Shown here: piece after piece, positions 1 to 63,370 of the stretch | How the letters are laid out: every line of letters starts with the position of its first letter | Position numbering within the stretch: the stretch's first letter is position 1 | DNA from: Candidatus Omnitrophota bacterium | Lineage (GTDB): Bacteria; Omnitrophota; Omnitrophia; Omnitrophales; Aquincolibacteriaceae | Assembly (NCBI GenBank): GCA_043803685.1 | Contig: JAZDJU010000010.1 | Coordinates: forward strand, 1 to 63,370 | DNA length: 63,370 nt | Direction: 5' to 3' | The notes under the pieces: generated by a model | What the model was told of the DNA's origin: nothing | Seen by the model: only the letters and a program-made list of their open reading frames with translations | The model's database searches: none | Position numbers and translations under genes: made by a program

Positions 1-4
1 AGGC

Positions 5-480
5 TTGCATGCGGAAGTGGCGCGTCTCAAGGAACGGATCCTGGATGTGCTCGCCAAGAGCCCGGATGAAAAAGAGTATGTCGCCGCCACACGCAAGCTC
101 TCCCTGCTCAAGCGTCTATTCAGTCTTGAAATGACGCGTTCCGAGTACGAAGAGTTGCGGAATCTGCCTAGTTTATCCAAAGAGCTTGCGGTGGGACTAC
201 AGACTACAGACCAGAGACCAGAGACTAAAACGAAAGGCCTGCAGTCTTCAGTCTCCAGTCTTCAGTCTATTTTCGCGGATGCAGTCGAGTTTTACGAGAC
301 TGCCATCGTCCGCGAAAACAAGATGTTCGCCAACGCTCTGAAGAAAATGGACGAGCGGAAAGAAAAGAACGCCGTGATCGTGACCGGCGGTTTCCACGCC
401 GAAGGTCTCAAGAAACTTGCCGCTTCGCAGGGGTGTGCCTACATGCAGGTCACGCCGCGGATCAACGAGATCTCGAAACG
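5..480 (+). other. Domain of giant ORF: C-terminal part of a TraB/GumN/Tiki (EreA/ChaN-like) fold
   Basis: RENKM (311-325) followed by AVIVTGGFHAEGL (GGFH at 386-397) resembles the RNxxM...hhhGxxH-xGL signature. The rest of the domain lies outside the window. Confidence 0.5.
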
Positions 481-3400
481 CGATCATGAGATCTATCTTC
501 GCTCCATTTTTGGTGCTCGCGATTTTGAATCGTCCCAGATGGGCCAGCCGTTGATCGAAGACGCCTCCATGCGTCAGATCCTTGGTGCGAAGTTGGGTAG
601 TTGGCTTGCTTCCATCCGGGAACTTGTGAAGGGTCTTATTAATTCCGCTCCCGTCCTGGATCGGGCGTCACTTTCATCCGCTCTTTCGAATTCTTCCTTA
701 TTTGGCAACGTAGCCGCAGTTCGCTCGGAAGTTCGCGCCTCGCAGACATTCCTTTACGAGGCTCATGGTGTCCGGATCCATGATCCGGAATTATCCCAAG
801 CGGCCGGCCAGAATCAAATGGCGGAACTTGGTGAAATGCTTGAGGGTGTTGACAATCATAAGATCGCTAGCAATGTGGCCATGCAGCATTTTGCGGAAAT
901 AGCGTCAACATATCCCCGTTCTGTTCGGCAAGCTTTGTCGTTGGAGATCAGTTCCTCTATGCAGTCGCTGGAAGAGGACCCCAGCGGCAACAACGAAACT
1001 GAATTGAATGTTCTGCGCGCAAAGCGAAGGCTGCTGTCGGAGCCCGAATCTTTCGCGACTTCGGCGATCGCCAATCGCTCGGAAGTGCGTAAACTTGGGG
1101 AAGCGGAATTCTATTACAACGCCCATGGGAGCCGGATCCATGATCCAAAGCTAACCCAAAAAGCTGGCGAACAGCAAATGGCGGCGCTTAAAGAGATCCT
1201 CGAGGATGTTGACGGGAACACGATCCAAAGCTCTGAGGCCATGATCGATGTCGCAAAGAGGGTGGCGGAATACAGCCCTTCAGTTCGGAAAGCTTTGGCA
1301 GCGGAAGTCCTCGCTTCCATGGATGTGCTGGAAAGCGGCGCACTGCGTTCTGACAAGACTCAGAGGGAAGTTTTGGTCATGCAGCATCAGCTGCTGACCG
1401 CGGCCGAATCTTTCTTCATCACGGAAACCAGGAAGGCCGCCAGCCGCTCGGAAGTGCGTCAGCTAAAGGGATCAGAATTCTATTACAACGCTCATGGGAT
1501 CGAGATCCATGATCCAAAGCTAACCCAAAAAGCTGGCGAACAGCAAATGGCGGAGCTTAAAAAAATTCTCGAAGACGTTGACGGGAATACGATCCGAAGC
1601 CGTCAGGCCATGATCGATGTCGCGAAGAGGGTGGCGGAATACAGTCTTTCTGCTCGGAAAGCATTGTCAGCGAAGGTTCTCGCTTCTAGAAGGGAACTGG
1701 GAAGCGGCGCGTCTCCTTCTGACAAGACTCAGATAGACGTTTTGGCCGAACAGTATCTTATTCTGATTAGACCCGATTCTTTCTTTATGCAGGAAACCAA
1801 GACGGTTGCCCACCGTCCGGCAGCGAGTGTGCAGGCTATTAAAAAAGCTTTTGGCGCTTATAAGCCTTTTAGCGTGGAGGCCTTTGCTTCCCATTTTAAG
1901 GTCACGGCGGAGGATGCCCGGAAACAACTGGAGAAGATGTGGCGTGCCAGCGACAACATGGACAGGATCAAGAAAAACGGCGCGTATCTTTATTTGTATA
2001 GTCCGATCAGTGTCGCGGTCCAGATTGGGCCGGACGTGAGGCCCGAGGATGTGGCGGATGCTGCGCGAGTGGTGATCAACCATTCTGAAACCAAGGAATT
2101 TTTGGGTGTCACAGCCGAGAGCGCGAGGAAACAGTTGGATGAATTCCTTGCCGCCGGATTCAAAGTGGTTTTGGCGTTCGGCGATTTTCCTGTCACTTTG
2201 ACCAAGGATGGAAAAACAACGGATTTCGAAGCCATGGGGCTAAGGAAGTTTCCGACGGACCTTAAGGCGATTACAGACAAGTTCATGACCCAAACCCTGA
2301 AGTCGAAGGACAGATCGTACGAAACCCTGCGAAAGTTATATCAGGAAGCTGAGTTTATTAGGGAGGCTTCTATTGACCAGCTCATAGGGCAGTTCGGGGA
2401 ATATCTGAAATTGTTTGATTTTAATGAAGAAGAGTTTAGGAATGCTTCGGATCTCACTGCCAGCTTGAAGAAGGAGCATGATCTGAAGGCGAAGATTATT
2501 TCAGAGATAAGCACGAAAACAGAAATCGAGTATGAAATTGGAATTTTGTTTTCCGGGTTGAAGCCCGAAGACGTCAGGGATCTCATTAAGAAGGCGTATG
2601 AGCCGATCGAGGGGATCAAGACGGTTGCTATTTCTGAGAAACTGGCGGAATTCCGCCGGGCTTATACCGTTCAGGCGATCGCTAAGGCTGCGGGAATGAG
2701 CGAAGATCAGGTTGCGGTCCTTTACGGCGGGGGCGGGAATGTGAAGAATTTTGCCGGATTAAAAAAGGCTGGATATGGAGGCGCTTTTATCGGGAGAGCC
2801 TCAGCGCTCGCGAAGGCTGAACCCGGCAAAGATTCAACGGCCAATATCTCTTTTGCCGCGCAGGAAACGGGTGAGAGACTCACTACGATCTATAACGCAA
2901 AATCAACGCGTGCGCCATCGCCCGCCGAATATATGAGCGCCTACGCGGAACGTGGCGTCAATACAGAAAGCGGAGTGAAGATCATTCATGCCGTGAGCCG
3001 TCTTGATTATCGCGCCTGGCAAAGAGAGCTTTCCGGAGAAAAGGTGAGTTCGTTGTTTGAGGATGTCAGTCAGGTTGCGTCCCGTCCACAAGTCACGATC
3101 GTTGCCGGTGCGACGGAAGCCACGCAAGGGATTGGCGCGTATACGGCGCATATTCCTGCTGAGTTTTTGCGTGAAGCCGGAGTGACCCAGGCACTTGTCG
3201 ATCGGACAAAGCCGTATGCAGTCAAGCAGACGCTCAATCTGATCAACGCCGGAATTACGCCGGTTGTGTATGAGAATTGGGAAGGTGTCGCAGAATTTTT
3301 TAAAGCTCTTGGAGAAGAAAATTTAGGCAGCATCGTGGAAATGAATACCGCCGGCATATCCGGCCTGCGGATCACGCCCATTAACGCCCTCCGGCAATTT

Positions 3401-6400
3401 CAAGGCCAGCATCAAGGCGGAGCTGTGTCCAACCGTTCGGAACTGAGAGCGGAAGTGCTGCCGGAAGCGAAATGGATCGAGATCGCTGCCGACGAAGTGG
3501 CGATCAAGCGCGCTTTCGGGACGAATGGGATCCGTTCGGACGATATCGAGATCGACGGCCAGCGGCGCATTGCTGCGGGGACCGCAGACGTGCTGGCGGC
3601 TCAGTGGCGCAAGGCCCATCCGGGGACAGAATTGCCGTGGGTGATGGTGGGATTTGATCCTCGTCCGCAGGGCGATAATGGCTTTACTCCGGGCGAGATG
3701 AGCGAATCCAAAGCCGTCGCGGAGGTTTTTGCGGCCTATGGTTTCAAGGTGTTGTTCGTTCCGAAGGCTGTCGCGGCGCCTTTCATGATCTCGGCGTCCG
3801 GCGAGAACGTGCACCCGAGGGATATTTTTGCCGCCGTGATGAGAACGGCGAGCCACAACGAAGTGGTGGACCCGAAATCCGGCAAGCTGGTGTCCGGGTT
3901 TAAGTTGTTCATGTGGAATGCCCCCGCGGCGGACAGCTTTACGGGACTTATTTCCGCGAAGATCAATGACGCGGAATTTTCTAAAGAAGTGCCGGTGCTG
4001 AACTTCGATCAGGCGGTCATTGAAGGAAAGATCGTGGTGTCAAAAGATGGCGATAACGACGATCCGGATACCGTGGAATTCCGGCGCATGCAGAAAGCCT
4101 TTGATCTCAAAACGATCGGAGACAAGATCCGGGCGAAGTTCCCGGCTTTCAAGATCGCGCTCAATACGATGAATGGAGGCATGTCCCAGTTCGGCCCCCG
4201 CGTACTCCGGGCGATGGGTATTATCAACAATAATAAAGGCTTCTTGGCGTTCAACACGAAGCTCATGAACGATCCGTCCATGAAATCCCAAATGTTGGGT
4301 TGGGTGGAATATCAAGATGCGAATACAGGTGAAATGAAGAGAGTTCGTTTCGCGCCGGATCCGACGCGGGCCTGGATGCGGGGCAAGGATTATCAGGATT
4401 TCGTGGCCCAGGATCCGATGAAGACCCTCGCTCTTTTGATCGACGGGGACGCGGATCGCTTGGTGGCGGAACTCGGCAAAGAGATCATCCCGAACGAGAT
4501 CGGCATGCTCGCCGCTTATTATCTGGCGAAGTACAAAGGTCAAAAGGGGCACATTGTGCGTACGGTGCCGACGACGGGCGGGTTGGACGCGTTGGCGCAG
4601 GCGCTCGGACTCGGGAAGGTGGATGTGACTCCCGTGGGCTCAAAATGGTTTGCGGGTCCAAATAAATATTATGACAGCAATCTAAACGATGTCCTTGTGG
4701 CTGTGGAAGAGAGCGGCCACATTGTTTTCAACAAGAAAGGACAGCTCTTCTTTGATCATTCCATTGGTCTCGCGACGCTCATGCTCGAAATGATGGCTGA
4801 GACGGGAAAGACATGGCAGGAATTGTCGGACGAGATGTGGGCGTTCATTGAAGAAAAGACCGGACAAAAGCGGATCGCGACAGTGCGTGACGGGATCAGC
4901 AAAGAAGATGGCGCCGAGAATTATTATGCTCTCGCGTTGCGTCTCGGTAACCCGTCAGAGGATACGTTTCGGCGTGAATTTGCGACGAAAATGGAAGCAA
5001 CTCTCGCCAAGGCGGGAATTCCGTGGAAGGTTACGAATATGGATATAGCCGACGCGGGCGGCGCCCAGCTTCAGTTCGAAGGCGGGCGGAAGGTGTTCCC
5101 GCGAAAATCAGGAACGGACGGCAGTGTTCGTCTCTACGGCGAAGTGCTCGATACAGAGCGCGATCTGGTGCCTGTCCTGATGAAGAGCATGCGCGAAGTG
5201 ATGGATTTTTTTGTTTCCGCGCAGCGTTCGGAGATGAGAAAAAAGACGTATTTGGCCTCAGCGGCCCTTGGGATTCCAGAGATCGGTAAAAACCTTGCCT
5301 ATTCCGCGGGAGCGGCACTCAGAGCGGTGTTTTGGCCAAATATTATCGATATGAGAAAACAGGGAAAGAACGCGATGGTTCGTAACGACATCCCTTCAGC
5401 CAAAGGCGGAGCTGTGTCCAGCAAACGCTCCGAGGTGCGTGAAGGGGTGCTGCCGCGCGTTGATACGCCGAAGACCCCAGAATGGAAACAATTACGCGCA
5501 TTTGCCAAAGAAATGAAAAAGAAGGCGAATGCTCTCCGGGAACTTTTCCGGAATGATCCTGAGCGGGTGTCAAAGCTCACGATGAATTTGCGTGAGGATG
5601 TTGCATTCGATTTCTCCAAGCAGCGCATTACCGGACCGATTCTGGATACTCTTGTAGCGCTCGCCGAACGGACGGGTGTTTCCGAAAGCATTGAGAAAAT
5701 GTTCACGGGCGCCAGGATCAACGAGACGGAGAACCGCGCGGTGCTTCACGTGGCCCTTCGTAACGTAAAGCGCGATCCGGAAAGCGGCAAGCTCGTCGCA
5801 GCCAATGGACCGATTTTTGCGGACGGAAAAGATGTGATGCCTGGCGTGATCCAGGTGCTGGAACAGATGGAAGCCTTCGTTCAATCGATCCATTCCGGTA
5901 CGCGAGTGGGCTATACCAAAAAAAAGATCAAGAATATTGTCAATATGGGGATCGGAGGTTCGGATCTTGGCGGCAAAATGGCGACTCGTGCGCTCATTCC
6001 TTACCAGTTCAAGAGGAAAGATGGTGTGAACGTTTACTATGTTTCCAACGTGGACGGAACGGACTTTGCCGAAGTGGTCAAGAACCTGGATCCCGAAGAA
6101 ACGATGTTTGTGATCGCTTCCAAGACTTTCACAACAGCCGAAACGATGCAGAACGCGCGATCCGCCAAGGATTGGATCCTCCGGCACTATGGAGTTGATA
6201 CTTCGGATCAGAAAAAAGCAGACGCGGTGGTGAATGCGCACTTTATCGCTTTATCAACCGCTGCAAAACTGGTGCAGGAATTCGGGATCACTCCGGATGA
6301 AGAGCATATGTTCCCGTTCTGGGACTGGGTTGGCGGCCGTTATTCGGTGTGGTCCGCGATCGGATTGCCGCTTGCGACCTACATCGGATTCGATAATTTC

Positions 6401-9400
6401 CTGAAATTTCTCGAGGGCGCGCGATATGTCGACGAGCATTTCAGGACGAAGCCTCTTCGCGAGAACATTCCGGTGATTAAGGCATTGCTCAACATCTGGA
6501 ACGGAAATTTCCTCGGGGCGAGGTCTTTTGCTGTATTGCCCTACGATCAATATTTGAGCCTTTTCCCGGAATTCGCCCAGCAGTTCTTTATGGAGAGCAA
6601 CGGGAAGATCGCAAGCCGGCTCGGTCGATTCGTGCGCTATATCACGGGGCTTATCCTGTGGGGAGCCGCCGGGACGAACGGTCAGCATTCCTTCTACCAA
6701 CTCCTCCATCAGGGAACCCATCTGATACCGGCGGATTTCATCGGTGTCCTCAAGACCCATAATCCTTTGCCGGGGCATCACGAGGAGCTTTTCTCCAATG
6801 TGCCCGCCCAAACGGAAGCTCTTGCTTTTGGCGCTACCAAAGAAGAGGTCAAGGCGTTGCTTGAAAAGGACTTGAAGTACAAAGGACAAGACATTGATTG
6901 GCATGCCGCACAGCAGACCTTCCCTGGGAACAAGCCAACGACTACGATCGCGTTGGATGAAGTCAATCCCGAAACGTTGGGTATGCTGGTGGCCCTTTAT
7001 GAGCATCAGATCTTTGTCGAGAGTGTGGTCCTGAACATCTTTGCGTTCGATCAGTGGGGAGTGCAGCTCGGGAAAAAGGTTGCGCTTAAAGTGCGTGCTT
7101 TCTTGACTGGGGAAAGACCTCCGGAAGAAATCGCATCCGCAGGTATTTCCGCTTCGGGCGAGTGGCTGATCCGCAGATGGCTTACGCGTGGCGGTGGTTC
7201 TCAGGCGGGGGTTGAGTCACAAGGCGGAGCTGTGTCCGAGCAATTCGAGACGCGTCAGCAGGAAAGCCGGGAAATAACAAAAATGCGGCTGGCTTCGATC
7301 CTTAACGGCGTGACCGGAGAAAAGGCGGGCGATAATTTTTTCATGGGACTTGTTGAGGGTTGGGTGAAGGAGTTTCCTGGAGATCTTCGGAGCGAGGTTG
7401 CGGCGGAGATCTCGGCTGCCATGGGAATGCTGGACAAAAGACCTTTCGATGAAACTAGGCTGAAAGTTCTCGAGAAGCAAAGTGAGTTGCTTTCGAGCAA
7501 ACTTCCCGTTGCAGTAAAACAAGCTGACGCGAACCCATCACAAGTTGAGGAGCTTCAAGCATTCCTGAACGAACGGGTTACTCCGTCCACGATCGGGGTT
7601 TCGATGCTGATGAAGGCTGTTGAGAAAGATATGGAAAAATTCGCCCTGCCTTCTCGGGCAGTTCTCCTGGTGGAAGTCAAGGCTGCTATAGAGGAGCAGG
7701 AGCGCCTGCGTGTTGTCGGGACCCAACGGAGTATCATGGCTAAGCAGATTGAATTTCTCTCGCAGGGATCCGCGGATGTCGCCACCCGCTCGGAGGTGAG
7801 GAAGATCGTTGTAGCTGCGTCTGTCGTGGGAGCTCCGGAGATCGGAGCAAACCTCGTCAAGACCATTGTCCGGGAAGGCGCCGTTGTGTCTGGAGCGTGG
7901 AAGGGGAACGAACAGTTTCCTTCCGATGACGTGCAAGTAGTTTCCGGCGAGGGAAAACGTGACCAGAAGTCTAAGGGAAGCAAGCGCTCCGAGGTTCGGT
8001 TTGATGCGGGAAGGGAACCTTCGCCGTACGGTCCGGATGCTTCTCAGGAAGGGTTGAGGCCTCTTTATGAACGGATCGCTTGGGCGCGTGAGCATGCTCC
8101 GAGCTATACCAGGATCAAGAGGATCTACGCGTTTTCGGATCAAAAGCACGGTATGGATCCCAAGGACGCCATTTCTTTCGGCGTTGTGCTGGAAGGTAAT
8201 ACTTCCGCTGACAGCGATGATGTTCTAGTGATCAATCAGAACGCGTCCGTTATGGGCGGTATTTCTGCCGGAGTGCTTGAGCCGGGGACGCATGGTAGCG
8301 TTGCGGAAGCCATTGAGTTCTTCAACAAGAACGTCGCAGACAGCTTGGTGGGTTTGAATGTCTCCCGGCCGGACGAGATCACTGCGAAGATCCTTGAGAT
8401 CGACGAGACCTTACGCAATTTGGCGCGGAGGAGCGATTTGTCGAGCACGAAGACGAAGCAGCGCTTCTCCTATATCGGAGCGGAGATCTCTATCGGTGTG
8501 TCCATGGCCGCCACGTTTGCTCTCGCAGAGGCGTTGGGTGTGCCGACCGAGGTCGTTCTTAACTATCGCTACAATGAATACACGCTCTCGACGGGTTTAG
8601 CGAAAGCGGTTCGCCCGATGAGCATTCCCGTGAATTACAGTGTGGTTTGGGAAGGCGGCAAGCACGGCGTGGCCAAGTATTTAAGCGAACTGATCAGCGA
8701 GGGGGTCATCCAGGACGGTAGCCGTTTCCCGGAAAGATTCAAGGATCAGGCGCTGATCGCCAAGAAGGACAAGAGCATTCTCCTGGCGGCGGTTCCTCCT
8801 CAAGAGCTCCAGATCATGGTCCTTGCTCCTGAATGGGAACAGGCTCGTCTGATCGGGATCAAGTTGACCAAGCTTTATCAGGCAAAACTGAAAGAGCATG
8901 GGATCAAGACCAAGTATGGCGCGGAATCCGGCTTCACAACGGAGCAATTGCGCGACAAGGCTGGAAACCTGATCGATCTGGATCTGGTGTTGGATATTTT
9001 GGGTGAGGCCGTGGACGCTTTGCCGGCTAATGAGGCAAAGTATGTGCGCTATGCGTTGGATATTGCTGCTTCCGAGATGTATATCCCGGAGATCGACATG
9101 TATTACGTCGGTCCCAGCGCGGCCAAGAATGCCGATGGTTTGGTGACGAACGAAGAGTTCACCCAGTACAAGTTGGCATTGTTCCAAAAGTACGGTCGCT
9201 TTATCTCTGTCGAAGATTGGGCCACCGAAGATGAAATAGATCATTGGGAAGGTGCAAAGGCCATCATGGGTTCCATGATCCAGATGGGGGATGATAACAC
9301 TGTCTCACGGGCTGACATGATCAAGAAATTTTCTGCGGTCATGAATGCCCATCTCCAGAAGCCGAATCAGTCGGCTGAAGAGCATGCAGGGATCGAAGCG

Positions 9401-14977: not shown

Positions 14978-16195
14978 ATGATCCAATTTCCGAAGGATTT
15001 TCTCTGGGGAGCGGCGACGGCGGCTTATCAAGTGGAAGGCGGTAATTCCCGCGCGGATTGGTGGCGTTGGGAAAAAGAGGCCGGCAAAGAAAATTCAGGT
15101 GACGCCTGCCGTCATTATGATCTCTATGAATCTGATTTTGAGCTTGCGAGAGAGCTGGGTCATAACGCTCACCGTCTTTCCGTAGAATGGAGCCGCATGG
15201 AGCCGGAAGAGGGGAAGTTCTCCGGCGAAGCGCTCGAGCATTATATCGCCGTCCTTTCGGCCTTAAAGGCGCGGAATATCGAGCCGGTCGTGACACTGCA
15301 CCATTTTACGAACCCGGTCTGGCTTGCCGATGCCGGCGGCTGGGAAAATAAAAAGGCCGTGGCTTTTTTTCTGCGCTATTCGGAGTACGTCGTCCGCGGT
15401 CTGGCCAAGTATGTTCGCTATTGGATCACGATCAACGAACCCACGATCTATTTTTCCCACGCCTATCTTCTGGGCGTGTGGCCGCCGCAGAAGAAGTCGC
15501 TCTGGAAAACGAAGGTCGTGAGTGACCATTTGACCGAGGCGCATATCGGGGTCTATCGCCTGATCCATCAGATATATAAGGAAGAGAGTCTTCCCCGGCC
15601 TTCAGTTAGCATTGCTCAGCACATGCAGGCCTTCGTGCCATGCACACCCAGCGCCAAGAACAAGCTTGCCACGGCTTTGCGCCACCGGTGGTTCAATCTG
15701 GGGCTCATTGAGACGTTCGTGCGTCATAAGGCCTTGGACTTTATCGGGCTCAATTATTACTCGCGGCAGTTGGTGGATCTGGAGCGATGGGGGTTTCGGA
15801 ACCTCGCAACGGACGTCTGCAAAAAGGATCATCATCCGGTCAAAAAGAACGCGCTGGGCTGGGACATCTATCCGGAAGGATTGTGCGATCTTTTGCTCAA
15901 GCTTAAAAAATACGGTCTCCCTATCATGATCACCGAGAACGGGATCTGCACAGCGGATGATACGCTTCGGTGGGAATTCATAGCGGGTCATTTGCAGAGC
16001 ATTCACAAAGCCCTGGAGCAAGGCGTTGCTGTGACGGGTTATCTTTATTGGTCGCTTCTGGATAATTTTGAATGGGACAAGGGATTTGGCCCTCGGTTTG
16101 GGCTGATCGGTATGGATTACAAGACGCAGAAGCGAACCGTCCGCGAAAGCGCCGTCAAATTCAGCGATGTTTGTAAGACGGGGACCTTAGATTAG
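14978..16195 (+). CDS. Glycoside hydrolase family 1 (beta-glucosidase-like)
   Basis: FPKDFLWGAATAAYQVEG, TINEP (acid/base), ITENG (nucleophile), WSLLDNFEW. Confidence 0.96.
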   Translation: MIQFPKDFLWGAATAAYQVEGGNSRADWWRWEKEAGKENSGDACRHYDLYESDFELARELGHNAHRLSVEWSRMEPEEGKFSGEALEHYIAVLSALKARNIEPVVTLHHFTNPVWLADAGGWENKKAVAFFLRYSEYVVRGLAKYVRYWITINEPTIYFSHAYLLGVWPPQKKSLWKTKVVSDHLTEAHIGVYRLIHQIYKEESLPRPSVSIAQHMQAFVPCTPSAKNKLATALRHRWFNLGLIETFVRHKALDFIGLNYYSRQLVDLERWGFRNLATDVCKKDHHPVKKNALGWDIYPEGLCDLLLKLKKYGLPIMITENGICTADDTLRWEFIAGHLQSIHKALEQGVAVTGYLYWSLLDNFEWDKGFGPRFGLIGMDYKTQKRTVRESAVKFSDVCKTGTLD

Positions 16196-16199
16196 ACCC

Positions 16200-16301
16200 G
16201 TCATTGCGAGTTCCTGTGCTTTCTTGTGAGAGAAAGTGCAGGAGCGAAGCAATCTGAACCACAAGATCGCCACGGCTCGCCTTCGGCGGCCTCGCGATGA
16301 C
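16200..16301. repeat. REP-like palindromic element (GTCATTGCGAG...CTCGCGATGAC family)
   Basis: Terminal inverted repeats with internal gaagcaatct/agatcgccac. Related copy at 60616-60689. Confidence 0.75.
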
Positions 16302-16307
16302 AGGAAT

Positions 16308-16340
16308 AAAAAAGCGCGGGTTTTTAAGCCCGCGCTTTTT
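16308..16340. terminator. Bidirectional intrinsic terminator
   Basis: aaaaaagcgcggg-tttttaag-cccgcgcttttt between convergent genes. Confidence 0.8.
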
Positions 16341-16368
16341 GCTTTTAAAGTCTTTTCCGGGGATCGCT

Positions 16369-17145
16369 TCAACTTTTCGCGTACATGACCTTCAGCTGTT
16401 CGATCGTCGGTTTTTGCGTGTAGTACTCGCCTTCCGGACCGACATAGCCGTCCTTCGTCTTCGTGACTTTCACTTTCGTGATACTGCCGTTCTTGTTCGG
16501 GATGTCGAACATTAACTCCGCGGGCTCCGGCCTTTCCGCGACTGCGGAGTCTTTCGCGTACATCGCCTTCAATTGATCAATGGTCGGATAATCAGGATAG
16601 AACTCTCCGTTCGGGCCGACGTAGCCGTCGCTGTATTTTTGTAAAGTGACAGGGATGTAGCTGCCGTTGGGGTTCGGGACCGTGACCACGACCGTTTTTT
16701 CCGGGGCTTCGACCGCCGGGGCGTTCGAGGAGACCACCGAAGGCGGTGGTGTCACAACCGTGTATCCCGTGGGTTGTTTGACGTAATAGGCGCTATTGTA
16801 ATAATAGTAATCGGTTTTATCGTAAACGATCACCTTGTGTCTTTCTGGCAAGGCTGTGATCATGGCTCCTCGCGGAGCTGAGACGATCACATAGCCGGAG
16901 GGGGTTTCCTGGTAATAGGTGCCTTCCAGGTAGTAATAGAGCATGTCCGCTACACGCAGAGGAATACAGCCCCACGGACGGGGGTAATAGTGGGGGCGTG
17001 GTTGCGCGCGGTGAAAAGAATGTCCCCGGTACGGATCCGGGCGGGGCTGCGGACGTTGTGCGAATGAATCGGTTGCTTGGGTGAAACAAAAAGCACTTAG
17101 AGCCAAAATTATAAGTAAGGTGCGATGGCTTGTGGGGCGTTCCAT
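16369..17145 (-). CDS. Exported Pro/Tyr-rich hypothetical protein (DUF6515-like) with duplicated C-terminal motif
   Basis: Signal peptide. YYYxxGxYY..PxGYxxV repeats. Two copies of PNxNGS...DGYVGPxGE.Y...PTI.QLK.MYAK. Confidence 0.75.
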   Translation of the reverse strand: MERPTSHRTLLIILALSAFCFTQATDSFAQRPQPRPDPYRGHSFHRAQPRPHYYPRPWGCIPLRVADMLYYYLEGTYYQETPSGYVIVSAPRGAMITALPERHKVIVYDKTDYYYYNSAYYVKQPTGYTVVTPPPSVVSSNAPAVEAPEKTVVVTVPNPNGSYIPVTLQKYSDGYVGPNGEFYPDYPTIDQLKAMYAKDSAVAERPEPAELMFDIPNKNGSITKVKVTKTKDGYVGPEGEYYTQKPTIEQLKVMYAKS

Positions 17146-17320
17146 GAATGTGTTCCTCCTTAGAAGTGAATGAAATGTTGGGTTTGTTCCTTTGCCCTAT
17201 AGACACGCAATCTCTCCGAAAAGTTCCTCGTGGGATAAAAAAATCTAAAATAAGACCGGGGTTGTACAATACGTTTATGGAGCCCCTGCAAGATAAGCAA
17301 TATCCGGAGGAGAATTGATC

Positions 17321-18064
17321 ATGGCATTCGGGACCAGAAAGAACACTTGGGTTTTGTTCGGAGCCTTTGCTTTGATGGGTCTTTTCCTGGCAGGGGCGTC
17401 TTTTTTTGACTGGGGCCGCCGGCCTTTTCTGCGTCATTTGTGGGATCGGCCGTTCCTGATGTCCCTCAAGATCCTTCTGATCGTGGCGGCTGCCTTGTGG
17501 ATCTTGAAGTGGGTCAAGCACAAGGTGCTGCCAGAGCGATGGCTCAAATGGGTCTACGGGATCCTTTTCCTTCCGGTCCTGCTCCTGCCCATCTTCCGGT
17601 GTTATTTTAAAGTGCCTTATATTTTTTGCCGTGTTTGTCCGCATAAGTGCCCCTGGGGGATCTTAAGGAGCTTTGCGTTCCCTGCCTTCCTCTTTCTGAA
17701 TCTTTCAAATAAATCCTGGTGTACGGTCCTTTGTCCTTTCGGAACATTCCAGGAATGCCAAGCCCAGGTTTCTCCCAAGCGACTCAAGCTTCCCTCATGG
17801 GCCAGTCTTTCAGCCTATTTTTTCTTGTTTCTGGCAGCCGGTCTCTATCTTTTGACCTTGGTGGATGCATCGTGGGTGGAATTCTTCGAAGGGGGGCATT
17901 ACTCCTGGATGGAAGTCACGGTGGGGGTCGCTCTTTTGATCCTGGGAGTTGCTTTCTTCATTCCCAAGTTCGGGTGCCGGTACTTCTGCCCCGTGGGTAC
18001 GATCGACAGGATGGTCACGGATCTTCGATGTGTCCCAAACAAGCCCCACAAAGAAGCTGTTTAA
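17321..18064 (+). CDS. Membrane 4Fe-4S-binding protein (NapH/YccM-like)
   Basis: Several TM helices. CxxCPxxCPxG and two CxxxCPxGT motifs. Confidence 0.8.
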   Translation: MAFGTRKNTWVLFGAFALMGLFLAGASFFDWGRRPFLRHLWDRPFLMSLKILLIVAAALWILKWVKHKVLPERWLKWVYGILFLPVLLLPIFRCYFKVPYIFCRVCPHKCPWGILRSFAFPAFLFLNLSNKSWCTVLCPFGTFQECQAQVSPKRLKLPSWASLSAYFFLFLAAGLYLLTLVDASWVEFFEGGHYSWMEVTVGVALLILGVAFFIPKFGCRYFCPVGTIDRMVTDLRCVPNKPHKEAV

Positions 18065-18103
18065 TCACTCGTGTTTCGGCAAGATCCGGCATATAATGCA
18101 GGC

Positions 18104-19381
18104 ATGACAAACTCTATACCTCAGCATTCACATCCGACACCATCATTAGCGCAACCCACTCCCGCAAGTTTCTACGGGTTGGGGATAGCCCCGCATATTC
18201 TAGAAACTCTGGAAAGAATGAAGTTCCACACTCCTACGCCGATCCAGCAGAAAGCCATTCCGCTTGCGGTGGCAGGGCAGGACGTGATCGGGATCGCGCA
18301 GACGGGGACCGGGAAGACCTTGGCGTTCGGGGTGCCGATGGTCCAGCGTCTTACGCAGACCAAGGGCCGCGGATTGATCCTTGTGCCGACGCGTGAGTTG
18401 GCCTATCAAGTTCATCAGAGCATTCATAAGTTGGATCCCAAGATCAAATTCGCTATCCTGATCGGTGGCGCTTCCATGCACAACCAGATCCAGGAACTGC
18501 GTCAGCACCCCCGCATTTTGATCGCGACACCGGGCCGTCTGATCGATCATATGGAACAACGCTATGTGTTCTTGAACGAGATCAGTATTCTTGTGATGGA
18601 CGAGGCCGACCGGATGCTCGACATGGGGTTTGCGCCTCAGATCCAGAAGATCCTTCGGTCGCTTCCCAAGGAACGTCAGACCATGCTTTTCTCCGCCACG
18701 ATGCCGGAGACCATCATGAAGATCGCGACGTCCCAGATGAAATTGCCGGTCCATATCGAGATCGCGAAATCCGGGACGGTGGCGGAGAAGATCACGCAGG
18801 AAGTCTTTGTCGTGAAAAAGGAAGCCAAGCGGGATCTTCTCAAGAAGATCCTCGTGCAGTACAAGGGCACCATCCTTATTTTTTCAAGGACCAAGATCGG
18901 CGCCTACAAGATCACCCGATCGATCCGCGAAATGGGGTACAACGCCGCCGAGATCCACGCCGACCGGTCGCTTTCACAGAGACGGGAAGCACTCGAAGGG
19001 TTCAAATCGGGGAAATATCGCATCCTTGTGGCGACCGATATCGCGGCGCGAGGCATTGATGTGAAGGGGATCGAGCTTGTCCTCAACTACGATCTTCCGG
19101 ATGATTCCGAGAATTACATCCACCGCATCGGGCGCACGGGCCGAATCGGTGATAAGGGGCACGCAATTTCGTTCGCGACGCCCGAGCAGGGGAAAGACGT
19201 CAAGGACATCGAGAAACTGATGCGTATGGCGCTTCCTGTGGCCGAGCACCCTGAGATGAAGCTCGAAAGCTTTATCGAACACAAACCGACGAAGGTTGCT
19301 TCTTTTGGAGGCCGGCGTTTCGGACGGGGCGGCCGCTCCCGCGGCTACATCGCTCCGGCTTTCCGCAAGTCATCACGTTAA
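18104..19381 (+). CDS. DEAD-box RNA helicase (RhlE-like)
   Basis: Q motif, AQTGTGKT, PTRELA, TPGR, DEAD, SAT, ARGID, HRIGRTGR. Confidence 0.96.
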   Translation: MTNSIPQHSHPTPSLAQPTPASFYGLGIAPHILETLERMKFHTPTPIQQKAIPLAVAGQDVIGIAQTGTGKTLAFGVPMVQRLTQTKGRGLILVPTRELAYQVHQSIHKLDPKIKFAILIGGASMHNQIQELRQHPRILIATPGRLIDHMEQRYVFLNEISILVMDEADRMLDMGFAPQIQKILRSLPKERQTMLFSATMPETIMKIATSQMKLPVHIEIAKSGTVAEKITQEVFVVKKEAKRDLLKKILVQYKGTILIFSRTKIGAYKITRSIREMGYNAAEIHADRSLSQRREALEGFKSGKYRILVATDIAARGIDVKGIELVLNYDLPDDSENYIHRIGRTGRIGDKGHAISFATPEQGKDVKDIEKLMRMALPVAEHPEMKLESFIEHKPTKVASFGGRRFGRGGRSRGYIAPAFRKSSR

Positions 19382-19403
19382 TTGTTTCTTTTGTTGTTCA
19401 GAG

Positions 19404-19436
19404 GGGGTCAGGCGCCACGGTGCCTGACCCCTTTTT
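19404..19436 (+). terminator. Intrinsic terminator
   Basis: ggggtcaggcgc-cacg-gtgcctgacccc followed by T5. Confidence 0.85.
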
Positions 19437-19504
19437 GTTTTAATTTGATTCCTGGATGGCGATAGAGTAATCTTTTTGCGAGGCGCTATCCTTGAGAGGG
19501 GGGA

Positions 19505-19837
19505 ATGATGACGGAATCATTTCAAAAAGAAGAGATCGAGGCAAGTATCTCCGTGGATGTTTTTTCGGTCTCCGCGGCGATGGTCGGGGTATGTCTTACG
19601 GTCATTCAGCTGATCCAGATGAATGCGGCGCAGAAACCTATCACGATCGTTGATGAGGTTCTGGCTGCTGACGCGATCGTTTTTATGTTGGCCTGCGTTT
19701 TCTCCTTTCTTGCGCTCAAGAGCAAAAGACGCTCCGGAATGAAGAAGATCCTGGAAAACATCGGCGACGGATGCTTTTTACTCGCGATCTCCACGATGGT
19801 GGTGGCGATCACTCTGGTGGTGCATACGTTTCTCTGA
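19505..19837 (+). CDS. Small membrane protein, three predicted TM helices, unknown function
   Basis: 110-aa ORF with hydrophobic helices and an RBS-like gaggggg. Confidence 0.7.
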   Translation: MMTESFQKEEIEASISVDVFSVSAAMVGVCLTVIQLIQMNAAQKPITIVDEVLAADAIVFMLACVFSFLALKSKRRSGMKKILENIGDGCFLLAISTMVVAITLVVHTFL

Positions 19838-19863
19838 GAGTTTTACGAAGAGGCGTGGGGCAT

Positions 19864-19907
19864 AAAAAAAGGGGGACAGGCACGTGTTCGGTGCCCGTCC
19901 CCCTTTT
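19864..19907. terminator. Bidirectional terminator downstream of groEL2
   Basis: A7-gggggacaggcac...gtgcccgtccccc-T4. Confidence 0.8.
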
Positions 19908-19922
19908 ACGTTTTTGAACCGA

Positions 19923-21551
<1,629 letters not shown>

Positions 21552-21554
21552 GGG

Positions 21555-21848
21555 TTACTCCTTCTCGTAAACGGCGAGGATTTCGCTCTCTTTGACGATC
21601 TTGTGCTTGACGCCGTCGATCAAGATATCGTCGCCGGAGTATTTGCCGAAAAGAACGCGATCACCTTTTTTAACTTCAATGGCCTGGAGCTTTCCCGATT
21701 CGAGCATTTTCCCGGTCCCGATCGCGATGACCTTACCCTCGGTCTTTTCTTCTTTCGCGGTGTCCGGAAGGATAATGCCCCCCTTGGTTTTCGATTCCGC
21801 TTCAAGAACTTCTACGAGCACTCTGTCTGCTAACGGTCTGACTTTCAT
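21555..21848 (-). CDS. groS: Co-chaperonin GroES
   Basis: [27 protein letters not shown]. Confidence 0.98.
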
Positions 21849-21875
21849 GTTTGTGTCTCCTTTTGTTTTTTATTT

Positions 21876-21937
21876 GTCATTCCCGCAAAAGCGGGAATCC
21901 AGTTTCTGGATCCCCGATTAAAACATTCGGGGATGAC
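21876..21937. repeat. REP-like element with ATTCCC-N8-GGGAAT (dRS3-like) core
   Basis: gtcattcccgcaaaagcgggaatccag...tggatccccg...cggggatgac. Second copy at 45272-45352. Confidence 0.8.
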
Positions 21938-21956
21938 CTGCCTTGCGGCAGATCGG

Positions 21957-23711
<1,755 letters not shown>

Positions 23712-23808
23712 CTATTCTATGCGGCAGGCTCTAAAAATCAAGCGAATTTTTAACCACGTAAACCTACGAGGTCTACATTTGGCCACCGCGTAGGTGGAGG
23801 AGGGTGCG

Positions 23809-24567
23809 CTATTGTTTGCGGTGTTCTCGCCAAAGGGCAAGGAGGGACTTGATGGAATGTTTTGGGTCGATCGTGTCGATATGTTTTGTATACCGGGAAA
23901 TCGTTGTCGCAAGGCCCCCTGTGGCCAAGACTCGAAGATTCTTCCCGTATCTCTCCTTAAACCTCATGATCAGCTCATCGGTCATGGCGCCATAACCTTC
24001 AAGGATGCCTGTTTCCATGCATGCGCGGGTATCCGTCCCAATAAAACAATTTGTCCTATTGGGAAAGGGAAGTCCCTTTGGGAGGAGAGAGGCCTTCTGG
24101 CCAAGAGCTTTGTAGGCTGTCTCGGGTCCTGGAATGATCATCCCCCCACGAAAGGAGCCCTTGGAGTTGATATAATCGAAGGTGATGGCTGTTCCGTAAT
24201 CGATCACAAGCATGGGGAGGCGATACATTCGGATGGCGCCGTAAACATTGACCTTTCTGTCAACGCCTAAGCTGCTGTAATTATTGTAGTTATGGTGTAT
24301 TTTAATGGGGAGATTTCTTCCAGCGATCCATACTTTTAAGCCTTCGACCTCTTTTATCTGTTTCTTGATGAAAGTTGTTATTTTAGGGAATACAGAGCTT
24401 ATAATGACATCCAGATTAACTTCATTACCACATCTAATCAATTTAAAGGCATATTTTGGGATAGCATTGTATTTCATCGATGAGAAATTAGCCAAACGGC
24501 CACCCTCATAGAATCCGACCGTTGCCGCTGTATTGCCAATATCAATAGCTAGTATACGTTTGACCAT
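23809..24567 (-). CDS. coaX: Type III pantothenate kinase
   Basis: LAIDIGNT, LGVDR, VIDYGTAIT, GGMIIPG, ATGG. Confidence 0.94.
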   Translation of the reverse strand: MVKRILAIDIGNTAATVGFYEGGRLANFSSMKYNAIPKYAFKLIRCGNEVNLDVIISSVFPKITTFIKKQIKEVEGLKVWIAGRNLPIKIHHNYNNYSSLGVDRKVNVYGAIRMYRLPMLVIDYGTAITFDYINSKGSFRGGMIIPGPETAYKALGQKASLLPKGLPFPNRTNCFIGTDTRACMETGILEGYGAMTDELIMRFKERYGKNLRVLATGGLATTISRYTKHIDTIDPKHSIKSLLALWREHRKQ

Positions 24568-24631
24568 AGCGTTTTTGTCTCGATCTTTTATTTACCACTT
24601 TGTATTCAAAATGAGATCAATTTTGGGATGT

Positions 24632-25189
24632 CTACGACTTTATTGTGCCATTTTTATATAACTCGGAGCACTTCATGCCCATTTCATCAAGAATATGGCC
24701 TAAAATTTCATCGATCGCGTAGCTTGTTCCCGTCATGATCTTCATCGAAATTCCCTCTTGGGGAAGTTCCGACATCTCCGCATTGACGTTCAGGCCGATG
24801 CCGATGACCACGGCCTCCAACTTCGAGGGGGAGGATAGGGCCTCCACCAGGGTGCCGCAGATCTTCCTCGAGCCAACCATCACATCGTTGGGTCGCTTGA
24901 ACTCAGAGGCGATAGCATACTTCTCTTTAAGGACTTTGGCAACCGCGCGGCAGGCGACCTGTGTCAGGATCGGGGCCTGGGCCTGGCTGAGCGGCGGCCT
25001 GAGAAGGATCGAACAAAGGAGATTCTTCCCCATGGGGGAGAGCCACTGCCGTCCAGGCTTCCCTCGTCCTTCTGTTTGATGGTCCGAAATAATGACTAAA
25101 CCCTCGGGTTCACCTTGTCTTGCCGCATCCAGGGCAAGCGTGTTCGTGGATGAAACCTCGGGAATATGCTGTATCTTGAATTGGATCAT
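24632..25189 (-). CDS. birA: Biotin protein ligase, catalytic domain only
   Basis: SSTN, QTEGRGKPGRQW, KRPND, RKICGTL, GIGLN. No N-terminal HTH. Confidence 0.9.
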   Translation of the reverse strand: MIQFKIQHIPEVSSTNTLALDAARQGEPEGLVIISDHQTEGRGKPGRQWLSPMGKNLLCSILLRPPLSQAQAPILTQVACRAVAKVLKEKYAIASEFKRPNDVMVGSRKICGTLVEALSSPSKLEAVVIGIGLNVNAEMSELPQEGISMKIMTGTSYAIDEILGHILDEMGMKCSELYKNGTIKS

Positions 25190-25245
25190 AAGAGCCGATC
25201 TTGATTTTGTGTCACGGACCTGCCACTCGCGATTTTTAAAAAAGT

Positions 25246-27795
25246 TTATTCCGGGAACCTGGAGCGGTCGAGCTCGAAGATTCTGACGCAAGTCCCGCCG
25301 GATAGGGATCCTTCGCTAATAAACGGCTTAAAAAAAGAGAGGCCTTCCGCTTGTAGGTAATACAACCGGAAGAGCATCGACCGGATAAGCTTCGCGTCTG
25401 CCATGACCGCATAAAGCGATTTCCCGTCCTGGAAAAGAAGGACCGAAAGATCCGTCAAAGGGTCGGCATAGATCTTTTCGACCAACTGTCCCTGATCGAG
25501 ATAGAAGAGACTCACGGGCCGGGTGATCCGTTTTTTGGATGGCTCTGCGATCAGCGTATCCTTGATCGCCCAGTTCACCTTCACACAAGGATCGGCGCCG
25601 AATGTAAGTTCGTCTCCTTCTTGACTCACCAGCGGCAAGGCGGGGCGATAATCCAGGAATTTCCCCGTGATGTCTAAAAAAACCTGGAGATAACTCGGAG
25701 GCGTCTTGTTTCCCAACCGGCCCCAAACAGCTTCCAGGCCCGTCTTCTGCCGCGTTCGCCATGCTTCTGCTTTCCTGAAATCCCACCGGGCGAACCGGGT
25801 CAGAGCAACATTTTTTTCGATCAAATCGCTGTCGAGAGAGACGTACATGGGAGGCAGCGCTTCCTTGCCATGGGTCCTGTCGAGAAACGCATTTTTCTGC
25901 TGCGCGGTCATGGACGAAGGCAGCGCTGAAAACGCTTCTTTTCTCCCAAGTCTCACGATCTTCAGGATGAGCTCGACCGCATCCGCGGTTTTCATGCCGG
26001 ATCTTTCCAAAAATTCAGCCGCGTTGTCCCTGCGGGTGTCCAGCATGCGAAGGATCCCGGCGGATAAATCCTCATCGTCGGTAAAGAACGCTCGCGCGAG
26101 CCAATACATCACGTGAGTGTTCTGAGTGCCTCCGTCCACGGGAACCCGGCGACGGCCGATCGCGCTGATAAAATAGCCCGGCGACCATGAGCTGTTGACG
26201 ATCGCGTCTTCCGGCGTCCGGGTCCTCAACTGCTGGAACGCCCGGAACCAAACATCGTCCATGATGAGCCGGCTCTCGCGAGCGGAGTTATGCGCGGCTC
26301 CAAGGATCGGCGTAAAAAAGATCAGGGACATCAAAAGGATCGCTGCGGGTTTCCTGCATTTCGCGAGAAAATCCGGAGCCGGGCTATTCCATGGCCACGG
26401 ACCCAGGAGCCGCGACAGATTTTCCGCCGCAAAACCCACGAACACCGACAGCGGAAGCGCGAGTAGAACGGCGAATCTCACCGACTGAAGCGTCATCAAA
26501 AAAAGGGGCATGCCGACCAGAACAAAGAAAAGGATCCTGAAAAGGCCGTATGGCTCCTTGCTGAGAAGAACGCGCCTTGTCTCGAGCGCGATCCCAAGGA
26601 TCGCAAAACTGAAAGTGACATAATTGCCTGTCTTGTGGATCAACCCGTTCACCGAAGTGGGCATGATCTCGCCCAGGGTGGGCAAGATGCTCGGCCAGAG
26701 ATCGAATTTCAAAAACATGAAATCCTGAAACGCTCCCCACGCCATGCGGATCGAATCGACCATGCCGGCCGGCGTAATGAACAGAGCCAGGAACACCATT
26801 GTCCCTGATCCATACCCCCCAAGGAATCTGAAAGCAGTCCGGACCACCGGAGGAGGTTTCATCTTGCCAAGCAGGGTCATGATCCCAGCGCTCACCAGAA
26901 GGCCGCCGGAGGTCAGAACGAAAATAAAGAGCCACCCATGCCAGAAAAGAACATAAAGACCCGTCAAGCATGCCGCGCTCAGCGCATAAAGCAGTATGTT
27001 TTTCCCTTGTCTCATCGCCATAAGAACGAGGGAAAGGATCGCCAGAGGAAAAAGGTGATTGTAAGGATCCGTGTCGTACCAGCCTAAGGTGGTTCGCTGT
27101 ATAAAGATCGGCGAAAGCGCCAAGGTCGTCATGCCGAAGATCGAGGCGAGAAGACCCAAGCCGATGGCCCTGGAAAAGAGCCAAAAGACGAACGGGATCA
27201 AAAAGACCAGAAAAAGCGATCCGTACGCAACCGCTTCGACCACCGTAATGTCAGGGAAAAACCGGGAGAGGCATTTGTAATAGAAAGCGCCCACGTAGGG
27301 ATGAAGCAAGAAAGGCTCCCAAAATCCGACAGGCGCCATCCCGAGCGGGCTTAGGACCTTCCACGATCTTCTGGCCCCGCTCTGGCCGGTCTCCAGCACT
27401 TGTTCAGTCTGGTAGAGGTAATGGTAGGGGTCCGCTTCAGACAAGTATTTCAATCGCCAACTCCAGGGAACCCCCTTGGAGAGGCTTTGCGCCACGGTTT
27501 CGATCGCCGCGTTATATTGAACCGGATCTTTCCGGATCGCCTGCTCTGCCAGTTCCGCTAATTTCTTTTCTCTCTCACGCTCTGACGCTTCCGTGATTTC
27601 TCGTTTTGGGGTTTTTGATAACTGGTCTTTGATCCGGTTTTCAACGACTCTCTTGGCGATCTCGCGAGGTGATCCAAAATGAAGAAAGGGTCCGCCATGG
27701 ATCGCATAAGTCCGGAAATAGATGGCGAAAAAACTGACGACAAGGATTCCCATCAGCGCGGTGATCCCATAGACCCGCGTTCTTCTAGATCGCAT
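25246..27795 (-). CDS. STT3/PglB/AglB-family oligosaccharyltransferase-like protein
   Basis: EADPYHY, GWYDTD and TLGE motifs, many TM helices, and a periplasmic TPEDAIVNSSWSPGY..DGGTQ segment. Confidence 0.85.
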   Translation of the reverse strand: MRSRRTRVYGITALMGILVVSFFAIYFRTYAIHGGPFLHFGSPREIAKRVVENRIKDQLSKTPKREITEASEREREKKLAELAEQAIRKDPVQYNAAIETVAQSLSKGVPWSWRLKYLSEADPYHYLYQTEQVLETGQSGARRSWKVLSPLGMAPVGFWEPFLLHPYVGAFYYKCLSRFFPDITVVEAVAYGSLFLVFLIPFVFWLFSRAIGLGLLASIFGMTTLALSPIFIQRTTLGWYDTDPYNHLFPLAILSLVLMAMRQGKNILLYALSAACLTGLYVLFWHGWLFIFVLTSGGLLVSAGIMTLLGKMKPPPVVRTAFRFLGGYGSGTMVFLALFITPAGMVDSIRMAWGAFQDFMFLKFDLWPSILPTLGEIMPTSVNGLIHKTGNYVTFSFAILGIALETRRVLLSKEPYGLFRILFFVLVGMPLFLMTLQSVRFAVLLALPLSVFVGFAAENLSRLLGPWPWNSPAPDFLAKCRKPAAILLMSLIFFTPILGAAHNSARESRLIMDDVWFRAFQQLRTRTPEDAIVNSSWSPGYFISAIGRRRVPVDGGTQNTHVMYWLARAFFTDDEDLSAGILRMLDTRRDNAAEFLERSGMKTADAVELILKIVRLGRKEAFSALPSSMTAQQKNAFLDRTHGKEALPPMYVSLDSDLIEKNVALTRFARWDFRKAEAWRTRQKTGLEAVWGRLGNKTPPSYLQVFLDITGKFLDYRPALPLVSQEGDELTFGADPCVKVNWAIKDTLIAEPSKKRITRPVSLFYLDQGQLVEKIYADPLTDLSVLLFQDGKSLYAVMADAKLIRSMLFRLYYLQAEGLSFFKPFISEGSLSGGTCVRIFELDRSRFPE

Positions 27796-27906
27796 AGGTT
27801 ATTCTACTCCGTTAAGTATCTTTGACTCATGGGGGGCACTACAGCTTCGAGCTGGATGCCACAAAAGCGCTTGTTCGCTGTCCGGTACGAATTAACGAAC
27901 GCTCTG

Positions 27907-29040
27907 CTACGAAGTGACGATCCTTGGCAGGTGAGGGTTCAGCCGTGTCACGACCTCATAGGGGATCGTTCCGGCCCATCCGGCGATATCTTCAGCGGTG
28001 ATCCGTTCGTCCTGGTCTTCGCCAAGAAGCGTGATCACATCCCCCTCTTTAGCTTCGGTGTTCCCAAGATCCACAGCGATGTAATCCATGGAAACTTTCC
28101 CTGCGAGAAGGTGGCGTTTCCCCTGGAAAAGCACGGAGGCTTTTTTCCATGCCGCATAGGGGTAGCCGTGGCTGTACCCAAAGGGCAGTACGGCGATCGT
28201 GGTGCTTTTTTCAGAAACAAATTCCCGGCCGTATCCGACCGATTCTCCGGTCCGGACTTTTTTGACCAGGACGATGCGGCTTTTGAGTGACAGCACGGGT
28301 TCGATGGGGGCGATGTTTTTCAGCGACGGATCCGGATAAATGCCATAAAGCGCGAGGCCTGGACGGATCATATTAAAGAACGGGGTTTTCAGGGTCAGAG
28401 TTGCGGCGCTGTTGGTGGCATGGCGGAACCGGAAGACGACATTTTTCTCCTCGAGCATCTGGAGCAGGATCCCGAATTTTCGCACCTGGGTTTCACGGAA
28501 CGGATCGTCCTTCTCGGCGGTGGGAAAATGCGTGTAAATGCCATCGAGCATAAGCCCTTTGAGTTGGGCCATTTCCTCGATAGAAACAAAGGCGTCGCGG
28601 ATCGGGATTCCCATGCGGCCCATGCCTGTGTCGATCTTTACATGGACCGAAGTTTTCCGGCCCAGGCTTTCCGAGAGGCCTGAGATCTCGCGGGCTTTTT
28701 CAAGACTCGAAACGCTCAACGTGATGCCGCCGAGAAGAGCTGCCGGAAGCTCATGCGAGAACAGATGTCCAAAGAGGAAAACCGGAGTTTTGGGATGGTG
28801 TTCCTTGAGCTCCAGTGCTTCCCTCAGAGTGGCAACGCCGAAATATGTGACCTTGCCGGCGAGAATGCCTGCGATCTCTTCGAGTCCGTGGCCGTAGGCG
28901 TTGGCTTTGATGACCGCCAGCACATCCGTTTGCAAGGACCTTTCCCGGAGGGTCTCAAGATTCCTGAGAAGACGGTCTGCGCGGAGTTCGATCCACGAAC
29001 TGTATTGGACGCCAGAGGCTTTGTGGGCCAGTTCAGCCAT
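27907..29040 (-). CDS. alr: Alanine racemase
   Basis: AVIKANAYGHG (PLP lysine), HVKIDTGMGRMG, RPGLALYG, VGYG, GTIPYE. Confidence 0.97.
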   Translation of the reverse strand: MAELAHKASGVQYSSWIELRADRLLRNLETLRERSLQTDVLAVIKANAYGHGLEEIAGILAGKVTYFGVATLREALELKEHHPKTPVFLFGHLFSHELPAALLGGITLSVSSLEKAREISGLSESLGRKTSVHVKIDTGMGRMGIPIRDAFVSIEEMAQLKGLMLDGIYTHFPTAEKDDPFRETQVRKFGILLQMLEEKNVVFRFRHATNSAATLTLKTPFFNMIRPGLALYGIYPDPSLKNIAPIEPVLSLKSRIVLVKKVRTGESVGYGREFVSEKSTTIAVLPFGYSHGYPYAAWKKASVLFQGKRHLLAGKVSMDYIAVDLGNTEAKEGDVITLLGEDQDERITAEDIAGWAGTIPYEVVTRLNPHLPRIVTS

Positions 29041-29716
29041 GATTCTTATCTTTCAGTTTCTCTTCCGGTTCAGAGCTTCTCAAATAAACGGGCAAAAAGT
29101 CTTTCGGGGCGGACAGTTGCTTGAGCAATGGATCTTTTGCCTCGAATAATTCGATCAGCGTCGAAGCTTTCGGATACCAGTATTTTTCCGGTACGACAGT
29201 CCATCCCGCCGGATCGAATTTTTTGATCCCGTCTCCCGCGATCAAGCCCCGTGGAACATTTCCTGAGATCATCTCGCTAATGATGGGGATGCAGCACGGT
29301 CCGTTCGGGCGCCATCTTCCTCTTAGGAAACGGTACAAACGAGTGTAGAGTTTACCACGTCTGGCGTCCAGGCATACCGTGAGATTAAAGGGGTCAGACC
29401 CCTTTATTCCGGCCGCGATCACGTCGAGAGAAGAGGCGCCGTAGCAGGGCTTGGGCTGAGCGGCAAGGAAGCCTTTGAGCGTCGCGAAGCCGATGCGTAG
29501 TCCGGTGAAAGATCCCGGCCCCCGGCTGATCAGGAAGGCATCCACGTCCCCGATCTTCATTTTCTCTTTTTTGAGGAGACGGTCGATCACCGGGAGGAGG
29601 TTTTCGGCGTGTTTCATAAAGCCTTTGACGGTCGCGTGGCGCAGTTTGCCGCCGCTTTTTTTGATCGCCACGCTCAAGACAGGTCCGGAGGTTTCAAGGG
29701 CTAGAAGGTTCATCAT
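29033..29716 (-). CDS. tsaB: t6A biosynthesis protein TsaB
   Basis: LALETS, GPGSFTGLRIG, LDARR. Confidence 0.93.
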   Translation of the reverse strand: MMNLLALETSGPVLSVAIKKSGGKLRHATVKGFMKHAENLLPVIDRLLKKEKMKIGDVDAFLISRGPGSFTGLRIGFATLKGFLAAQPKPCYGASSLDVIAAGIKGSDPFNLTVCLDARRGKLYTRLYRFLRGRWRPNGPCCIPIISEMISGNVPRGLIAGDGIKKFDPAGWTVVPEKYWYPKASTLIELFEAKDPLLKQLSAPKDFLPVYLRSSEPEEKLKDKNHG

Positions 29717-29824
29717 GGGAGGTATTGTATGCAAAAGCCGCGGAAAGTGGAACGGGAATCCATAGGCCCGGACAATGCGGAAAAATGCGGTCGGAACCTT
29801 GGGGGAAGCTGAAAGGCTGAGGGC

Positions 29825-29854
29825 TAGACATACCCCCGTGGGGTATGCTATAAT
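29825..29854 (+). promoter_or_regulatory. Sigma70 promoter overlapped by a CsoR/RcnR-type operator
   Basis: TAGACA-N18-TATAAT enclosing the perfect palindrome CATACCCC-cgt-GGGGTATG (29829-29847), directly upstream of the csoR-like gene. Confidence 0.85.
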
Positions 29855-29860
29855 TGGTTT

Positions 29861-30142
29861 ATGGAAAAGAAAGGTATGGATCATCAAGATAAGTTGGTGT
29901 CACTTCGAAGGGTCGAGGGGCAGATCCGGGGAGTTCATCGGATGATTGAGGATCGCCGCTACTGCGTGGACATCCTTCATGCGATCGGTGCGGCGATCGG
30001 GGCGCTTCGGAACGTGGAATCCAGGATCCTCAAAGATCATTTGAATGCGTGCGTAACGACCGCCTTCGGCGGAAGATCCAGGTCAGACAAGGATCAAAAG
30101 ATCCGGGAGATCGCCGGTCTTTTGGAGAGTTTGAGAAAATGA
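29861..30142 (+). CDS. Metal-sensing repressor, CsoR/RcnR family
   Basis: LRRVEGQIRGVHRMIEDRRYCVDIL and HLNAC (Cys-His-Cys ligand set). Start may be 29876. Confidence 0.93.
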   Translation: MEKKGMDHQDKLVSLRRVEGQIRGVHRMIEDRRYCVDILHAIGAAIGALRNVESRILKDHLNACVTTAFGGRSRSDKDQKIREIAGLLESLRK

Positions 30143-30564
30143 AGAAAAAATGGCTATCAGCGATCCTGGCGATGTGCGTGCTTGGAACCTTTTCGGGCGT
30201 GGGGGACTGCGAATGTCGGGGTGTCGATTGTGGCTTTGTCTCTCAAGCGATCCGAAGCGAGGCCTTTCATTGCCAACCCGCAGCCGCGCACGCGGAACGG
30301 AGGGATCCTTCCGGCGAAGAATGCTGCGGGAAGTGCGGAATCGAAAAAGCAGCCGTTCTTTCACGCAAAATTTCGTTTGCCGGCGATGTTCGTCCTTGGA
30401 GCGAATTTGTAGAGATCCAATATTCTCCTGGCATTCATTCCAAGATTGAGCCCCTGTTATTTTTCAAGGGAGAGCTTTTCGAATCCCCCCCCGGTTTTTT
30501 TGAGCAGCACATTCTCGGCACGACCTTTTCCTTTCGAGCCCCTCCGCAGGGCCATGTCCTGTGA
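30139..30564 (+). CDS. Exported Cys-rich protein ending in RAPP (DUF2946/CutF/CruR-like architecture)
   Basis: Signal-like MKKKWLSAILAMCVL, CECRGVDC, CCGKC, and FRAPP near the C-terminus. ATGA overlap with csoR. Confidence 0.65.
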   Translation: MKKKWLSAILAMCVLGTFSGVGDCECRGVDCGFVSQAIRSEAFHCQPAAAHAERRDPSGEECCGKCGIEKAAVLSRKISFAGDVRPWSEFVEIQYSPGIHSKIEPLLFFKGELFESPPGFFEQHILGTTFSFRAPPQGHVL

Positions 30565-30605
30565 GCCGTGGAGTTTTTAAAATCAATCGAAAGGAAGTGA
30601 TTCCC

Positions 30606-30752
30606 ATGAAAAAGTTAATCACAGCTTTGTTAGCCGTTACGATGCTAGGTGCTTTTGCGACAGCCGCTTTTGCGGAAAAGCAATGTGCCAGCAAGCAATG
30701 TTCCTGCAACCCTTGCAAGTGCAATCCGCCTTGCGAGTGCGTGAAGAAGTGA
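30606..30752 (+). CDS. Tiny exported Cys-rich (metallothionein-like) peptide
   Basis: Signal peptide ending AFA, then EKQCASKQCSCNPCKCNPPCECVKK (7 Cys in 25 aa). RBS aaggaagtga. Confidence 0.75.
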   Translation: MKKLITALLAVTMLGAFATAAFAEKQCASKQCSCNPCKCNPPCECVKK

Positions 30753-30821
30753 TATAAAAAGGTCGGGGTTGGGGGGCGAGGATGGAACCTCGCCCTCTGA
30801 TCCTTGGCAAGGGGGGAACCC

Positions 30822-31124
30822 ATGAAAAAAAATCTTTGTATGATGACACTCTTTATCTGCGGTATGACTCTCATGCCGCCCACCGTTCTTGCGGAGCAGG
30901 TGGTGGAAGCTGAGATCCACGGCATTGCGTGTAGTTTTTGTGCCTATGGCTTGGAAAAGAAGATCAAAAAAATGACGGGCGTGGAAACGGTTTCCGTCAA
31001 TGTCACCCAAGGCAAGGTTGTGATCACGATGCGAAACTCTGCGACCCTGGAAAAAGAGCCTTTGGAAAAAGTCGTTAAAGATGCCGGATTTACGCTGAAG
31101 GCTTTCTCGGTGCAAGGGGCATGA
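30822..31124 (+). CDS. Periplasmic heavy-metal-associated (HMA) domain protein, MerP/CopZ-like
   Basis: Signal peptide, IHGIACSFCA, V..AGF. Confidence 0.9.
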   Translation: MKKNLCMMTLFICGMTLMPPTVLAEQVVEAEIHGIACSFCAYGLEKKIKKMTGVETVSVNVTQGKVVITMRNSATLEKEPLEKVVKDAGFTLKAFSVQGA

Positions 31125-31495
31125 AGAAAATAGTGAGCCTTCTTGCTTTTCTTGGCTCTTCGGGAACGCTTTTCTGCTGTGTGATTCCGGCGGTACTCGC
31201 GACTGTGGGCGGCGGTGTTGCGGTCAGCGCTTTTATTTCGGCTTTTCCCTGGCTTGTGCCGCTCTCCCAACACAAAGGATGGCTTTTCGGGGTCGCGGGG
31301 TTGTTGCTTTTTCTGAATTGCTTTTTTGTCTTTCGCCCGCAATCCAAACTGGTTTGCTCAGTGACGGGGGGCGGAATCTGCAAACCTGCCGGGACGCTTA
31401 GCAAGATCCTGTTTGTCGTTGCGGCTATCTTTTACAGCGCGGGATTTTTCATGGCTTTTTTGCTAACACCGCTACTGCGTTTTTTTGAGAGGTGA
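31121..31495 (+). CDS. MerT-like metal transport membrane protein
   Basis: CC pair in the first TM helix, loop Cys pair, 3-4 TM helices. Confidence 0.75.
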   Translation: MKKIVSLLAFLGSSGTLFCCVIPAVLATVGGGVAVSAFISAFPWLVPLSQHKGWLFGVAGLLLFLNCFFVFRPQSKLVCSVTGGGICKPAGTLSKILFVVAAIFYSAGFFMAFLLTPLLRFFER

Positions 31496-31499
31496 GACG

Positions 31500-32402
31500 T
31501 TGAAAAAGATCATTTTCTTTCTCATGTCTTTCTTTATTTTGATCGCAAGATCCTACCCGGGATTTGCGATTCCCGTTAACGATGAAACTGCTTTTACCGT
31601 TTTTAAAGACCAGTGGATCCTTCGGGAGCAGGTCCAATATGCGTACGAGTCCGGGGGCGGTTCAGGGGAGGGAGAAAAAGTCATTAGCCTTCGCATGCCC
31701 ACATCGGTTTCCTATGGTCTGACCGATCGATGGAGTGCGCAGGGTTACTATCCGGTGGTTTATCATGAACTGAGTCGAAGCCTGAATGGTGAAAAATTAC
31801 GTCAGCATGCCGCCGGCCCGGGGGATCTCAAGATCTATACAAGATATCTTTTCTGGAAAGACAATACCCTTGGGCAGGTCAGGCGGGCGGGTGTGATCGG
31901 CGGTATGGAATTTCCCACGGGAGCCACCGGCCAGGAAGATCGCGGAAAGATCCCGAGGGATTATCAGCCAGGGAAAGGAACCTGGAATCCGAGCGCCGGC
32001 GCTAATTTCACATGGGAAACATTCCGCCACGAGATAGACAGTAAGGTGATGTATGTCTGGGATACGGAGAGGCGGGGCTACGAGTTCGGCGATACGCTTA
32101 CGCATGATTTGAACTATCAAATGAGGGTTTGGCCCTGGAAGCTGCCTGAAGGACAGGGCCTCCCAACTTATCTTTTGGCGGGGGTTGAGGCGAACGGGAT
32201 CTGGGAAAGAAAAGATCAGTCCCATGGCAATCGCATGGATGCTACGGGGGGCTACACGCTTTTTTTGTCGCCTTCCCTGCAAGTGATCGGGACGCGATTC
32301 ATTTGGGACGCTTCGATCCAGCTTCCTGTGATCCAGTCATTGAATGGCGAACAGCCCAAAACAAGATTTGTCTTGAATGGGGGAATAAGATATCAGTTTT
32401 AG
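31500..32402 (+). CDS. Outer-membrane beta-barrel transporter (MetA-pathway/CopB-like family)
   Basis: Signal peptide, YGLTDRW, GPGDL, FPTG, C-terminal RYQF. Confidence 0.75.
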   Translation: MKKIIFFLMSFFILIARSYPGFAIPVNDETAFTVFKDQWILREQVQYAYESGGGSGEGEKVISLRMPTSVSYGLTDRWSAQGYYPVVYHELSRSLNGEKLRQHAAGPGDLKIYTRYLFWKDNTLGQVRRAGVIGGMEFPTGATGQEDRGKIPRDYQPGKGTWNPSAGANFTWETFRHEIDSKVMYVWDTERRGYEFGDTLTHDLNYQMRVWPWKLPEGQGLPTYLLAGVEANGIWERKDQSHGNRMDATGGYTLFLSPSLQVIGTRFIWDASIQLPVIQSLNGEQPKTRFVLNGGIRYQF

Positions 32403-32436
32403 CGGCCGTATTTTAAAACTACAAAAGGAGGCTCAA

Positions 32437-32739
32437 GTGAAAAAAGTGATCGCGTTAGCGTTGTTGGCACTGTTCATGATGCCGCTGGTGGCGTCACAAG
32501 CTTTTGCCGCAGAGGAGACGGTCCAGACGGGGATCGTGGACGTGGGCAATAAGATGTGTCCGGTGATGGGCGGACCCGTGAACGGAGAAAGTTTTGCGGT
32601 TTATGAAGGCAAGCGCTATGGCCTTTGCTGCCCCATGTGCGAAAAGACTTTTCTGAACGATCCGGCTAAATATGCCGCTCTCGCGGATGCTGCCGCGTCC
32701 AAGGAAATGGAAAAGGCCATGGATCAAGGGAGTCTTTAG
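32437..32739 (+). CDS. Exported YHS/TRASH-domain protein
   Basis: NKMCPVMG...YEGKRYGLCCPMCEKTFLNDPAKY. Confidence 0.85.
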   Translation: MKKVIALALLALFMMPLVASQAFAAEETVQTGIVDVGNKMCPVMGGPVNGESFAVYEGKRYGLCCPMCEKTFLNDPAKYAALADAAASKEMEKAMDQGSL

Positions 32740-32813
32740 CGCCGCATCATATTTGAAATCAGGGTATGCGGTGCAATACTGTTTACCCCTAACATCAATG
32801 GAGAACAGTATTA

Positions 32814-33872
32814 ATGGTCTCGAAGACGTGCTGCGCTCCCAAGGCTTCGAGCTGTTGCGCGGGAAGTGATCAGAAAAAACCCTGGTATCAGTCAGGGTTT
32901 TTTTTGATCGCGGGTTTGACGCTGGTCTTGCTCGGTGCATCCTTTGTTTTTCCCGCGCTCGAAGGGTTCCGCCGGACGTTCTGGGAGTATGTTCGGATGA
33001 TGTTCTGGCCGGTCACGGCCGGGTTCTTCGTGGGCGGGCTGATCGATCACTACGTTCCCAAGGAATATATCTCCAAGCATTTGTCGATCCCGAAGAAGAG
33101 GACGATCTTTTATTCCGTGGGACTCGGCTTCCTGATGAGTGCCTGTTGCCACGGGATCCTCGCGATCGCGATGGAGATCCACAAAAAAGGCGCCTCGGGT
33201 CCCGCCGTGGTGAGTTTTCTTCTCGCGAGTCCCTGGGCCAATCTTCCGATCACGATCCTTCTCTTTGGTTTTTTTGGAGCCAAGGCTTTTCTGATCGTTT
33301 TCGGGGCGATCCTGATCGCTTTGTCCACGGGACTTCTGATGCAGATCCTGGATCGTGCAGGTTGGATCGAAAGGAATCGTCATTCGGTCGAAGTGGAGGA
33401 AGGATTTTCGATCTGGCAGGATATCCTGCGACGTTTCCGGGGACATGAATTCAGCCATGAGAACTTCTGGAAGGCGTTCACGGGAGTCTCTCGCGGCGCG
33501 ATCAGTCTTGCCACCATGGTGTTGCCGTGGATCTTGATCGGTATCGTGTTAGGAGGGCTGGTCGCCACCTTTGTGCCGGAACACATTTTTCACCGTTATT
33601 TCGGGCCAAGCCTGCTCGGCCTTTTGATCACGATGGCCCTGGCCACGATTCTCGAAGTATGCTCGGAAGGGACGTCGCCGCTTGCTTTTACGATTTATCA
33701 GCAGACCGGCGCTTTCGGTAATGCGTTCGCGTTTCTGATGGGAGGCGTCGTGACGGACATGACGGAGATCGGGCTTGTGTGGAAAAATCTTGGGCCCAGG
33801 ACCGCGCTTTGGATGCTTGCGATCAGTTTGCCGCAGGTTGTTTTGCTGGGGTGGATTTTTAATAAAATATAA
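32814..33872 (+). CDS. ArsP/DUF318-family permease
   Basis: SACCHGIL, FLLASPW, LEVCSEG, Cys-rich N-terminus, multiple TM helices. Confidence 0.88.
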   Translation: MVSKTCCAPKASSCCAGSDQKKPWYQSGFFLIAGLTLVLLGASFVFPALEGFRRTFWEYVRMMFWPVTAGFFVGGLIDHYVPKEYISKHLSIPKKRTIFYSVGLGFLMSACCHGILAIAMEIHKKGASGPAVVSFLLASPWANLPITILLFGFFGAKAFLIVFGAILIALSTGLLMQILDRAGWIERNRHSVEVEEGFSIWQDILRRFRGHEFSHENFWKAFTGVSRGAISLATMVLPWILIGIVLGGLVATFVPEHIFHRYFGPSLLGLLITMALATILEVCSEGTSPLAFTIYQQTGAFGNAFAFLMGGVVTDMTEIGLVWKNLGPRTALWMLAISLPQVVLLGWIFNKI

Positions 33873-33906
33873 AATCGGGAAACGGGGAGCGTGGAACGTA
33901 AAAGCC

Positions 33907-34794
33907 TTATCGTTTCCCGTTCAGCGTTAACCGTTCCACGAGCTTTTGAATTTCCTCTGCGTCTTCTGCTTTTCCACGTTTGAGTGCCCCTTCAATGTAG
34001 ATCCTGGATTTCTCTTCCAATAGTCTCCGCGCGGAGACTGTTTGTTCGGGGGTGAGGATGTTCTGAGAAAGGATCTTGGCGAGAGACTGGATGCGGAAGC
34101 GGTCCATGGCCGGGAATTCGCGGGAGCGCTGGTCCGCGTGCCCACCGTATTTGATGAGGTAGGGTTTTTCGATGAGACCGATCGGATGTTTTGCCGCGAT
34201 CCGGAGCCAGAGGTCATAATCCTCACAGGCCGGAAGCGATTCGTCAAAGAGCCCGACCTCATCAAAAAGTTTCCGGTGCATCATGACCGCTGACGGGCTC
34301 ACGACACAGAGCGGCAGGCATTTCTCAAAAATGAAGCCGCCAAATTTCTGGTGCTTTTTCATGGGGTTCACGCGTACGCCGTTCCGCACCCAGATCTCCT
34401 CGGTTTGGCAGATCAGGTAATCCGGGTTTTCCTCGAAGAATTTCAGCTGGGTCTTGAGTTTTCCGGGCTTCCATTCGTCATCCGAATCCAGGAACGCGAT
34501 CCACTCGCCCTTGGCTTCCATGATGCCGAGATTTCGGGCGGCGGCGGGACCGCAGTTTTTTTCTGATCGAAAAAAATGAACCATGGGACACGGGCCAAGG
34601 GCCACATCTTTTGGATGGGGTATTTCGTGGCTCGTGGAACGTGGCCCAAGAATTTTTCCTGTATTATCTGTTGACCCATCATCGACGACAATGAGCTCGA
34701 AATCCGCGCCTTTTTGCGTGAGGACGGAGTCGATCGCCCTCGGAAGTACCGTGGCACGGTTATAAGTAGGGATGATGACGCTGATCAAGGGCAT
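33907..34794 (-). CDS. Glycosyltransferase family 2
   Basis: SVIIPTYNR, VVDDGSTD, ARNLG, FLDSDD, EDYDLWLR. Confidence 0.95.
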   Translation of the reverse strand: MPLISVIIPTYNRATVLPRAIDSVLTQKGADFELIVVDDGSTDNTGKILGPRSTSHEIPHPKDVALGPCPMVHFFRSEKNCGPAAARNLGIMEAKGEWIAFLDSDDEWKPGKLKTQLKFFEENPDYLICQTEEIWVRNGVRVNPMKKHQKFGGFIFEKCLPLCVVSPSAVMMHRKLFDEVGLFDESLPACEDYDLWLRIAAKHPIGLIEKPYLIKYGGHADQRSREFPAMDRFRIQSLAKILSQNILTPEQTVSARRLLEEKSRIYIEGALKRGKAEDAEEIQKLVERLTLNGKR

Positions 34795-34994
34795 GTCAGC
34801 CCAAACTTTCTCAATGTTTTTCTGGCGTCAGTTTGGGCAGTCATGATTTCCTCTGCTATTTTAATAATAATCATGGTGGATTATAACATGGGAAAAGATG
34901 GCGAAAGGTCCATTTCCCTGTGAGTTCCAAGTGGTTTATTTTCGATTCTTGGGTATAATCGTTTCTGCATTACATCTAAAGAGAGTATGGGGTT

Positions 34995-36569
34995 ATGAAA
35001 AAGAAGAACGGTCCCAATACCAATCAAGCGCAGCAAAGCGGAGCTTGGGGCCGTCCAAGTCGCCATTTACAAAAAGAAAATAGAGACTTGGGCGGAAAAA
35101 AGCACAAGATCCTTTTTACCGCCTCAGAAGCCGTTCCGTTCATCAAGACCGGCGGCCTTGGAGACGTTTGTGGCGCGTTACCCAAGATCTTGAAGAAACT
35201 CGGGCATGACGTCCGGCTTGTCCTGCCGCGTTATTGGTCCGTTAGCAAGGAAAAGTACGGATTGAAGCCGATCCTGGGGCCCATGGGCGTTTCCACAGGC
35301 AATGGCATTGTTTGGTGCCAGGTCCTCGAGGGGAAATCGGAGGGATTTCCGGTTTATTTTATTGAACACGAGAGTTATTTTGGCCGCGCCGGACTCTACG
35401 ACGACGGCAACACGGAATTTGCGGATAATCCCGAGCGTTTCGGTTTTTTTTCCCGCGCTTGCCTCCAGCTTTGTCAGGACCTGAACTTTCAACCCGATAT
35501 CATCCATTGCCATGATTGGCAGACCGCACTTATCGCGCCTTACCTCAAGATATGGGAACAGCGTAATCCTTTCTTTGCCGCGACCGCGAGCGTTTTCTCG
35601 ATCCATAATATCGCCTACCAGGGGACCTTTCCGGCCGACGCGTACGGGTTCCTCGGGCTCGGGCGCGACAATTTCACAGATGCCAAGTTCGAGAACTTCG
35701 GCGGTATCAATTTTATGAAGGGCGCTATCTTTTATGCTGATGCCGTCACGACGGTCAGTCCTACCTATGCCAAGGAGATCCTCGGGGAGCCTGGCGCGAA
35801 CGGGCTTTCGGTCTATATCGAACGGCGTAAGGAGGATCTTTTCGGGATCCTGAATGGCGCCGATTACGATCACTGGGATCCCGAAACGGACCAGCTCATT
35901 CCGCAAAATTATTCCTCACGCGATCTGTCCGGGAAAAAGATCTGCAAAAAAGCCCTGCAAAATGAATTTCTTCTGGAGCCTCAAGAGGGGGTTCCGGTCG
36001 TGGGGATCGTCTCACGCTTCGCGGAACAGAAAGGTTTTCAGCATTTGGCGCTCGTGATGCACCGCATTCTTCGCGACATGAACGTGCAGTTCGCCATTCT
36101 CGGGAGCGGAGACAAGGGACAGGAAGATTTCTTCGGAGGGCTTCCCGCGCTTTATCCAGGAAGGGTGGGTGCCTGGATCGGCTATAACGAACGGAAAGCC
36201 CATTTGATCGAGGCGGGAGCCGATTTTTTTCTTATGCCGTCTCTTTATGAGCCGTGCGGTCTCAACCAGATCTACAGTCTGAAATACGGGACCTTGCCGA
36301 TCGCTCGCGCGACCGGAGGGCTGAAAGATACGATCATTCCCTATGATGAAAATACCGGTTTTGGGACTGGATTTCTCTATGCTCACGGGACCCCGTCGGC
36401 GATCCACGGCACGGTGGGTTGGGCCGTCAGCACGTATTACGACCGACCTCAGCATGTGGAGCTGATGCGCCGGCGCGCGATGCTCCAGCATTTTTCCTGG
36501 CTTGATGCCGCCAAGCAGTACGAGGACATCTATCAGAAAGCCATCCTTCGTCGCGAAACCTGGCGGTGA
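34995..36569 (+). CDS. glgA: Glycogen synthase
   Basis: KTGGLGDV, HCHDWQ, IHNIAYQG, MPSLYEPCGLNQ, TGGLKDT. Confidence 0.96.
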   Translation: MKKKNGPNTNQAQQSGAWGRPSRHLQKENRDLGGKKHKILFTASEAVPFIKTGGLGDVCGALPKILKKLGHDVRLVLPRYWSVSKEKYGLKPILGPMGVSTGNGIVWCQVLEGKSEGFPVYFIEHESYFGRAGLYDDGNTEFADNPERFGFFSRACLQLCQDLNFQPDIIHCHDWQTALIAPYLKIWEQRNPFFAATASVFSIHNIAYQGTFPADAYGFLGLGRDNFTDAKFENFGGINFMKGAIFYADAVTTVSPTYAKEILGEPGANGLSVYIERRKEDLFGILNGADYDHWDPETDQLIPQNYSSRDLSGKKICKKALQNEFLLEPQEGVPVVGIVSRFAEQKGFQHLALVMHRILRDMNVQFAILGSGDKGQEDFFGGLPALYPGRVGAWIGYNERKAHLIEAGADFFLMPSLYEPCGLNQIYSLKYGTLPIARATGGLKDTIIPYDENTGFGTGFLYAHGTPSAIHGTVGWAVSTYYDRPQHVELMRRRAMLQHFSWLDAAKQYEDIYQKAILRRETWR

Positions 36570-36681
36570 TCTTGCGTCGCATTCGCCGGAAGGATAAGCC
36601 ATAGGATTCCTGAGAACTTCAGCGTGGCGGGATCGGAAACTCCTCTGGAGGATGTGGGATGAAATGAGTAGAATATTCGCC

Positions 36682-37515
36682 ATGAACCCAAAGACACCTC
36701 ATTTTAATGTGCCGCCGGCCGTGACCCAGACCCGGATCGAGCAAGCCATTGCTCTGGAACGTGAGGCGCATCGTTTTCGGGGTGAGGGCAAGATCGACCA
36801 GGCGTTCCAGGCTTTTGACCAGGCCGCCAAGTTTTTTCAGGAAGCGAATGAGCCGCTCAAAGCGGCGGTTTGCTTTTCTTCTGCCGCGACGTGTTGGAAT
36901 ATCCACACCGGCTGGCAGCCGCTTCGTAACGCCGCCACGCGCAATGAATCCGCCGCGCTTCAGGCCCTTGAGGCGCGGGACTATGCTTACGCGGAATCGC
37001 TTTTCAGCGAGGCCGCGCTCCTTTACGAAAAAGAAGGGGATTACACGAAATACTCCTATTGCTATTGTCGCGCCAAAGATGTCCGGCTCCAACGTCTGTG
37101 GAGAATCTCCACGCAAATGAAGCCGGGCGCTCCCGGGGTGGTCGGTCTCGAACAGGCTTCCTGGAAAGAACGGCTTCTTACTTTTTTCAACTGGATCCTG
37201 GGTTCGCTCAATCGACTGGTCTGGGGGTATGGGGAAATGCCCTTCCGAACTTTTGGGATCACTTGTGGGGTCATCCTCCTCAGCGCTCTTTGTTATCATG
37301 TGTCCGGGATGATTCTGGCCAACGGATTTGTGGGAAAGATCGATCTTTTTGAATCGTTCTACATGAGTGTTATCACCTATACCACCGTAGGCTATGGGGA
37401 TTATCTTCCGGTGGGTTGGGTCCGGGGTGTTGCGGCACTCGAGGCGCTTTCGGGGATTCTTTTTACGCCGCTTTTCCTGATCGCGCTGACCCGCCGTTAT
37501 CTACGGATGCGGTAA
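36682..37515 (+). CDS. Potassium channel family protein with N-terminal helical-repeat region
   Basis: Pore motif TTVGYGD flanked by TM helices, WGYGE motif, Ala-rich helical N-terminus. Start uncertain. Confidence 0.85.
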   Translation: MNPKTPHFNVPPAVTQTRIEQAIALEREAHRFRGEGKIDQAFQAFDQAAKFFQEANEPLKAAVCFSSAATCWNIHTGWQPLRNAATRNESAALQALEARDYAYAESLFSEAALLYEKEGDYTKYSYCYCRAKDVRLQRLWRISTQMKPGAPGVVGLEQASWKERLLTFFNWILGSLNRLVWGYGEMPFRTFGITCGVILLSALCYHVSGMILANGFVGKIDLFESFYMSVITYTTVGYGDYLPVGWVRGVAALEALSGILFTPLFLIALTRRYLRMR

Positions 37516-37592
37516 AAACGATAGAAAACCAGCACCGTGTCATTTTTGAAATTAAGGGTACACGGTACGGCACTGTTAACCTCTAAAATCAA

Positions 37593-38192
37593 ATGGAGAA
37601 CAGTGCCAGACTTCGGGGATTTATGGAACGATTAGGGTCTTTGGATTCTCTGAATATCCGCGAAAAGAAACATTACTCCCATATGCCGGAGCACTGGAAA
37701 CTCCAGCCGTTCTGTTGTTTTTCGGACATTTCGGAGGAGGAGATCTATTACATGACCTCCGAAGATCCTGGGGTCTCCAACCTGGAGGTGTTTCGCAAGT
37801 CTCGCGCGTTCTCCCTTTATCTTCTTAACAAGAAAGGGGAACAGATCTTTTCCTTTGAAAAGCACACCGGATTATTTTCCGACAAATTAGAGGTTTTTGA
37901 CGCGTCTGAAGATCTCCTGGGTTATGTTGAGAAACAGAAAACGCATTTCAAGATCTTGGATGCCGGCGGCCATGTGGTGGATGTCATTGAAGCTTCTCCC
38001 GAGGATCCCGAGACTTTTTATATCCGGAAAGGGACTGCGGTGGTGGGGAAGCTCAGCAGGCGGCCGTGCCGGCTCGCCGAAGAGGATATCCCCAAACGGG
38101 ACCATTTTGGCATTGTGTTTCCCTTTGATGCGGACACGCCGGAGAAAGGCGTCCTTATCGGAGCGCTTTTCCTGATCGATCTGATGTTCTAG
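37593..38192 (+). CDS. Scramblase/LURP-one (Tubby C-terminal-like) family protein
   Basis: LEVFD...LLGYV, F.I.D, and C-terminal DHFGIVFP..D...K.VLIGA.FLIDLMF. Confidence 0.65.
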   Translation: MENSARLRGFMERLGSLDSLNIREKKHYSHMPEHWKLQPFCCFSDISEEEIYYMTSEDPGVSNLEVFRKSRAFSLYLLNKKGEQIFSFEKHTGLFSDKLEVFDASEDLLGYVEKQKTHFKILDAGGHVVDVIEASPEDPETFYIRKGTAVVGKLSRRPCRLAEEDIPKRDHFGIVFPFDADTPEKGVLIGALFLIDLMF

Positions 38193-38236
38193 TTAGAATG
38201 CCGGTGCGGAATGTGCGGCGAAAAAGGGAGGTGTCC

Positions 38237-39886
38237 ATGAAAGAACAGTCCCATCCGGAGCTGCCGGTGAAGATACTTCTTGTGGATGACGATCCTGATT
38301 TTACAAAGGTTTTTCAGATCTCCTTACGGGGGGAAAAGAGGACTTTTTTTTCGATTGAAACGGCTTCGTCGCTTCAGTCCGCCCTGGAAATGCTCGGGAC
38401 CCAAGTCTTTCAACTGGTCCTTTTGGATCTGGGACTTCCCGATAGCCAGGGATTGCAGACCTTCGAAAGGATCGCGGCGGCTCATCCCGAGATCGCCTGC
38501 GTGATCTTGAGCGGCACTGACGATGAAACCCTCTCCCTTGAAGCGGTGAAGAAGGGGGCCCAGGACTATGTGGTGAAGGGGGAGTTTCGCGTGGCGATGA
38601 TCTCCCGGATCCTTTCTTACGCTCTGGAGCGACATCAGCAGAAAAAAAAGATGGAAGAGTTGAACGCGCGACTCGAAAGACTTTCTCTCGCGGATCCTCT
38701 GACACAGCTCTTCAATCGCCGTGGTCTCCAGCGCATGCTTTCCCGGGAAATTGAGATCTCCGGACGCGAGGGAACGAACCTCTCCGTGATCCTCTTGGAC
38801 CTGGATAATTTCAAAGTGATCAACGATTCGTTGGGGCATGCGGTCGGCGATATCGTCCTTCAGGAGATCTCCAAGGTCTTGAAGAATACCGTTCGTGTGA
38901 CCGACTATGTGTCTCGCGTTGGCGGGGACGAATTCATCATCCTGCTTCCGAACACCCGGTTGGTCGAAGGCGTTCATTTTTCGGAGAGGATACGGCTTGC
39001 CATGTGCCAAACTCCTGTGGTCGTCGCCGGAGGACACATGGTTAAAATAACGGCCAGTTTTGGCGTTCTGAGCGTGAGCCGAAGGATGGCGTCTGTCGAT
39101 GCGCTCCTTGAGGAGACCCATGCGGCCCTTGCGAAAAGCAAACAAGCCGGGAAGAACCGGGTGAGCGCCGGGGAGGGTTGGGAACCGCGGACCGATAACG
39201 TCGCGGATTCGCTCCGGTCGGGGGGGTGTTTTCGATCGGTGAAGCAATCGATCATGGATCTTCAAACGGAAAAAGCGATCGGCTATGAGTTCCTCGCGCG
39301 TACCAATATCGCCGGTTTTGAAATGCCCGGGGAGTTTTTTGGTTTCAGCATGGAGAACAATATTCTTTCGGTCGTGGACCAGAAGTGTTTAGAGGTCGCG
39401 CTTACCGCCGCGAGAGAGGTCCAGCCGGCGTCTGAAAAACACGTGAATCTTTTTCCCTCAACGATGACAGAACTTCAGCCGGAACAATTTTCCAGGCTCT
39501 TTCCGCCGGTCAGTCTTTGCGGCGCCTATTGCGTCGAAGTGAGCGAACAGCAGATCCTGGGAGATCCCTCGTATCTTGTGCACGTCGTTCAGGAGTTGAA
39601 AAGAAGAAAGATCGGAGTGGCGATCGATGATGTGGGGTTTGGCCGGAGCTGTCTCGAAAGTCTGATCGTTCTTCAGCCGGATGTGATCAAGATCGACAAA
39701 CGGCTTGTCCACAATATCAGTCACGATAAAAGTCAGAAAGAAACACTTAGGAGACTCTTATCCGTGGTCGAAAGTCTTAACGCCAGAATCATCGCCGAAG
39801 GGATCGAGACCCGTGAAGATCTCGAAACTTTAAAAGAGTTGGGCGTTCCCTACGGGCAAGGGTTCTTGTGGGGACAACCCGCTTGA
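38237..39886 (+). CDS. Response regulator with REC-GGDEF-EAL domains
   Basis: ILLVDDD and LLDLGLPD. DLDNFK, RxxD I-site, GGDEF. EFL (EAL variant), DDVGFG, IKID, AEGIET, GQGF. Confidence 0.93.
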   Translation: MKEQSHPELPVKILLVDDDPDFTKVFQISLRGEKRTFFSIETASSLQSALEMLGTQVFQLVLLDLGLPDSQGLQTFERIAAAHPEIACVILSGTDDETLSLEAVKKGAQDYVVKGEFRVAMISRILSYALERHQQKKKMEELNARLERLSLADPLTQLFNRRGLQRMLSREIEISGREGTNLSVILLDLDNFKVINDSLGHAVGDIVLQEISKVLKNTVRVTDYVSRVGGDEFIILLPNTRLVEGVHFSERIRLAMCQTPVVVAGGHMVKITASFGVLSVSRRMASVDALLEETHAALAKSKQAGKNRVSAGEGWEPRTDNVADSLRSGGCFRSVKQSIMDLQTEKAIGYEFLARTNIAGFEMPGEFFGFSMENNILSVVDQKCLEVALTAAREVQPASEKHVNLFPSTMTELQPEQFSRLFPPVSLCGAYCVEVSEQQILGDPSYLVHVVQELKRRKIGVAIDDVGFGRSCLESLIVLQPDVIKIDKRLVHNISHDKSQKETLRRLLSVVESLNARIIAEGIETREDLETLKELGVPYGQGFLWGQPA

Positions 39887-39938
39887 TGGGGACTGGCAGG
39901 AGTCCTATTTATGAGAAAACAACGAGAGGCTTTCTAAG

Positions 39939-42455
39939 ATGCAGAGCGACATAGAAGAAAATGCCAGACTTGTGGAAAAAAAATCCTTGATCCCCAAAAA
40001 GGGGAAGCTTTTGTTTTGTGCCGTGGTGTTGGGCTTGATCTTTTTGATCGGTTTTTTTTACTATCGTTCGGAATGGGTCCAGGCCGAGCAGGAGAGGGCG
40101 AGGGAACTTGCGGCGATCGGACAGCTGAAAGTCGAACAATTGCTTCAATGGCGCAAGGAGAGGTCCGATGATATTGTTCATCTCTCGGGATCGGCGGCGG
40201 TAAAACAGTGGGTCCGGGAATGGTTCCGCCAACCTGAGGCTGCTGCGACAGGCGAACTTCTTCTCGAACGGCTAAAACTCGAAACGGATTCCAGATTTTA
40301 TGTTCAAGCTCTTTTTACGGACGATGAAAAACACGTTCTGCTCTCATCCCCGAAAGATCCTGATCTGGGGCCTGCAAGTTGGGAAGCGATCCATAAGGCA
40401 TGGGACAGCCCCGTTCCGGTCTTCGGGGATTTGCGTCACGCTGCTTCTGGAGGCATCTATCAGGATATTGCCATGGCTCTCCTGGATGATTCCGGCCGGT
40501 CGTTGCTCGTTGTGGTTTTCACCGTGGACATCAAAGAATCTCTTTTTCCGATCATGCAGACCTGGCCCGCTGCCAGCCAGACCGCGGAAACGATCCTGGT
40601 CACTCGGGATGGGGAGGAAGTTCTCTATCTGAACGAATTAAGACATCAGACAAATACGGCGTTGACCCTGCGTTTTCCTGTTTCTAAAGGTGAAATGCCG
40701 TCCGTCCAGGCGGTGCTGGGCAAGACGGGCGACTTTGTGGGACGGAGTTATCGCGGGAAAGAGGTGATAGCCGATCTTCGTCCGGTTCCGGGGACACCCT
40801 GGTATCTGATAAATCAGGAAGAGCTTTCGGAGACCTTGGGGGAGGTTCAGCGGCACGTTCTCTGGGTTTTCGGGGTAGGGGTTCTGCTGCTTCTTGGTGC
40901 TCTGGGACTTATGGGGCTCTTGTCCAGGATGGCTCGTTTGGAAATACGCAAACGTGCGGGCGAAGAAATGGAGGGTCTTTGTCAACAGAACAAACTTATT
41001 TTAGATTCAGCAGAGGAAGGGATCCTCGGGTTGAATTTAGACGGAAAGCATACATTCGTGAATCCGAGTGCGGCGAAAATGCTCGGTTATAATGTGGAAG
41101 AGCTTCTCGGTGCCCCCAGCCACAGTCTCTGGCATCATACCCGGATCGACGGAACTTCCTATCCCAAGGAGAAGTGTCAGATCTATGCGGCTTACCATGA
41201 TGGAACCGTGCACGGCTCTACCGAGGAGGTGTTCTGGCGAAAGAATGGCACGAGCTTTCCCGTGGAGTACAAGAGTACCCCCATTTATGATGCGGGGCAA
41301 CTTGCGGGTGCGGTGGTGACCTTCTCCGATATCACCGAGCGGAAACGTTTGGAAAAAGAATTGGCACAAACCAAAGAAGTGCAGTTCAGGACTCTTTTGA
41401 GTATTCTCCCGGCGAAGGTATTCCTTAAAAACAAGCATTCCGTTTATCTGTCCTGTAACGAAAACTACGCAAATGATCTCGGGATCAAGACGGAGGATAT
41501 CGCGGGCAAAACCGACCGTGATTTTTTCCCTGAGGCCCTGGCCGAAAAACGGATGGCGGACGATAAACGGGTAATGGACTCCGGGAAAACCGAGAGCCGG
41601 GAAGAGGAATACTCTGTGCTGAAGGGCTCCAAAACATCTTATATCCAGAGCGTCAAGGCGCCTATTTTGGACAAGTCAGGCCATGCGACGGGTCTCTTCG
41701 GTCTTTTCTGGGATATTACCGAACAAAGGATGCTCGGAGTGGAAAAAGACCGGGTGAAGGCCCTGGCGTCAGTCGCGGAGACCAAAACCAAGTTCGCATC
41801 AACGGTTTCCCACGAACTCCGAAGCCCCATTGCCGTGATCATCGCCGCGTTGGATATCGCCCTGGATGGCCTGACCGGCGAAGTGAACGGTGAGCTTAAA
41901 GAAATATTGAGCGTGGCAAAGAGAAATAGTGAGCGTTTGATCTTTCTGGTCGGGAACGTACTAGATTTTCAAAAAATGGAATCGGGAAAGATGCATTATG
42001 ATCTTCAGAAGAACGACCTGAAAAAAGCGGTTCTGGAGATCCAGACGAATCTGGAGGTCCTCTCCAAGAAAAAGGGATTGGAGCTCAAGACGGAGTTTGG
42101 GGAGGATCTTCCCGAGGTAAGATTTGACCGGGGAAAAGTGATCCAGGTGCTTTCGAATCTGGTCAACAATGCGATCCGGCATGCGCATACGGGATCCATC
42201 CTTATTACCGCCCGCAAGGAAGAGGGCGCGATCCACGTTCAGGTGAGGGATGGCGGGAGCGGCATTTCGCCCCAGGATATCCCCAAGCTTTTCCAGCCTT
42301 TTGAACAGGTGGGGGATCACAAGAACAGGGAAAAGGGCGGGACGGGGCTGGGCCTGGCGATCTCCAAAGAGATCATTCTCGCGCATCAAGGGAAAATCTG
42401 GGCGGAGTCCGAACTCGGGAAGGGAACCGTCTTCCATTTCACGTTGCCCTTGTAG
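39939..42455 (+). CDS. Membrane sensor histidine kinase (Cache-like, two PAS, HisKA, HATPase)
   Basis: Two TM helices, PAS/PAC ends DITERK and DITEQ, SHELRSP, NLVNNA, DGGSGI, GTGLGL. Confidence 0.95.
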   Translation: MQSDIEENARLVEKKSLIPKKGKLLFCAVVLGLIFLIGFFYYRSEWVQAEQERARELAAIGQLKVEQLLQWRKERSDDIVHLSGSAAVKQWVREWFRQPEAAATGELLLERLKLETDSRFYVQALFTDDEKHVLLSSPKDPDLGPASWEAIHKAWDSPVPVFGDLRHAASGGIYQDIAMALLDDSGRSLLVVVFTVDIKESLFPIMQTWPAASQTAETILVTRDGEEVLYLNELRHQTNTALTLRFPVSKGEMPSVQAVLGKTGDFVGRSYRGKEVIADLRPVPGTPWYLINQEELSETLGEVQRHVLWVFGVGVLLLLGALGLMGLLSRMARLEIRKRAGEEMEGLCQQNKLILDSAEEGILGLNLDGKHTFVNPSAAKMLGYNVEELLGAPSHSLWHHTRIDGTSYPKEKCQIYAAYHDGTVHGSTEEVFWRKNGTSFPVEYKSTPIYDAGQLAGAVVTFSDITERKRLEKELAQTKEVQFRTLLSILPAKVFLKNKHSVYLSCNENYANDLGIKTEDIAGKTDRDFFPEALAEKRMADDKRVMDSGKTESREEEYSVLKGSKTSYIQSVKAPILDKSGHATGLFGLFWDITEQRMLGVEKDRVKALASVAETKTKFASTVSHELRSPIAVIIAALDIALDGLTGEVNGELKEILSVAKRNSERLIFLVGNVLDFQKMESGKMHYDLQKNDLKKAVLEIQTNLEVLSKKKGLELKTEFGEDLPEVRFDRGKVIQVLSNLVNNAIRHAHTGSILITARKEEGAIHVQVRDGGSGISPQDIPKLFQPFEQVGDHKNREKGGTGLGLAISKEIILAHQGKIWAESELGKGTVFHFTLPL

Positions 42456-42472
42456 AAAAGGCGAACTTTTTT

Positions 42473-42835
42473 ATGCTGAAAAAAATACTCGTAGTCGACG
42501 ACGAAGCGGACCTGCTGATGGTCACGATGTTCAGGTTAAAGCACATGGGATACGAGATATTTGGCGCTACGGACGGTCAGGAGGCTCTTGACGCGGTCCG
42601 GAAAAAATCCCCGGATCTGATCATTATGGATGTTTTTCTTCCTGGAATGAACGGCGATGAAGTCGCCAAGATCCTGAAAAAGGATAAAAAAACAAAGCGC
42701 ATTCCGGTCATTCTGATCTCCGCGGATATCCGGTCTCTCCAGGAAAAGGCCGCGGCGTGCGGGGCGGAGGGTTATCTCACAAAACCTTTCCACTCCAGCG
42801 AATTGGTCGACCTGGTCCAGAAGCACATCGGATAA
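42473..42835 (+). CDS. Single-domain response regulator
   Basis: ILVVDDE, DLIIMD, LTKPF. Confidence 0.94.
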   Translation: MLKKILVVDDEADLLMVTMFRLKHMGYEIFGATDGQEALDAVRKKSPDLIIMDVFLPGMNGDEVAKILKKDKKTKRIPVILISADIRSLQEKAAACGAEGYLTKPFHSSELVDLVQKHIG

Positions 42836-42960
42836 GAAAAAAGCTCACCGCTTTCAGCCTTTCTGTTTACGTACCTTCCTCTCTGAAATGGCCCTGTTTC
42901 CTCAAAGAGATATGTTTTCGCGGCGCCTTGCTGCGTGGATCCCTTCAATGAAAGCCAGCG

Positions 42961-43842
42961 TTAAATGGGCGGGAAGATCTTTTTGAAGGGGGCGGGGAGC
43001 GCCGAACGAAAAGTCTTGAGCCCGCCGGTGACCGGATGGGGGAATGAAAGGAAACAGGCGTGGAGCGCCAGGCGGCGGAAGGGGTCGGACTTGGCGCCGT
43101 ATTTCTCATCCCCCATGATGGGACATCCCAGGCCGGAGAGATGAACACGGATCTGGTTCTTGCGGCCCGTTTCGAGCGTGACTTCCAGAAGCGCGTAACC
43201 CCCGTTTTCGCGGAGCACCCGGTAATGGGTGACAGCGTGTTGAGCCTCTGGATGGTTCGCGGGAACGCTATAAACCCGTTTGAAAGCGTCTTCCCGGAGA
43301 TAATTTTCGATCGTTCCCGCAGTTTCCTTCGGAGTTCCTTCCGTGATCGCGTAATATTTCTTGATGACGCGTTCCCAGTGGCTCTGGAGCGTGCGCTTGA
43401 TGGCATCGCTTTTCGCGAAAACGATCAGCCCTGACGCGTCCCGGTCCAGGCGATGCACGATATAAACACGTCCCCGTTCGTCAGGGGTCTTGGAACGCTC
43501 GTATTCATTGAGCTTGAAATATAGCGTCGCTTCTTTTTCACGTTCGGTTCCCATGGTCAGAAGTCCCGCCGGTTTTTCCACCACCAGGATGTCGCTATCT
43601 TCATGAACGATCTTGAGGCCGAGCTCTGTTTTAGAGCGTTCCACGGAAGCGCGTTCTTTGCCAAGGATCTCGATCGTGTCGCCCGGCTTCAAGGGGTGCT
43701 GGTACCAGGTAACCTCGCGACCGTTGACATGGACGGAACCGAATTTCAGGATCTGCCGGATCTTCGTTTTTTTGAGGTCTTTGAGCGCCGTGAAAAGAAA
43801 ATCCTGAAGAAGTTGTTTTTCCGGGACCGTGAAGCGGCGCAC
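42961..43842 (-). CDS. RluA-family pseudouridine synthase
   Basis: KPAGLL, VHRLDRDASG, TGRKNQIRVH, LHA. Confidence 0.95.
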   Translation of the reverse strand: MRRFTVPEKQLLQDFLFTALKDLKKTKIRQILKFGSVHVNGREVTWYQHPLKPGDTIEILGKERASVERSKTELGLKIVHEDSDILVVEKPAGLLTMGTEREKEATLYFKLNEYERSKTPDERGRVYIVHRLDRDASGLIVFAKSDAIKRTLQSHWERVIKKYYAITEGTPKETAGTIENYLREDAFKRVYSVPANHPEAQHAVTHYRVLRENGGYALLEVTLETGRKNQIRVHLSGLGCPIMGDEKYGAKSDPFRRLALHACFLSFPHPVTGGLKTFRSALPAPFKKIFPPI

Positions 43843-43845
43843 GGA

Positions 43846-45252
43846 TTAGACCAGGATGCGGGTGATGAAAAAGCCGGGGAAAATGCCCAGGGCCAACACG
43901 CCCAGGAACAGGATCCAGAGAGTCACGGACAGAGCTCTGGAAGGAGATGGAAAGGCTGGTCCTGTCGGAGGCGTCAGGTACATGAGACGGATGACCCGGA
44001 AGTAATAGTAGGCCGCGATCACGCTATTGACCGCCGCGATGATCGAAAGTGTGAAAAGTTTCGCATGGATGGCCGCCGCGAACACGTAGTATTTTCCGAT
44101 GAAACCCGCGAGCGGCGGAAGCCCGGCCAGGGAAAGAAGGAAGACGGTGAGCATGGCCGCGGCCACAGGCGAGCGTTGGGAAAGTCCGGAGTAGCTCTCC
44201 AGAGAGCTGTTCCGGGTCTCGCCCTCGACAAAGAGAACGACGGCAAAGGCTCCAAGGTTCGTTAAAAGATAAGTAAGAAGATAGATCAGGACCGCGCTAC
44301 GTCCCAGGATGGAGAACGCCGCGAGGCCCATGAGGATATAACCCGCCTGCGCGATGCTTGAATAGGCCAGGAATCGTTTGATGTTCGACTGGGACACGGC
44401 CGTGATGTTGCCGAGGGTCATCGTCAAGATCGAGAAGACCACAAGCATGGGGCTCCATATGCTGTAAAAATTCAGGAAGATCATGTCGAGTACGCGCGTC
44501 AAGACCGCGAATCCGAGCGCTTTGGGAGCGACGGTGAGGAAGGCCGTGACCGGGGTCGGAGCGCCTTCATAAACGTCCGGTGCCCACATATGAAAAGGCG
44601 CCATGGAAATCTTGAAACCCAGTCCGACAAAAAAGAAAAGAACGGATACGATCGCCAGAGGTTTGAACGGCGCGTAAAAGAGAGCATTCCCGATCACCGG
44701 GAGCTCGAGCGACCCGGCAATACCGTAAAGGAGGGACATGCCGTAAAGCATGATCCCCGAGCACACACTTCCGAAGAGGAGATATTTGACAGCGGCTTCC
44801 TTGGACTTCGGGTCGTTCTTCAGGAATCCCACAAGAAGGTACGAGAGCAGGGAAACGAATTCAATACTCATAAAGATCATGAGTAGGTTATTGGCCGCAG
44901 CGACCGTGATGAGGGCGAAAGCCATGAAAAGGAAAAGGCCGTAGAATTCGCCGTCATAGCGGTTCTTGAGCGGGGCGTAACCGAGTGAGATCATAAGCGT
45001 GATCCCCACAGCTCCCAGCGCGAGGTAGCGGAAAAAATGCGCGAAGGCATCCAGTTGGAACATGCCGAAAAAAAGTGGCAAGGGTTTCACGGGGGCTTGT
45101 ACGAGACACAAGGCGAGCACGATCACAAGCAGGGCGAATTCCCCGACGAGTTTCTTCTGTTTCAGAAAGAAATCCATCGTAAAGGCGACAAATGCGCCGC
45201 CCAGAAGAACCAGTTCCGGGATGAAATATTTTAAACTTTCAACAGCGTTCAT
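43846..45252 (-). CDS. nuoN: Complex I subunit N
   Basis: EAAVKY, FKISMAPFHMWAPDVYEGAP, KRFLAYSSI. Confidence 0.95.
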   Translation of the reverse strand: MNAVESLKYFIPELVLLGGAFVAFTMDFFLKQKKLVGEFALLVIVLALCLVQAPVKPLPLFFGMFQLDAFAHFFRYLALGAVGITLMISLGYAPLKNRYDGEFYGLFLFMAFALITVAAANNLLMIFMSIEFVSLLSYLLVGFLKNDPKSKEAAVKYLLFGSVCSGIMLYGMSLLYGIAGSLELPVIGNALFYAPFKPLAIVSVLFFFVGLGFKISMAPFHMWAPDVYEGAPTPVTAFLTVAPKALGFAVLTRVLDMIFLNFYSIWSPMLVVFSILTMTLGNITAVSQSNIKRFLAYSSIAQAGYILMGLAAFSILGRSAVLIYLLTYLLTNLGAFAVVLFVEGETRNSSLESYSGLSQRSPVAAAMLTVFLLSLAGLPPLAGFIGKYYVFAAAIHAKLFTLSIIAAVNSVIAAYYYFRVIRLMYLTPPTGPAFPSPSRALSVTLWILFLGVLALGIFPGFFITRILV

Positions 45253-45271
45253 TTTCTATCTCGATTTTTAT

Positions 45272-45352
45272 GTCATTCCCGCGGAAGCGGGAATCCAGAC
45301 TGGATCCCCGATAACCCTAAAGGGCTACTTCGCTGAAGCATTCGTGGATGAC
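45272..45352. repeat. REP-like element, dRS3-like core, second copy
   Basis: gtcattcccgcggaagcgggaatccag-ac-tggatccccg...ggatgac. Confidence 0.75.
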
Positions 45353-45379
45353 GATTTTTGAACTTGTTTTGGAGGCCAT

Positions 45380-46858
45380 TTACCCAACCTTGATTGTTTT
45401 AAGTAAAGCATCGAGCGTCGGGATCATGTAATCCAGGATGATCCTCGGATAAAGACCGATTCCGAGGATGAGGACCATGAGCGGGACGAGCGTGAGAATC
45501 TCCCGGAAATTGATGTCCGTAAGAGAGTCCCACTTTGGATTGAATTTTCCAAGCAGGACGCGTTGGATCATATAGAGAAGATAAGCCGCCGCGAGAATGA
45601 TCCCGATCGTGGAGAGTCCGGTGACGACCTTGGAATATTGATAAGAGCCTAGGAGCGCCAGGAATTCGCTGATGAATCCGGAAAGACCCGGAAGCCCGAG
45701 CGATGCGAGCGCGAAAAAGATCAGAAACCCCGAATAAGCCGGTACTTTTGCGCCGAGCCCTCCGAAATCGTTCAGGTCACGGGAATGAGCTCGGTCATAA
45801 AGAACGCCGACCAGCAAGAAGAGCCCGCCCGTGATGGTTCCGTGCGTGAACATCTGGAGCATGGCTCCGCGGAAACCGTTCGCGTTCAGGGCCGCGAGGC
45901 CGAGAAGGACAAATCCCATGTGACTCACGCTCGAGTAGGCGACCATTTTCTTGAAATCCGTTTGCGCGAGGGCCACAAAACCACCGTACACGATCCCGAT
46001 GATGGCCAGGACCGCCATCGCCGGTTGGAACCAATGCGTGGCTTCCGGGAAAAGAGGATAGCTGAAACGGAAAAATCCGTAGGTGCCCATCTTAAGGAGG
46101 ACGCCCGCGAGGATCACGCTGATCGGCGTTGGAGCTTCCACGTGCGCGTCCGGCAGCCAGGTGTGGAACGGGAAGATCGGCACCTTGATCGCAAAGCCGA
46201 GAAAGAACGCCATGAAAACGACCTGTTGGAAAAGAAGGCTCCGGGGCATGCCGACCAGCAGGGTCATGTCGAAGGTGCGCGGCGCGGCGGCGAAATAAAC
46301 GCCAAGGATCCCGAGGAGCATAAAAAGACTGCCCGCAAGCGTGTACAGGAAAAACTTGATCGCGGCATACTCGCGGCGCGGCCCGCCCCAGATCCCGATC
46401 AGGAAATACATGGGGACTAGCACGACTTCCCAAAGGACATAAAAAAGGAAAAGGTCCAGAGCGAGGAACGTTCCCATCATGCCGGTCTCAAGCAGGAGAT
46501 ACAAGAAGTAATATTCCTTTTCGCGGCCGTCTTTCACGCGGACGTGGGGGAAGGAAGCGAGGCACGCGATGAGGGAAATGATCGCTGTGAGGAACACCAT
46601 GGGAAAGCTGATCCCGTCCGTCCCGAGAAGGTATTGCACGCCGAACTGCGGGATCCAGGACGCGCGTTCCATCATCTGGAAGCCGGCTTGCGCGGGTTGG
46701 AAGATGGTCAGAGCGTAACAGGCGAGCGCCATGACGACGCCGGTGGTGGCGAGCGCGATCCACTTGATCGAAGACGCGGCGCTTTTAGGCACGAACAAGA
46801 TCGCGAAGGCGCCGATCAAGGGCGTAAAGATGATCCAGGAAAGAAGATGCGATGTCAT
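45380..46858 (-). CDS. nuoM: Complex I subunit M
   Basis: AAIKFFLYT, PFHTWLPDAHVEAP, AYSSVSHMG. Confidence 0.95.
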   Translation of the reverse strand: MTSHLLSWIIFTPLIGAFAILFVPKSAASSIKWIALATTGVVMALACYALTIFQPAQAGFQMMERASWIPQFGVQYLLGTDGISFPMVFLTAIISLIACLASFPHVRVKDGREKEYYFLYLLLETGMMGTFLALDLFLFYVLWEVVLVPMYFLIGIWGGPRREYAAIKFFLYTLAGSLFMLLGILGVYFAAAPRTFDMTLLVGMPRSLLFQQVVFMAFFLGFAIKVPIFPFHTWLPDAHVEAPTPISVILAGVLLKMGTYGFFRFSYPLFPEATHWFQPAMAVLAIIGIVYGGFVALAQTDFKKMVAYSSVSHMGFVLLGLAALNANGFRGAMLQMFTHGTITGGLFLLVGVLYDRAHSRDLNDFGGLGAKVPAYSGFLIFFALASLGLPGLSGFISEFLALLGSYQYSKVVTGLSTIGIILAAAYLLYMIQRVLLGKFNPKWDSLTDINFREILTLVPLMVLILGIGLYPRIILDYMIPTLDALLKTIKVG

Positions 46859-46950
46859 AATGACTCCTTTTGAGTTCGGAGTTTAGAGCGGGGAGTTTGG
46901 AGTAAAAGCTTTTGGCTCTATCTCCCGACTCCGAACTACAGGCTCCGAAC

Positions 46951-48897
46951 TTATGCTAGTTTCAATTCCCAAATGAGAAAAACCATCAATACAAGAAACA
47001 CCAACAGTAAGTAATTCTGCACCAATCCCGTCTGAAGGCGCTTGGTGATCGAATTTAAAAAATGGACCAGCGTCCCCATGAAGTTCACGAGGGCATCCAC
47101 GATGTAAGTGTCGATCCATTGTTTCACGCCGCTTAGGAACATCGTTCCTCGTCCCGCGCTGTTCACGGCGCCGTCGATCACCGCCGCGTCAAAGCCGAAC
47201 AGAACCCGGCCGAGCGCGACGAAAGGTCTGATGATGTAAGTGGAGTAGAGTTCATCGAGATAGAATTTGTTGAACGACAGGCGGTAGAGGACAGGGAAGG
47301 TCTTTGCGACGGCTCCCGCCCAGTGTTTTTGCTTCAGATACATGATCCCGGCGAGTGTGATCCCGAGAACTGCTACGGCGATCGAGCAGGCCATGACGAA
47401 AGCGGAAGGCTCATATTCCGGATGATGGACCATGTGCGCCATAAATTGTTGGAACCAGTGATGCATGAAAGGAGACCCGGGGATACCGATCACGGCGGAG
47501 CCTATCGCCAGACACCAGAGCGGCACGGTCATGAGGGCCGGGGATTCATGGGCATGGACCTTGGCGTTCCGGGCCGCGCCAAAAAAGGTCAGGAAAATAA
47601 GACGGAACATATAGAAGGCGGTCATGAAAGCCGTGAGAAGGAGAATGCCGAAGACCCAGAAATGGCCGGACCCAAAGGCCGCGAGCAGGATCTCGTCTTT
47701 GGACCAGAATCCGGAAAGCGGTGGGACGCCGGCAAGGGCCAGACTTGCGATGATGAAGGTGACCGCGGTGTGCGGCATTTTCTTGAAAAGTCCGCCCATC
47801 TCACGGATGTCCTGGACATGCGTTCCGTGGATCACGCTTCCGGCGCCGAGGAAGAGCAGGGCTTTGAAAAAGGCGTGCGTGATGAGATGGAACGTTCCCG
47901 CGCCAAGCCCCGAAAGCCCGAGCGCGGTCACCATATAGCCGAGTTGTGAGATCGTGGAATAAGCGAGAACGCGTTTGATATCGTTCTGGGTTAGCGCGAT
48001 AAAGGCGGCCATGAACGAGGTGATCGTTCCAATCGCGATCACGACCGGAAGAACATTCGGGATGGCCATGAAAAGGGTGAAAGACCGCGCGACAAGGAAA
48101 ACGCCGGCTGCCACCATCGTCGCGGCATGGATGAGCGCGCTGACAGGTGTCGGGCCTTCCATGGCGTCCGGCAACCAAACGTGCAAAGGGAACTGCGCGG
48201 ACTTTCCGATCGTACCGCAAAAAATGAGGAGCGCCGCGACCGAAAGGAGGCCCGTGTTCAAAGCTGTGTGAGCAACGTGGGCTCCCGTAAAGATCGTATT
48301 CATCTCCGAGAAATTCAACGTGCCGATCGCTGAGAAAAGCGTGAGAAAACCGAGGAGAAAACCGACATCGCCGACGCGTGTCGTGAGAAATGCCTTCAGG
48401 GAGGCGTTCGCCGCCGAGGGCTTCTCGAAGTAAAAACCGATCAAAAGATAGGAACAGAGTCCCATGATCTCCCACGCCATGAAGAAGAGGAGGTAATTGT
48501 CCGAAACGACGAGCGTGAGCATGGCGGACATAAAGAGAGAAACATACGCGAAGAACCGGCTGTAGCGCGGATCGCCGTGCATGTAGCCTGAGGCGTAGAC
48601 CTGGATGAGCGTGCCAACGATCGTGACCATGAAAAGGAGCGTCGCGGAAAGAGGGTCCATCAAGTAGCCGAACTTCAGCGGCGTCGTGCCGAGCATAAGC
48701 CAGGTCCCTTGATGAGCGAAATGCGCGCCCTGAAAGACCGCCCAACAGACCGGTAGCGAGATCGCGCAGGCGAGAGCGCTCGTAGCGATAGAACACAAAG
48801 CCGCGCGTTCCTTGAGCCAGCGGCCGGCCAGGATATTTGCCACAAAGGCTATAAAGGGCAAAAGAGGTACGAGGAAGATCTGATCGGCGGTTACCAT
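46951..48897 (-). CDS. nuoL: Complex I subunit L
   Basis: [42 protein letters not shown]. Confidence 0.96.
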
Positions 48898-49205
48898 TTC
48901 AGTAAATGGACCTCATCGGCTTGAACGGTTTTCCGGACCCGGTAAAGGGCGAGTACGATGGCGAGTCCCACGGCGGCCGCGGCTGCGGCGATCGCGATCA
49001 CAAAAAGAGCGAAGATCTGTCCCGTTTCGGGGGAAAGCGACGTGTATTTCGAGAACGCGATCAAATTGATATTGGCGGCGTTCAGCATGAGCTCGATTGA
49101 GATCAAAATGCCGATGATGTTCCGCCGCACAAGTGCGCCGTAAACACCGATCGCGAAAAGGAACAAGGAAAAGACGAGGATGTGAGAGAGAGGAAGGAGG
49201 GTCAT
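48891..49205 (-). CDS. nuoK: Complex I subunit K
   Basis: [21 protein letters not shown]. Confidence 0.93.
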
Positions 49206-49726
49206 TGGGACTTCTCTTCCGGATCTTTCTTGGCGATGATCACGGTTCCGATCAACGCGGCGATCAGGATGACCGAGATCACCTCGAACGGGAACACATA
49301 AGTCCCCATCAGGGCTTTGCCGAGTCCCATCACCGAAACCTTGGCTTTAAGCGCGGTCGGGGTTACGGGCCACGGGGTTTTCAGGATCAGACCTGTGAGC
49401 AGTACCACAAACCCTGCGAGGCCCGCGATCGCGAGCGGGCTTTGCGAATTATTCTGGCGGACGGTTTTCCCCATGAGATGCTCGGTGAGCATGATGGCGA
49501 AAATGACAAGTGTGACCACCGCGCCGACATAAAGAAGGATCTGGATCGCGGCAAGATATTCGGCCTGAAGGACTACGTAAAGGGCTGCGGTCCCGATCAA
49601 TGCCGCCGCGAGGCACAGCGCGCAGTGGAAAAGATTGCGTAGCGTGACCACGCCCAAGGCGAACACAAGGATCGCGGCCATCACGGCGTAGGTCCCGAAT
49701 TTCGCGGCTATTTCCAGGATCGGCAT
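49202..49726 (-). CDS. nuoJ: Complex I subunit J
   Basis: [19 protein letters not shown]. Confidence 0.93.
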
Positions 49727-49729
49727 CGC

Positions 49730-50902
49730 TTAGCTCTCCAAAGGATAATGACGCTGTTCAGGGATGAACGTGCTGTTGAGTTTGACCAAGCCCCACAGTG
49801 AAACCGCCAGAACCGGGATCGAGATCAGCCATCCCGTCAAGTGCGGTACGAAATGCCAAAGTCCGGTCAAAAGAATGTTGATGAGCGTGAGCGGCAGAAG
49901 GAATTTCCATGCGAATCCCATCAGATGGTCCACGCGGAACCTCGGGAACGTGCCCCGGAACCAGATCATCACGCAGATCAGGACGAATGTTTTTCCGAAG
50001 AACCAGAGCCATGAGGGAAGGAACGGACCCTGCCAACCGCCGAGGAAAAGTGTCGTCGCGATGCCGCAAAGCGTGAACGCGTTCATGTACTCGGCCATAT
50101 AAAAGAGAGCGAACTTCATGCCGCTGTATTCGGTATGAAAACCCGCCACAAGCTCCGATTCCGCTTCCGGAAGATCGAACGGCGGACGGTTGCATTCTGC
50201 CGTCGCGCAAAGAAAGAAAACGATGAATCCCACGATACCCCAGGGCGTAAAGATAAACCAGTGCAGGTCATAGTCGCCGGTCTGCGCGAGGACGATCGTG
50301 TTGGTCGCGAGACTTTGGCTCATCATAATGGCCGGGACGACGGCCAAGGTCATCGGGACTTCGTAGGAGATCATCTGGGCCGCTGTGCGCATTCCGCCCA
50401 AGAGTGAATATTTGTTCCGCGAAGCCCAGCTCCCCATGAAGATCGGAAGGATGGTGATGGATGAAACTGCGATGAAATAAAGAAGTCCGATATTCAGGTT
50501 GGATGCGGTCATGCGCTCGCCGAAAGGCACCACCAGGAAAAGCATGAGCGCGGGCACCACGATCGCGATGGGCGCGAGGAGATGAACGATCTTGTCGGCG
50601 TTCGCGGGGACAATGTCCTCTTTGGTGAACATCTTGATGCCGTCGGCGATGGGCTGTAAAAGCCCCCATTTGCCGACGCGGTTCGGGCCGTACCGGTTCT
50701 GGATGCGGCCGATCAGTTTTCGTTCAAGAAGCGTCAGGTACATCATGATCACCGGTCCCATGCACAGGATTGCGACGCCGCTGATCGTGATCGACGCGAG
50801 CACCACGATCCAATCGGGGAGGAATCGCCCCAGAAGGGCGAGGATCCACGCCTTGGCCGTTACGAAGATCATGTCGACGTAGAATTCGATGCCTCGGATC
50901 AT
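49730..50902 (-). CDS. nuoH: Complex I subunit H
   Basis: ERK..RIQNRYGPNRVG, PFDLPEAESELVAGFHTEYS. Confidence 0.96.
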   Translation of the reverse strand: MIRGIEFYVDMIFVTAKAWILALLGRFLPDWIVVLASITISGVAILCMGPVIMMYLTLLERKLIGRIQNRYGPNRVGKWGLLQPIADGIKMFTKEDIVPANADKIVHLLAPIAIVVPALMLFLVVPFGERMTASNLNIGLLYFIAVSSITILPIFMGSWASRNKYSLLGGMRTAAQMISYEVPMTLAVVPAIMMSQSLATNTIVLAQTGDYDLHWFIFTPWGIVGFIVFFLCATAECNRPPFDLPEAESELVAGFHTEYSGMKFALFYMAEYMNAFTLCGIATTLFLGGWQGPFLPSWLWFFGKTFVLICVMIWFRGTFPRFRVDHLMGFAWKFLLPLTLINILLTGLWHFVPHLTGWLISIPVLAVSLWGLVKLNSTFIPEQRHYPLES

Positions 50903-51492
50903 TGGGGCCCTTGTGCCGTAGTCTGCCCTTGCCCGCCAGCGCTTTGTGGCGGGGGCGGCGGAACAACCGCCTTTTTCTTTTCTTCTGCCGCCTTGCGTTT
51001 CTGGTCAATGGCGGAGGCCAGGGTCGGACGGACCTTCTTGAAATATTCGTTCGATTTCAAAAGCGCTTCCTTGTGGCGAACGAGACCTACTTGACGTTCT
51101 GGGGCCGTCACTTCAAAGGCATGGTCCATGAAGATCGAATCGAACGGGCAGACCTCTTCACACATGCCGCAGTTCATGCAAAGTCCGTAATCCACATCGA
51201 AGACTGCAGGTTTTCGCGTCGGCTTGCCTGCGGCATCGATTGCCATCTCAATATGAATACATTTGGTCGGGCATTCCCGCTCGCAGATCCCGCACGCCAC
51301 GCAGCGGATCTTCTCTGCGGAGCCGTCATGAACAAGAAAAGGGAAGTTCCTGAAATTCTCGACCGCTTTTTCGCGTTCCTCCGGGTACTGGACCGTGAAG
51401 ATCCCGCCCTCGTCCAGTTTCCGGAAATAAGAGGTCAGGAAATTCTTGAACGTGACCCCCATGCCTTTGAGCACTCCCATACCGAAGATCAT
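50899..51492 (-). CDS. nuoI: Complex I subunit I (2x[4Fe-4S])
   Basis: [31 protein letters not shown]. The start overlaps the nuoD stop. Confidence 0.93.
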
Positions 51493-52637
51493 CGGTCTGT
51501 CTCCCCGAGCACGATGTCGATGCTTCCGAGAATGATGATCGCGTCGGCGATCTTCTGGCCGAGGCACATTTCCTCAAGTACGGTCAGATTGATGAGGGAC
51601 GGGGCGCGCACATGGTAGCGCCACGGCTGAGGCGTGCCATCGCTGACAAGATAGAATCCGAGCTCGCCTTTCGGCGATTCAACGCGGGCATAGGCTTCCC
51701 CCACCGGCGGCTTGAAACTGCGGGGGTTCTTGAGCGTCGGGGCCGCTTTTTTGTTCACGATCTCGCCTTGCGGGATCTTGGTGAGGGCCTGGTCGAGGAT
51801 TTTCAGGCTCTCGCGGATCTCAAGCACGCGGACATAAAAACGGTCATACACATCGCCTTTTTGCCCGAGCGGGATCTTGAAATCGAAAAGTTTGTAGAGG
51901 CTGTAGCCATCGACTTTCCGGATATCATAATTCACGCCCGAGGCGCGGAGCACGGGGCCGGTGATGCCGGCGTTCGTGGCTGTTTCTCCGGACAGAATGC
52001 CAACATTCTGACAGCGCATGCAAAGGATCTCGTTTTTCGTAAGGAGATCCTCGAATTCCTTGAGGAATGCCGGGAATTTCGCGACGATCTTCCGGATCGC
52101 GGCGAGATCCTCATTCGCGAGGTCGCGTTTGACGCCGCCGAAGCGGAAATAATTATTCATCAGGCGTGAACCCGTGATCGATTCAAAAAGGTCGAGGATC
52201 CTTTCCCGTTCGCGGAAGGCGTAGAGGAGGGGCGTGAAAAAAGCGCCGAGGTCGTTTAACATGAAACCGATCACCGTGATGTGGTTCACGATGCGCGCCA
52301 GTTCTGCCATGATGATGCGTAAATACTCCGCTCGTTCGGGAACCTCGATCGCCGCGAGTTTCTCCACCGCGAGTACGTAGCCGAAATTGTTCGCGAGGGC
52401 GTTCACATAATCGAGCCGGTCCGTGTAAGGCAGGATCGCCGCGTAGGGAAGGTTCTCCGCGATCTGCTCATGGTTCCGGTGCAGATAGCCGAAGACCGGC
52501 TTCAACCCGCAGATCTTTTCGCCCTCCAGCTGCACCGTCATCCTGAAAACGCCGTGGGTCGACGGATGCTGAGGTCCGAAATTGATCTCGAGGAGCGAGG
52601 CATTATCTGTATTTTTCAAATCAAGAGTCTGTTTCAT
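51489..52637 (-). CDS. nuoD: Complex I subunit D
   Basis: [39 protein letters not shown]. No NiFe CxxC motifs. Confidence 0.96.
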
Positions 52638-52748
52638 GAGCCCATCTATTTTTCAACGATAGTTAAACAGCTTTTTCCATGTTTCGAGGGGAACGGTGAA
52701 CGGGAAACGCAAAGCTGTTTCGTTCAACGTTACCCGTTTTCCGCGAGC

Positions 52749-53336
52749 TCAGCTCCGCGGTTTTTCCGGTTTCCCGGCGATCGCGCGCCGATTCGCGGCC
52801 GCGAGTTCTTTGGCTTTCGCCTTCATTTCGTCCGGGACTTGAACCCCGCGAGCTTCGAGCCACGCGACGTCCGCGGTTTCCAGAATCTCTGTATCTTCCT
52901 GTTCGTAATCCTTGCGGAGGGGAGATCCCTGAAACTCATCCCACATAAAAAGCCGGCGAAGATCGGGATGTCCTTCATAAATAATGCCAAACGTGTCAAA
53001 GGCTTCGCGTTCCTGGAGTCCGGCGCTCAGGTACACCTGCACAAGGGAAGGAACCCGCGCGTTATTTTTTGTAACGCGGACTCGGAGTACGACCGGGCCC
53101 TGTTTTTTTGCCATCGAATACAGATGATAAACCGATTCCAAATAGGTCAGATAATCTGCCCCTGTCACGGAGGAGAGATAATCCAGGAGGAATTTCGGGC
53201 TTTCCTTCAAAAAGAGAGCAACCCTCGGGAGATCCTTCGGATCTTCAAGTAAGATAGAGTCCCGGACAGGGCGGAGTTTGACGTCCGGCAAGCGTGTCTC
53301 GAGCTCTTTTTTGACTTCCTCTATAGAGATAACCAT
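52749..53336 (-). CDS. nuoC: Complex I subunit C
   Basis: EREAFDTFGIIYEGHPDLRR, PLRKDY. Confidence 0.94.
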   Translation of the reverse strand: MVISIEEVKKELETRLPDVKLRPVRDSILLEDPKDLPRVALFLKESPKFLLDYLSSVTGADYLTYLESVYHLYSMAKKQGPVVLRVRVTKNNARVPSLVQVYLSAGLQEREAFDTFGIIYEGHPDLRRLFMWDEFQGSPLRKDYEQEDTEILETADVAWLEARGVQVPDEMKAKAKELAAANRRAIAGKPEKPRS

Positions 53337-53337
53337 A

Positions 53338-54069
53338 TTAGGTGGCGACTCCGGGCGCGGCAGGCTTAGCGGCTGGGACAAGTTCCAGGTCCGGGGCTTT
53401 TTGTTTCTTTCCGACGAGGATCGTTTGTCCGTAATGTTCCGTGCGGGGGTCTTTCTTGGATGGTTGCCAAACCTCCGGATTGAATTTCGGGATGAGCCCG
53501 TGGGGCCCAAGCTCAGGCACCGGAAATTCCCGTTTCAGGCCTTTTTGATACCACTCCGCTTTCAGGATCTCCTGCGAGGCGATCTTTTTCTGAAGCTCCA
53601 TAAGGCCGTGGAGTAATGCCTCGGGACGTGGGGGACACCCGGGAAGATGGACATCGACCGGGATGTAGCGATCGATCCCGCGCAAAACGTTGTAACCGTC
53701 GATAAAAGGTCCGCCCGAGATCGCGCATGCGCCCATGGTGAGCACGTATTTGGGTTCGGGCATCTGATTGTAGAGGCGGACGACCTGGGGAGCCATTTTC
53801 TTGGTGACGGTTCCGGAGATGATCATGAGGTCGGCCTGGCGCGGTGACGCGCGAAAAAGCTCCGCGCCAAACCGGGCAATATCATAGCGGGCGCAGGCCG
53901 CGGCGATCATCTCGAACGCGCAACAGGCGAGGCCGAACTGCATGGGCCAGATCGAGGATCGGCGACCCCAATTGTAGAGGAAATCGAGGCTTGTCCAGAG
54001 CACGCCTTTTTGGGCGAGTTCCGCACGAAGCGAGCCGTCCTCTTGAGAGATGTTCTTTGTGAAAGCCAT
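53338..54069 (-). CDS. nuoB: Complex I subunit B
   Basis: [28 protein letters not shown]. Confidence 0.96.
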
Positions 54070-54085
54070 AGGATTCCTTAGGATC

Positions 54086-54457
54086 TTATTCCCATTCGAG
54101 CATTTTCTTTTTCCAGGCATAAACGAGGCCAAAAGCGAGGATGGCAATGAAAATGACCATTTCCACGAAGGCGAAAAGCCCGAGTTTCTTAAAGGCCACC
54201 GCCCAGGGGTAGATAAAGACCGTTTCGATGTCAAAAATGACGAAAATCAGGGCGAAAAGGTAATATTGCACATGATATTGCATCCAGGGGTCGCCTTTGG
54301 AGGCCAGGCCGCATTCGTAAGTCGCCTGTTTCTCGGCCGAGGGCTTCCGGGGTGCCAGGAACCAGGCCAGGACGAGGGGGATCGCGGCGAAAATAAGCGC
54401 GAAAACGAAGAAAATGCCGACAAAAAGGTACTGATAGAAATAGGAGGTGCTAGACAT
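54086..54457 (-). CDS. nuoA: Complex I subunit A
   Basis: [26 protein letters not shown]. Confidence 0.95.
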
Positions 54458-54618
54458 AGGCGGGTATTATAAGGACAAAGGTTTTCAAGTCAATTAAGAT
54501 AAGAACCTGGGAATGGTCCGGGGCGCCTTCCTTATATAAATAGATTTCCCCGGGTAAATTGCTTGGGTACAATGGGGCCTGGTTTTACTGGCGAACTTTG
54601 CAGTACCCGTAAGTTTTT

Positions 54619-54700
54619 CTCCTCTCCCTTTGGGAGAGGCCGGGTGAGGGGGGGGGCGTCCACGCCCTCTTATCCTCACCTTCTCCCCAAGGGAGAAGGA
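54619..54700. repeat. REP-like composite palindrome (CCTCTCCC...GGGAGAGG...GGGTGAGG family)
   Basis: cctctccctttgggagagg-ccgggtgagg ... cctcacc-ttctccccaagggagaagg. Confidence 0.7.
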
Positions 54701-54732
54701 ACCCTTTGTATGTTTTTTAGGAAAGGAAAACT

Positions 54733-55140
54733 ATGGAAACAATAGAAGTCGGTTGCGCGATCATTCACCGGAATGGGCAGCTTTTGATCGCCCAGCGTCG
54801 TCTTGACGATAGCTTTGGCGGTTATTGGGAGTTTCCGGGTGGCAAGCGCGAAAAGGACGAGACGATCGAAGATTGCCTCGCGCGCGAAGCCTCCGAAGAG
54901 CTTGGGATCGAGATCTTTCCGGAGAAGCTTCTTTGTAACAGGGTGCATGGAACTTCGGAGAGGAAGATCTCTCTTTTTTTCTATTTTTGCAAATGGATGA
55001 GCGGAGAACCCCGGACGATCGATTGCAAGGATTTCAAGTGGGTCACCCGCGAGGATATCCGCCGCTATACCCTGCTTCCGGGAGATCTTGAGGTGCTCGA
55101 GGATCTGGTCCTTCATTGGGAGAAATATTTCAAATCCTGA
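54733..55140 (+). CDS. MutT-like NUDIX hydrolase
   Basis: WEFPGGK..DE....CLAREASEELGI Nudix box. Confidence 0.92.
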   Translation: METIEVGCAIIHRNGQLLIAQRRLDDSFGGYWEFPGGKREKDETIEDCLAREASEELGIEIFPEKLLCNRVHGTSERKISLFFYFCKWMSGEPRTIDCKDFKWVTREDIRRYTLLPGDLEVLEDLVLHWEKYFKS

Positions 55141-55287
55141 TGAATTGTGGCCGATAATAGGGGCGGTGTTTGAATGGTATTTCGTTAGGAATCATCGCTG
55201 AGAGTTTAAATGAGTCATGTTTCTTGGGATCGCAACCTGGATCTCCAAGAAAGTGGCCGGACGTCTGGAGAGACTTTGAAGAACACA

Positions 55288-57117
55288 ATGCCGAAAAATC
55301 ACGGAGCTTCCGAGCACCCGGAGGGATCGTTCCGGCGGCAGTTCTGGCGTGTGCCCCTCCGCTATAAAGTATCGATCCCGGTGTTGTTCCTCATGCTCGG
55401 GATCGTCTTTTTTGTGCTTCTCACGACTTTCAATGTTTTCCGGGACATGATGATCAAAGCCAAGGAGGAGCGGCTTCGGACCATCGCATGGATCTTTTCC
55501 GAGACCCTCAGGATCCCGCTCGAGGCGGGGGACCGGCGTTCTCTGCAGGCCTATGTCCAGCTTCTCAGCGAACAATCCGATGTGGGGGAGGTCCGCGTAG
55601 AGGATGCCCACGGAAAGATCCTCGGCAGCAGTCCGTCCGGGGGTGAGGCTATTCTGGGTCTTTTTTACAAAAAGGATTCTCTCGGGGTCGAAAGGATCGA
55701 TCCGAACACGTACGCGACCATCGCGCCGATTGTGAGCCAGAAAAAGCAAATGATCGGGCGTCTGATCATTGTTTTTTCCAAGATGGAATTTGAAAAAGAG
55801 CTCCAAAAGATCTTTGCCGAAAAGTTTTTTGTCGCATTTCTTCTGGTGATTATCGTAACCCTTGTGATCACCGGGATCACCTGGTGGGTCATGCGCCCCT
55901 TGACCGCGCTCCAAAAGACCGCGCGCAACATTCTCGCGGGGGACCTGGAGGCTCGGGCTTTCATTCATTCCAAAGACGAGATCCAGGAGGTTGGCGAGGC
56001 GTTCAACAAAGTGGTGGGCCGCCTTGTGCAAAGCTTCGATCATTTGCAGGCGCGCAGCCGGGCCCTCGAAGAGTCCGAGGAAAAGTACCGCTCGATCGTC
56101 AATGACGTGAGCGATATCATCTTCTCCATCACTCCCGAAGGGGAGCTGTTGATCCTCAATCGCGGTTTCTCGGGATATGCGCGTGAGGAGATCCTTGCGG
56201 AGGGACTTTCGCTTTTCTTTCATATGCACGCGCCGGGAGAGGCTCAAAAATTCCAGGAATCGCTCGAGGTGATCGTCCGGACCAAGAAACCCGTGGAACA
56301 TTTGAATACCAAGCATATTCACCGGCTCCATCAGGCGGAGATCTATTACCAGACGAACCTCACGCCGGTCGTGAACTATGAAGGGAATCTTCGTCTTATC
56401 CAGGGTGTCATGCGTGACATCACGGACCTTCGTCGCGTGGAGTTGATGAAAGAAACGCTCATCCGTGACGTGGCTCACGAGCTCAAGACTCCCACGGCCA
56501 AATTTATCATGATGACGCAGTTGCTTGCCCGGCAGATCGCGAACAATCCCGAGAAGGAGAAATTACTGCCGATGGTCAACATGCTCAGCGATAACGCGGA
56601 CCGCTTGATGCGCACCATTTCAAGTATCATGGACCTCTCCAAAGTGGAATCCGGGATGTCCGACATTAAAAAACAGGAGTTGGACCTGAACGACGTAATT
56701 AAGCTCGTGGTCCAGGATATGCATCCGTTGGTGGAGCAGCATCATCTGAAGCTTGAGACGCGGCTTTCCCAGGTCCCTCTCAAAATGTTCGGGGATCCGG
56801 ACATGCTTTACCGGGTGTTCGTCAATCTTGTCACGAATGCCGCGAAATTCACCCCCGATGGGCGGATCACGATCACTTCCTCGGTCCGGGGGGACGATGT
56901 GTTCGCGGAGGTGGCGGACACCGGGATCGGGATCGAGCCTGAGAACCTCCAAAAGATCTTCGAAGCATTCTTCCAGAAAACCCCCTCCACGCTCGGGATC
57001 GGTGTCGGTCTCACCATTTCCAAAGAGATCGTGGCCTTGCACGAAGGGGAGATCTGGGTTGAAAGTGAAGGCGCCGGTCGCGGCAGTGTTTTCAAAGTGG
57101 CTTTTCCGTCCTGTTGA
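55288..57117 (+). CDS. Sensor histidine kinase (TM, HAMP, PAS, HisKA, HATPase)
   Basis: RPL..L HAMP with DEI, RDIT, AHELKTP, NLVTNAAKF, DTGIGI. Start uncertain (55210 or 55288). Confidence 0.93.
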   Translation: MPKNHGASEHPEGSFRRQFWRVPLRYKVSIPVLFLMLGIVFFVLLTTFNVFRDMMIKAKEERLRTIAWIFSETLRIPLEAGDRRSLQAYVQLLSEQSDVGEVRVEDAHGKILGSSPSGGEAILGLFYKKDSLGVERIDPNTYATIAPIVSQKKQMIGRLIIVFSKMEFEKELQKIFAEKFFVAFLLVIIVTLVITGITWWVMRPLTALQKTARNILAGDLEARAFIHSKDEIQEVGEAFNKVVGRLVQSFDHLQARSRALEESEEKYRSIVNDVSDIIFSITPEGELLILNRGFSGYAREEILAEGLSLFFHMHAPGEAQKFQESLEVIVRTKKPVEHLNTKHIHRLHQAEIYYQTNLTPVVNYEGNLRLIQGVMRDITDLRRVELMKETLIRDVAHELKTPTAKFIMMTQLLARQIANNPEKEKLLPMVNMLSDNADRLMRTISSIMDLSKVESGMSDIKKQELDLNDVIKLVVQDMHPLVEQHHLKLETRLSQVPLKMFGDPDMLYRVFVNLVTNAAKFTPDGRITITSSVRGDDVFAEVADTGIGIEPENLQKIFEAFFQKTPSTLGIGVGLTISKEIVALHEGEIWVESEGAGRGSVFKVAFPSC

Positions 57118-57146
57118 TCTCTTAAAAACAATCATGGTGGAGCCTT

Positions 57147-57506
57147 ATGAAAAAAATATTGATCGTGGAAGATGACAGTGATTTTCAAGATATCTATCAG
57201 CTTTACCTTCAGGGAGAGTCTTTTCAGGTCCTGACCGCGATGAACGGCAAAGAAGCCATCGCCGTTCTTGAAAAGGAAACGCCGGATCTTATTGTCCTGG
57301 ACTTGATCATGCCGGTCATGGATGGAGGAGAGTTCTACTCGTGGTTACGGAGCCAGGAAAAAGGGCGCTCCATTCCCGTGATCATCGCAAGCGTTAATGA
57401 TAAGTTTCCGCAGAGCGTGACGGACCTCGGCGGCGTGGCCGGGAATCTGAAAAAACCGTTCCGGATCGAGGCGCTGATCGAAATGGTTCGCGCGAATTTG
57501 AAGTGA
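57147..57506 (+). CDS. Single-domain response regulator
   Basis: ILIVEDD, DLIVLDLIMPVMDG, LKKPF. Confidence 0.94.
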   Translation: MKKILIVEDDSDFQDIYQLYLQGESFQVLTAMNGKEAIAVLEKETPDLIVLDLIMPVMDGGEFYSWLRSQEKGRSIPVIIASVNDKFPQSVTDLGGVAGNLKKPFRIEALIEMVRANLK

Positions 57507-57553
57507 CCCCGGGTCCGGCGTAGCGGCTATCAAAATGGAGCAAAGGACATTTT

Positions 57554-58687
57554 ATGACAAGTGATCCCGAAAAACTTTATCAAGCGACACATGAGATCGG
57601 CCGCGTTTATGACGCGATCACAGACAGTAAGGTTCTGATCGATTTTTTTCTGATGACAACGTCCCGGTTCATTCCCGCGAGGCAGAACTATCTGTTCCTC
57701 GCGACCCAGAACAAGACCCTTTTGATGGAATCCTCCGTTCCCCCCGTCGCAGAGATTCCGGGGGATATCGCGGCGGTGGCGCAGAAAGTCCTGGGGGAGG
57801 GAAAACCTGTGGCGTTGAAGAACCAGATGTTCCTTCCCTTGATCGCCCGGAATAGTGTGATGGGCGTCGTGTGTCTTGAGAGGGCTTCCGAGTCTCCCTC
57901 GTTCTCCTCCCAGGAGGTCGAGATCGGTTTCGATCTTGCTTCGGAATTTTCCGGCGCGCTGAAGAATATCCTGCTTTTTGAAGAGAATCTGAAGATGGAG
58001 CGTCTGGCCGCGGTCGGTCAGGCGATGGGCATGGTGGTCCATGAGATCAAGAACATCATGCAACTCGCGCGTTTCTCCGACGAGATGATCCGCATGGGGC
58101 TCAAGGAAAAGAACGAGAAATTTCTTTCGACCGGGCTTGCGAAAATGGGGAAGACCTTGAAGGAAATGGACGGGTTCATCTGGGAAATGCTGAGTCTGAC
58201 GAAAGATTATCAGCTGGAGCCCGAAAAAATGGATATCGCGGCGATCCTTGCGGAATTGCAGGACGATCTTCAGGAGCGGGCCACGGGGCATAAGATCCGC
58301 CTTGATTTTAAGGCCGATCCGGATTTTCCGGCCGTGGAAGGGGATGGCCGTTCGCTTTACCGGGCGCTTCTCAATCTGGTCAAGAACGCTTTCGAAGCTT
58401 TTCATGAGGTCCAGAACGCTTGTGTCAGGATCGGCGCCCGGATCAAGGACGAGGATCATTACGAATTAGTGGTCGAAGACAATGCTTCCGGAATGACGGA
58501 GGAAGTGAAGGCCAAGCTTTTCGAGTCATTTTTTTCCACCAAAGGAAAGCGCGGGACGGGACTCGGGTTGATGGTTGTGGCCCGTACCGCGAAAATGCAC
58601 CAAGGCGTCGTGACGGTTGAGAGCCAGCTTGGCGTTGGCACAAAATTCATTCTGACACTCCGGCGTTCATTCCCCAAAACGTCCTGA
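57554..58687 (+). CDS. Cytoplasmic GAF-like sensor histidine kinase
   Basis: VHEIKN, NLVKNA, EDNASGM, FFSTK..GTGLGL. Confidence 0.92.
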   Translation: MTSDPEKLYQATHEIGRVYDAITDSKVLIDFFLMTTSRFIPARQNYLFLATQNKTLLMESSVPPVAEIPGDIAAVAQKVLGEGKPVALKNQMFLPLIARNSVMGVVCLERASESPSFSSQEVEIGFDLASEFSGALKNILLFEENLKMERLAAVGQAMGMVVHEIKNIMQLARFSDEMIRMGLKEKNEKFLSTGLAKMGKTLKEMDGFIWEMLSLTKDYQLEPEKMDIAAILAELQDDLQERATGHKIRLDFKADPDFPAVEGDGRSLYRALLNLVKNAFEAFHEVQNACVRIGARIKDEDHYELVVEDNASGMTEEVKAKLFESFFSTKGKRGTGLGLMVVARTAKMHQGVVTVESQLGVGTKFILTLRRSFPKTS

Positions 58688-58724
58688 CCTTAGCTTTTTT
58701 ATAATCCCATAAAGGAAAATCATC

Positions 58725-59558
58725 ATGAGTGAACGTAAGAACATCGGATTGTTAACTTCTTTCACGAGCGAGATCTTCAAAGGAGAGTACTTCGTCAAGA
58801 TCATTACCGGCGTAATCAACGCTTTCTGGAATTCCCCTTATCAAATGAAATTGATCACGGTGCGGGAGGGAGAAGATCCCAAGACCAAGCTTGCGGAAGA
58901 ACCGGTGGAGGGACTGCTGTTCCTGACGTGGACGATCCACAAGCCTTTTCTCGAGGAAGCCCGGAAGGCCGGGATCCCCACGGTCGTCATCAATGATTTT
59001 GAACCGGATTTCACCGGAAACATCATCTATGGAGACAATCGTTCGGGAGTGGAGCAGAGCTTGCAGCATTTAAAGAACACCGGACGCGTCAAGGTCGGTA
59101 TGCTCCAGGCTCCCGATGACGCCTCGATCGATTCGCGCGAAAGGTACAAGCTCTGGCAGGAATTGCTGGGGCGGTATGAACTCACGGCTGATCCGGCGCA
59201 TTACCGCAAGTGTGAATACTATTTTGAGGAGGACGGCTATCTCAAAATGATGGATATCCTCCAGAACAATAAGACCCTGCCGCAGGCCATGCTTTGCTTT
59301 AACGATGATATCGCTCTCGGAGCCCTAAGGGCTTTGAAAGAAAGCTGGATCATGTGTCCCGGACAGGTGGCGGTGATCGGGTACGACGGAATCTTGAAGG
59401 GGAAAACCGTCGAGCCTTCCCTGACCACGGTCAGTCAGCCTTTGGAGCTTATGGGTGCTGAAATGGTCAAGACGGTCGTGGGCTTAATAGAAGGAACCCT
59501 CAAGGAACCCGTCCAGAAAAAATTCGCGCCCGAGCTCGTGATCCGGCGTTCCTGCTAA
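58725..59558 (+). CDS. LacI/GalR-family ligand-binding domain protein lacking the HTH
   Basis: DN..G, CFNDDIALGAL, VAVIGYDG, PSLTTVSQP, PELVIRRSC. The ORF starts directly at the core domain behind RBS aaagga. Confidence 0.85.
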   Translation: MSERKNIGLLTSFTSEIFKGEYFVKIITGVINAFWNSPYQMKLITVREGEDPKTKLAEEPVEGLLFLTWTIHKPFLEEARKAGIPTVVINDFEPDFTGNIIYGDNRSGVEQSLQHLKNTGRVKVGMLQAPDDASIDSRERYKLWQELLGRYELTADPAHYRKCEYYFEEDGYLKMMDILQNNKTLPQAMLCFNDDIALGALRALKESWIMCPGQVAVIGYDGILKGKTVEPSLTTVSQPLELMGAEMVKTVVGLIEGTLKEPVQKKFAPELVIRRSC

Positions 59559-59631
59559 TAACCGGACGCCGTCCGGTCTACAAGGCCCGTATCAAGGGCG
59601 CCTGGTTTTCCAAAGAGAAACAACTAGGAGA

Positions 59632-60159
59632 GTGAAGAATATGAAGTATGCAGAGCTGCAAATGTTAATCATCGCCGCTGTAATTGTGTCAGGATTGTCA
59701 TCTCTAACCGTATGGTTCCTAAATACGGTTGTTGGAATTTCTTTTGGGATACCTGTGTCTTGGACGTGGCTTTTAATAGAATCTTTTCTAGAGAAAGGTC
59801 TGGCGACCGCGATATTCCTAACGGTCATTGTGCATGCAATGCTTTTTATTTTGATCAACAGTTATTATTTACTCCCCATCGTTGTGAGTCGTAGGCTGGC
59901 AATTGGCAGAGTGATTTTTTTTACTATCTTTCTCTCGTCGCTGTTTTATTATTTTTTTAATGTAAAATTAGCATTTCAGTATCATAAAAAAGAAGAATTG
60001 GTTATTTTTGCCGCAGCTTCAGTAATATCTTATGCGTTTTGCTTTTTTTTGTTGTTTAGAAAGCCTTGTTCCGCGGAACGTAATCTTCTTCTGATAAATA
60101 GTTTGGTGTTTTTCAACATCATCATATTCTTCTTTCCTTGGCTTGGAGCATTAGTCTGA
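59632..60159 (+). CDS. AT-rich multi-TM hypothetical protein
   Basis: 175-aa ORF with about 5 hydrophobic segments, RBS aggag, markedly lower GC than its neighbours. Confidence 0.7.
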   Translation: MKNMKYAELQMLIIAAVIVSGLSSLTVWFLNTVVGISFGIPVSWTWLLIESFLEKGLATAIFLTVIVHAMLFILINSYYLLPIVVSRRLAIGRVIFFTIFLSSLFYYFFNVKLAFQYHKKEELVIFAAASVISYAFCFFLLFRKPCSAERNLLLINSLVFFNIIIFFFPWLGALV

Positions 60160-60246
60160 GAGTGCGAAGACGGGACGCCGTCCGGTTAACAGGTTCAGGA
60201 GGGGAAGCTCAGGACGTAGAAAACGCGCCTCGCTTTCATTTATAAT

Positions 60247-63370: not shown

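Follow-up and report, generated by a model that had tools for sequence, protein, structure and literature searches.

Giant proteins of Omnitrophota that carry sugar-metabolism domains are already in print together with the idea of their cleavage, while a separator between their domains was not found there. West-Roberts et al. 2023 (bioRxiv 10.1101/2023.11.21.568195) reported TPI, PGI, FBPase, and PGM domains in the giant "Archaeovorins" and proposed that they are cleaved by C39/S8 domains. In the available parts of that preprint, the cleavage points are stated to be unknown, and the lack of them is said to have blocked the analysis. Nielsen and Lui 2026 (bioRxiv 10.64898/2026.06.07.730766) described "multi-enzyme metabolic clusters" in Omnitrophota giants, and the available portion of their main text mentions no motif, cleavage, polyprotein, or linker. 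There is also no mention of cleavage in the accessible part of Seymour et al. 2023 (PMC10066038). As far as these partial texts go, the proteins of the first two papers share with the one described here the phylum Omnitrophota, long ORFs, a signal peptide, and TPI/PGI/FBPase/PGM domains; they differ in having at least 10,000 amino acids and in being described with no head, tail, or separator. The present locus also has many distinct sugar-metabolism domains in one ORF of an Omnitrophota genome. However, the Archaeovorin traits (at least 30,000 amino acids, many membrane helices, SecA DEAD, and C39/S8 domains) are absent from the protein analysed here, although SecA_DEAD occurs in another giant of the same genome. 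In the openly accessible texts searched, no description of the separator was found.

The principle of a cut polyprotein is known from viruses, and no described cellular system of the present build was found. In flavivirus polyproteins, a protease site, an internal signal, and a signalase site are arranged together. The Omnitrophota giants resemble viral polyproteins in having one ORF, a short recurring site, and internal signals directly after the site. In contrast to the viral proteins, the giants are a chromosomal multigene family with exchangeable metabolic and envelope cargo, and their site changes between lineages. MARTX toxins, according to the available part of their description (PMC6315884), are also large proteins with conserved ends, variable modules, and cuts in the linkers. 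The giants differ from these toxins by an N-terminal signal peptide, sugar-phosphate cargo, up to 28 sites, and searches that found neither RTX repeats nor a cysteine protease domain. In this study, a pentapeptide motif proved to be real and under strong selection; it separates the modules of a large protein family, and cleavage at it is putative.

Organization of the giant ORF

The window, which is the whole stretch of DNA analysed here (63,370 nucleotides; contig JAZDJU010000010.1 of assembly GCA_043803685.1), begins with a giant ORF at 2..11872. This ORF, like all features located below, is on the forward strand and encodes a head-cargo-tail protein of Omnitrophota in one stop-free frame of 3956 codons plus a stop. 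The ORF is 5′-open at the contig start and begins inside the conserved head domain; about 410 residues are absent when compared with the nearest paralogue (C59:32755-46947). Thus, the TTG at position 5 is not the true start, and the whole protein would have about 4,400 amino acids with a completed head. The other contigs of the genome (2.89 Mb in 133 contigs) did not yield the missing 5′ part. The remaining C-terminal part of the head (2..721) is 58% identical to the head of that paralogue and has the GGFH motif at 386-397, while the signal peptide and the HIQxAH and EG motifs fall beyond the contig start. As a side observation, the loops of the head (window positions 190-270 and the heads of paralogues) carry short in-frame insertions with recurring peptide pairs, and these insertions apparently derive from small palindromic DNA repeats.

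The first motif (RSEVR, 722..736) joins the head to repeat 1 (737..1075), which has about 115 amino acids and matches no family. Further RSEVR copies at 1076..1090 and 1445..1459 precede repeat 2 (1091..1444) and repeat 3 (1460..1810), respectively, and the latter ends in a motif-less joint at approximately 1814-1828. A relative has RSETR immediately ahead of the module that follows this joint. In the window, that module consists of a small unassigned domain and a TPI-like part (1838..3433); a 58-62% identical module of the relative G015 is bracketed by RSETR. The fourth motif (RSELR, 3434..3448) opens a phosphohexomutase (PGM/PMM) module (3449..5224) with TASHN, DGDADR, EESGH, and RKSGT motifs, identified by Pfam and PDB. 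The fifth (RSEMR, 5225..5239) and sixth (RSEVR, 5426..5440) motifs enclose a 62-aa spacer (5240..5425) that is blank in Pfam. The glucose-6-phosphate isomerase (PGI) module follows (5441..7200), whose active-site motifs align without loss to a solved enzyme, and which is here without the downstream motif that its homologues carry. Behind it are two degenerate copies of the repeat (7256..7786; 28% and 20% identical to repeat 1), the seventh motif (RSEVR, 7787..7801), a 61-aa spacer (7802..7984), and the eighth motif (RSEVR, 7985..7999). Judged by eye, the two spacers are similar, and both may have remained from a single module. A divergent enolase-like module (8000..9712) is 28% identical to the stand-alone enolase of the genome and is followed by RPAVR (9713..9727), a decayed motif that aligns with the RSEVR and RSEMR starting the next module in two homologues. 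That next module (9728..11170) is GlpX-like (FBPase class II) in its motif order, as judged by eye only, and was shuffled independently of the enolase. The ninth motif (RSEVR, 11171..11185) joins the cargo to the tail (11186..11869), which combines an alpha/beta core with a long helix that ends the protein in SA. A hairpin resembling an intrinsic terminator lies 3′ of the stop codon (11897..11938). The window protein has no hydrophobic segment and no membrane stop.

It is unlikely that the ORF is an assembly chimera. The frame is stop-free, the GC content is 0.49-0.57 per module, the order from TPI to enolase recurs in G015, and that from mutase to PGI recurs in G015 and G133. A read or contig across the whole gene was looked for and not found; the one sequencing run available covers it in short pieces only.

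The pentapeptide marks module boundaries

The initial annotation had listed nine RSE[VLM]R copies delimiting segments of 113, 118, 658, 592, 62, 782, 61, 1057, and 228 amino acids. All nine were recovered at the listed starts, with the listed codons and in one frame, and the segment lengths follow from their positions. It had also placed every copy outside the enzyme folds, and indeed none lies within any Pfam stretch of the window protein. On the other hand, three internal joints of this protein have no motif, and thus not every boundary is marked. In 5000 shuffled versions of the protein, the count of RSE[VLM]R was 0.011 on average and 1 at most, versus 9 observed; RSE.R is the top gapped 5-mer (9 occurrences versus 3 for the next one).

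Is the motif common in the genome? The whole genome has 150 copies of RSE[VLMIA]R in 18 ORFs of 548-10,126 amino acids, and 129 of these copies are in 14 head-bearing ORFs (65 kaa). Only one copy occurs in 1408 other ORFs of 250-999 amino acids (614 kaa), and the ORF concerned is itself a member of the family that is truncated at its 5′ end. The motif is absent from several other very long ORFs of the genome. In a test that used the best stretch per Pfam family only, no copy was found inside 38 Pfam stretches (6144 amino acids), versus 13.1 expected. The system, taken by the initial annotation as a feature of one sugar-enzyme protein, turned out to be genome-wide and to have other cargo too: across the giants of the genome, hexokinase, glycogen synthase, a histidine kinase, DnaJ, a SecA-like protein, and membrane proteins were found. 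Some motif pairs are just 3-12 residues apart. The 15 residues preceding the motif are less hydrophobic than the average (0.26 versus 0.33).

Homology between giants often begins and ends at the motif. Among 11 homology blocks, 7 start at a motif and 7 end at one, where about 1.2 would be expected in each case. The motif lies 3-17 residues ahead of PGI in all 12 giant-embedded homologues despite their differing upstream neighbours, and just after PGI in 10 of the 11 that have sequence there; the 13th PGI homologue is a stand-alone gene (in G011). Within the order, six mutase homologues are embedded in giants, of which four are bracketed by the motif on both sides, one on one side, and one, a partial match, on neither. 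The stand-alone mutase genes of G013 and G227 start and stop at about the motif positions. In a relative, one giant shares the TPI-like and enolase-like modules of the window and also has GAPDH and a histidine phosphatase, all between motifs. A giant of another lineage has a head, a 70%-identical mutase, and a tail with no repeated motif. These results showed that modules move between giants as motif-to-motif units and that the motif marks module boundaries. The initial annotation had read the ORF as a precursor cut at the motif. This reading is strongly, though indirectly, supported by the position of the motif at module boundaries across genomes, the ends of stand-alone homologues at the same place, and the export signals that follow it, while cleavage itself is a prediction.

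In the G227 genome (C78; L224:1-3076), a stand-alone mutase that is 68% identical to the window module lies directly after the end of another long frame, the C-terminal part of which resembles the tail of the family. This arrangement may be a case of a gene being captured or lost.

From the motif, the new N-termini of the giants can be predicted exactly, and the giants can be split for annotation and folding. Since three joints of the window protein lack it, some enzymes would stay fused. Among the matches to RSELR or RSEVR in print that were listed, three papers concern alginate lyases and one an unrelated subject; in alginate lyases, the sequence is a catalytic strand motif, and it was judged not related.

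Export signals, the head domain, and putative cutting

Sec, Tat, and lipoprotein signals are most effective when they stand at an N-terminus that is free in the cytoplasm. For 104 head-selected proteins, 595 motif contexts were scored by simple pattern rules: a hydrophobic stretch follows the motif in 60 cases and precedes it in 18 (23.5 at random), a Tat signal follows in 5 and precedes in 1 (0.9 at random), and a lipobox follows in 5 and precedes in none (0.9 at random). In a partly overlapping set of 493 contexts, a hydrophobic stretch was found 46 times after the motif and 13 times before it (16.5 at random). In this genome, 24 of 170 copies have such a stretch after them and 3 before them (6.9 at random), while the effect is weak in the other RSExR loci of that count (9 after, 2 before, and 5.0 at random among 182). 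Paralogous modules that are only about 30-35% identical keep the signal right after the motif. In one giant, two paralogous modules open with a Sec-like and a Tat-like signal, respectively, each directly after a motif. These export signals right after the motif are the main reason for which cutting before export is preferred here, although internal signals can be used without an upstream cut, as at the signalase sites of flaviviruses.

It is proposed that the gene in the window is one of about 18 chromosomal polyprotein genes, each of which would encode a signal peptide, a head of the TIKI/ChaN fold, exchangeable cargo, and a tail ending in SA or AA, with R-[S/A]-E-x-R separating the modules. 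One protease per cell would cut at or beside the motif, on the side of the cytoplasm and while the chain is being made or shortly afterwards. It may be one of the head paralogues, working in trans, or a protease of another kind. The cutting would free the soluble enzymes (mutase, PGI, TPI-like, enolase-like, and GlpX-like) to fold and oligomerise, and would expose the Sec, Tat, or lipoprotein signals that open other modules, so that each piece could be sorted by itself. A cut after the last Arg would fit best, because some modules start with Met or with a signal peptide directly after the motif. Cutting at the motif by some protease is considered probable. That one protease, set at the level of the genome, cuts the polyproteins in the cytoplasm of the cell itself is somewhat favoured over its negation. 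The N-terminal signal counts against the cytoplasmic location, since it would export the whole chain, which has no membrane stop, unless the cutting is fast. The decayed joints, the motif-free giants, and the segments of 3-12 residues count against cleavage as such. If the chains are cut, glycolytic enzymes that topology predictions for the whole chain put outside the cell would have to be predicted anew, and the protease would be site-specific, with variants of its specificity occurring in nature.

Among the motif-bearing giants, all 12 whose N-terminus is intact have a signal-peptide-like segment and a head of about 500 amino acids with HIQxAH, EG, and GGFH motifs. The head was found in 68 of the 81 phylum genomes searched and in 10,191 protein representatives, and its identity among the paralogues of this genome is 20-65%. 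A model of the head of the nearest paralogue (C59:32755-46947) has a pLDDT of 79.9. Its five best fold matches of 48,161 chains (VIA) are HopBA1, EreC, Bcr136, Bcr135, and ChaN, with Z of 8.2-9.7, rmsd of 4.2-5.7, and 167-186 aligned residues; Foldseek with the same model gave no match, and the Pfam ChaN family matched 3 of 13 heads weakly, below the cut-off. All 96 heads compared keep His, Glu, Arg, and His without exception. The head resembles the TIKI/Ere/ChaN group (HopBA1 5t09, EreC 6xcq, Bcr135/136, ChaN 2g5g; RRSP) in its fold and, as mapped by motif order and not by superposition, may share these four residues with it. It differs from the group by a large helical insertion, by scores below the Pfam ChaN cut-off, and, by the same mapping, in the position of the first Glu of Ere, which is Gln in 90 of 96 heads and variable in the others. 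According to the model, the head is a candidate TIKI/ChaN-fold domain and a candidate hydrolase.

The tail gave generic Rossmann-like fold matches (best Z of 8.0 with many ties), and no match was found in Pfam, PDB, or Atlas. SA or AA ends the protein in 16 of 16 complete family members, compared with 19 of 1410 other ORFs of the genome, and in 83 of the 104 head-selected proteins. I take the helix ending in SA or AA to resemble the recognition end for tail-specific or Clp proteases. The motif precedes the tail in 15 of 16 homologous loci placed by script, while 7 of 23 loci gave no placement. A cargo-free gene consisting of a head and a tail (739 amino acids, L011:2711-4918, which is G000 C114:46201-48417) lacks RSExR and is arranged head-to-head with a giant. 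Its product is a candidate trans-acting protease, and in the phylogeny of heads it has a long branch. No gene common to the surroundings of the giants and no shared protease or recombinase was found among the neighbours of the giants (10 window neighbours and 22 of 49 listed ORFs near other giants).

Does each giant cut itself? In this alternative, the N-terminal TIKI-fold head would act in cis. The head is present on all 12 giants mentioned above, its five best fold matches all belong to the TIKI/Ere/ChaN group with His, Glu, Arg, and His invariant, and RRSP of that group is a site-specific endopeptidase, as stated in the available part of its description (PMC6254334). However, the same fold group also holds esterases and non-enzymes, according to the accessible part of another report (PMC7979712), the Ere active-site residues were mapped by order rather than by superposition, heads lead motif-free giants too, and a head that follows a signal peptide would end up across the membrane from any cytoplasmic cargo.

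The distribution of motif types bears on the same alternative. RSExR or RAExR is found in families f1, f4, and f9, AxSLG in f3 and f8, GARLA in f22, and RxSTSG in f16, while several genomes of other lineages have no clear repeated motif. Among the 104 head-selected proteins, which have at least 1500 amino acids, 77 have at least three RSExR-type copies, 12 have AxSLG, 15 have fewer than three copies of any motif tested, which speaks against cleavage as a general rule, and none has both types. Likewise, no protein with two motif types was found among 92 head proteins. Genomes also have dialects, such as 22 of 22 copies with RAExR in G048 and 13 of 14 with RSEAR in G133 (one giant each), and the differences between genomes have p below 1e-20. 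On a FastTree phylogeny of 92 heads with long branches, in which the 62 rows labelled RSExR or AxSLG were counted and kin are not independent, at least 10 changes between the two types were found, and the types mix in well-supported clades. It was shown at the level of sequence that the motif type is set per genome and not by the head paralogue. Heads that are 20-65% alike share one motif within a genome, and heads of one clade have different motifs across genomes. The motif is thus not determined by the head paralogue, and the data agree better with one reader for each genome. Cutting of each giant by its own head is rather unlikely, although recombination between head and cargo could also uncouple the head from the motif. 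The N-terminal domain, whose presence or absence the initial annotation had proposed to test, is a candidate hydrolase by fold, and the head tree does not track the motif type.

Another alternative is that the motif is not cut at all. It may serve as a tag at which a chaperone or exporter docks or the chain pauses, or be the translated trace of a DNA site where modules are inserted in frame. The codons of the motif are shared: of 150 copies, 131 have CGY for the first Arg (control 109 of 241) and 148 have TCN for Ser (control 241 of 344), and the consensus CGC TCC GAR RYG CGG, which is weakly palindromic, recurs in other families. The folding energy of the motif DNA is slightly below that of synonymous recodings (mean z of -0.1 to -1.0). 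An RNA hairpin was considered and rejected due to this weak energy excess and the lack of base covariation in the palindrome. The strong genome dialects, the tolerance of decayed joints and motif-free giants, and the two Hsp20 and two GroEL genes near the gene would also suit an uncut motif. On the other side, of 105 matches to the DNA pattern, 101 lie in giants and in frame, and no variant with Asp for Glu or Pro for Ser was found, which argues that the peptide is under selection. One genome uses AGG for the first Arg in 12 of 48 copies, and Tat and lipoprotein signals would be hard to use in an uncut chain. The earlier statement that the motif is conserved as peptide and not as DNA therefore holds for the selection on the peptide, whereas the synonymous codon choice is also biased. 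New copies of the motif probably arise by the copying of existing ones when modules are captured or shuffled, which would account for the shared codons and genome dialects; the nucleotide sequence may also have a role of its own. An uncut motif is considered improbable.

It was also considered that the giant enters a host or prey cell in one piece and is cut there as MARTX toxins are, so that its enzymes would redirect host sugar metabolism and its internal signals would use the Sec and Tat systems of the host. The signal peptide, the head, and the C-terminal helix could be delivery signals, the cargo duplicates the stand-alone TPI and enolase and a PGI fusion while being divergent and patchy, and the phylum is described as host-dependent in the available part of PMC10066038. 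In contrast, paralogues of the window protein have up to 13 hydrophobic segments, which would be hard to thread uncut through Sec and a second channel, and neither RTX repeats nor a CPD was found in the window protein and the 17 other ORFs of the family. Delivery of the uncut giant is thus quite unlikely.

Separation of the chain on the ribosome, by a skip or restart at the motif with no protease, is very improbable. Its reader would be genome-wide, as the motif is, and 80 of the 150 copies in this genome have ATG or GTG as their fourth codon, but other genomes prefer GCG, ACG, or Leu there, and no conserved peptide or ribosome-binding site was found upstream of the motif. An internal start with a Shine-Dalgarno sequence was rejected, as codon 4 is often no start codon and there is no upstream site. 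Such a mechanism is not known to exist in bacteria.

Cutting of the giants at the motif by a genome-level protease may extend far beyond this genome. Much of the phylum may express hundreds of accessory proteins per genome from virus-style polyproteins, for which whole genes together with their export signals would be captured in frame between copies of one genome-wide pentapeptide, shuffled among 10-40 loci, and cut by a dedicated protease in the cytoplasm of the cell or of a host, with motif and protease drifting together (RSExR, RAExR, AxSLG, GARLA, RxSTSG). The balance tips slightly toward this wider proposal.

Cargo enzymes and neighbouring genes

The enzyme labels of the initial annotation were upheld by Pfam and PDB for PGI, phosphohexomutase, a divergent enolase, and a divergent TPI, while the GlpX label was made by eye only and the winged-helix (wHTH) label of the domain ahead of TPI found no Pfam support. 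The match to PGI has an E value of 3.5e-183, and both the PGI and the mutase modules keep their active-site motifs. The enolase-like module keeps most of the metal-binding and catalytic residues of enolases. For the GlpX-like module, no match was found by Pfam, by a PF03320 search of the genome, among PDB sequences, or in Atlas; its name follows the order of GlpX motifs.

The pieces of the TPI-like module match TPI in a permuted order, with the His and Glu regions first and the loop-3 region after them. Thus, by its sequence, the module looks circularly permuted. It may be a single-chain or monomeric variant of TPI. In window positions 2000-3433, the permuted TPI is followed by a seeming second, decayed copy of the His region. 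Within the order, the TPI module occurs in 2 of 96 genomes and the enolase segment in 4 of 96.

The genome also has a stand-alone TPI, a stand-alone enolase, and a transaldolase-PGI fusion of 957 amino acids (L199:620-3490), the last being the only other PGI match in the genome. Since these genes are present, the sugar-enzyme cargo of the giant is regarded as accessory. This cargo is divergent and patchy among relatives.

Two Hsp20 genes lie directly 3′ of the giant ORF, and two GroEL genes are found 8-12 kb away (window 12128-13463 and 19923-23690). Further downstream, the window has a gene for an STT3-like oligosaccharyltransferase of 849 amino acids (25246-27795).

What the first reader, a model, noticed from the sequence alone, without database searches (positions are those of the whole stretch)
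5..480. N-terminal TraB/GumN/Tiki-like segment: candidate cis-acting processing protease
Seen: FYETAIVRENKM...AVIVTGGFHAEGL lies just before the first RSEVR. Known: the RNxxM plus hhhGxxH signature marks the EreA/ChaN/TraB/Tiki fold, which includes the Tiki metalloproteases and the RRSP endopeptidase. Inference: a protease-capable fold heading a chain of motif-delimited cargo suggests autoprocessing, as the CPD does in MARTX toxins. Only the C-terminal part of the domain is visible, and other members of the fold are not proteases.
Basis: inference. Interest (0 to 1): 0.75.

Follow-up and report, generated by a model that had tools for sequence, protein, structure and literature searches.

The report
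Hydrolase cap heading a bacterial polyprotein
The window opens inside a conserved enzyme-like domain that heads a huge Omnitrophota gene whose many ordinary enzymes are separated by a strict five-residue motif, which makes it a good candidate for the protease that cuts such giant proteins into pieces.

Summary
Nt 2-721 encode the last ~240 residues of a ~600-residue domain. It holds R104, G129-G130-F131-H132 (His codon at 395-397) and ends at the first RSEVR. The ORF (2-11872, 3956 aa, 5'-open) carries nine RSE[VLM]R motifs (0.012 expected) separating TIM-, phosphohexomutase-, PGI- and enolase-like modules.

The domain defines a very large, uncurated family: 7001 cluster representatives at E<=0.001. 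It always sits at the N-terminus behind a signal-like helix. H, E, R and H are invariant in 147 of 147, with the same H-28-E and R-28-H spacing published for TIKI-superfamily enzymes (Bcr135, RRSP).

Sequence and fold searches give only sub-threshold support: ChaN Pfam model below cut-off, Foldseek 3B55 at E 0.3, and no similarity to TraB/YbaP.

Relatives share one architecture: cap, motif-delimited variable cargo, and a C-terminal domain ending in Ala. There are two near-exclusive motif dialects (R-x-E-h-R and A-[AS]-S-L-G). Tat and lipoprotein signal peptides sit directly after junctions, which argues that junctions are cleavage sites.

That the cap itself is the protease is inferred (confidence 0.45). 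Its predicted export conflicts with cytoplasmic cargo. I found no description of this cap or motif in the papers I searched.

The parts
2..721 (+). C-terminal ~240 residues of the ~600-aa N-terminal 'cap' domain; the 5' part of the gene lies outside the window
   Evidence: A family profile covers window aa 1-244, profile positions 359-587 of 591. Relatives match at E down to 3.7e-59. There is a weak PF04187 ChaN/Tiki hit, E 0.002-0.005, aa 52-134.
14..16 (+). Glu5, equivalent of the invariant Glu (E394 in P0008 numbering) in the helical insert
   Evidence: Alignment A2. Invariant in 147 of 147 relatives.
290..295 (+). Phe97-Tyr98, invariant pair at the start of the helix that carries the conserved Arg
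   Evidence: F470/Y471 are invariant in 147 of 147.
311..313 (+). Arg104 of VRENKM, the conserved basic residue 28 residues before the His
   Evidence: R477 is invariant in 147 of 147, with spacing 28 in 144 of 147. RRSP Arg-4001/His-4030 are 29 apart.
386..397 (+). Gly129-Gly130-Phe131-His132 (GGFH) at the end of a beta-strand; candidate catalytic His at nt 395-397
   Evidence: G502, G503 and H505 are invariant in 147 of 147. In the AF2 model the strand is 496-501 followed by helix 503-515.
722..736 (+). junction motif 1, RSEVR
737..1075 (+). helical repeat module 1 (113 aa), no family match
   Evidence: 47 of 102 identical to module 2
1076..1090 (+). junction motif 2, RSEVR
1091..1444 (+). 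helical repeat module 2 (118 aa)
   Evidence: 80 of 117 identical to the next copy
1445..1459 (+). junction motif 3, RSEVR
1460..3433 (+). 658-aa module: a third helical repeat whose closing junction has decayed (HRPAA at aa 601-605), then a region with a partial triosephosphate-isomerase match (aa 849-938)
   Evidence: PF00121 at E 4.3e-14, covering only profile positions 144-236 of 245. Decayed junction seen.
3434..3448 (+). junction motif 4, RSELR
3449..5224 (+). phosphoglucomutase/phosphomannomutase-like module (592 aa)
   Evidence: PF02878, PF02879 and PF02880. Domain I profile position 2 falls at module residue 21.
5225..5239 (+). junction motif 5, RSEMR
5240..5425 (+). 62-aa mini-module
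   Evidence: No family match. Shares PEIG.NL with the mini-module at 7802-7984.
5426..5440 (+). junction motif 6, RSEVR
5441..7786 (+). glucose-6-phosphate isomerase (aa 1821-2374), then a decayed junction (GGAVSEQFETR, aa 2408-2420) and a ~190-aa helical region
   Evidence: NF001211 at E 9.3e-204 and 677.9 bits, above its cut-off of 492; profile 5-525 of 544. The predicted native N-terminus lies 3 aa after the motif.
7787..7801 (+). junction motif 7, RSEVR
7802..7984 (+). 61-aa mini-module
7985..7999 (+). junction motif 8, RSEVR
8000..11170 (+). 1057-aa module with an enolase-like region (aa 2766-3161) and about 560 unassigned residues
   Evidence: PF00113 at E 9.3e-15 and PF03952 at E 7e-5. 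TIGR01060 reaches 69.9 bits, far below its cut-off of 300.
11171..11185 (+). junction motif 9, RSEVR
11186..11872 (+). C-terminal 'cap' domain (228 aa) ending ...GRSA, plus the stop codon
   Evidence: Relatives have the same placement: the last motif lies about 220-320 aa before an Ala C-terminus. No invariant residue except the last Ala. No family match.

Best explanation
Nt 2-721 encode the C-terminal part of a ~600-residue hydrolase domain (the 'cap'). This domain heads one member of a very large Omnitrophota family of polyproteins.

Each family member has the same layout:
- an N-terminal signal-like helix;
- the cap, with an invariant His, Glu, Arg and His placed as in TIKI-superfamily hydrolases (Ere/Bcr135, RRSP, Tiki);
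- variable cargo proteins, here glycolytic and sugar-phosphate enzymes, each preceded by a strict five-residue junction motif (R-S-E-h-R in this gene);
- a poorly conserved C-terminal domain ending in Ala.

Proposed mechanism: the junction motifs are cleavage sites, and the cap is the site-specific endopeptidase that cuts them. It would act on its own chain and probably on the other polyproteins of the cell, releasing ordinary-sized proteins.

Shown: the domain, its invariant residues, its fixed N-terminal position, the motif arrays and their two dialects, and export signals directly after junctions.

Inferred: that junctions are cut, and that the cap is what cuts them.
For: 1. Family and position. 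phmmer with the cap-only relative P0008 found 7001 cluster representatives at E<=0.001, 4579 at <=1e-10 and 707 at <=1e-30. Of 157 sequences examined, 147 have a complete cap, and in all 147 it starts within the first 60 residues.

2. Catalytic-type invariants. H88, E116, G117, E394, F470, Y471, R477, G502, G503 and H505 are invariant in 147 of 147. H88->E116 is 28 residues in 146 of 147, and R477->H505 is 28 in 144 of 147. Published TIKI-superfamily residues are Bcr135 His-85/Glu-113, RRSP His-3902/Glu-3930, and RRSP Arg-4001/His-4030 (passages of PMC6254334).

3. Position of these residues in the model. In the AF2 model (pLDDT 82.4, pTM 0.76) they sit just after beta-strands 80-85, 112-115 and 496-501, within a strand/helix alternation.

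4. Weak but consistent similarity. PF04187 (ChaN, Tiki superfamily) matches 10 of 34 members, always ending at the GGFH His, and PF18950 matches 6 of 34. Among the 46 Foldseek PDB rows printed (ranks to 50), the highest probability (0.41) is 3B55, which is Bcr135.

5. Motif arrays. There are 9 in the window ORF against 0.012 expected. Of 155 family proteins, 104 carry only R[STA]E.R, 24 carry only [AGS][AS]SLG, 10 carry both and 17 carry neither. The first motif falls at median aa 619 (R type) or 602 (G type), directly after the cap. Flanks carry almost no information. Arg, Ser, Glu and Val codons vary among the nine copies, so selection acts on the peptide, not the DNA.

6. Junctions behave as protein N-termini. 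Of 9 Tat-like signal peptides in the 155 proteins, 7 lie within 25 aa after a junction, a zone that holds 5.0% of residues (binomial 2.7e-8). Two of them begin with Met directly after ASLG. Two lipobox signal peptides follow RSE.R. In the window, PGI starts 3 aa after its motif, and the mutase module lies 19 aa after one motif and 0 aa before the next. The median module is 234 aa.

7. No rival enzyme within the architecture. The C-terminal domain has no invariant residue except the terminal Ala. No protease family was found among 48 other ORFs of the window.
Against: 1. No significant homology. All PF04187 hits are below the gathering score, at best 18.4 bits against 27.7. PDB profile searches found nothing relevant. 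Foldseek had 0 matches at E<=0.001, and 3B55 has E 0.3 with TM 0.17/0.25. hhalign against a low-diversity TraB/YbaP alignment gave a probability of about 0.3%.

2. The first Glu of the published 2His/2Glu set (RRSP Glu-3900, two residues before the His) is not conserved. That position is T, E, S or D.

3. Topology conflict. All 144 of 144 Met-started relatives have a positively charged N-tail (mean 2.6 K/R), a 17-residue hydrophobic stretch and usually an AxA-like site (140 of 144). This predicts export of the cap. But the cargo is cytoplasmic, and Tat signals after junctions imply cleavage in the cytoplasm.

4. Dialect clustering is uninformative. Dialects cluster on the cap tree (7 changes against 23 in shuffles, 0 of 500 shuffles as low), but relatives share labels in any case. 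Only 3 independent pairs exist on supported branches, so no cap residue could be tied to the dialect (p 0.5-1). A protease encoded elsewhere would give the same picture.

5. Module borders do not always fit single proteins. Four relatives checked have gaps of 38 to 466 aa between a motif and the predicted end of the enzyme.

6. Cleavage itself was not observed.
Confidence: 0.45

Rival explanations
1. The junction motifs are real cleavage sites, but they are cut by a different, cytoplasmic protease encoded elsewhere in the genome. The cap is simply the obligatory first module: an exported or membrane-anchored TIKI-like hydrolase or binding protein with another substrate. It could, for example, act on peptides or esters outside the cell, or hold the nascent giant chain at the membrane.
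For: The cap is predicted to be exported or N-in anchored in 144 of 144 relatives. The cargo and the Tat signals after junctions point to cytoplasmic processing. Many TIKI-superfamily members are not proteases: ChaN, Ere esterases, and PMT, which lacks the catalytic motif. Dialect clustering on the tree is equally expected from shared ancestry. West-Roberts et al. propose C39 or S8 peptidase domains as the processing enzymes of other Omnitrophota giants (passages).
Against: It does not explain why a 600-residue domain with ten invariant residues heads every member (147 of 147). No protease gene lies in the 51 kb downstream. No C39 or S8 domain was found in the window ORF or in the relatives scanned.
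Confidence: 0.3
2. The chain is not cut. It works as one giant multi-enzyme scaffold, as the literature on Omnitrophota giants mostly assumes. The five-residue motif would be a conserved linker element, for example a docking site, a hinge or a modification site, and the cap and C-terminal domains would anchor the two ends.
For: No cleavage data exist. Several modules contain more than one domain, and some junctions have decayed without loss of the ORF (aa 601-605 and 2408-2420 in the window). A 2026 preprint describes 'multi-enzyme metabolic clusters' as one class of such proteins (section 8 of 10.64898/2026.06.07.730766).
Against: Tat and lipoprotein signal peptides directly after junctions (7 of 9 Tat-like signals) are hard to use inside an uncut chain. 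A strict 5-mer with information-free flanks is typical of a protease site. The cargo is unrelated from one relative to the next (HEAT repeats, GHMP kinase, isocitrate lyase, RNase T, MraZ, histidine kinases), which does not look like one coherent machine.
Confidence: 0.15
3. The long ORF or the motif is an artefact: a mis-assembly, a wrong genetic code, or a DNA-level repeat.
For: The window is of unknown origin and the gene is cut by its edge.
Against: The ORF is open for 3956 codons under table 11. Thousands of relatives from many sources share the architecture. The motif codons vary synonymously. PGI scores above its curated cut-off.
Confidence: 0.02

Closest known systems
TIKI superfamily hydrolases: Tiki, RRSP, Ere/Bcr135, ChaN, TraB/PrgY
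   Same: The signature is the same: a strand ending in x-x-H, a Glu 28 residues later at the end of the next strand, an Arg on a helix, and G-x-x-H 28 residues after it (published numbers). RRSP and Tiki are site-specific endopeptidases. Members often carry large appended domains, and many are extracytoplasmic.
   Different: No significant sequence or fold match was found. A helical insert of about 290-420 residues splits the core. The first Glu of the 2His/2Glu set is not conserved. As far as I recall, no known member heads a polyprotein.
MARTX toxins with their cysteine protease domain
   Same: One very long bacterial chain carries several unrelated functional modules that are released by a protease domain within the same chain.
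   Different: As recalled, the CPD is a cysteine protease activated by inositol hexakisphosphate, lies downstream of the effectors and cuts after Leu in loose linkers. Here the candidate is an N-terminal His/Glu hydrolase, the sites are a strict 5-mer, and the cargo is housekeeping enzymes rather than effectors.
Viral polyproteins with an embedded protease and consensus junctions (picornavirus 3C, potyvirus NIa; recalled)
   Same: A single ORF, a short conserved junction motif, products of ordinary protein size, and a protease encoded in the same chain.
   Different: This is a cellular chromosome with many paralogous polyproteins per genome (two in tandem in L001 and in L002). The cargo varies from gene to gene, and there are conserved N- and C-terminal bookends.
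Omnitrophota giant proteins ('Archaeovorins', multi-enzyme metabolic giants)
   Same: Same phylum and same kind of content. West-Roberts et al. list TIM, glucose-phosphate isomerase, FBPase, PGM/PMM and aldolase domains in giant proteins, and note the conflict between their predicted extracellular location and their function.
   Different: Those papers give no junction motif and no TIKI-like N-terminal domain. They state that information about cleavage points is absent and that N-terminal regions generally lack identifiable domains. This gene, at more than 3956 aa, is smaller than their 10-147 kaa giants.
Gingipain-type polyproteins (RgpA/Kgp/HagA; recalled, not tested)
   Same: A signal peptide, an N-terminal protease, modules separated by that protease's own sites, and a conserved C-terminal domain.
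   Different: A cysteine protease with adhesin cargo and a type IX secretion C-terminal domain. No sequence relation was looked for or seen.

Membership tests
TIKI superfamily (Tiki/RRSP/Ere/ChaN/TraB) | Core of a central, mostly parallel beta-sheet flanked by helices (PMC6254334) | tested here: inconclusive
   The AF2 model of relative P0008 (pLDDT 82.4) has six strands alternating with helices, at 66-72, 80-85, 112-115, 169-172, 496-501 and 519-525. Strand order and direction could not be read. Foldseek PDB gave 0 hits at E<=0.001. 3B55 (Bcr135) has the best probability (0.41) of the 46 rows printed, with E 0.3 and TM 0.17/0.25.
TIKI superfamily | Catalytic His-Glu pair (Bcr135 H85/E113; RRSP H3902/E3930) | tested here: met
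   H88 and E116 are invariant in 147 of 147 relatives, with spacing 28 in 146 of 147. This is not visible in the window itself, because that part of the gene lies upstream of nt 1.
TIKI superfamily | Second catalytic His in the C-terminal half (RRSP H4030) | tested here: met
   Window H132 in GGFH, nt 395-397. Invariant in 147 of 147.
TIKI superfamily | Conserved basic residue near the active site (RRSP R4001) | tested here: met
   Window R104, nt 311-313, lies 28 residues before H132. Invariant in 147 of 147.
TIKI superfamily | Second Glu two residues before the first His (RRSP E3900) | tested here: not met
   In R-type relatives the equivalent position 86 is T 44, E 23, S 18, D 8 among the four commonest of 99. 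In G-type relatives it is D 14, N 4, T 4, S 2 among the four commonest of 25. Another Glu (E394; window E5) is invariant, but its place in the fold is unknown.
TIKI superfamily | Significant match to a curated family model or solved member | tested here: not met
   PF04187 reaches at best 18.4 bits against a cut-off of 27.7 and matches 10 of 34 members at E<=1. There is no NCBIfam match and no PDB sequence match.
TraB/PrgY/GumN family (PF01963) | Profile similarity to TraB-family proteins | tested here: not met
   hhalign of the cap alignments (11 and 147 sequences) against E. coli YbaP and 12 or 90 close relatives gave a probability of 0.2-0.3%. In some searches only the GxxH strand aligned; an unrelated 24-column stretch aligned. 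The TraB alignment had low diversity (Neff about 2), so this is a weak negative. No PF01963 hit appeared in any scan.
Self-processing polyprotein (viral type / MARTX type) | Several independent proteins in one ORF, separated by a conserved short site | tested here: met
   There are nine motifs in the window, 847 inter-motif modules in the family with a median of 234 aa, and export signals directly after junctions.
Self-processing polyprotein | Cleavage at the sites by the protease carried in the same chain | not testable with these tools
   This needs biochemistry or proteomics.
MARTX cysteine protease domain | Cysteine protease domain of that family present in the chain | tested here: not met
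   Pfam scans of the window ORF and of 34 relatives list no peptidase family. The family's Pfam name was not searched separately.

The most novel reading that the evidence does not exclude
Omnitrophota may encode a sizeable part of their ordinary proteome as cellular polyproteins. This would include glycolytic enzymes, kinases, regulators, and Tat- and lipoprotein-exported proteins. Each polyprotein would be headed by its own TIKI-like endopeptidase, which cuts at a lineage-specific five-residue code (R-x-E-h-R or A-[AS]-S-L-G), and closed by a C-terminal domain ending in -[SA]-Ala. That would be a virus-like gene-expression strategy in a free-living or epibiotic bacterial phylum. The famous 'giant proteins' would then be precursors rather than giant machines.
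Probability: 0.3. Interest if true: 0.95.

Novelty: new variant of a known kind. Interest (0 to 1): 0.8.

Why it matters
Whether the giant ORFs of Omnitrophota act as single huge proteins or are cut into pieces is stated as an open question in the papers I read. One of them says that the lack of known cleavage points blocked structure prediction. Another names unknown protease motifs as the obstacle.

A strict junction motif with two dialects, together with a universal N-terminal hydrolase, turns that question into direct experiments:
- look for neo-termini at the motif;
- test the cap on junction reporters;
- split giant ORFs at the motifs for annotation and folding.

It would also change metabolic reconstructions, because enzymes such as PGI sit inside these ORFs. 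Finally, it would add a very large new branch, with a new role, to the TIKI-type hydrolases.

Tried and rejected
- Upstream sequence of this gene. A protein-pattern scan of genome contigs returned 3 loci at 27-48% identity and none identical.
- Complex prediction of the cap (A2, residues 55-615) with a 50-aa window junction gave no verdict: score 0.02 against a mark of 0.32. This counts neither for nor against binding.
- AF2 of the window's C-terminal domain with 4 sequences gave pLDDT 37.7, which is unusable. A 21-row alignment with whole proteins (A4) mis-aligned the short query and was dropped.
- ESM Atlas returned only an unnamed Omnitrophota cluster at 0.89.
- PDB sequence searches with two profiles and one protein gave no relevant hit. 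The best was a nucleolar protein at E 0.0019 over a helical stretch, which I judge to be chance.
- hhalign against TraB/YbaP was negative.
- Association of cap residue 481 with the dialect. Among labelled caps it is Met in 84 of 99 R type and Phe in 20 of 25 G type. Only 3 independent pairs exist, so there is no statistical power. I do not use this as evidence.
- A DNA-level element was rejected, because the motif codons vary synonymously.
- Hydrophobic segments after junctions are only weakly enriched: 35 of 969 against 18 of 978 at random positions (one search gives the sharper Tat test; this count is).
Whether the 649-aa cap-only protein P0008 is a true stand-alone form is therefore open. 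A near-length search found 9 proteins at E<=1e-20, most of them on short contigs or with frameshift-like tails.
- Paper PMC9004380 (Kizina et al.) is not held, so its proteomics could not be checked. Supplements of the two bioRxiv preprints were not seen.

Full report
**Observation.** The + strand is open from nt 2 to the stop at 11870-11872, which is 3956 codons with the 5' end cut by the window edge. FYETAIVRENKM is at aa 97-108 and AVIVTGGFHAEGL at aa 124-136. The His is H132, encoded at nt 395-397, and the first RSEVR is at nt 722-736. A profile of the family covers window aa 1-244, so it runs up to the first motif.

**The gene.** RSE[VLM]R occurs nine times, at aa 241, 359, 482, 1145, 1742, 1809, 2596, 2662 and 3724. 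Composition predicts 0.012 occurrences, and 2000 shuffles never gave more than one. No other frame of 100 aa or more in the 63-kb window has the motif. The nine copies use different Arg, Ser, Glu and Val codons, so the constraint is on the peptide.

Between the motifs lie the following modules:
- three tandem helical modules of about 115 aa;
- a region with a partial TIM match;
- a phosphohexomutase-like module;
- two mini-modules of 61-62 aa;
- a full glucose-6-phosphate isomerase (NF001211, 677.9 bits against a cut-off of 492);
- an enolase-like region;
- a 228-aa C-terminal domain.

PGI begins 3 aa after its motif. The mutase module begins 19 aa after one motif and ends at the next.

**Relatives.** The 243-aa fragment matches nine longer proteins at 44-55% identity. 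Two of them are named Candidatus Omnitrophota by their source. They show what the window lacks. There is a charged N-tail and a hydrophobic helix, then IHIQxAHGNYxAQKNI, then LLEGA, then a long helical region, and then the window's FYxTAxxRExxM and VTGGFHxEG.

A full scan of 1.84 billion cluster representatives with the cap-only relative P0008 gave 7001 hits at E<=0.001 and 707 at <=1e-30. The best 150 are mostly proteins of 1,000-7,800 aa, with the match at their N-terminus. Of 157 sequences examined, 147 have a complete cap, and in all 147 it starts within the first 60 residues. Neither Pfam nor NCBIfam has a model that reaches its cut-off.

**Is it a TIKI-type hydrolase?** Ten positions are invariant in 147 of 147: H88, E116, G117, E394, F470, Y471, R477, G502, G503 and H505. 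H88 to E116 is 28 residues in 146 of 147, and R477 to H505 is 28 in 144 of 147. In the window, R104 to H132 is also 28.

The RRSP structure paper gives the matching published residues. These are Bcr135 His-85/Glu-113, RRSP His-3902/Glu-3930, and a conserved basic residue Arg-4001 before His-4030. The paper lists 3B55 (Bcr135), 2G5G (ChaN), PMT and HopBA1 as TIKI-superfamily folds (passages of PMC6254334).

The AF2 model of P0008 (34 sequences, pLDDT 82.4, pTM 0.76) places the invariant residues just after strands 80-85, 112-115 and 496-501, and on the helix before the last of these strands. An insert of about 290 residues or more lies between the two halves.

The statistical support is weak:
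- PF04187 (ChaN, Tiki superfamily) matches 10 of 34 members, all below the gathering score, and PF18950 matches 6 of 34.
- Foldseek against the PDB has no hit at E<=0.001. 3B55 has the highest probability (0.41) of the 46 rows printed, but E is 0.3.
- PDB sequence searches found nothing relevant.
- hhalign against E. coli YbaP and its close relatives was negative.
- The first Glu of RRSP's 2His/2Glu set is not conserved.

I therefore call it a TIKI-like signature in a new family. It is not a TraB/GumN member.

**Architecture of the family.** Among 155 proteins, 104 carry only R[STA]E.R motifs, 24 carry only [AGS][AS]SLG, 10 carry both (usually one stray copy) and 17 carry neither. Those 17 are mostly short or truncated. 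One long 'neither' protein uses R-x-E-L-R with a different second residue, 11 times.

The first motif follows the cap at median aa 619 (R type) or 602 (G type). Of 154 relatives, 104 end in Ala (AA in 48, SA in 47), with the last motif about 220-320 aa before the end. The C-terminal domain has no invariant residue besides that Ala.

Cargo differs from protein to protein. It includes HEAT repeats, a GHMP kinase, isocitrate lyase, RNase T, MraZ, histidine kinases, glutamate dehydrogenase, UDP-glucose dehydrogenase and glucan phosphorylase. Loci L001 and L002 each hold two such ORFs in tandem.

**Are the junctions cut?** There is no direct evidence, but three points argue for it. First, the motif is a bare 5-mer with nearly information-free flanks. 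Second, module sizes (median 234 aa, quartiles 111-493) look like ordinary proteins.

Third, and most telling, 7 of the 9 Tat-like signal peptides in the set lie within 25 aa after a junction. That zone holds only 5.0% of residues (binomial 2.7e-8). Two of these signals start with Met directly after ASLG, and two lipobox signal peptides follow RSE.R. Such signals make sense only near a free N-terminus.

**What speaks against the cap as the protease.** All 144 of 144 Met-started relatives have a signal-peptide-like N-terminus. This predicts an exported or N-in anchored cap, whereas the cargo and the Tat signals call for cytoplasmic cleavage. I could not resolve this conflict. West-Roberts et al. 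met the same conflict for sugar-phosphate enzyme domains in giant proteins.

The dialects cluster on the cap tree (7 changes against 23 in shuffles). Shared ancestry explains that as well, and only three independent contrasts exist. In four relatives, module borders lie 38-466 aa from the predicted enzyme ends. The remaining 51 kb of the window hold ordinary chromosomal genes and no protease.

**Literature.**
- A full-text search for the motif string found nothing relevant: 20 papers, all unrelated.
- 'Omnitrophota' together with 'polyprotein' gave 0 papers.
- The three Omnitrophota papers listed each show 0 occurrences of words beginning 'trab'. In West-Roberts et al. a further look-up found 0 occurrences of Tiki, GumN and erythromycin, and one word beginning 'chan' that I did not inspect. 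The other two papers were not searched for those terms. In these three papers I read only the matching passages, plus section 8 of the 2026 preprint.
- West-Roberts et al. (bioRxiv 10.1101/2023.11.21.568195) say that N-terminal regions generally lack identifiable domains apart from C39 or S8 peptidases, that cleavage is possible, and that cleavage points are unknown.
- The 2026 preprint (10.64898/2026.06.07.730766) has no word beginning 'cleav' or 'motif'.
- Seymour et al. (PMC10066038) call the giant ORFs poorly understood.
- Supplements of the preprints and the Kizina et al. proteomics paper could not be seen.

**Verdict.** It belongs to a very large, uncurated family of bookended, motif-punctuated polyproteins. 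The reading 'processing protease' is the best single explanation (0.45) but rests on inference. That the junctions are processing sites at all is more likely: about 0.75, the sum of my best explanation and the first rival.

Noticed in passing
relatives P0067, P0068, P0073, P0123 and 20 others (no window coordinates): There is a second junction 'dialect', [AG]-[AS]-S-L-G, in 24 relatives that lack R-x-E-h-R. It is placed the same way: first copy at median aa 602, last copy about 260-290 aa before the end.
   Followed up: partly
relatives P0073 aa 1776, P0123 aa 3449, P0072 aa 3075, P0083 aa 1225, P0099 aa 1191: Tat-type (RRxF[LIV]K) and lipobox signal peptides begin directly after junction motifs. 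Two of them keep an initiator-like Met.
   Followed up: yes
window 11186-11869: The C-terminal domain ends in ...GRSA, and 104 of 154 relatives end in Ala (AA or SA in 95). From memory this resembles the C-terminal ...LAA of the ssrA degradation tag, so it may be a sorting or degradation signal. This was not tested, and the fold prediction failed.
   Followed up: partly
window 1802-1816 (aa 601-605) and 7223-7261 (aa 2408-2420): Two junctions appear to have decayed. HRPAA stands where the two preceding helical repeats are followed by RSEVR. GGAVSEQFETR stands where two other junctions read GGAVSxRSELR or GGAVSxxRSEVR.
   Followed up: partly
window 737-1075, 1091-1444, 1460-~1830: There are three tandem helical modules of about 115 aa (47 of 102 and 80 of 117 identical) with no family match. 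A weaker copy follows PGI (25 of 82 identical).
   Followed up: partly
window 5240-5425 and 7802-7984: Two mini-modules of 61-62 aa, each bounded by motifs on both sides, share K..[hydrophobic]..G.PEIG.NL. Their function is unknown.
   Followed up: no
window 19926-21551 (-) and 21960-23690 (-): Two Cpn60/TCP-1 family chaperonin genes lie close together.
   Followed up: no
window 25249-27795 (-) and 37593-38189 (+): An STT3-type oligosaccharyltransferase-like ORF (PF02516, E 3e-16) and a scramblase-like ORF (PF03803, E 1e-9). From memory, both are uncommon in bacteria.
   Followed up: no
window 43849-54234 (-): A run of NADH:quinone oxidoreductase (complex I) subunit genes. Elsewhere in the window there are two-component system genes, a GGDEF-EAL protein and a glycogen-synthase-like gene.
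   Followed up: no
L001 2-8554 and 8837-17401; L002 2-7882 and 8057-20062: In both related loci two motif-bearing giant ORFs lie head to tail. The upstream ORF ends in ...IAA or ...KSA just before the cap-headed one starts.
   Followed up: partly
relative P0008 (649 aa; one source contig of 1.78 Mb): This is a cap-only protein that stops three residues after its first RAELR motif. It may be a natural stand-alone (trans-acting) form or a truncated gene. Cluster members could not be listed.
   Followed up: partly

Follow-up and report, generated by a model that had tools for sequence, protein, structure and literature searches.

Natural fusions of glycolytic enzymes are exemplified by PGK-TPI of Thermotoga and TPI-GAPDH of stramenopiles, each of which joins two enzymes of adjacent steps on one cytoplasmic or organellar polypeptide. 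Glycolytic domains in giant proteins of Omnitrophota have already appeared in two preprints (10.1101/2023.11.21.568195 and 10.64898/2026.06.07.730766). For the giants called "Archaeovorins," the available text suggests sugar processing before import and also proteolytic cutting into several products, the cleavage points being given there as unknown (West-Roberts et al. 2023, 10.1101/2023.11.21.568195). The available part of the other preprint, a survey of proteins of at least 10 kaa at the Pfam level, describes a "multi-enzyme metabolic cluster" class of Omnitrophota proteins in which many enzyme families tile one polypeptide, together with a sugar co-occurrence module consisting of PGM, starch synthase, GT1, ROK kinase, and hexokinase and with frequent signal peptides among long proteins (10.64898/2026.06.07.730766).

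Here, we describe a giant open frame at the start of contig JAZDJU010000010.1 of a Candidatus Omnitrophota bacterium; positions refer to the window, i.e., the whole stretch of 63,370 nucleotides that was analyzed. Like the natural fusions, the giant carries central-carbon enzymes on one polypeptide, but it covers five non-adjacent steps, is of a signal-peptide type, and has motifs at its junctions. It shares with Archaeovorins the nature of a giant Omnitrophota ORF; in contrast, it is shorter (~4.3 kaa), has neither membrane helices nor dockerins in its visible part, and includes an enolase-like module, while a term search of the available text on Archaeovorins returned no mention of enolase. 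Its FBPase-like and enolase-like modules furthermore come from divergent families, one missed and the other barely recognized by Pfam. As for the multi-enzyme metabolic cluster class, no cargo set of TPI, PGI, enolase, and FBPase and no junction motifs were found in what is available of that report. Giant proteins with such enzyme parts are already described for Omnitrophota, and the set in our giant is not a fixed sugar-building kit.

Architecture of the giant frame

A single stop-free frame on the + strand extends from the contig start to position 11872 (2-11872) and encodes 3956 visible residues (Table 1). Its 5' end is lost at the contig start, and the protein hence has a length of at least 3956 aa; ~380 residues of the N-terminus are missing from the contig, and the whole protein amounts to ~4.3 kaa. 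A frame at the end of contig C115 was considered as the lost 5' part; it has the same domain but a differing sequence and is therefore part of another gene. Five enzyme modules are located between 1829 and 11176, in agreement with the span of 2000-11100 in the preliminary description of this DNA, and ~30% of the frame lacks annotation. A search of sequencing runs for 2000-11100 returned no RNA run and two DNA runs with small shares of this span.

Table 1. Features of the giant frame (window positions; residues numbered from the first visible one)
Feature	Position	Strand	Residues	Remarks
N-terminal domain, last third	2..736	+	1-245	ends at first RSEVR
Three ~120-aa repeats	737..1828	+	246-363, 364-486, 487-609	repeats 1 and 2 end in RSEVR, repeat 3 in degenerate HRPAA
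TPI-like module	1829..3448	+	610-1149	opens with small N-terminal helical domain
Phosphohexomutase (PGM/PMM-type) module	3449..5239	+	1150-1746	between RSELR and RSEMR
67-aa mini-module	5240..5440	+	1747-1813	between RSEMR and RSEVR; no family match
Glucose-6-phosphate isomerase (PGI), full length	5441..7123	+	1814-2374	starts 8 aa past RSEVR
Post-PGI tail, 226 aa	7124..7801	+	2375-2600	ends in RSEVR; no family match
66-aa mini-module	7802..7999	+	2601-2666	RSEVR on both sides
Enolase-like module, divergent type conserved in giants	8000..9736	+	2667-3245	
GlpX-like module (class II FBPase fold)	9719..11176	+	~3240-3725	
C-terminal 228 aa and stop codon	11186..11872	+		after last RSEVR; no family match
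Nine R-S-E-x-R motifs, 15 nt each	722..11185	+		at module junctions; starts at 722, 1076, 1445, 3434, 5225, 5426, 7787, 7985, 11171

The RSExR motif was counted 161 times in the 17 RSExR-rich frames of this genome against 1.6 expected from composition. A role of the sites at the nucleotide level was weighed and set aside: their codons vary, yet CGY encodes the first Arg in 85% of the sites (40% in the background) and Ser is TCN in 98% (68% in the background). A full-text literature search with "RSEVR" gave nothing relevant among the matches listed. With the N-terminal domain and the motifs at the junctions shared, the giant belongs to a paralogous family with at least 17 giant modular members in this genome, in which a signal-peptide-like start is followed by an N-terminal domain of ~570 aa and then by protein-sized modules split by R-S-E-x-R.

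The N-terminal domain stands at the N-terminus of the 12 complete paralogues in this genome, and residues 3-178 of the giant align with those of the related giants P0003 (386-568), P0007 (367-539), and P0086 (351-570). No Pfam match was obtained for this domain in four paralogues and the G045 giant, its profile (A3) had no meaningful match in the PDB, and the Atlas returned only an Omnitrophota cluster without a name. Its invariant motifs, HIQxAH, EG, and TGGFH, are in our view reminiscent of Tiki/TraB-type metalloproteases, and a single weak Pfam match (E 0.0055) lies behind this resemblance. The ~120-aa repeats are visible in the translation and also as an internal DNA repeat (84% identical), with Pfam matches only below the threshold. 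By eye, the two mini-modules are alike, sharing a "G.PEIG.NL" stretch. The first ~50 aa of the post-PGI tail are common to P0086, the C-terminus of which is also matched by residues 27-228 of the C-terminal part (80 bits).

Identity of the five enzyme modules

The preliminary description had assigned the five modules to TPI-like, phosphohexomutase, PGI, enolase-like, and GlpX-like domains from the translation; all these identities were corroborated by Pfam, NCBIfam, a family profile (A1), and AlphaFold (AF2)/Foldseek. Pfam picks up four of the five, the GlpX-like module being invisible to it. Catalytic motifs appear to be retained in all five modules, with some loops altered in the enolase-like module.

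The Pfam PGI family (PF00342) matched with 610 bits at residues 1870-2370 (profile 1-471 of 486), and the NCBIfam equivalog NF001211, the cut-off of which is 492, with 677.9 bits (profile 5-525 of 544). The translation contains DWVGGRYS, FMESNGK, GTNGQHSFYQ, and FDQWGVQLGK, which we take to be PGI signature stretches. In the phosphohexomutase module, PGM_PMM_III (58 bits in the whole frame and 60.8 bits in the module alone) and PGM_PMM_I (28.8 bits) exceeded their cut-offs; a scan of the module gave 17.4 bits for PGM_PMM_II, below its cut-off of 29.3, and did not report domain IV. All four signature loops (TASHN, DGDADR, EESGH, and RKSGT), presumably for phosphoserine, metal, sugar, and phosphate, respectively, are nonetheless present in alignment with the two separate PGM paralogues of the genome, and modules 63-71% identical to this one were found in other giants.

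In the enolase-like module, Enolase_C (PF00113) passed its domain cut-off (52.6 bits in the whole frame, 56.6 bits in the module alone), while Enolase_N (25.1 bits) stayed below the cut-off and the 69.9 bits of TIGR01060 fell far short of its cut-off of 300. All 32 PDB matches at E<=1e-3 are enolases, and the copies in P0006 and P0011-P0014 match with 636-744 bits. When the module was aligned to the enolase of the same genome and to that of M. tuberculosis (7ckp), the metal-binding Asp/Glu/Asp and the catalytic Lys/Glu were kept in the stretches ALDIAASE, SVEDW, GDDN, LQKPNQ, and GAESG. The N-terminal domain and the barrel follow in the normal order with the SHR motif aligned; the differences from known enolases are insertions of ~40 and ~25 aa, a C-terminal extension of ~60 aa, a Ser loop changed to GGISAG, and an SGETED loop deleted to a G and a six-residue gap.

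The GlpX-like module is joined to the enolase-like module without an intervening RSExR. Taken alone, it had no Pfam match at E<=1 and, in a single-sequence phmmer search, no PDB match. With the A1 profile built from 13 family members, by contrast, the best nine PDB matches are class II FBPases (1ni9, E 1.9e-10). An AF2 model (pLDDT 92.5, pTM 0.93) returned exclusively class II FBPases in Foldseek, i.e., 24 of 24 matches at E<=0.001, with E-values from 4e-18 to 5e-13 and TM-scores by target of 0.74-0.81. From the family profile and the predicted fold, the module is thus genuine despite its absence from Pfam. The module has 73 representative relatives at E<=1e-3. Invariant or near-invariant columns of the family fall in the GlpX-aligned blocks (ADGxAV, GDEG, RH, DGD, GRSGxxE, and TGAS); D81, E110, D159, D298-G299-D300, and E328 of the A1 alignment fall in blocks aligned to 1ni9 and 5a5l, and we assume that these columns correspond to the metal-binding acidic residues and the DGD and GGxPE motifs of GlpX. 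Known GlpX proteins (E. coli 1ni9, 2r8t, and 3d1r; Francisella 7js3; Synechocystis FBP/SBPase 3rpl) have the same fold and motif blocks, the best of them matching the model at E 4e-18 with TM-scores by target of 0.79-0.81; they are, however, ~320-350 aa long, while the module has ~480 aa, shares 14-19% identity with them, lacks a PF03320 match, and is always embedded in larger proteins. FBP is the candidate substrate.

The TPI-like module is rearranged in its motif order. Pfam TIM gave 44.5 bits in the whole frame and 54.1 bits in the module alone, in three stretches. Profile positions 83-126 fall on residues 686-729 and 140-236 on 843-938, and positions 50-91 of TIGR00419 fall on 1027-1069, that is, after strand 8. 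Matches to the collinear (beta-alpha)8 barrel of TPI (PF00121) were hence partial and out of order, and residues 57-94 of archaeal TPI (1w0m) matched weakly (E 0.98). The barrel, which also has large insertions, has probably undergone circular permutation or a partial duplication, the former reading being drawn solely from motif order; an AF2 model built on two aligned sequences had too low a confidence to be of use (pLDDT 45.6). Catalysis in TPI depends on His95, Glu165, and Lys13. The motifs INHSE, AYEP, YGGGG, and IGRAS, including phosphate loops, are kept in the sole homologue, P0082, and NHSE and AYEP align with the His and Glu motifs of TPI; the Asn/Lys can be placed tentatively in IYNAKS/INNLKA after strand 8.

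Separate enzyme genes in the genome

A profile search of the genome revealed a separate tpiA (339 bits, compared with 54 for the TPI-like module) and a separate eno (440 bits, compared with 58 for the enolase-like module). The genome also holds two separate PGM-family genes, a transaldolase-PGI (TAL-PGI) fusion, which is found in most genomes of the family, and, in addition, gap-pgk-tpiA, ppdk, and fba as well as four genes for PFK. Given the separate tpiA, eno, PGM-family genes, and TAL-PGI, the modules of the giant are therefore extra copies; the preliminary description had taken duplicates as a pointer to a non-housekeeping role. No separate FBPase was found in the genome with PF03320 (no match at E<=0.1) and PF00316, and the module in the giant is the only full-length PGI. 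Canonical GlpX is likewise found in none of the eight genomes of the genus, as compared with 16 of the 61 of the order. Both separate copies and absences carry risk, since the completeness of the genome bin is 91% and its contamination 6.6%.

Cargo of related giants

Five central-carbon modules in one frame exceed chance, since only one of the 16 other RSExR-rich giant frames in this genome contains an enzyme of the sugar-phosphate pathway (hexokinase). Among 23 relatives that bear the GlpX-like module and any other Pfam family, 20 have a central-carbon or sugar enzyme and 12-13 have an aldolase or PGI; non-random cargo with respect to pathway, on which the preliminary description had staked its proposal, was thus borne out. 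GlpX-like adjoins an aldolase in P0004, P0015, and P0031 (of the DeoC/LacD type in P0025, P0030, and P0033) and directly precedes a cupin-type PGI in P0038, P0043, P0044, P0047, and P0050; such pairs are consecutive gluconeogenic steps.

The cargo is, nonetheless, shuffled even within the genus. P0086, the closest full-length relative, agrees with the giant in its N-terminal domain and C-terminus and in PGM (924 bits) and PGI (988 bits) but bears WD40, a PFK-like module, and a different enolase instead, with no GlpX-like module, and a 7591-aa giant of a congener carries PGI, PGM, and Glu/Leu dehydrogenase. An order-wide survey of 61 genomes covered PGI, the A1 profile, GlpX, and PFK. In this survey, the GlpX-like module was found in five genomes (in none of the seven congeners) and PFK-like modules in giant frames in four, and the two occur twice in one frame (G024 and G030).

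No kinase or dehydrogenase family was detected by Pfam and NCBIfam scans in the visible 3956 aa of the giant, and the earlier statement that its set lacks any kinase or redox step holds to this extent; it does not extend to the sister giants, since RSExR giants of this genome and genus bear hexokinase, NDK, NAD-epimerases, and Glu/Leu dehydrogenase. ROK kinase, ADK, and dehydrogenases are likewise common cargo among giants, and GAPDH, PGK, and PPDK are found in relatives with shared modules. With these enzymes and PFK-like modules in relatives, "cofactor-free" and "gluconeogenic" are therefore traits of the giant and not family rules. GAPDH, PGK, and aldolase, which had been considered as possible cargo of other RSExR proteins, were not found in the RSExR-type giants examined (16 frames of this genome, P0003, P0007, P0086, and the G045 giant) and were seen only in relatives with no RSExR motif.

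Location and role of the modules

A hydrophobic N-terminal segment directly before the N-terminal domain was recognized by eye in all 12 complete paralogues, with a Kyte-Doolittle value of at least 1.6 in nine. Signal-peptide-like starts, also judged by eye, were present in 19 of 22 and seven of nine relatives in two sets. The N-terminus of the giant itself is off the contig, and its signal peptide is therefore inferred from the 12 paralogues and P0086; the 3956 visible residues contain no membrane helix other than a single buried one of enolase. Of the two fates proposed earlier, a metabolon or an exported toolkit, these N-termini would favor export over a cytoplasmic metabolon. The five steps are non-contiguous: FBP to F6P to G6P to G1P is the sole connected series, TPI is without aldolase, and enolase is without its neighboring steps, so that a self-contained metabolon from PEP to hexose phosphate is not encoded in the giant.

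The reading that we prefer, with middling confidence, is that the giant is a member of this family with probably active and most likely exported enzymes of an accessory and swappable nature. The modules would be accessory paralogues of five sugar-phosphate enzymes, interconverting DHAP/GAP (TPI-like), F6P/G6P (PGI), and G6P/G1P (phosphohexomutase), converting FBP to F6P (GlpX-like), and catalyzing 2-PG/PEP or a related dehydration (enolase-like). They would act beside, and not in place of, the separate glycolytic genes, most likely outside the cytoplasm, where they would either stay attached to the cell surface or periplasm or be set free from it, and the chain may be cut at the RSExR junctions before the modules act. 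The cargo is drawn from a pool of central-carbon and glycan metabolism, and giants exchange it while the N-terminal domain, PGM, PGI, and the C-terminus form a conserved frame around it; neither flux direction nor cofactor independence is a family rule. Against export, sugar phosphates are cytoplasmic metabolites, and ATP- or NAD-dependent cargo of sisters (PGK, PPDK, hexokinase, NDK, and dehydrogenases) makes little sense extracytoplasmically.

In a rather doubtful alternative, the giant is a membrane-tethered metabolon on the cytoplasmic face that supplies the FBPase and PGI of the cell and, with PGM, passes hexose phosphates on to glycogen or surface glycans. Its substrates are cytoplasmic, and the lack of a separate GlpX or class I FBPase, together with the sole full-length PGI in the giant, could reflect a housekeeping role; of the 11 genomes of the order with a full-length PGI, 10 have it within a giant frame, and other giants of this genome carry hexokinase, GT5/GT1 starch synthase, and a glycogen-debranching domain. 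The available text of one preprint also argues that nearly half of long proteins are anchored with their domains in the cytoplasm (10.64898/2026.06.07.730766). Against this alternative, some PFKs are reversible, and the four paralogues here may include such an enzyme; also, the TAL-PGI fusion can be the housekeeping PGI. The N-termini of paralogues and relatives are positively charged and signal-peptide-like, the giant has no later membrane helix returning the cargo inside, and the enzyme set is neither conserved in congeners nor contiguous, all of which speak against it as well.

We consider it unlikely that the giant is, as first proposed, a purpose-built, cofactor-independent, and gluconeogenic toolkit, exported or delivered to a host and driving carbon toward hexose phosphates. 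The FBPase-type module, the visible part free of ATP- or NAD-dependent families, the export signals in the family, and the GlpX-like pairs with aldolase or PGI would all fit; P0010 also bears isocitrate lyase and malate synthase, P0005 bears PPDK, and pyruvate kinase did not turn up among the Pfam families of giants, whether scanned or taken from precomputed lists. As a family rule, however, the gluconeogenic bias is contradicted by P0086, in which a PFK-like module is combined with PGM, enolase, and PGI, by the two frames with both PFK-like and GlpX-like modules, and by the kinases and dehydrogenases that are common cargo. Without aldolase, GAPDH, PGK, and PGAM, moreover, the giant alone cannot link PEP or triose phosphate to hexose phosphate. 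The present sample points toward FBPase- and PFK-bearing sets that are not separated, or toward cofactor-free sets that are no commoner than chance.

An equally improbable but more far-reaching reading of these sequences would be that Omnitrophota keep a second, Sec-exported central carbon metabolism in the form of giant polyproteins, which are cut at RSExR to free working enzymes outside the cytoplasm or in prey. The cutting would possibly be performed by the conserved N-terminal domain itself, and the enzymes would be released either in the coat or periplasm of the producing cell or within the cytoplasm of prey attached to it. FBP, triose phosphate, and PEP of the prey would then be converted to hexose phosphates for uptake or polymer synthesis, and the swap between FBPase-like (in the giant) and PFK-like (in P0086) modules would set the flux direction strain by strain.

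Glycolytic enzymes moonlight on the surfaces of other bacteria, and three modules are far from the separate copies (TIM and Enolase_C in bit scores, GlpX in having no Pfam match) with changed enolase loops and insertions and rearranged order in the TPI-like module, but it is very improbable that the modules are non-catalytic parts for binding, adhesion, or scaffolding in a surface protein, given that conservation at 25-50% identity centers on catalytic and metal-binding motifs, that PGI and PGM are near-canonical, and that neighboring modules in relatives are in reaction order.

Implications

Two families are missed or underrated by standard annotation, namely a GlpX-type phosphatase of 480 aa and an enolase type specific to giants, and this biases metabolic reconstructions; Omnitrophota genomes may, for example, be scored as lacking FBPase and PGI even though these reside inside giants. 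The giant offers clean module borders that are suited to expression tests, and the natural swap between FBPase-like and PFK-like modules in sister proteins opens the function of the cargo to testing. Should the modules prove both active and genuinely exported, glycolytic and gluconeogenic chemistry would take place beyond the cytoplasm of a bacterium, a location that textbook pathway maps do not provide for, and this would bear on how the ultra-small and possibly predatory Omnitrophota feed.

Identity and motifs of the five modules

The giant frame begins at the contig edge and continues without interruption to its stop at position 11872, encoding 3956 residues with its 5' end open; nine pentapeptides of the form R-S-E-x-R (RSExR) divide it into protein-sized pieces. 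The bin holding this contig (C10) amounts to 2.89 Mb in 133 contigs, with a completeness of 91.3% and a contamination of 6.6%; the organisms from which close homologues come fit its assignment to an uncultured Omnitrophota. When the whole frame was searched with Pfam, PGI (610 bits, full length), PGM_PMM_III, Enolase_C, and TIM were hit, and single pieces further gave PGM_PMM_I above its cut-off and PGM_PMM_II and Enolase_N under theirs. The PGI module also passed the NCBIfam PGI equivalog (677.9 bits vs a cut-off of 492), and the equivalog cut-offs for enolase, TPI, and GlmM were missed by far.

The GlpX-like module had no match in Pfam, either alone or in the genome search, and none in the PDB by single-sequence search; among 1.84 billion library proteins, however, it has 73 representative relatives at E<=1e-3, including 34 at E<=1e-30. 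With a 13-member profile of this module (A1), the nine best PDB matches were class II FBPases (E. coli GlpX, 1ni9, E 1.9e-10). Furthermore, Foldseek with an AlphaFold model (pLDDT 92.5, pTM 0.93) returned class II FBPases in 24 of 24 matches at E<=0.001 (4e-18 to 5e-13; next match, 4e-3). Because profile and predicted fold agree, the identity of this least obvious module holds, and the five enzyme modules that the preliminary description had placed in one frame are confirmed.

All four signature loops of the PGM module align with the two separate PGM-family proteins of the genome, and the invariant and near-invariant A1 columns of the GlpX-like module sit in GlpX-aligned blocks. The enolase-like module matches the enolase of the same genome and that of M. 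tuberculosis (7ckp) at its three metal ligands, at the catalytic Lys and Glu, and at the SHR motif; compared with these enolases, the Ser-loop is altered and the SGETED loop is missing, and the module could catalyze the enolase or a related reaction. The TPI-like module shares NHSE, AYEP, YGGG, and GRAS with its sole detected homologue, P0082 (35% identity). Its pieces are out of order: strands 4-5 come first, strands 6-8 next, and a piece resembling strands 3-4 after these, and a candidate Asn/Lys strand comes after strand 8; this piece order suggests a circular permutation. In the related protein P0086 (residues 2809-3300), the Enolase_C barrel precedes Enolase_N, i.e., the domain order is swapped; taken with the out-of-order TPI-like module, this swap suggests that the cargo of giants is commonly permuted.

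The RSExR giants of the genome

Seventeen stop-free frames, summing to 76,279 residues, have two or more RSExR each. Of the 216 motifs counted over all frames of >=100 residues, 162 fall in these seventeen, and their 161 scorable sites compare with 1.6 expected from composition. At least 17 giant frames (1003-10126 residues) make up about 8% of the 2.9-Mb genome. The motif has no conservation in its flanks and stands a few residues ahead of domain starts: 8 residues before PGI and, in another giant, directly before a J-domain. CGY codons encode its first Arg in 137 of 162 sites (background 40%), and TCN codons encode its Ser in 158 (background 68%), with no bias at the last Arg; the junctions may have descended from one source or be under nucleotide-level constraint.

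The 12 complete paralogues begin with a hydrophobic, positively charged segment followed by a common N-terminal domain of ~570 residues, ~380 residues inside which our giant frame begins. HIQxAH, EG, and TGGFH are invariant in this domain, for which database searches gave no identity. Two mini-modules of ~66 residues are bounded by RSExR at both ends and have the common stretch 'G.PEIG.NL'; if the junctions were cut, they could come free as small peptides. The neighboring HSP20 and chaperonin genes raise a possible chaperone link to the folding of the giant protein.

Coordinates of the features discussed
Feature	Location	Strand	Remark
Mini-modules	window 5240-5440, 7802-7999		
Two HSP20 genes	window 12128-12583, 12756-13463	+	directly 3' of giant gene
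Polysacc_synt flippase	window 13543-14865		neighborhood of STT3-domain gene
GH1 glycosidase	window 14978-16195		neighborhood of STT3-domain gene
Two Cpn60/TCP-1-family chaperonin genes	window 19923-21551, 21957-23690	-	8-12 kb downstream of giant gene
STT3 oligosaccharyltransferase N-terminal domain protein	window 25246-27795	-	849 aa; 60 bits
Transaldolase-PGI fusion	G000:C47:1116-3989 (L028:682-3555)	-	TAL_FSA 270 bits + partial PGI 41 bits
Giant-frame contigs of G000 (own genome)	C59, C57, C123, C67, C98, C114, C47, C80, C12, C49, C34, C101, C84		loci L001-L023
Giant frame with PFK-like, GlpX-like, and partial PGI	G024:C14:650-9598 (order genome)	-	5067 aa
Giant frame with PFK-like and GlpX-like	G030:C43:25091-28174 (order genome)	+	3967 aa

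Separate copies in the same genome

Outside the giant, the genome has a gap-pgk-tpiA cluster, eno, two PGM-family genes, class II aldolase, PPDK, and four PFK paralogues, and also a 957-residue transaldolase-PGI fusion, counterparts of which (~960-residue frames) recur in the majority of the family's genomes. This fusion is probably the housekeeping PGI of the family and may be overlooked by KEGG-style surveys. Separate copies therefore exist for four of the five modules (for PGI, as this fusion), the giant's modules being far more divergent than the separate copies (TIM, 54 vs 339 bits; Enolase_C, 58 vs 440). For fbp, a search of the genome that covered GlpX, class I and, through one module query, class V turned up neither a GlpX nor a class I FBPase outside the giant.

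Composition of the cargo

In the other 16 RSExR frames, Pfam found hexokinase, starch synthase GT5/GT1, a glycogen-debranching domain, NAD-epimerases, NDK, and a xylose-isomerase-like barrel, and also DnaJ, beta-CASP nuclease, SecA, GNAT, HEAT, histidine kinases, and response regulators; GAPDH, PGK, and aldolase were not found there. Proteins that have the GlpX-like or the enolase-like module in common with the giant do have such enzymes: GAPDH and class I aldolase in P0004; PGK and PPDK in P0005; GAPDH, PGK, TIM, and enolase in P0006 and P0012; isocitrate lyase, TIM, class II aldolase, malate synthase, and GAPDH in P0010; iPGM and enolase in P0011; and PGK, FBPase_3, TIM, and enolase in P0014. 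RSExR and the N-terminal domain are absent from these seven proteins.

We scanned 25 further bearers of the GlpX-like module (those within a size cap, of 34 eligible among 67 new matches), 16 of which hold another family. Among these families are class I or DeoC/LacD-type aldolases adjoining the module and, immediately behind it in five proteins, a cupin-type PGI; the others include PGM, ROK kinase, UDP-glucose pyrophosphorylase, TIM, and transketolase together with transaldolase. In three of the 16, the cargo is only unrelated or nucleotide-handling. Since central-carbon or sugar enzymes occur in 20 of 23 GlpX-like bearers with annotation, the cargo is non-random with respect to pathway.

The preliminary description had read the five modules as a coherent, gluconeogenesis-biased set. 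Coherence is borne out by the above proportion, but directionality is not, given the PFK-like module of P0086. This closest full-length relative (4281 residues, nine RSExR, a signal-peptide-like start) has the N-terminal domain (210 bits), PGM (924), PGI with its tail (988), and the C-terminus in common with the giant frame, and between these parts carries WD40, the PFK-like module, and a different enolase. A congener giant of 7591 residues combines PGI, PGM, and a Glu/Leu dehydrogenase. Among 61 order genomes, the A1-type module occurs in five (none of seven congeners), and full-length PGI in 11, 10 of these within giant frames and the exception in a tal-pgi-pyk cluster. Sixteen genomes encode canonical GlpX as a protein of its own, and 10 have weaker GlpX matches inside large frames. 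PFK is almost always encoded separately, but four genomes have divergent copies in giant frames; in two of these, a GlpX-like module is part of the same frame, so that one polypeptide carries opposing steps. The five steps encoded by the giant frame are not connected, the only continuous part being FBP -> F6P -> G6P -> G1P.

Probable export and relation to described giants

Signal-peptide-like starts were recognized by eye in 19 of 22 and 7 of 9 relatives, and the visible 3956 residues have no membrane helix except one buried enolase helix. Because paralogues and relatives have such N-terminal segments and the visible part lacks membrane helices, export would be the simplest topology, but it is hard to reconcile with the ATP- and NAD-dependent cargo that sister proteins carry.

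Giant ORFs with few annotated domains were described by Seymour et al. (2023). West-Roberts et al. (2023; bioRxiv 10.1101/2023.11.21.568195) reported that giant proteins of Omnitrophota contain TPI, PGI, FBPase, PGM/PMM, aldolase, and PPDK domains, described these as apparently extracellular, and proposed sugar processing before import; a 2026 preprint (bioRxiv 10.64898/2026.06.07.730766) defines a multi-enzyme metabolic class in which there is a sugar module. The observation is real, and the five-module giant is a further example of a kind already described in the latter two. What is added here is two hidden module families, one GlpX-type and one enolase-type, a probable TPI permutation, a sister protein (P0086) in which a PFK-like module replaces the FBPase-like one, and evidence that the cargo of these giants is coherent but shuffled and non-directional.
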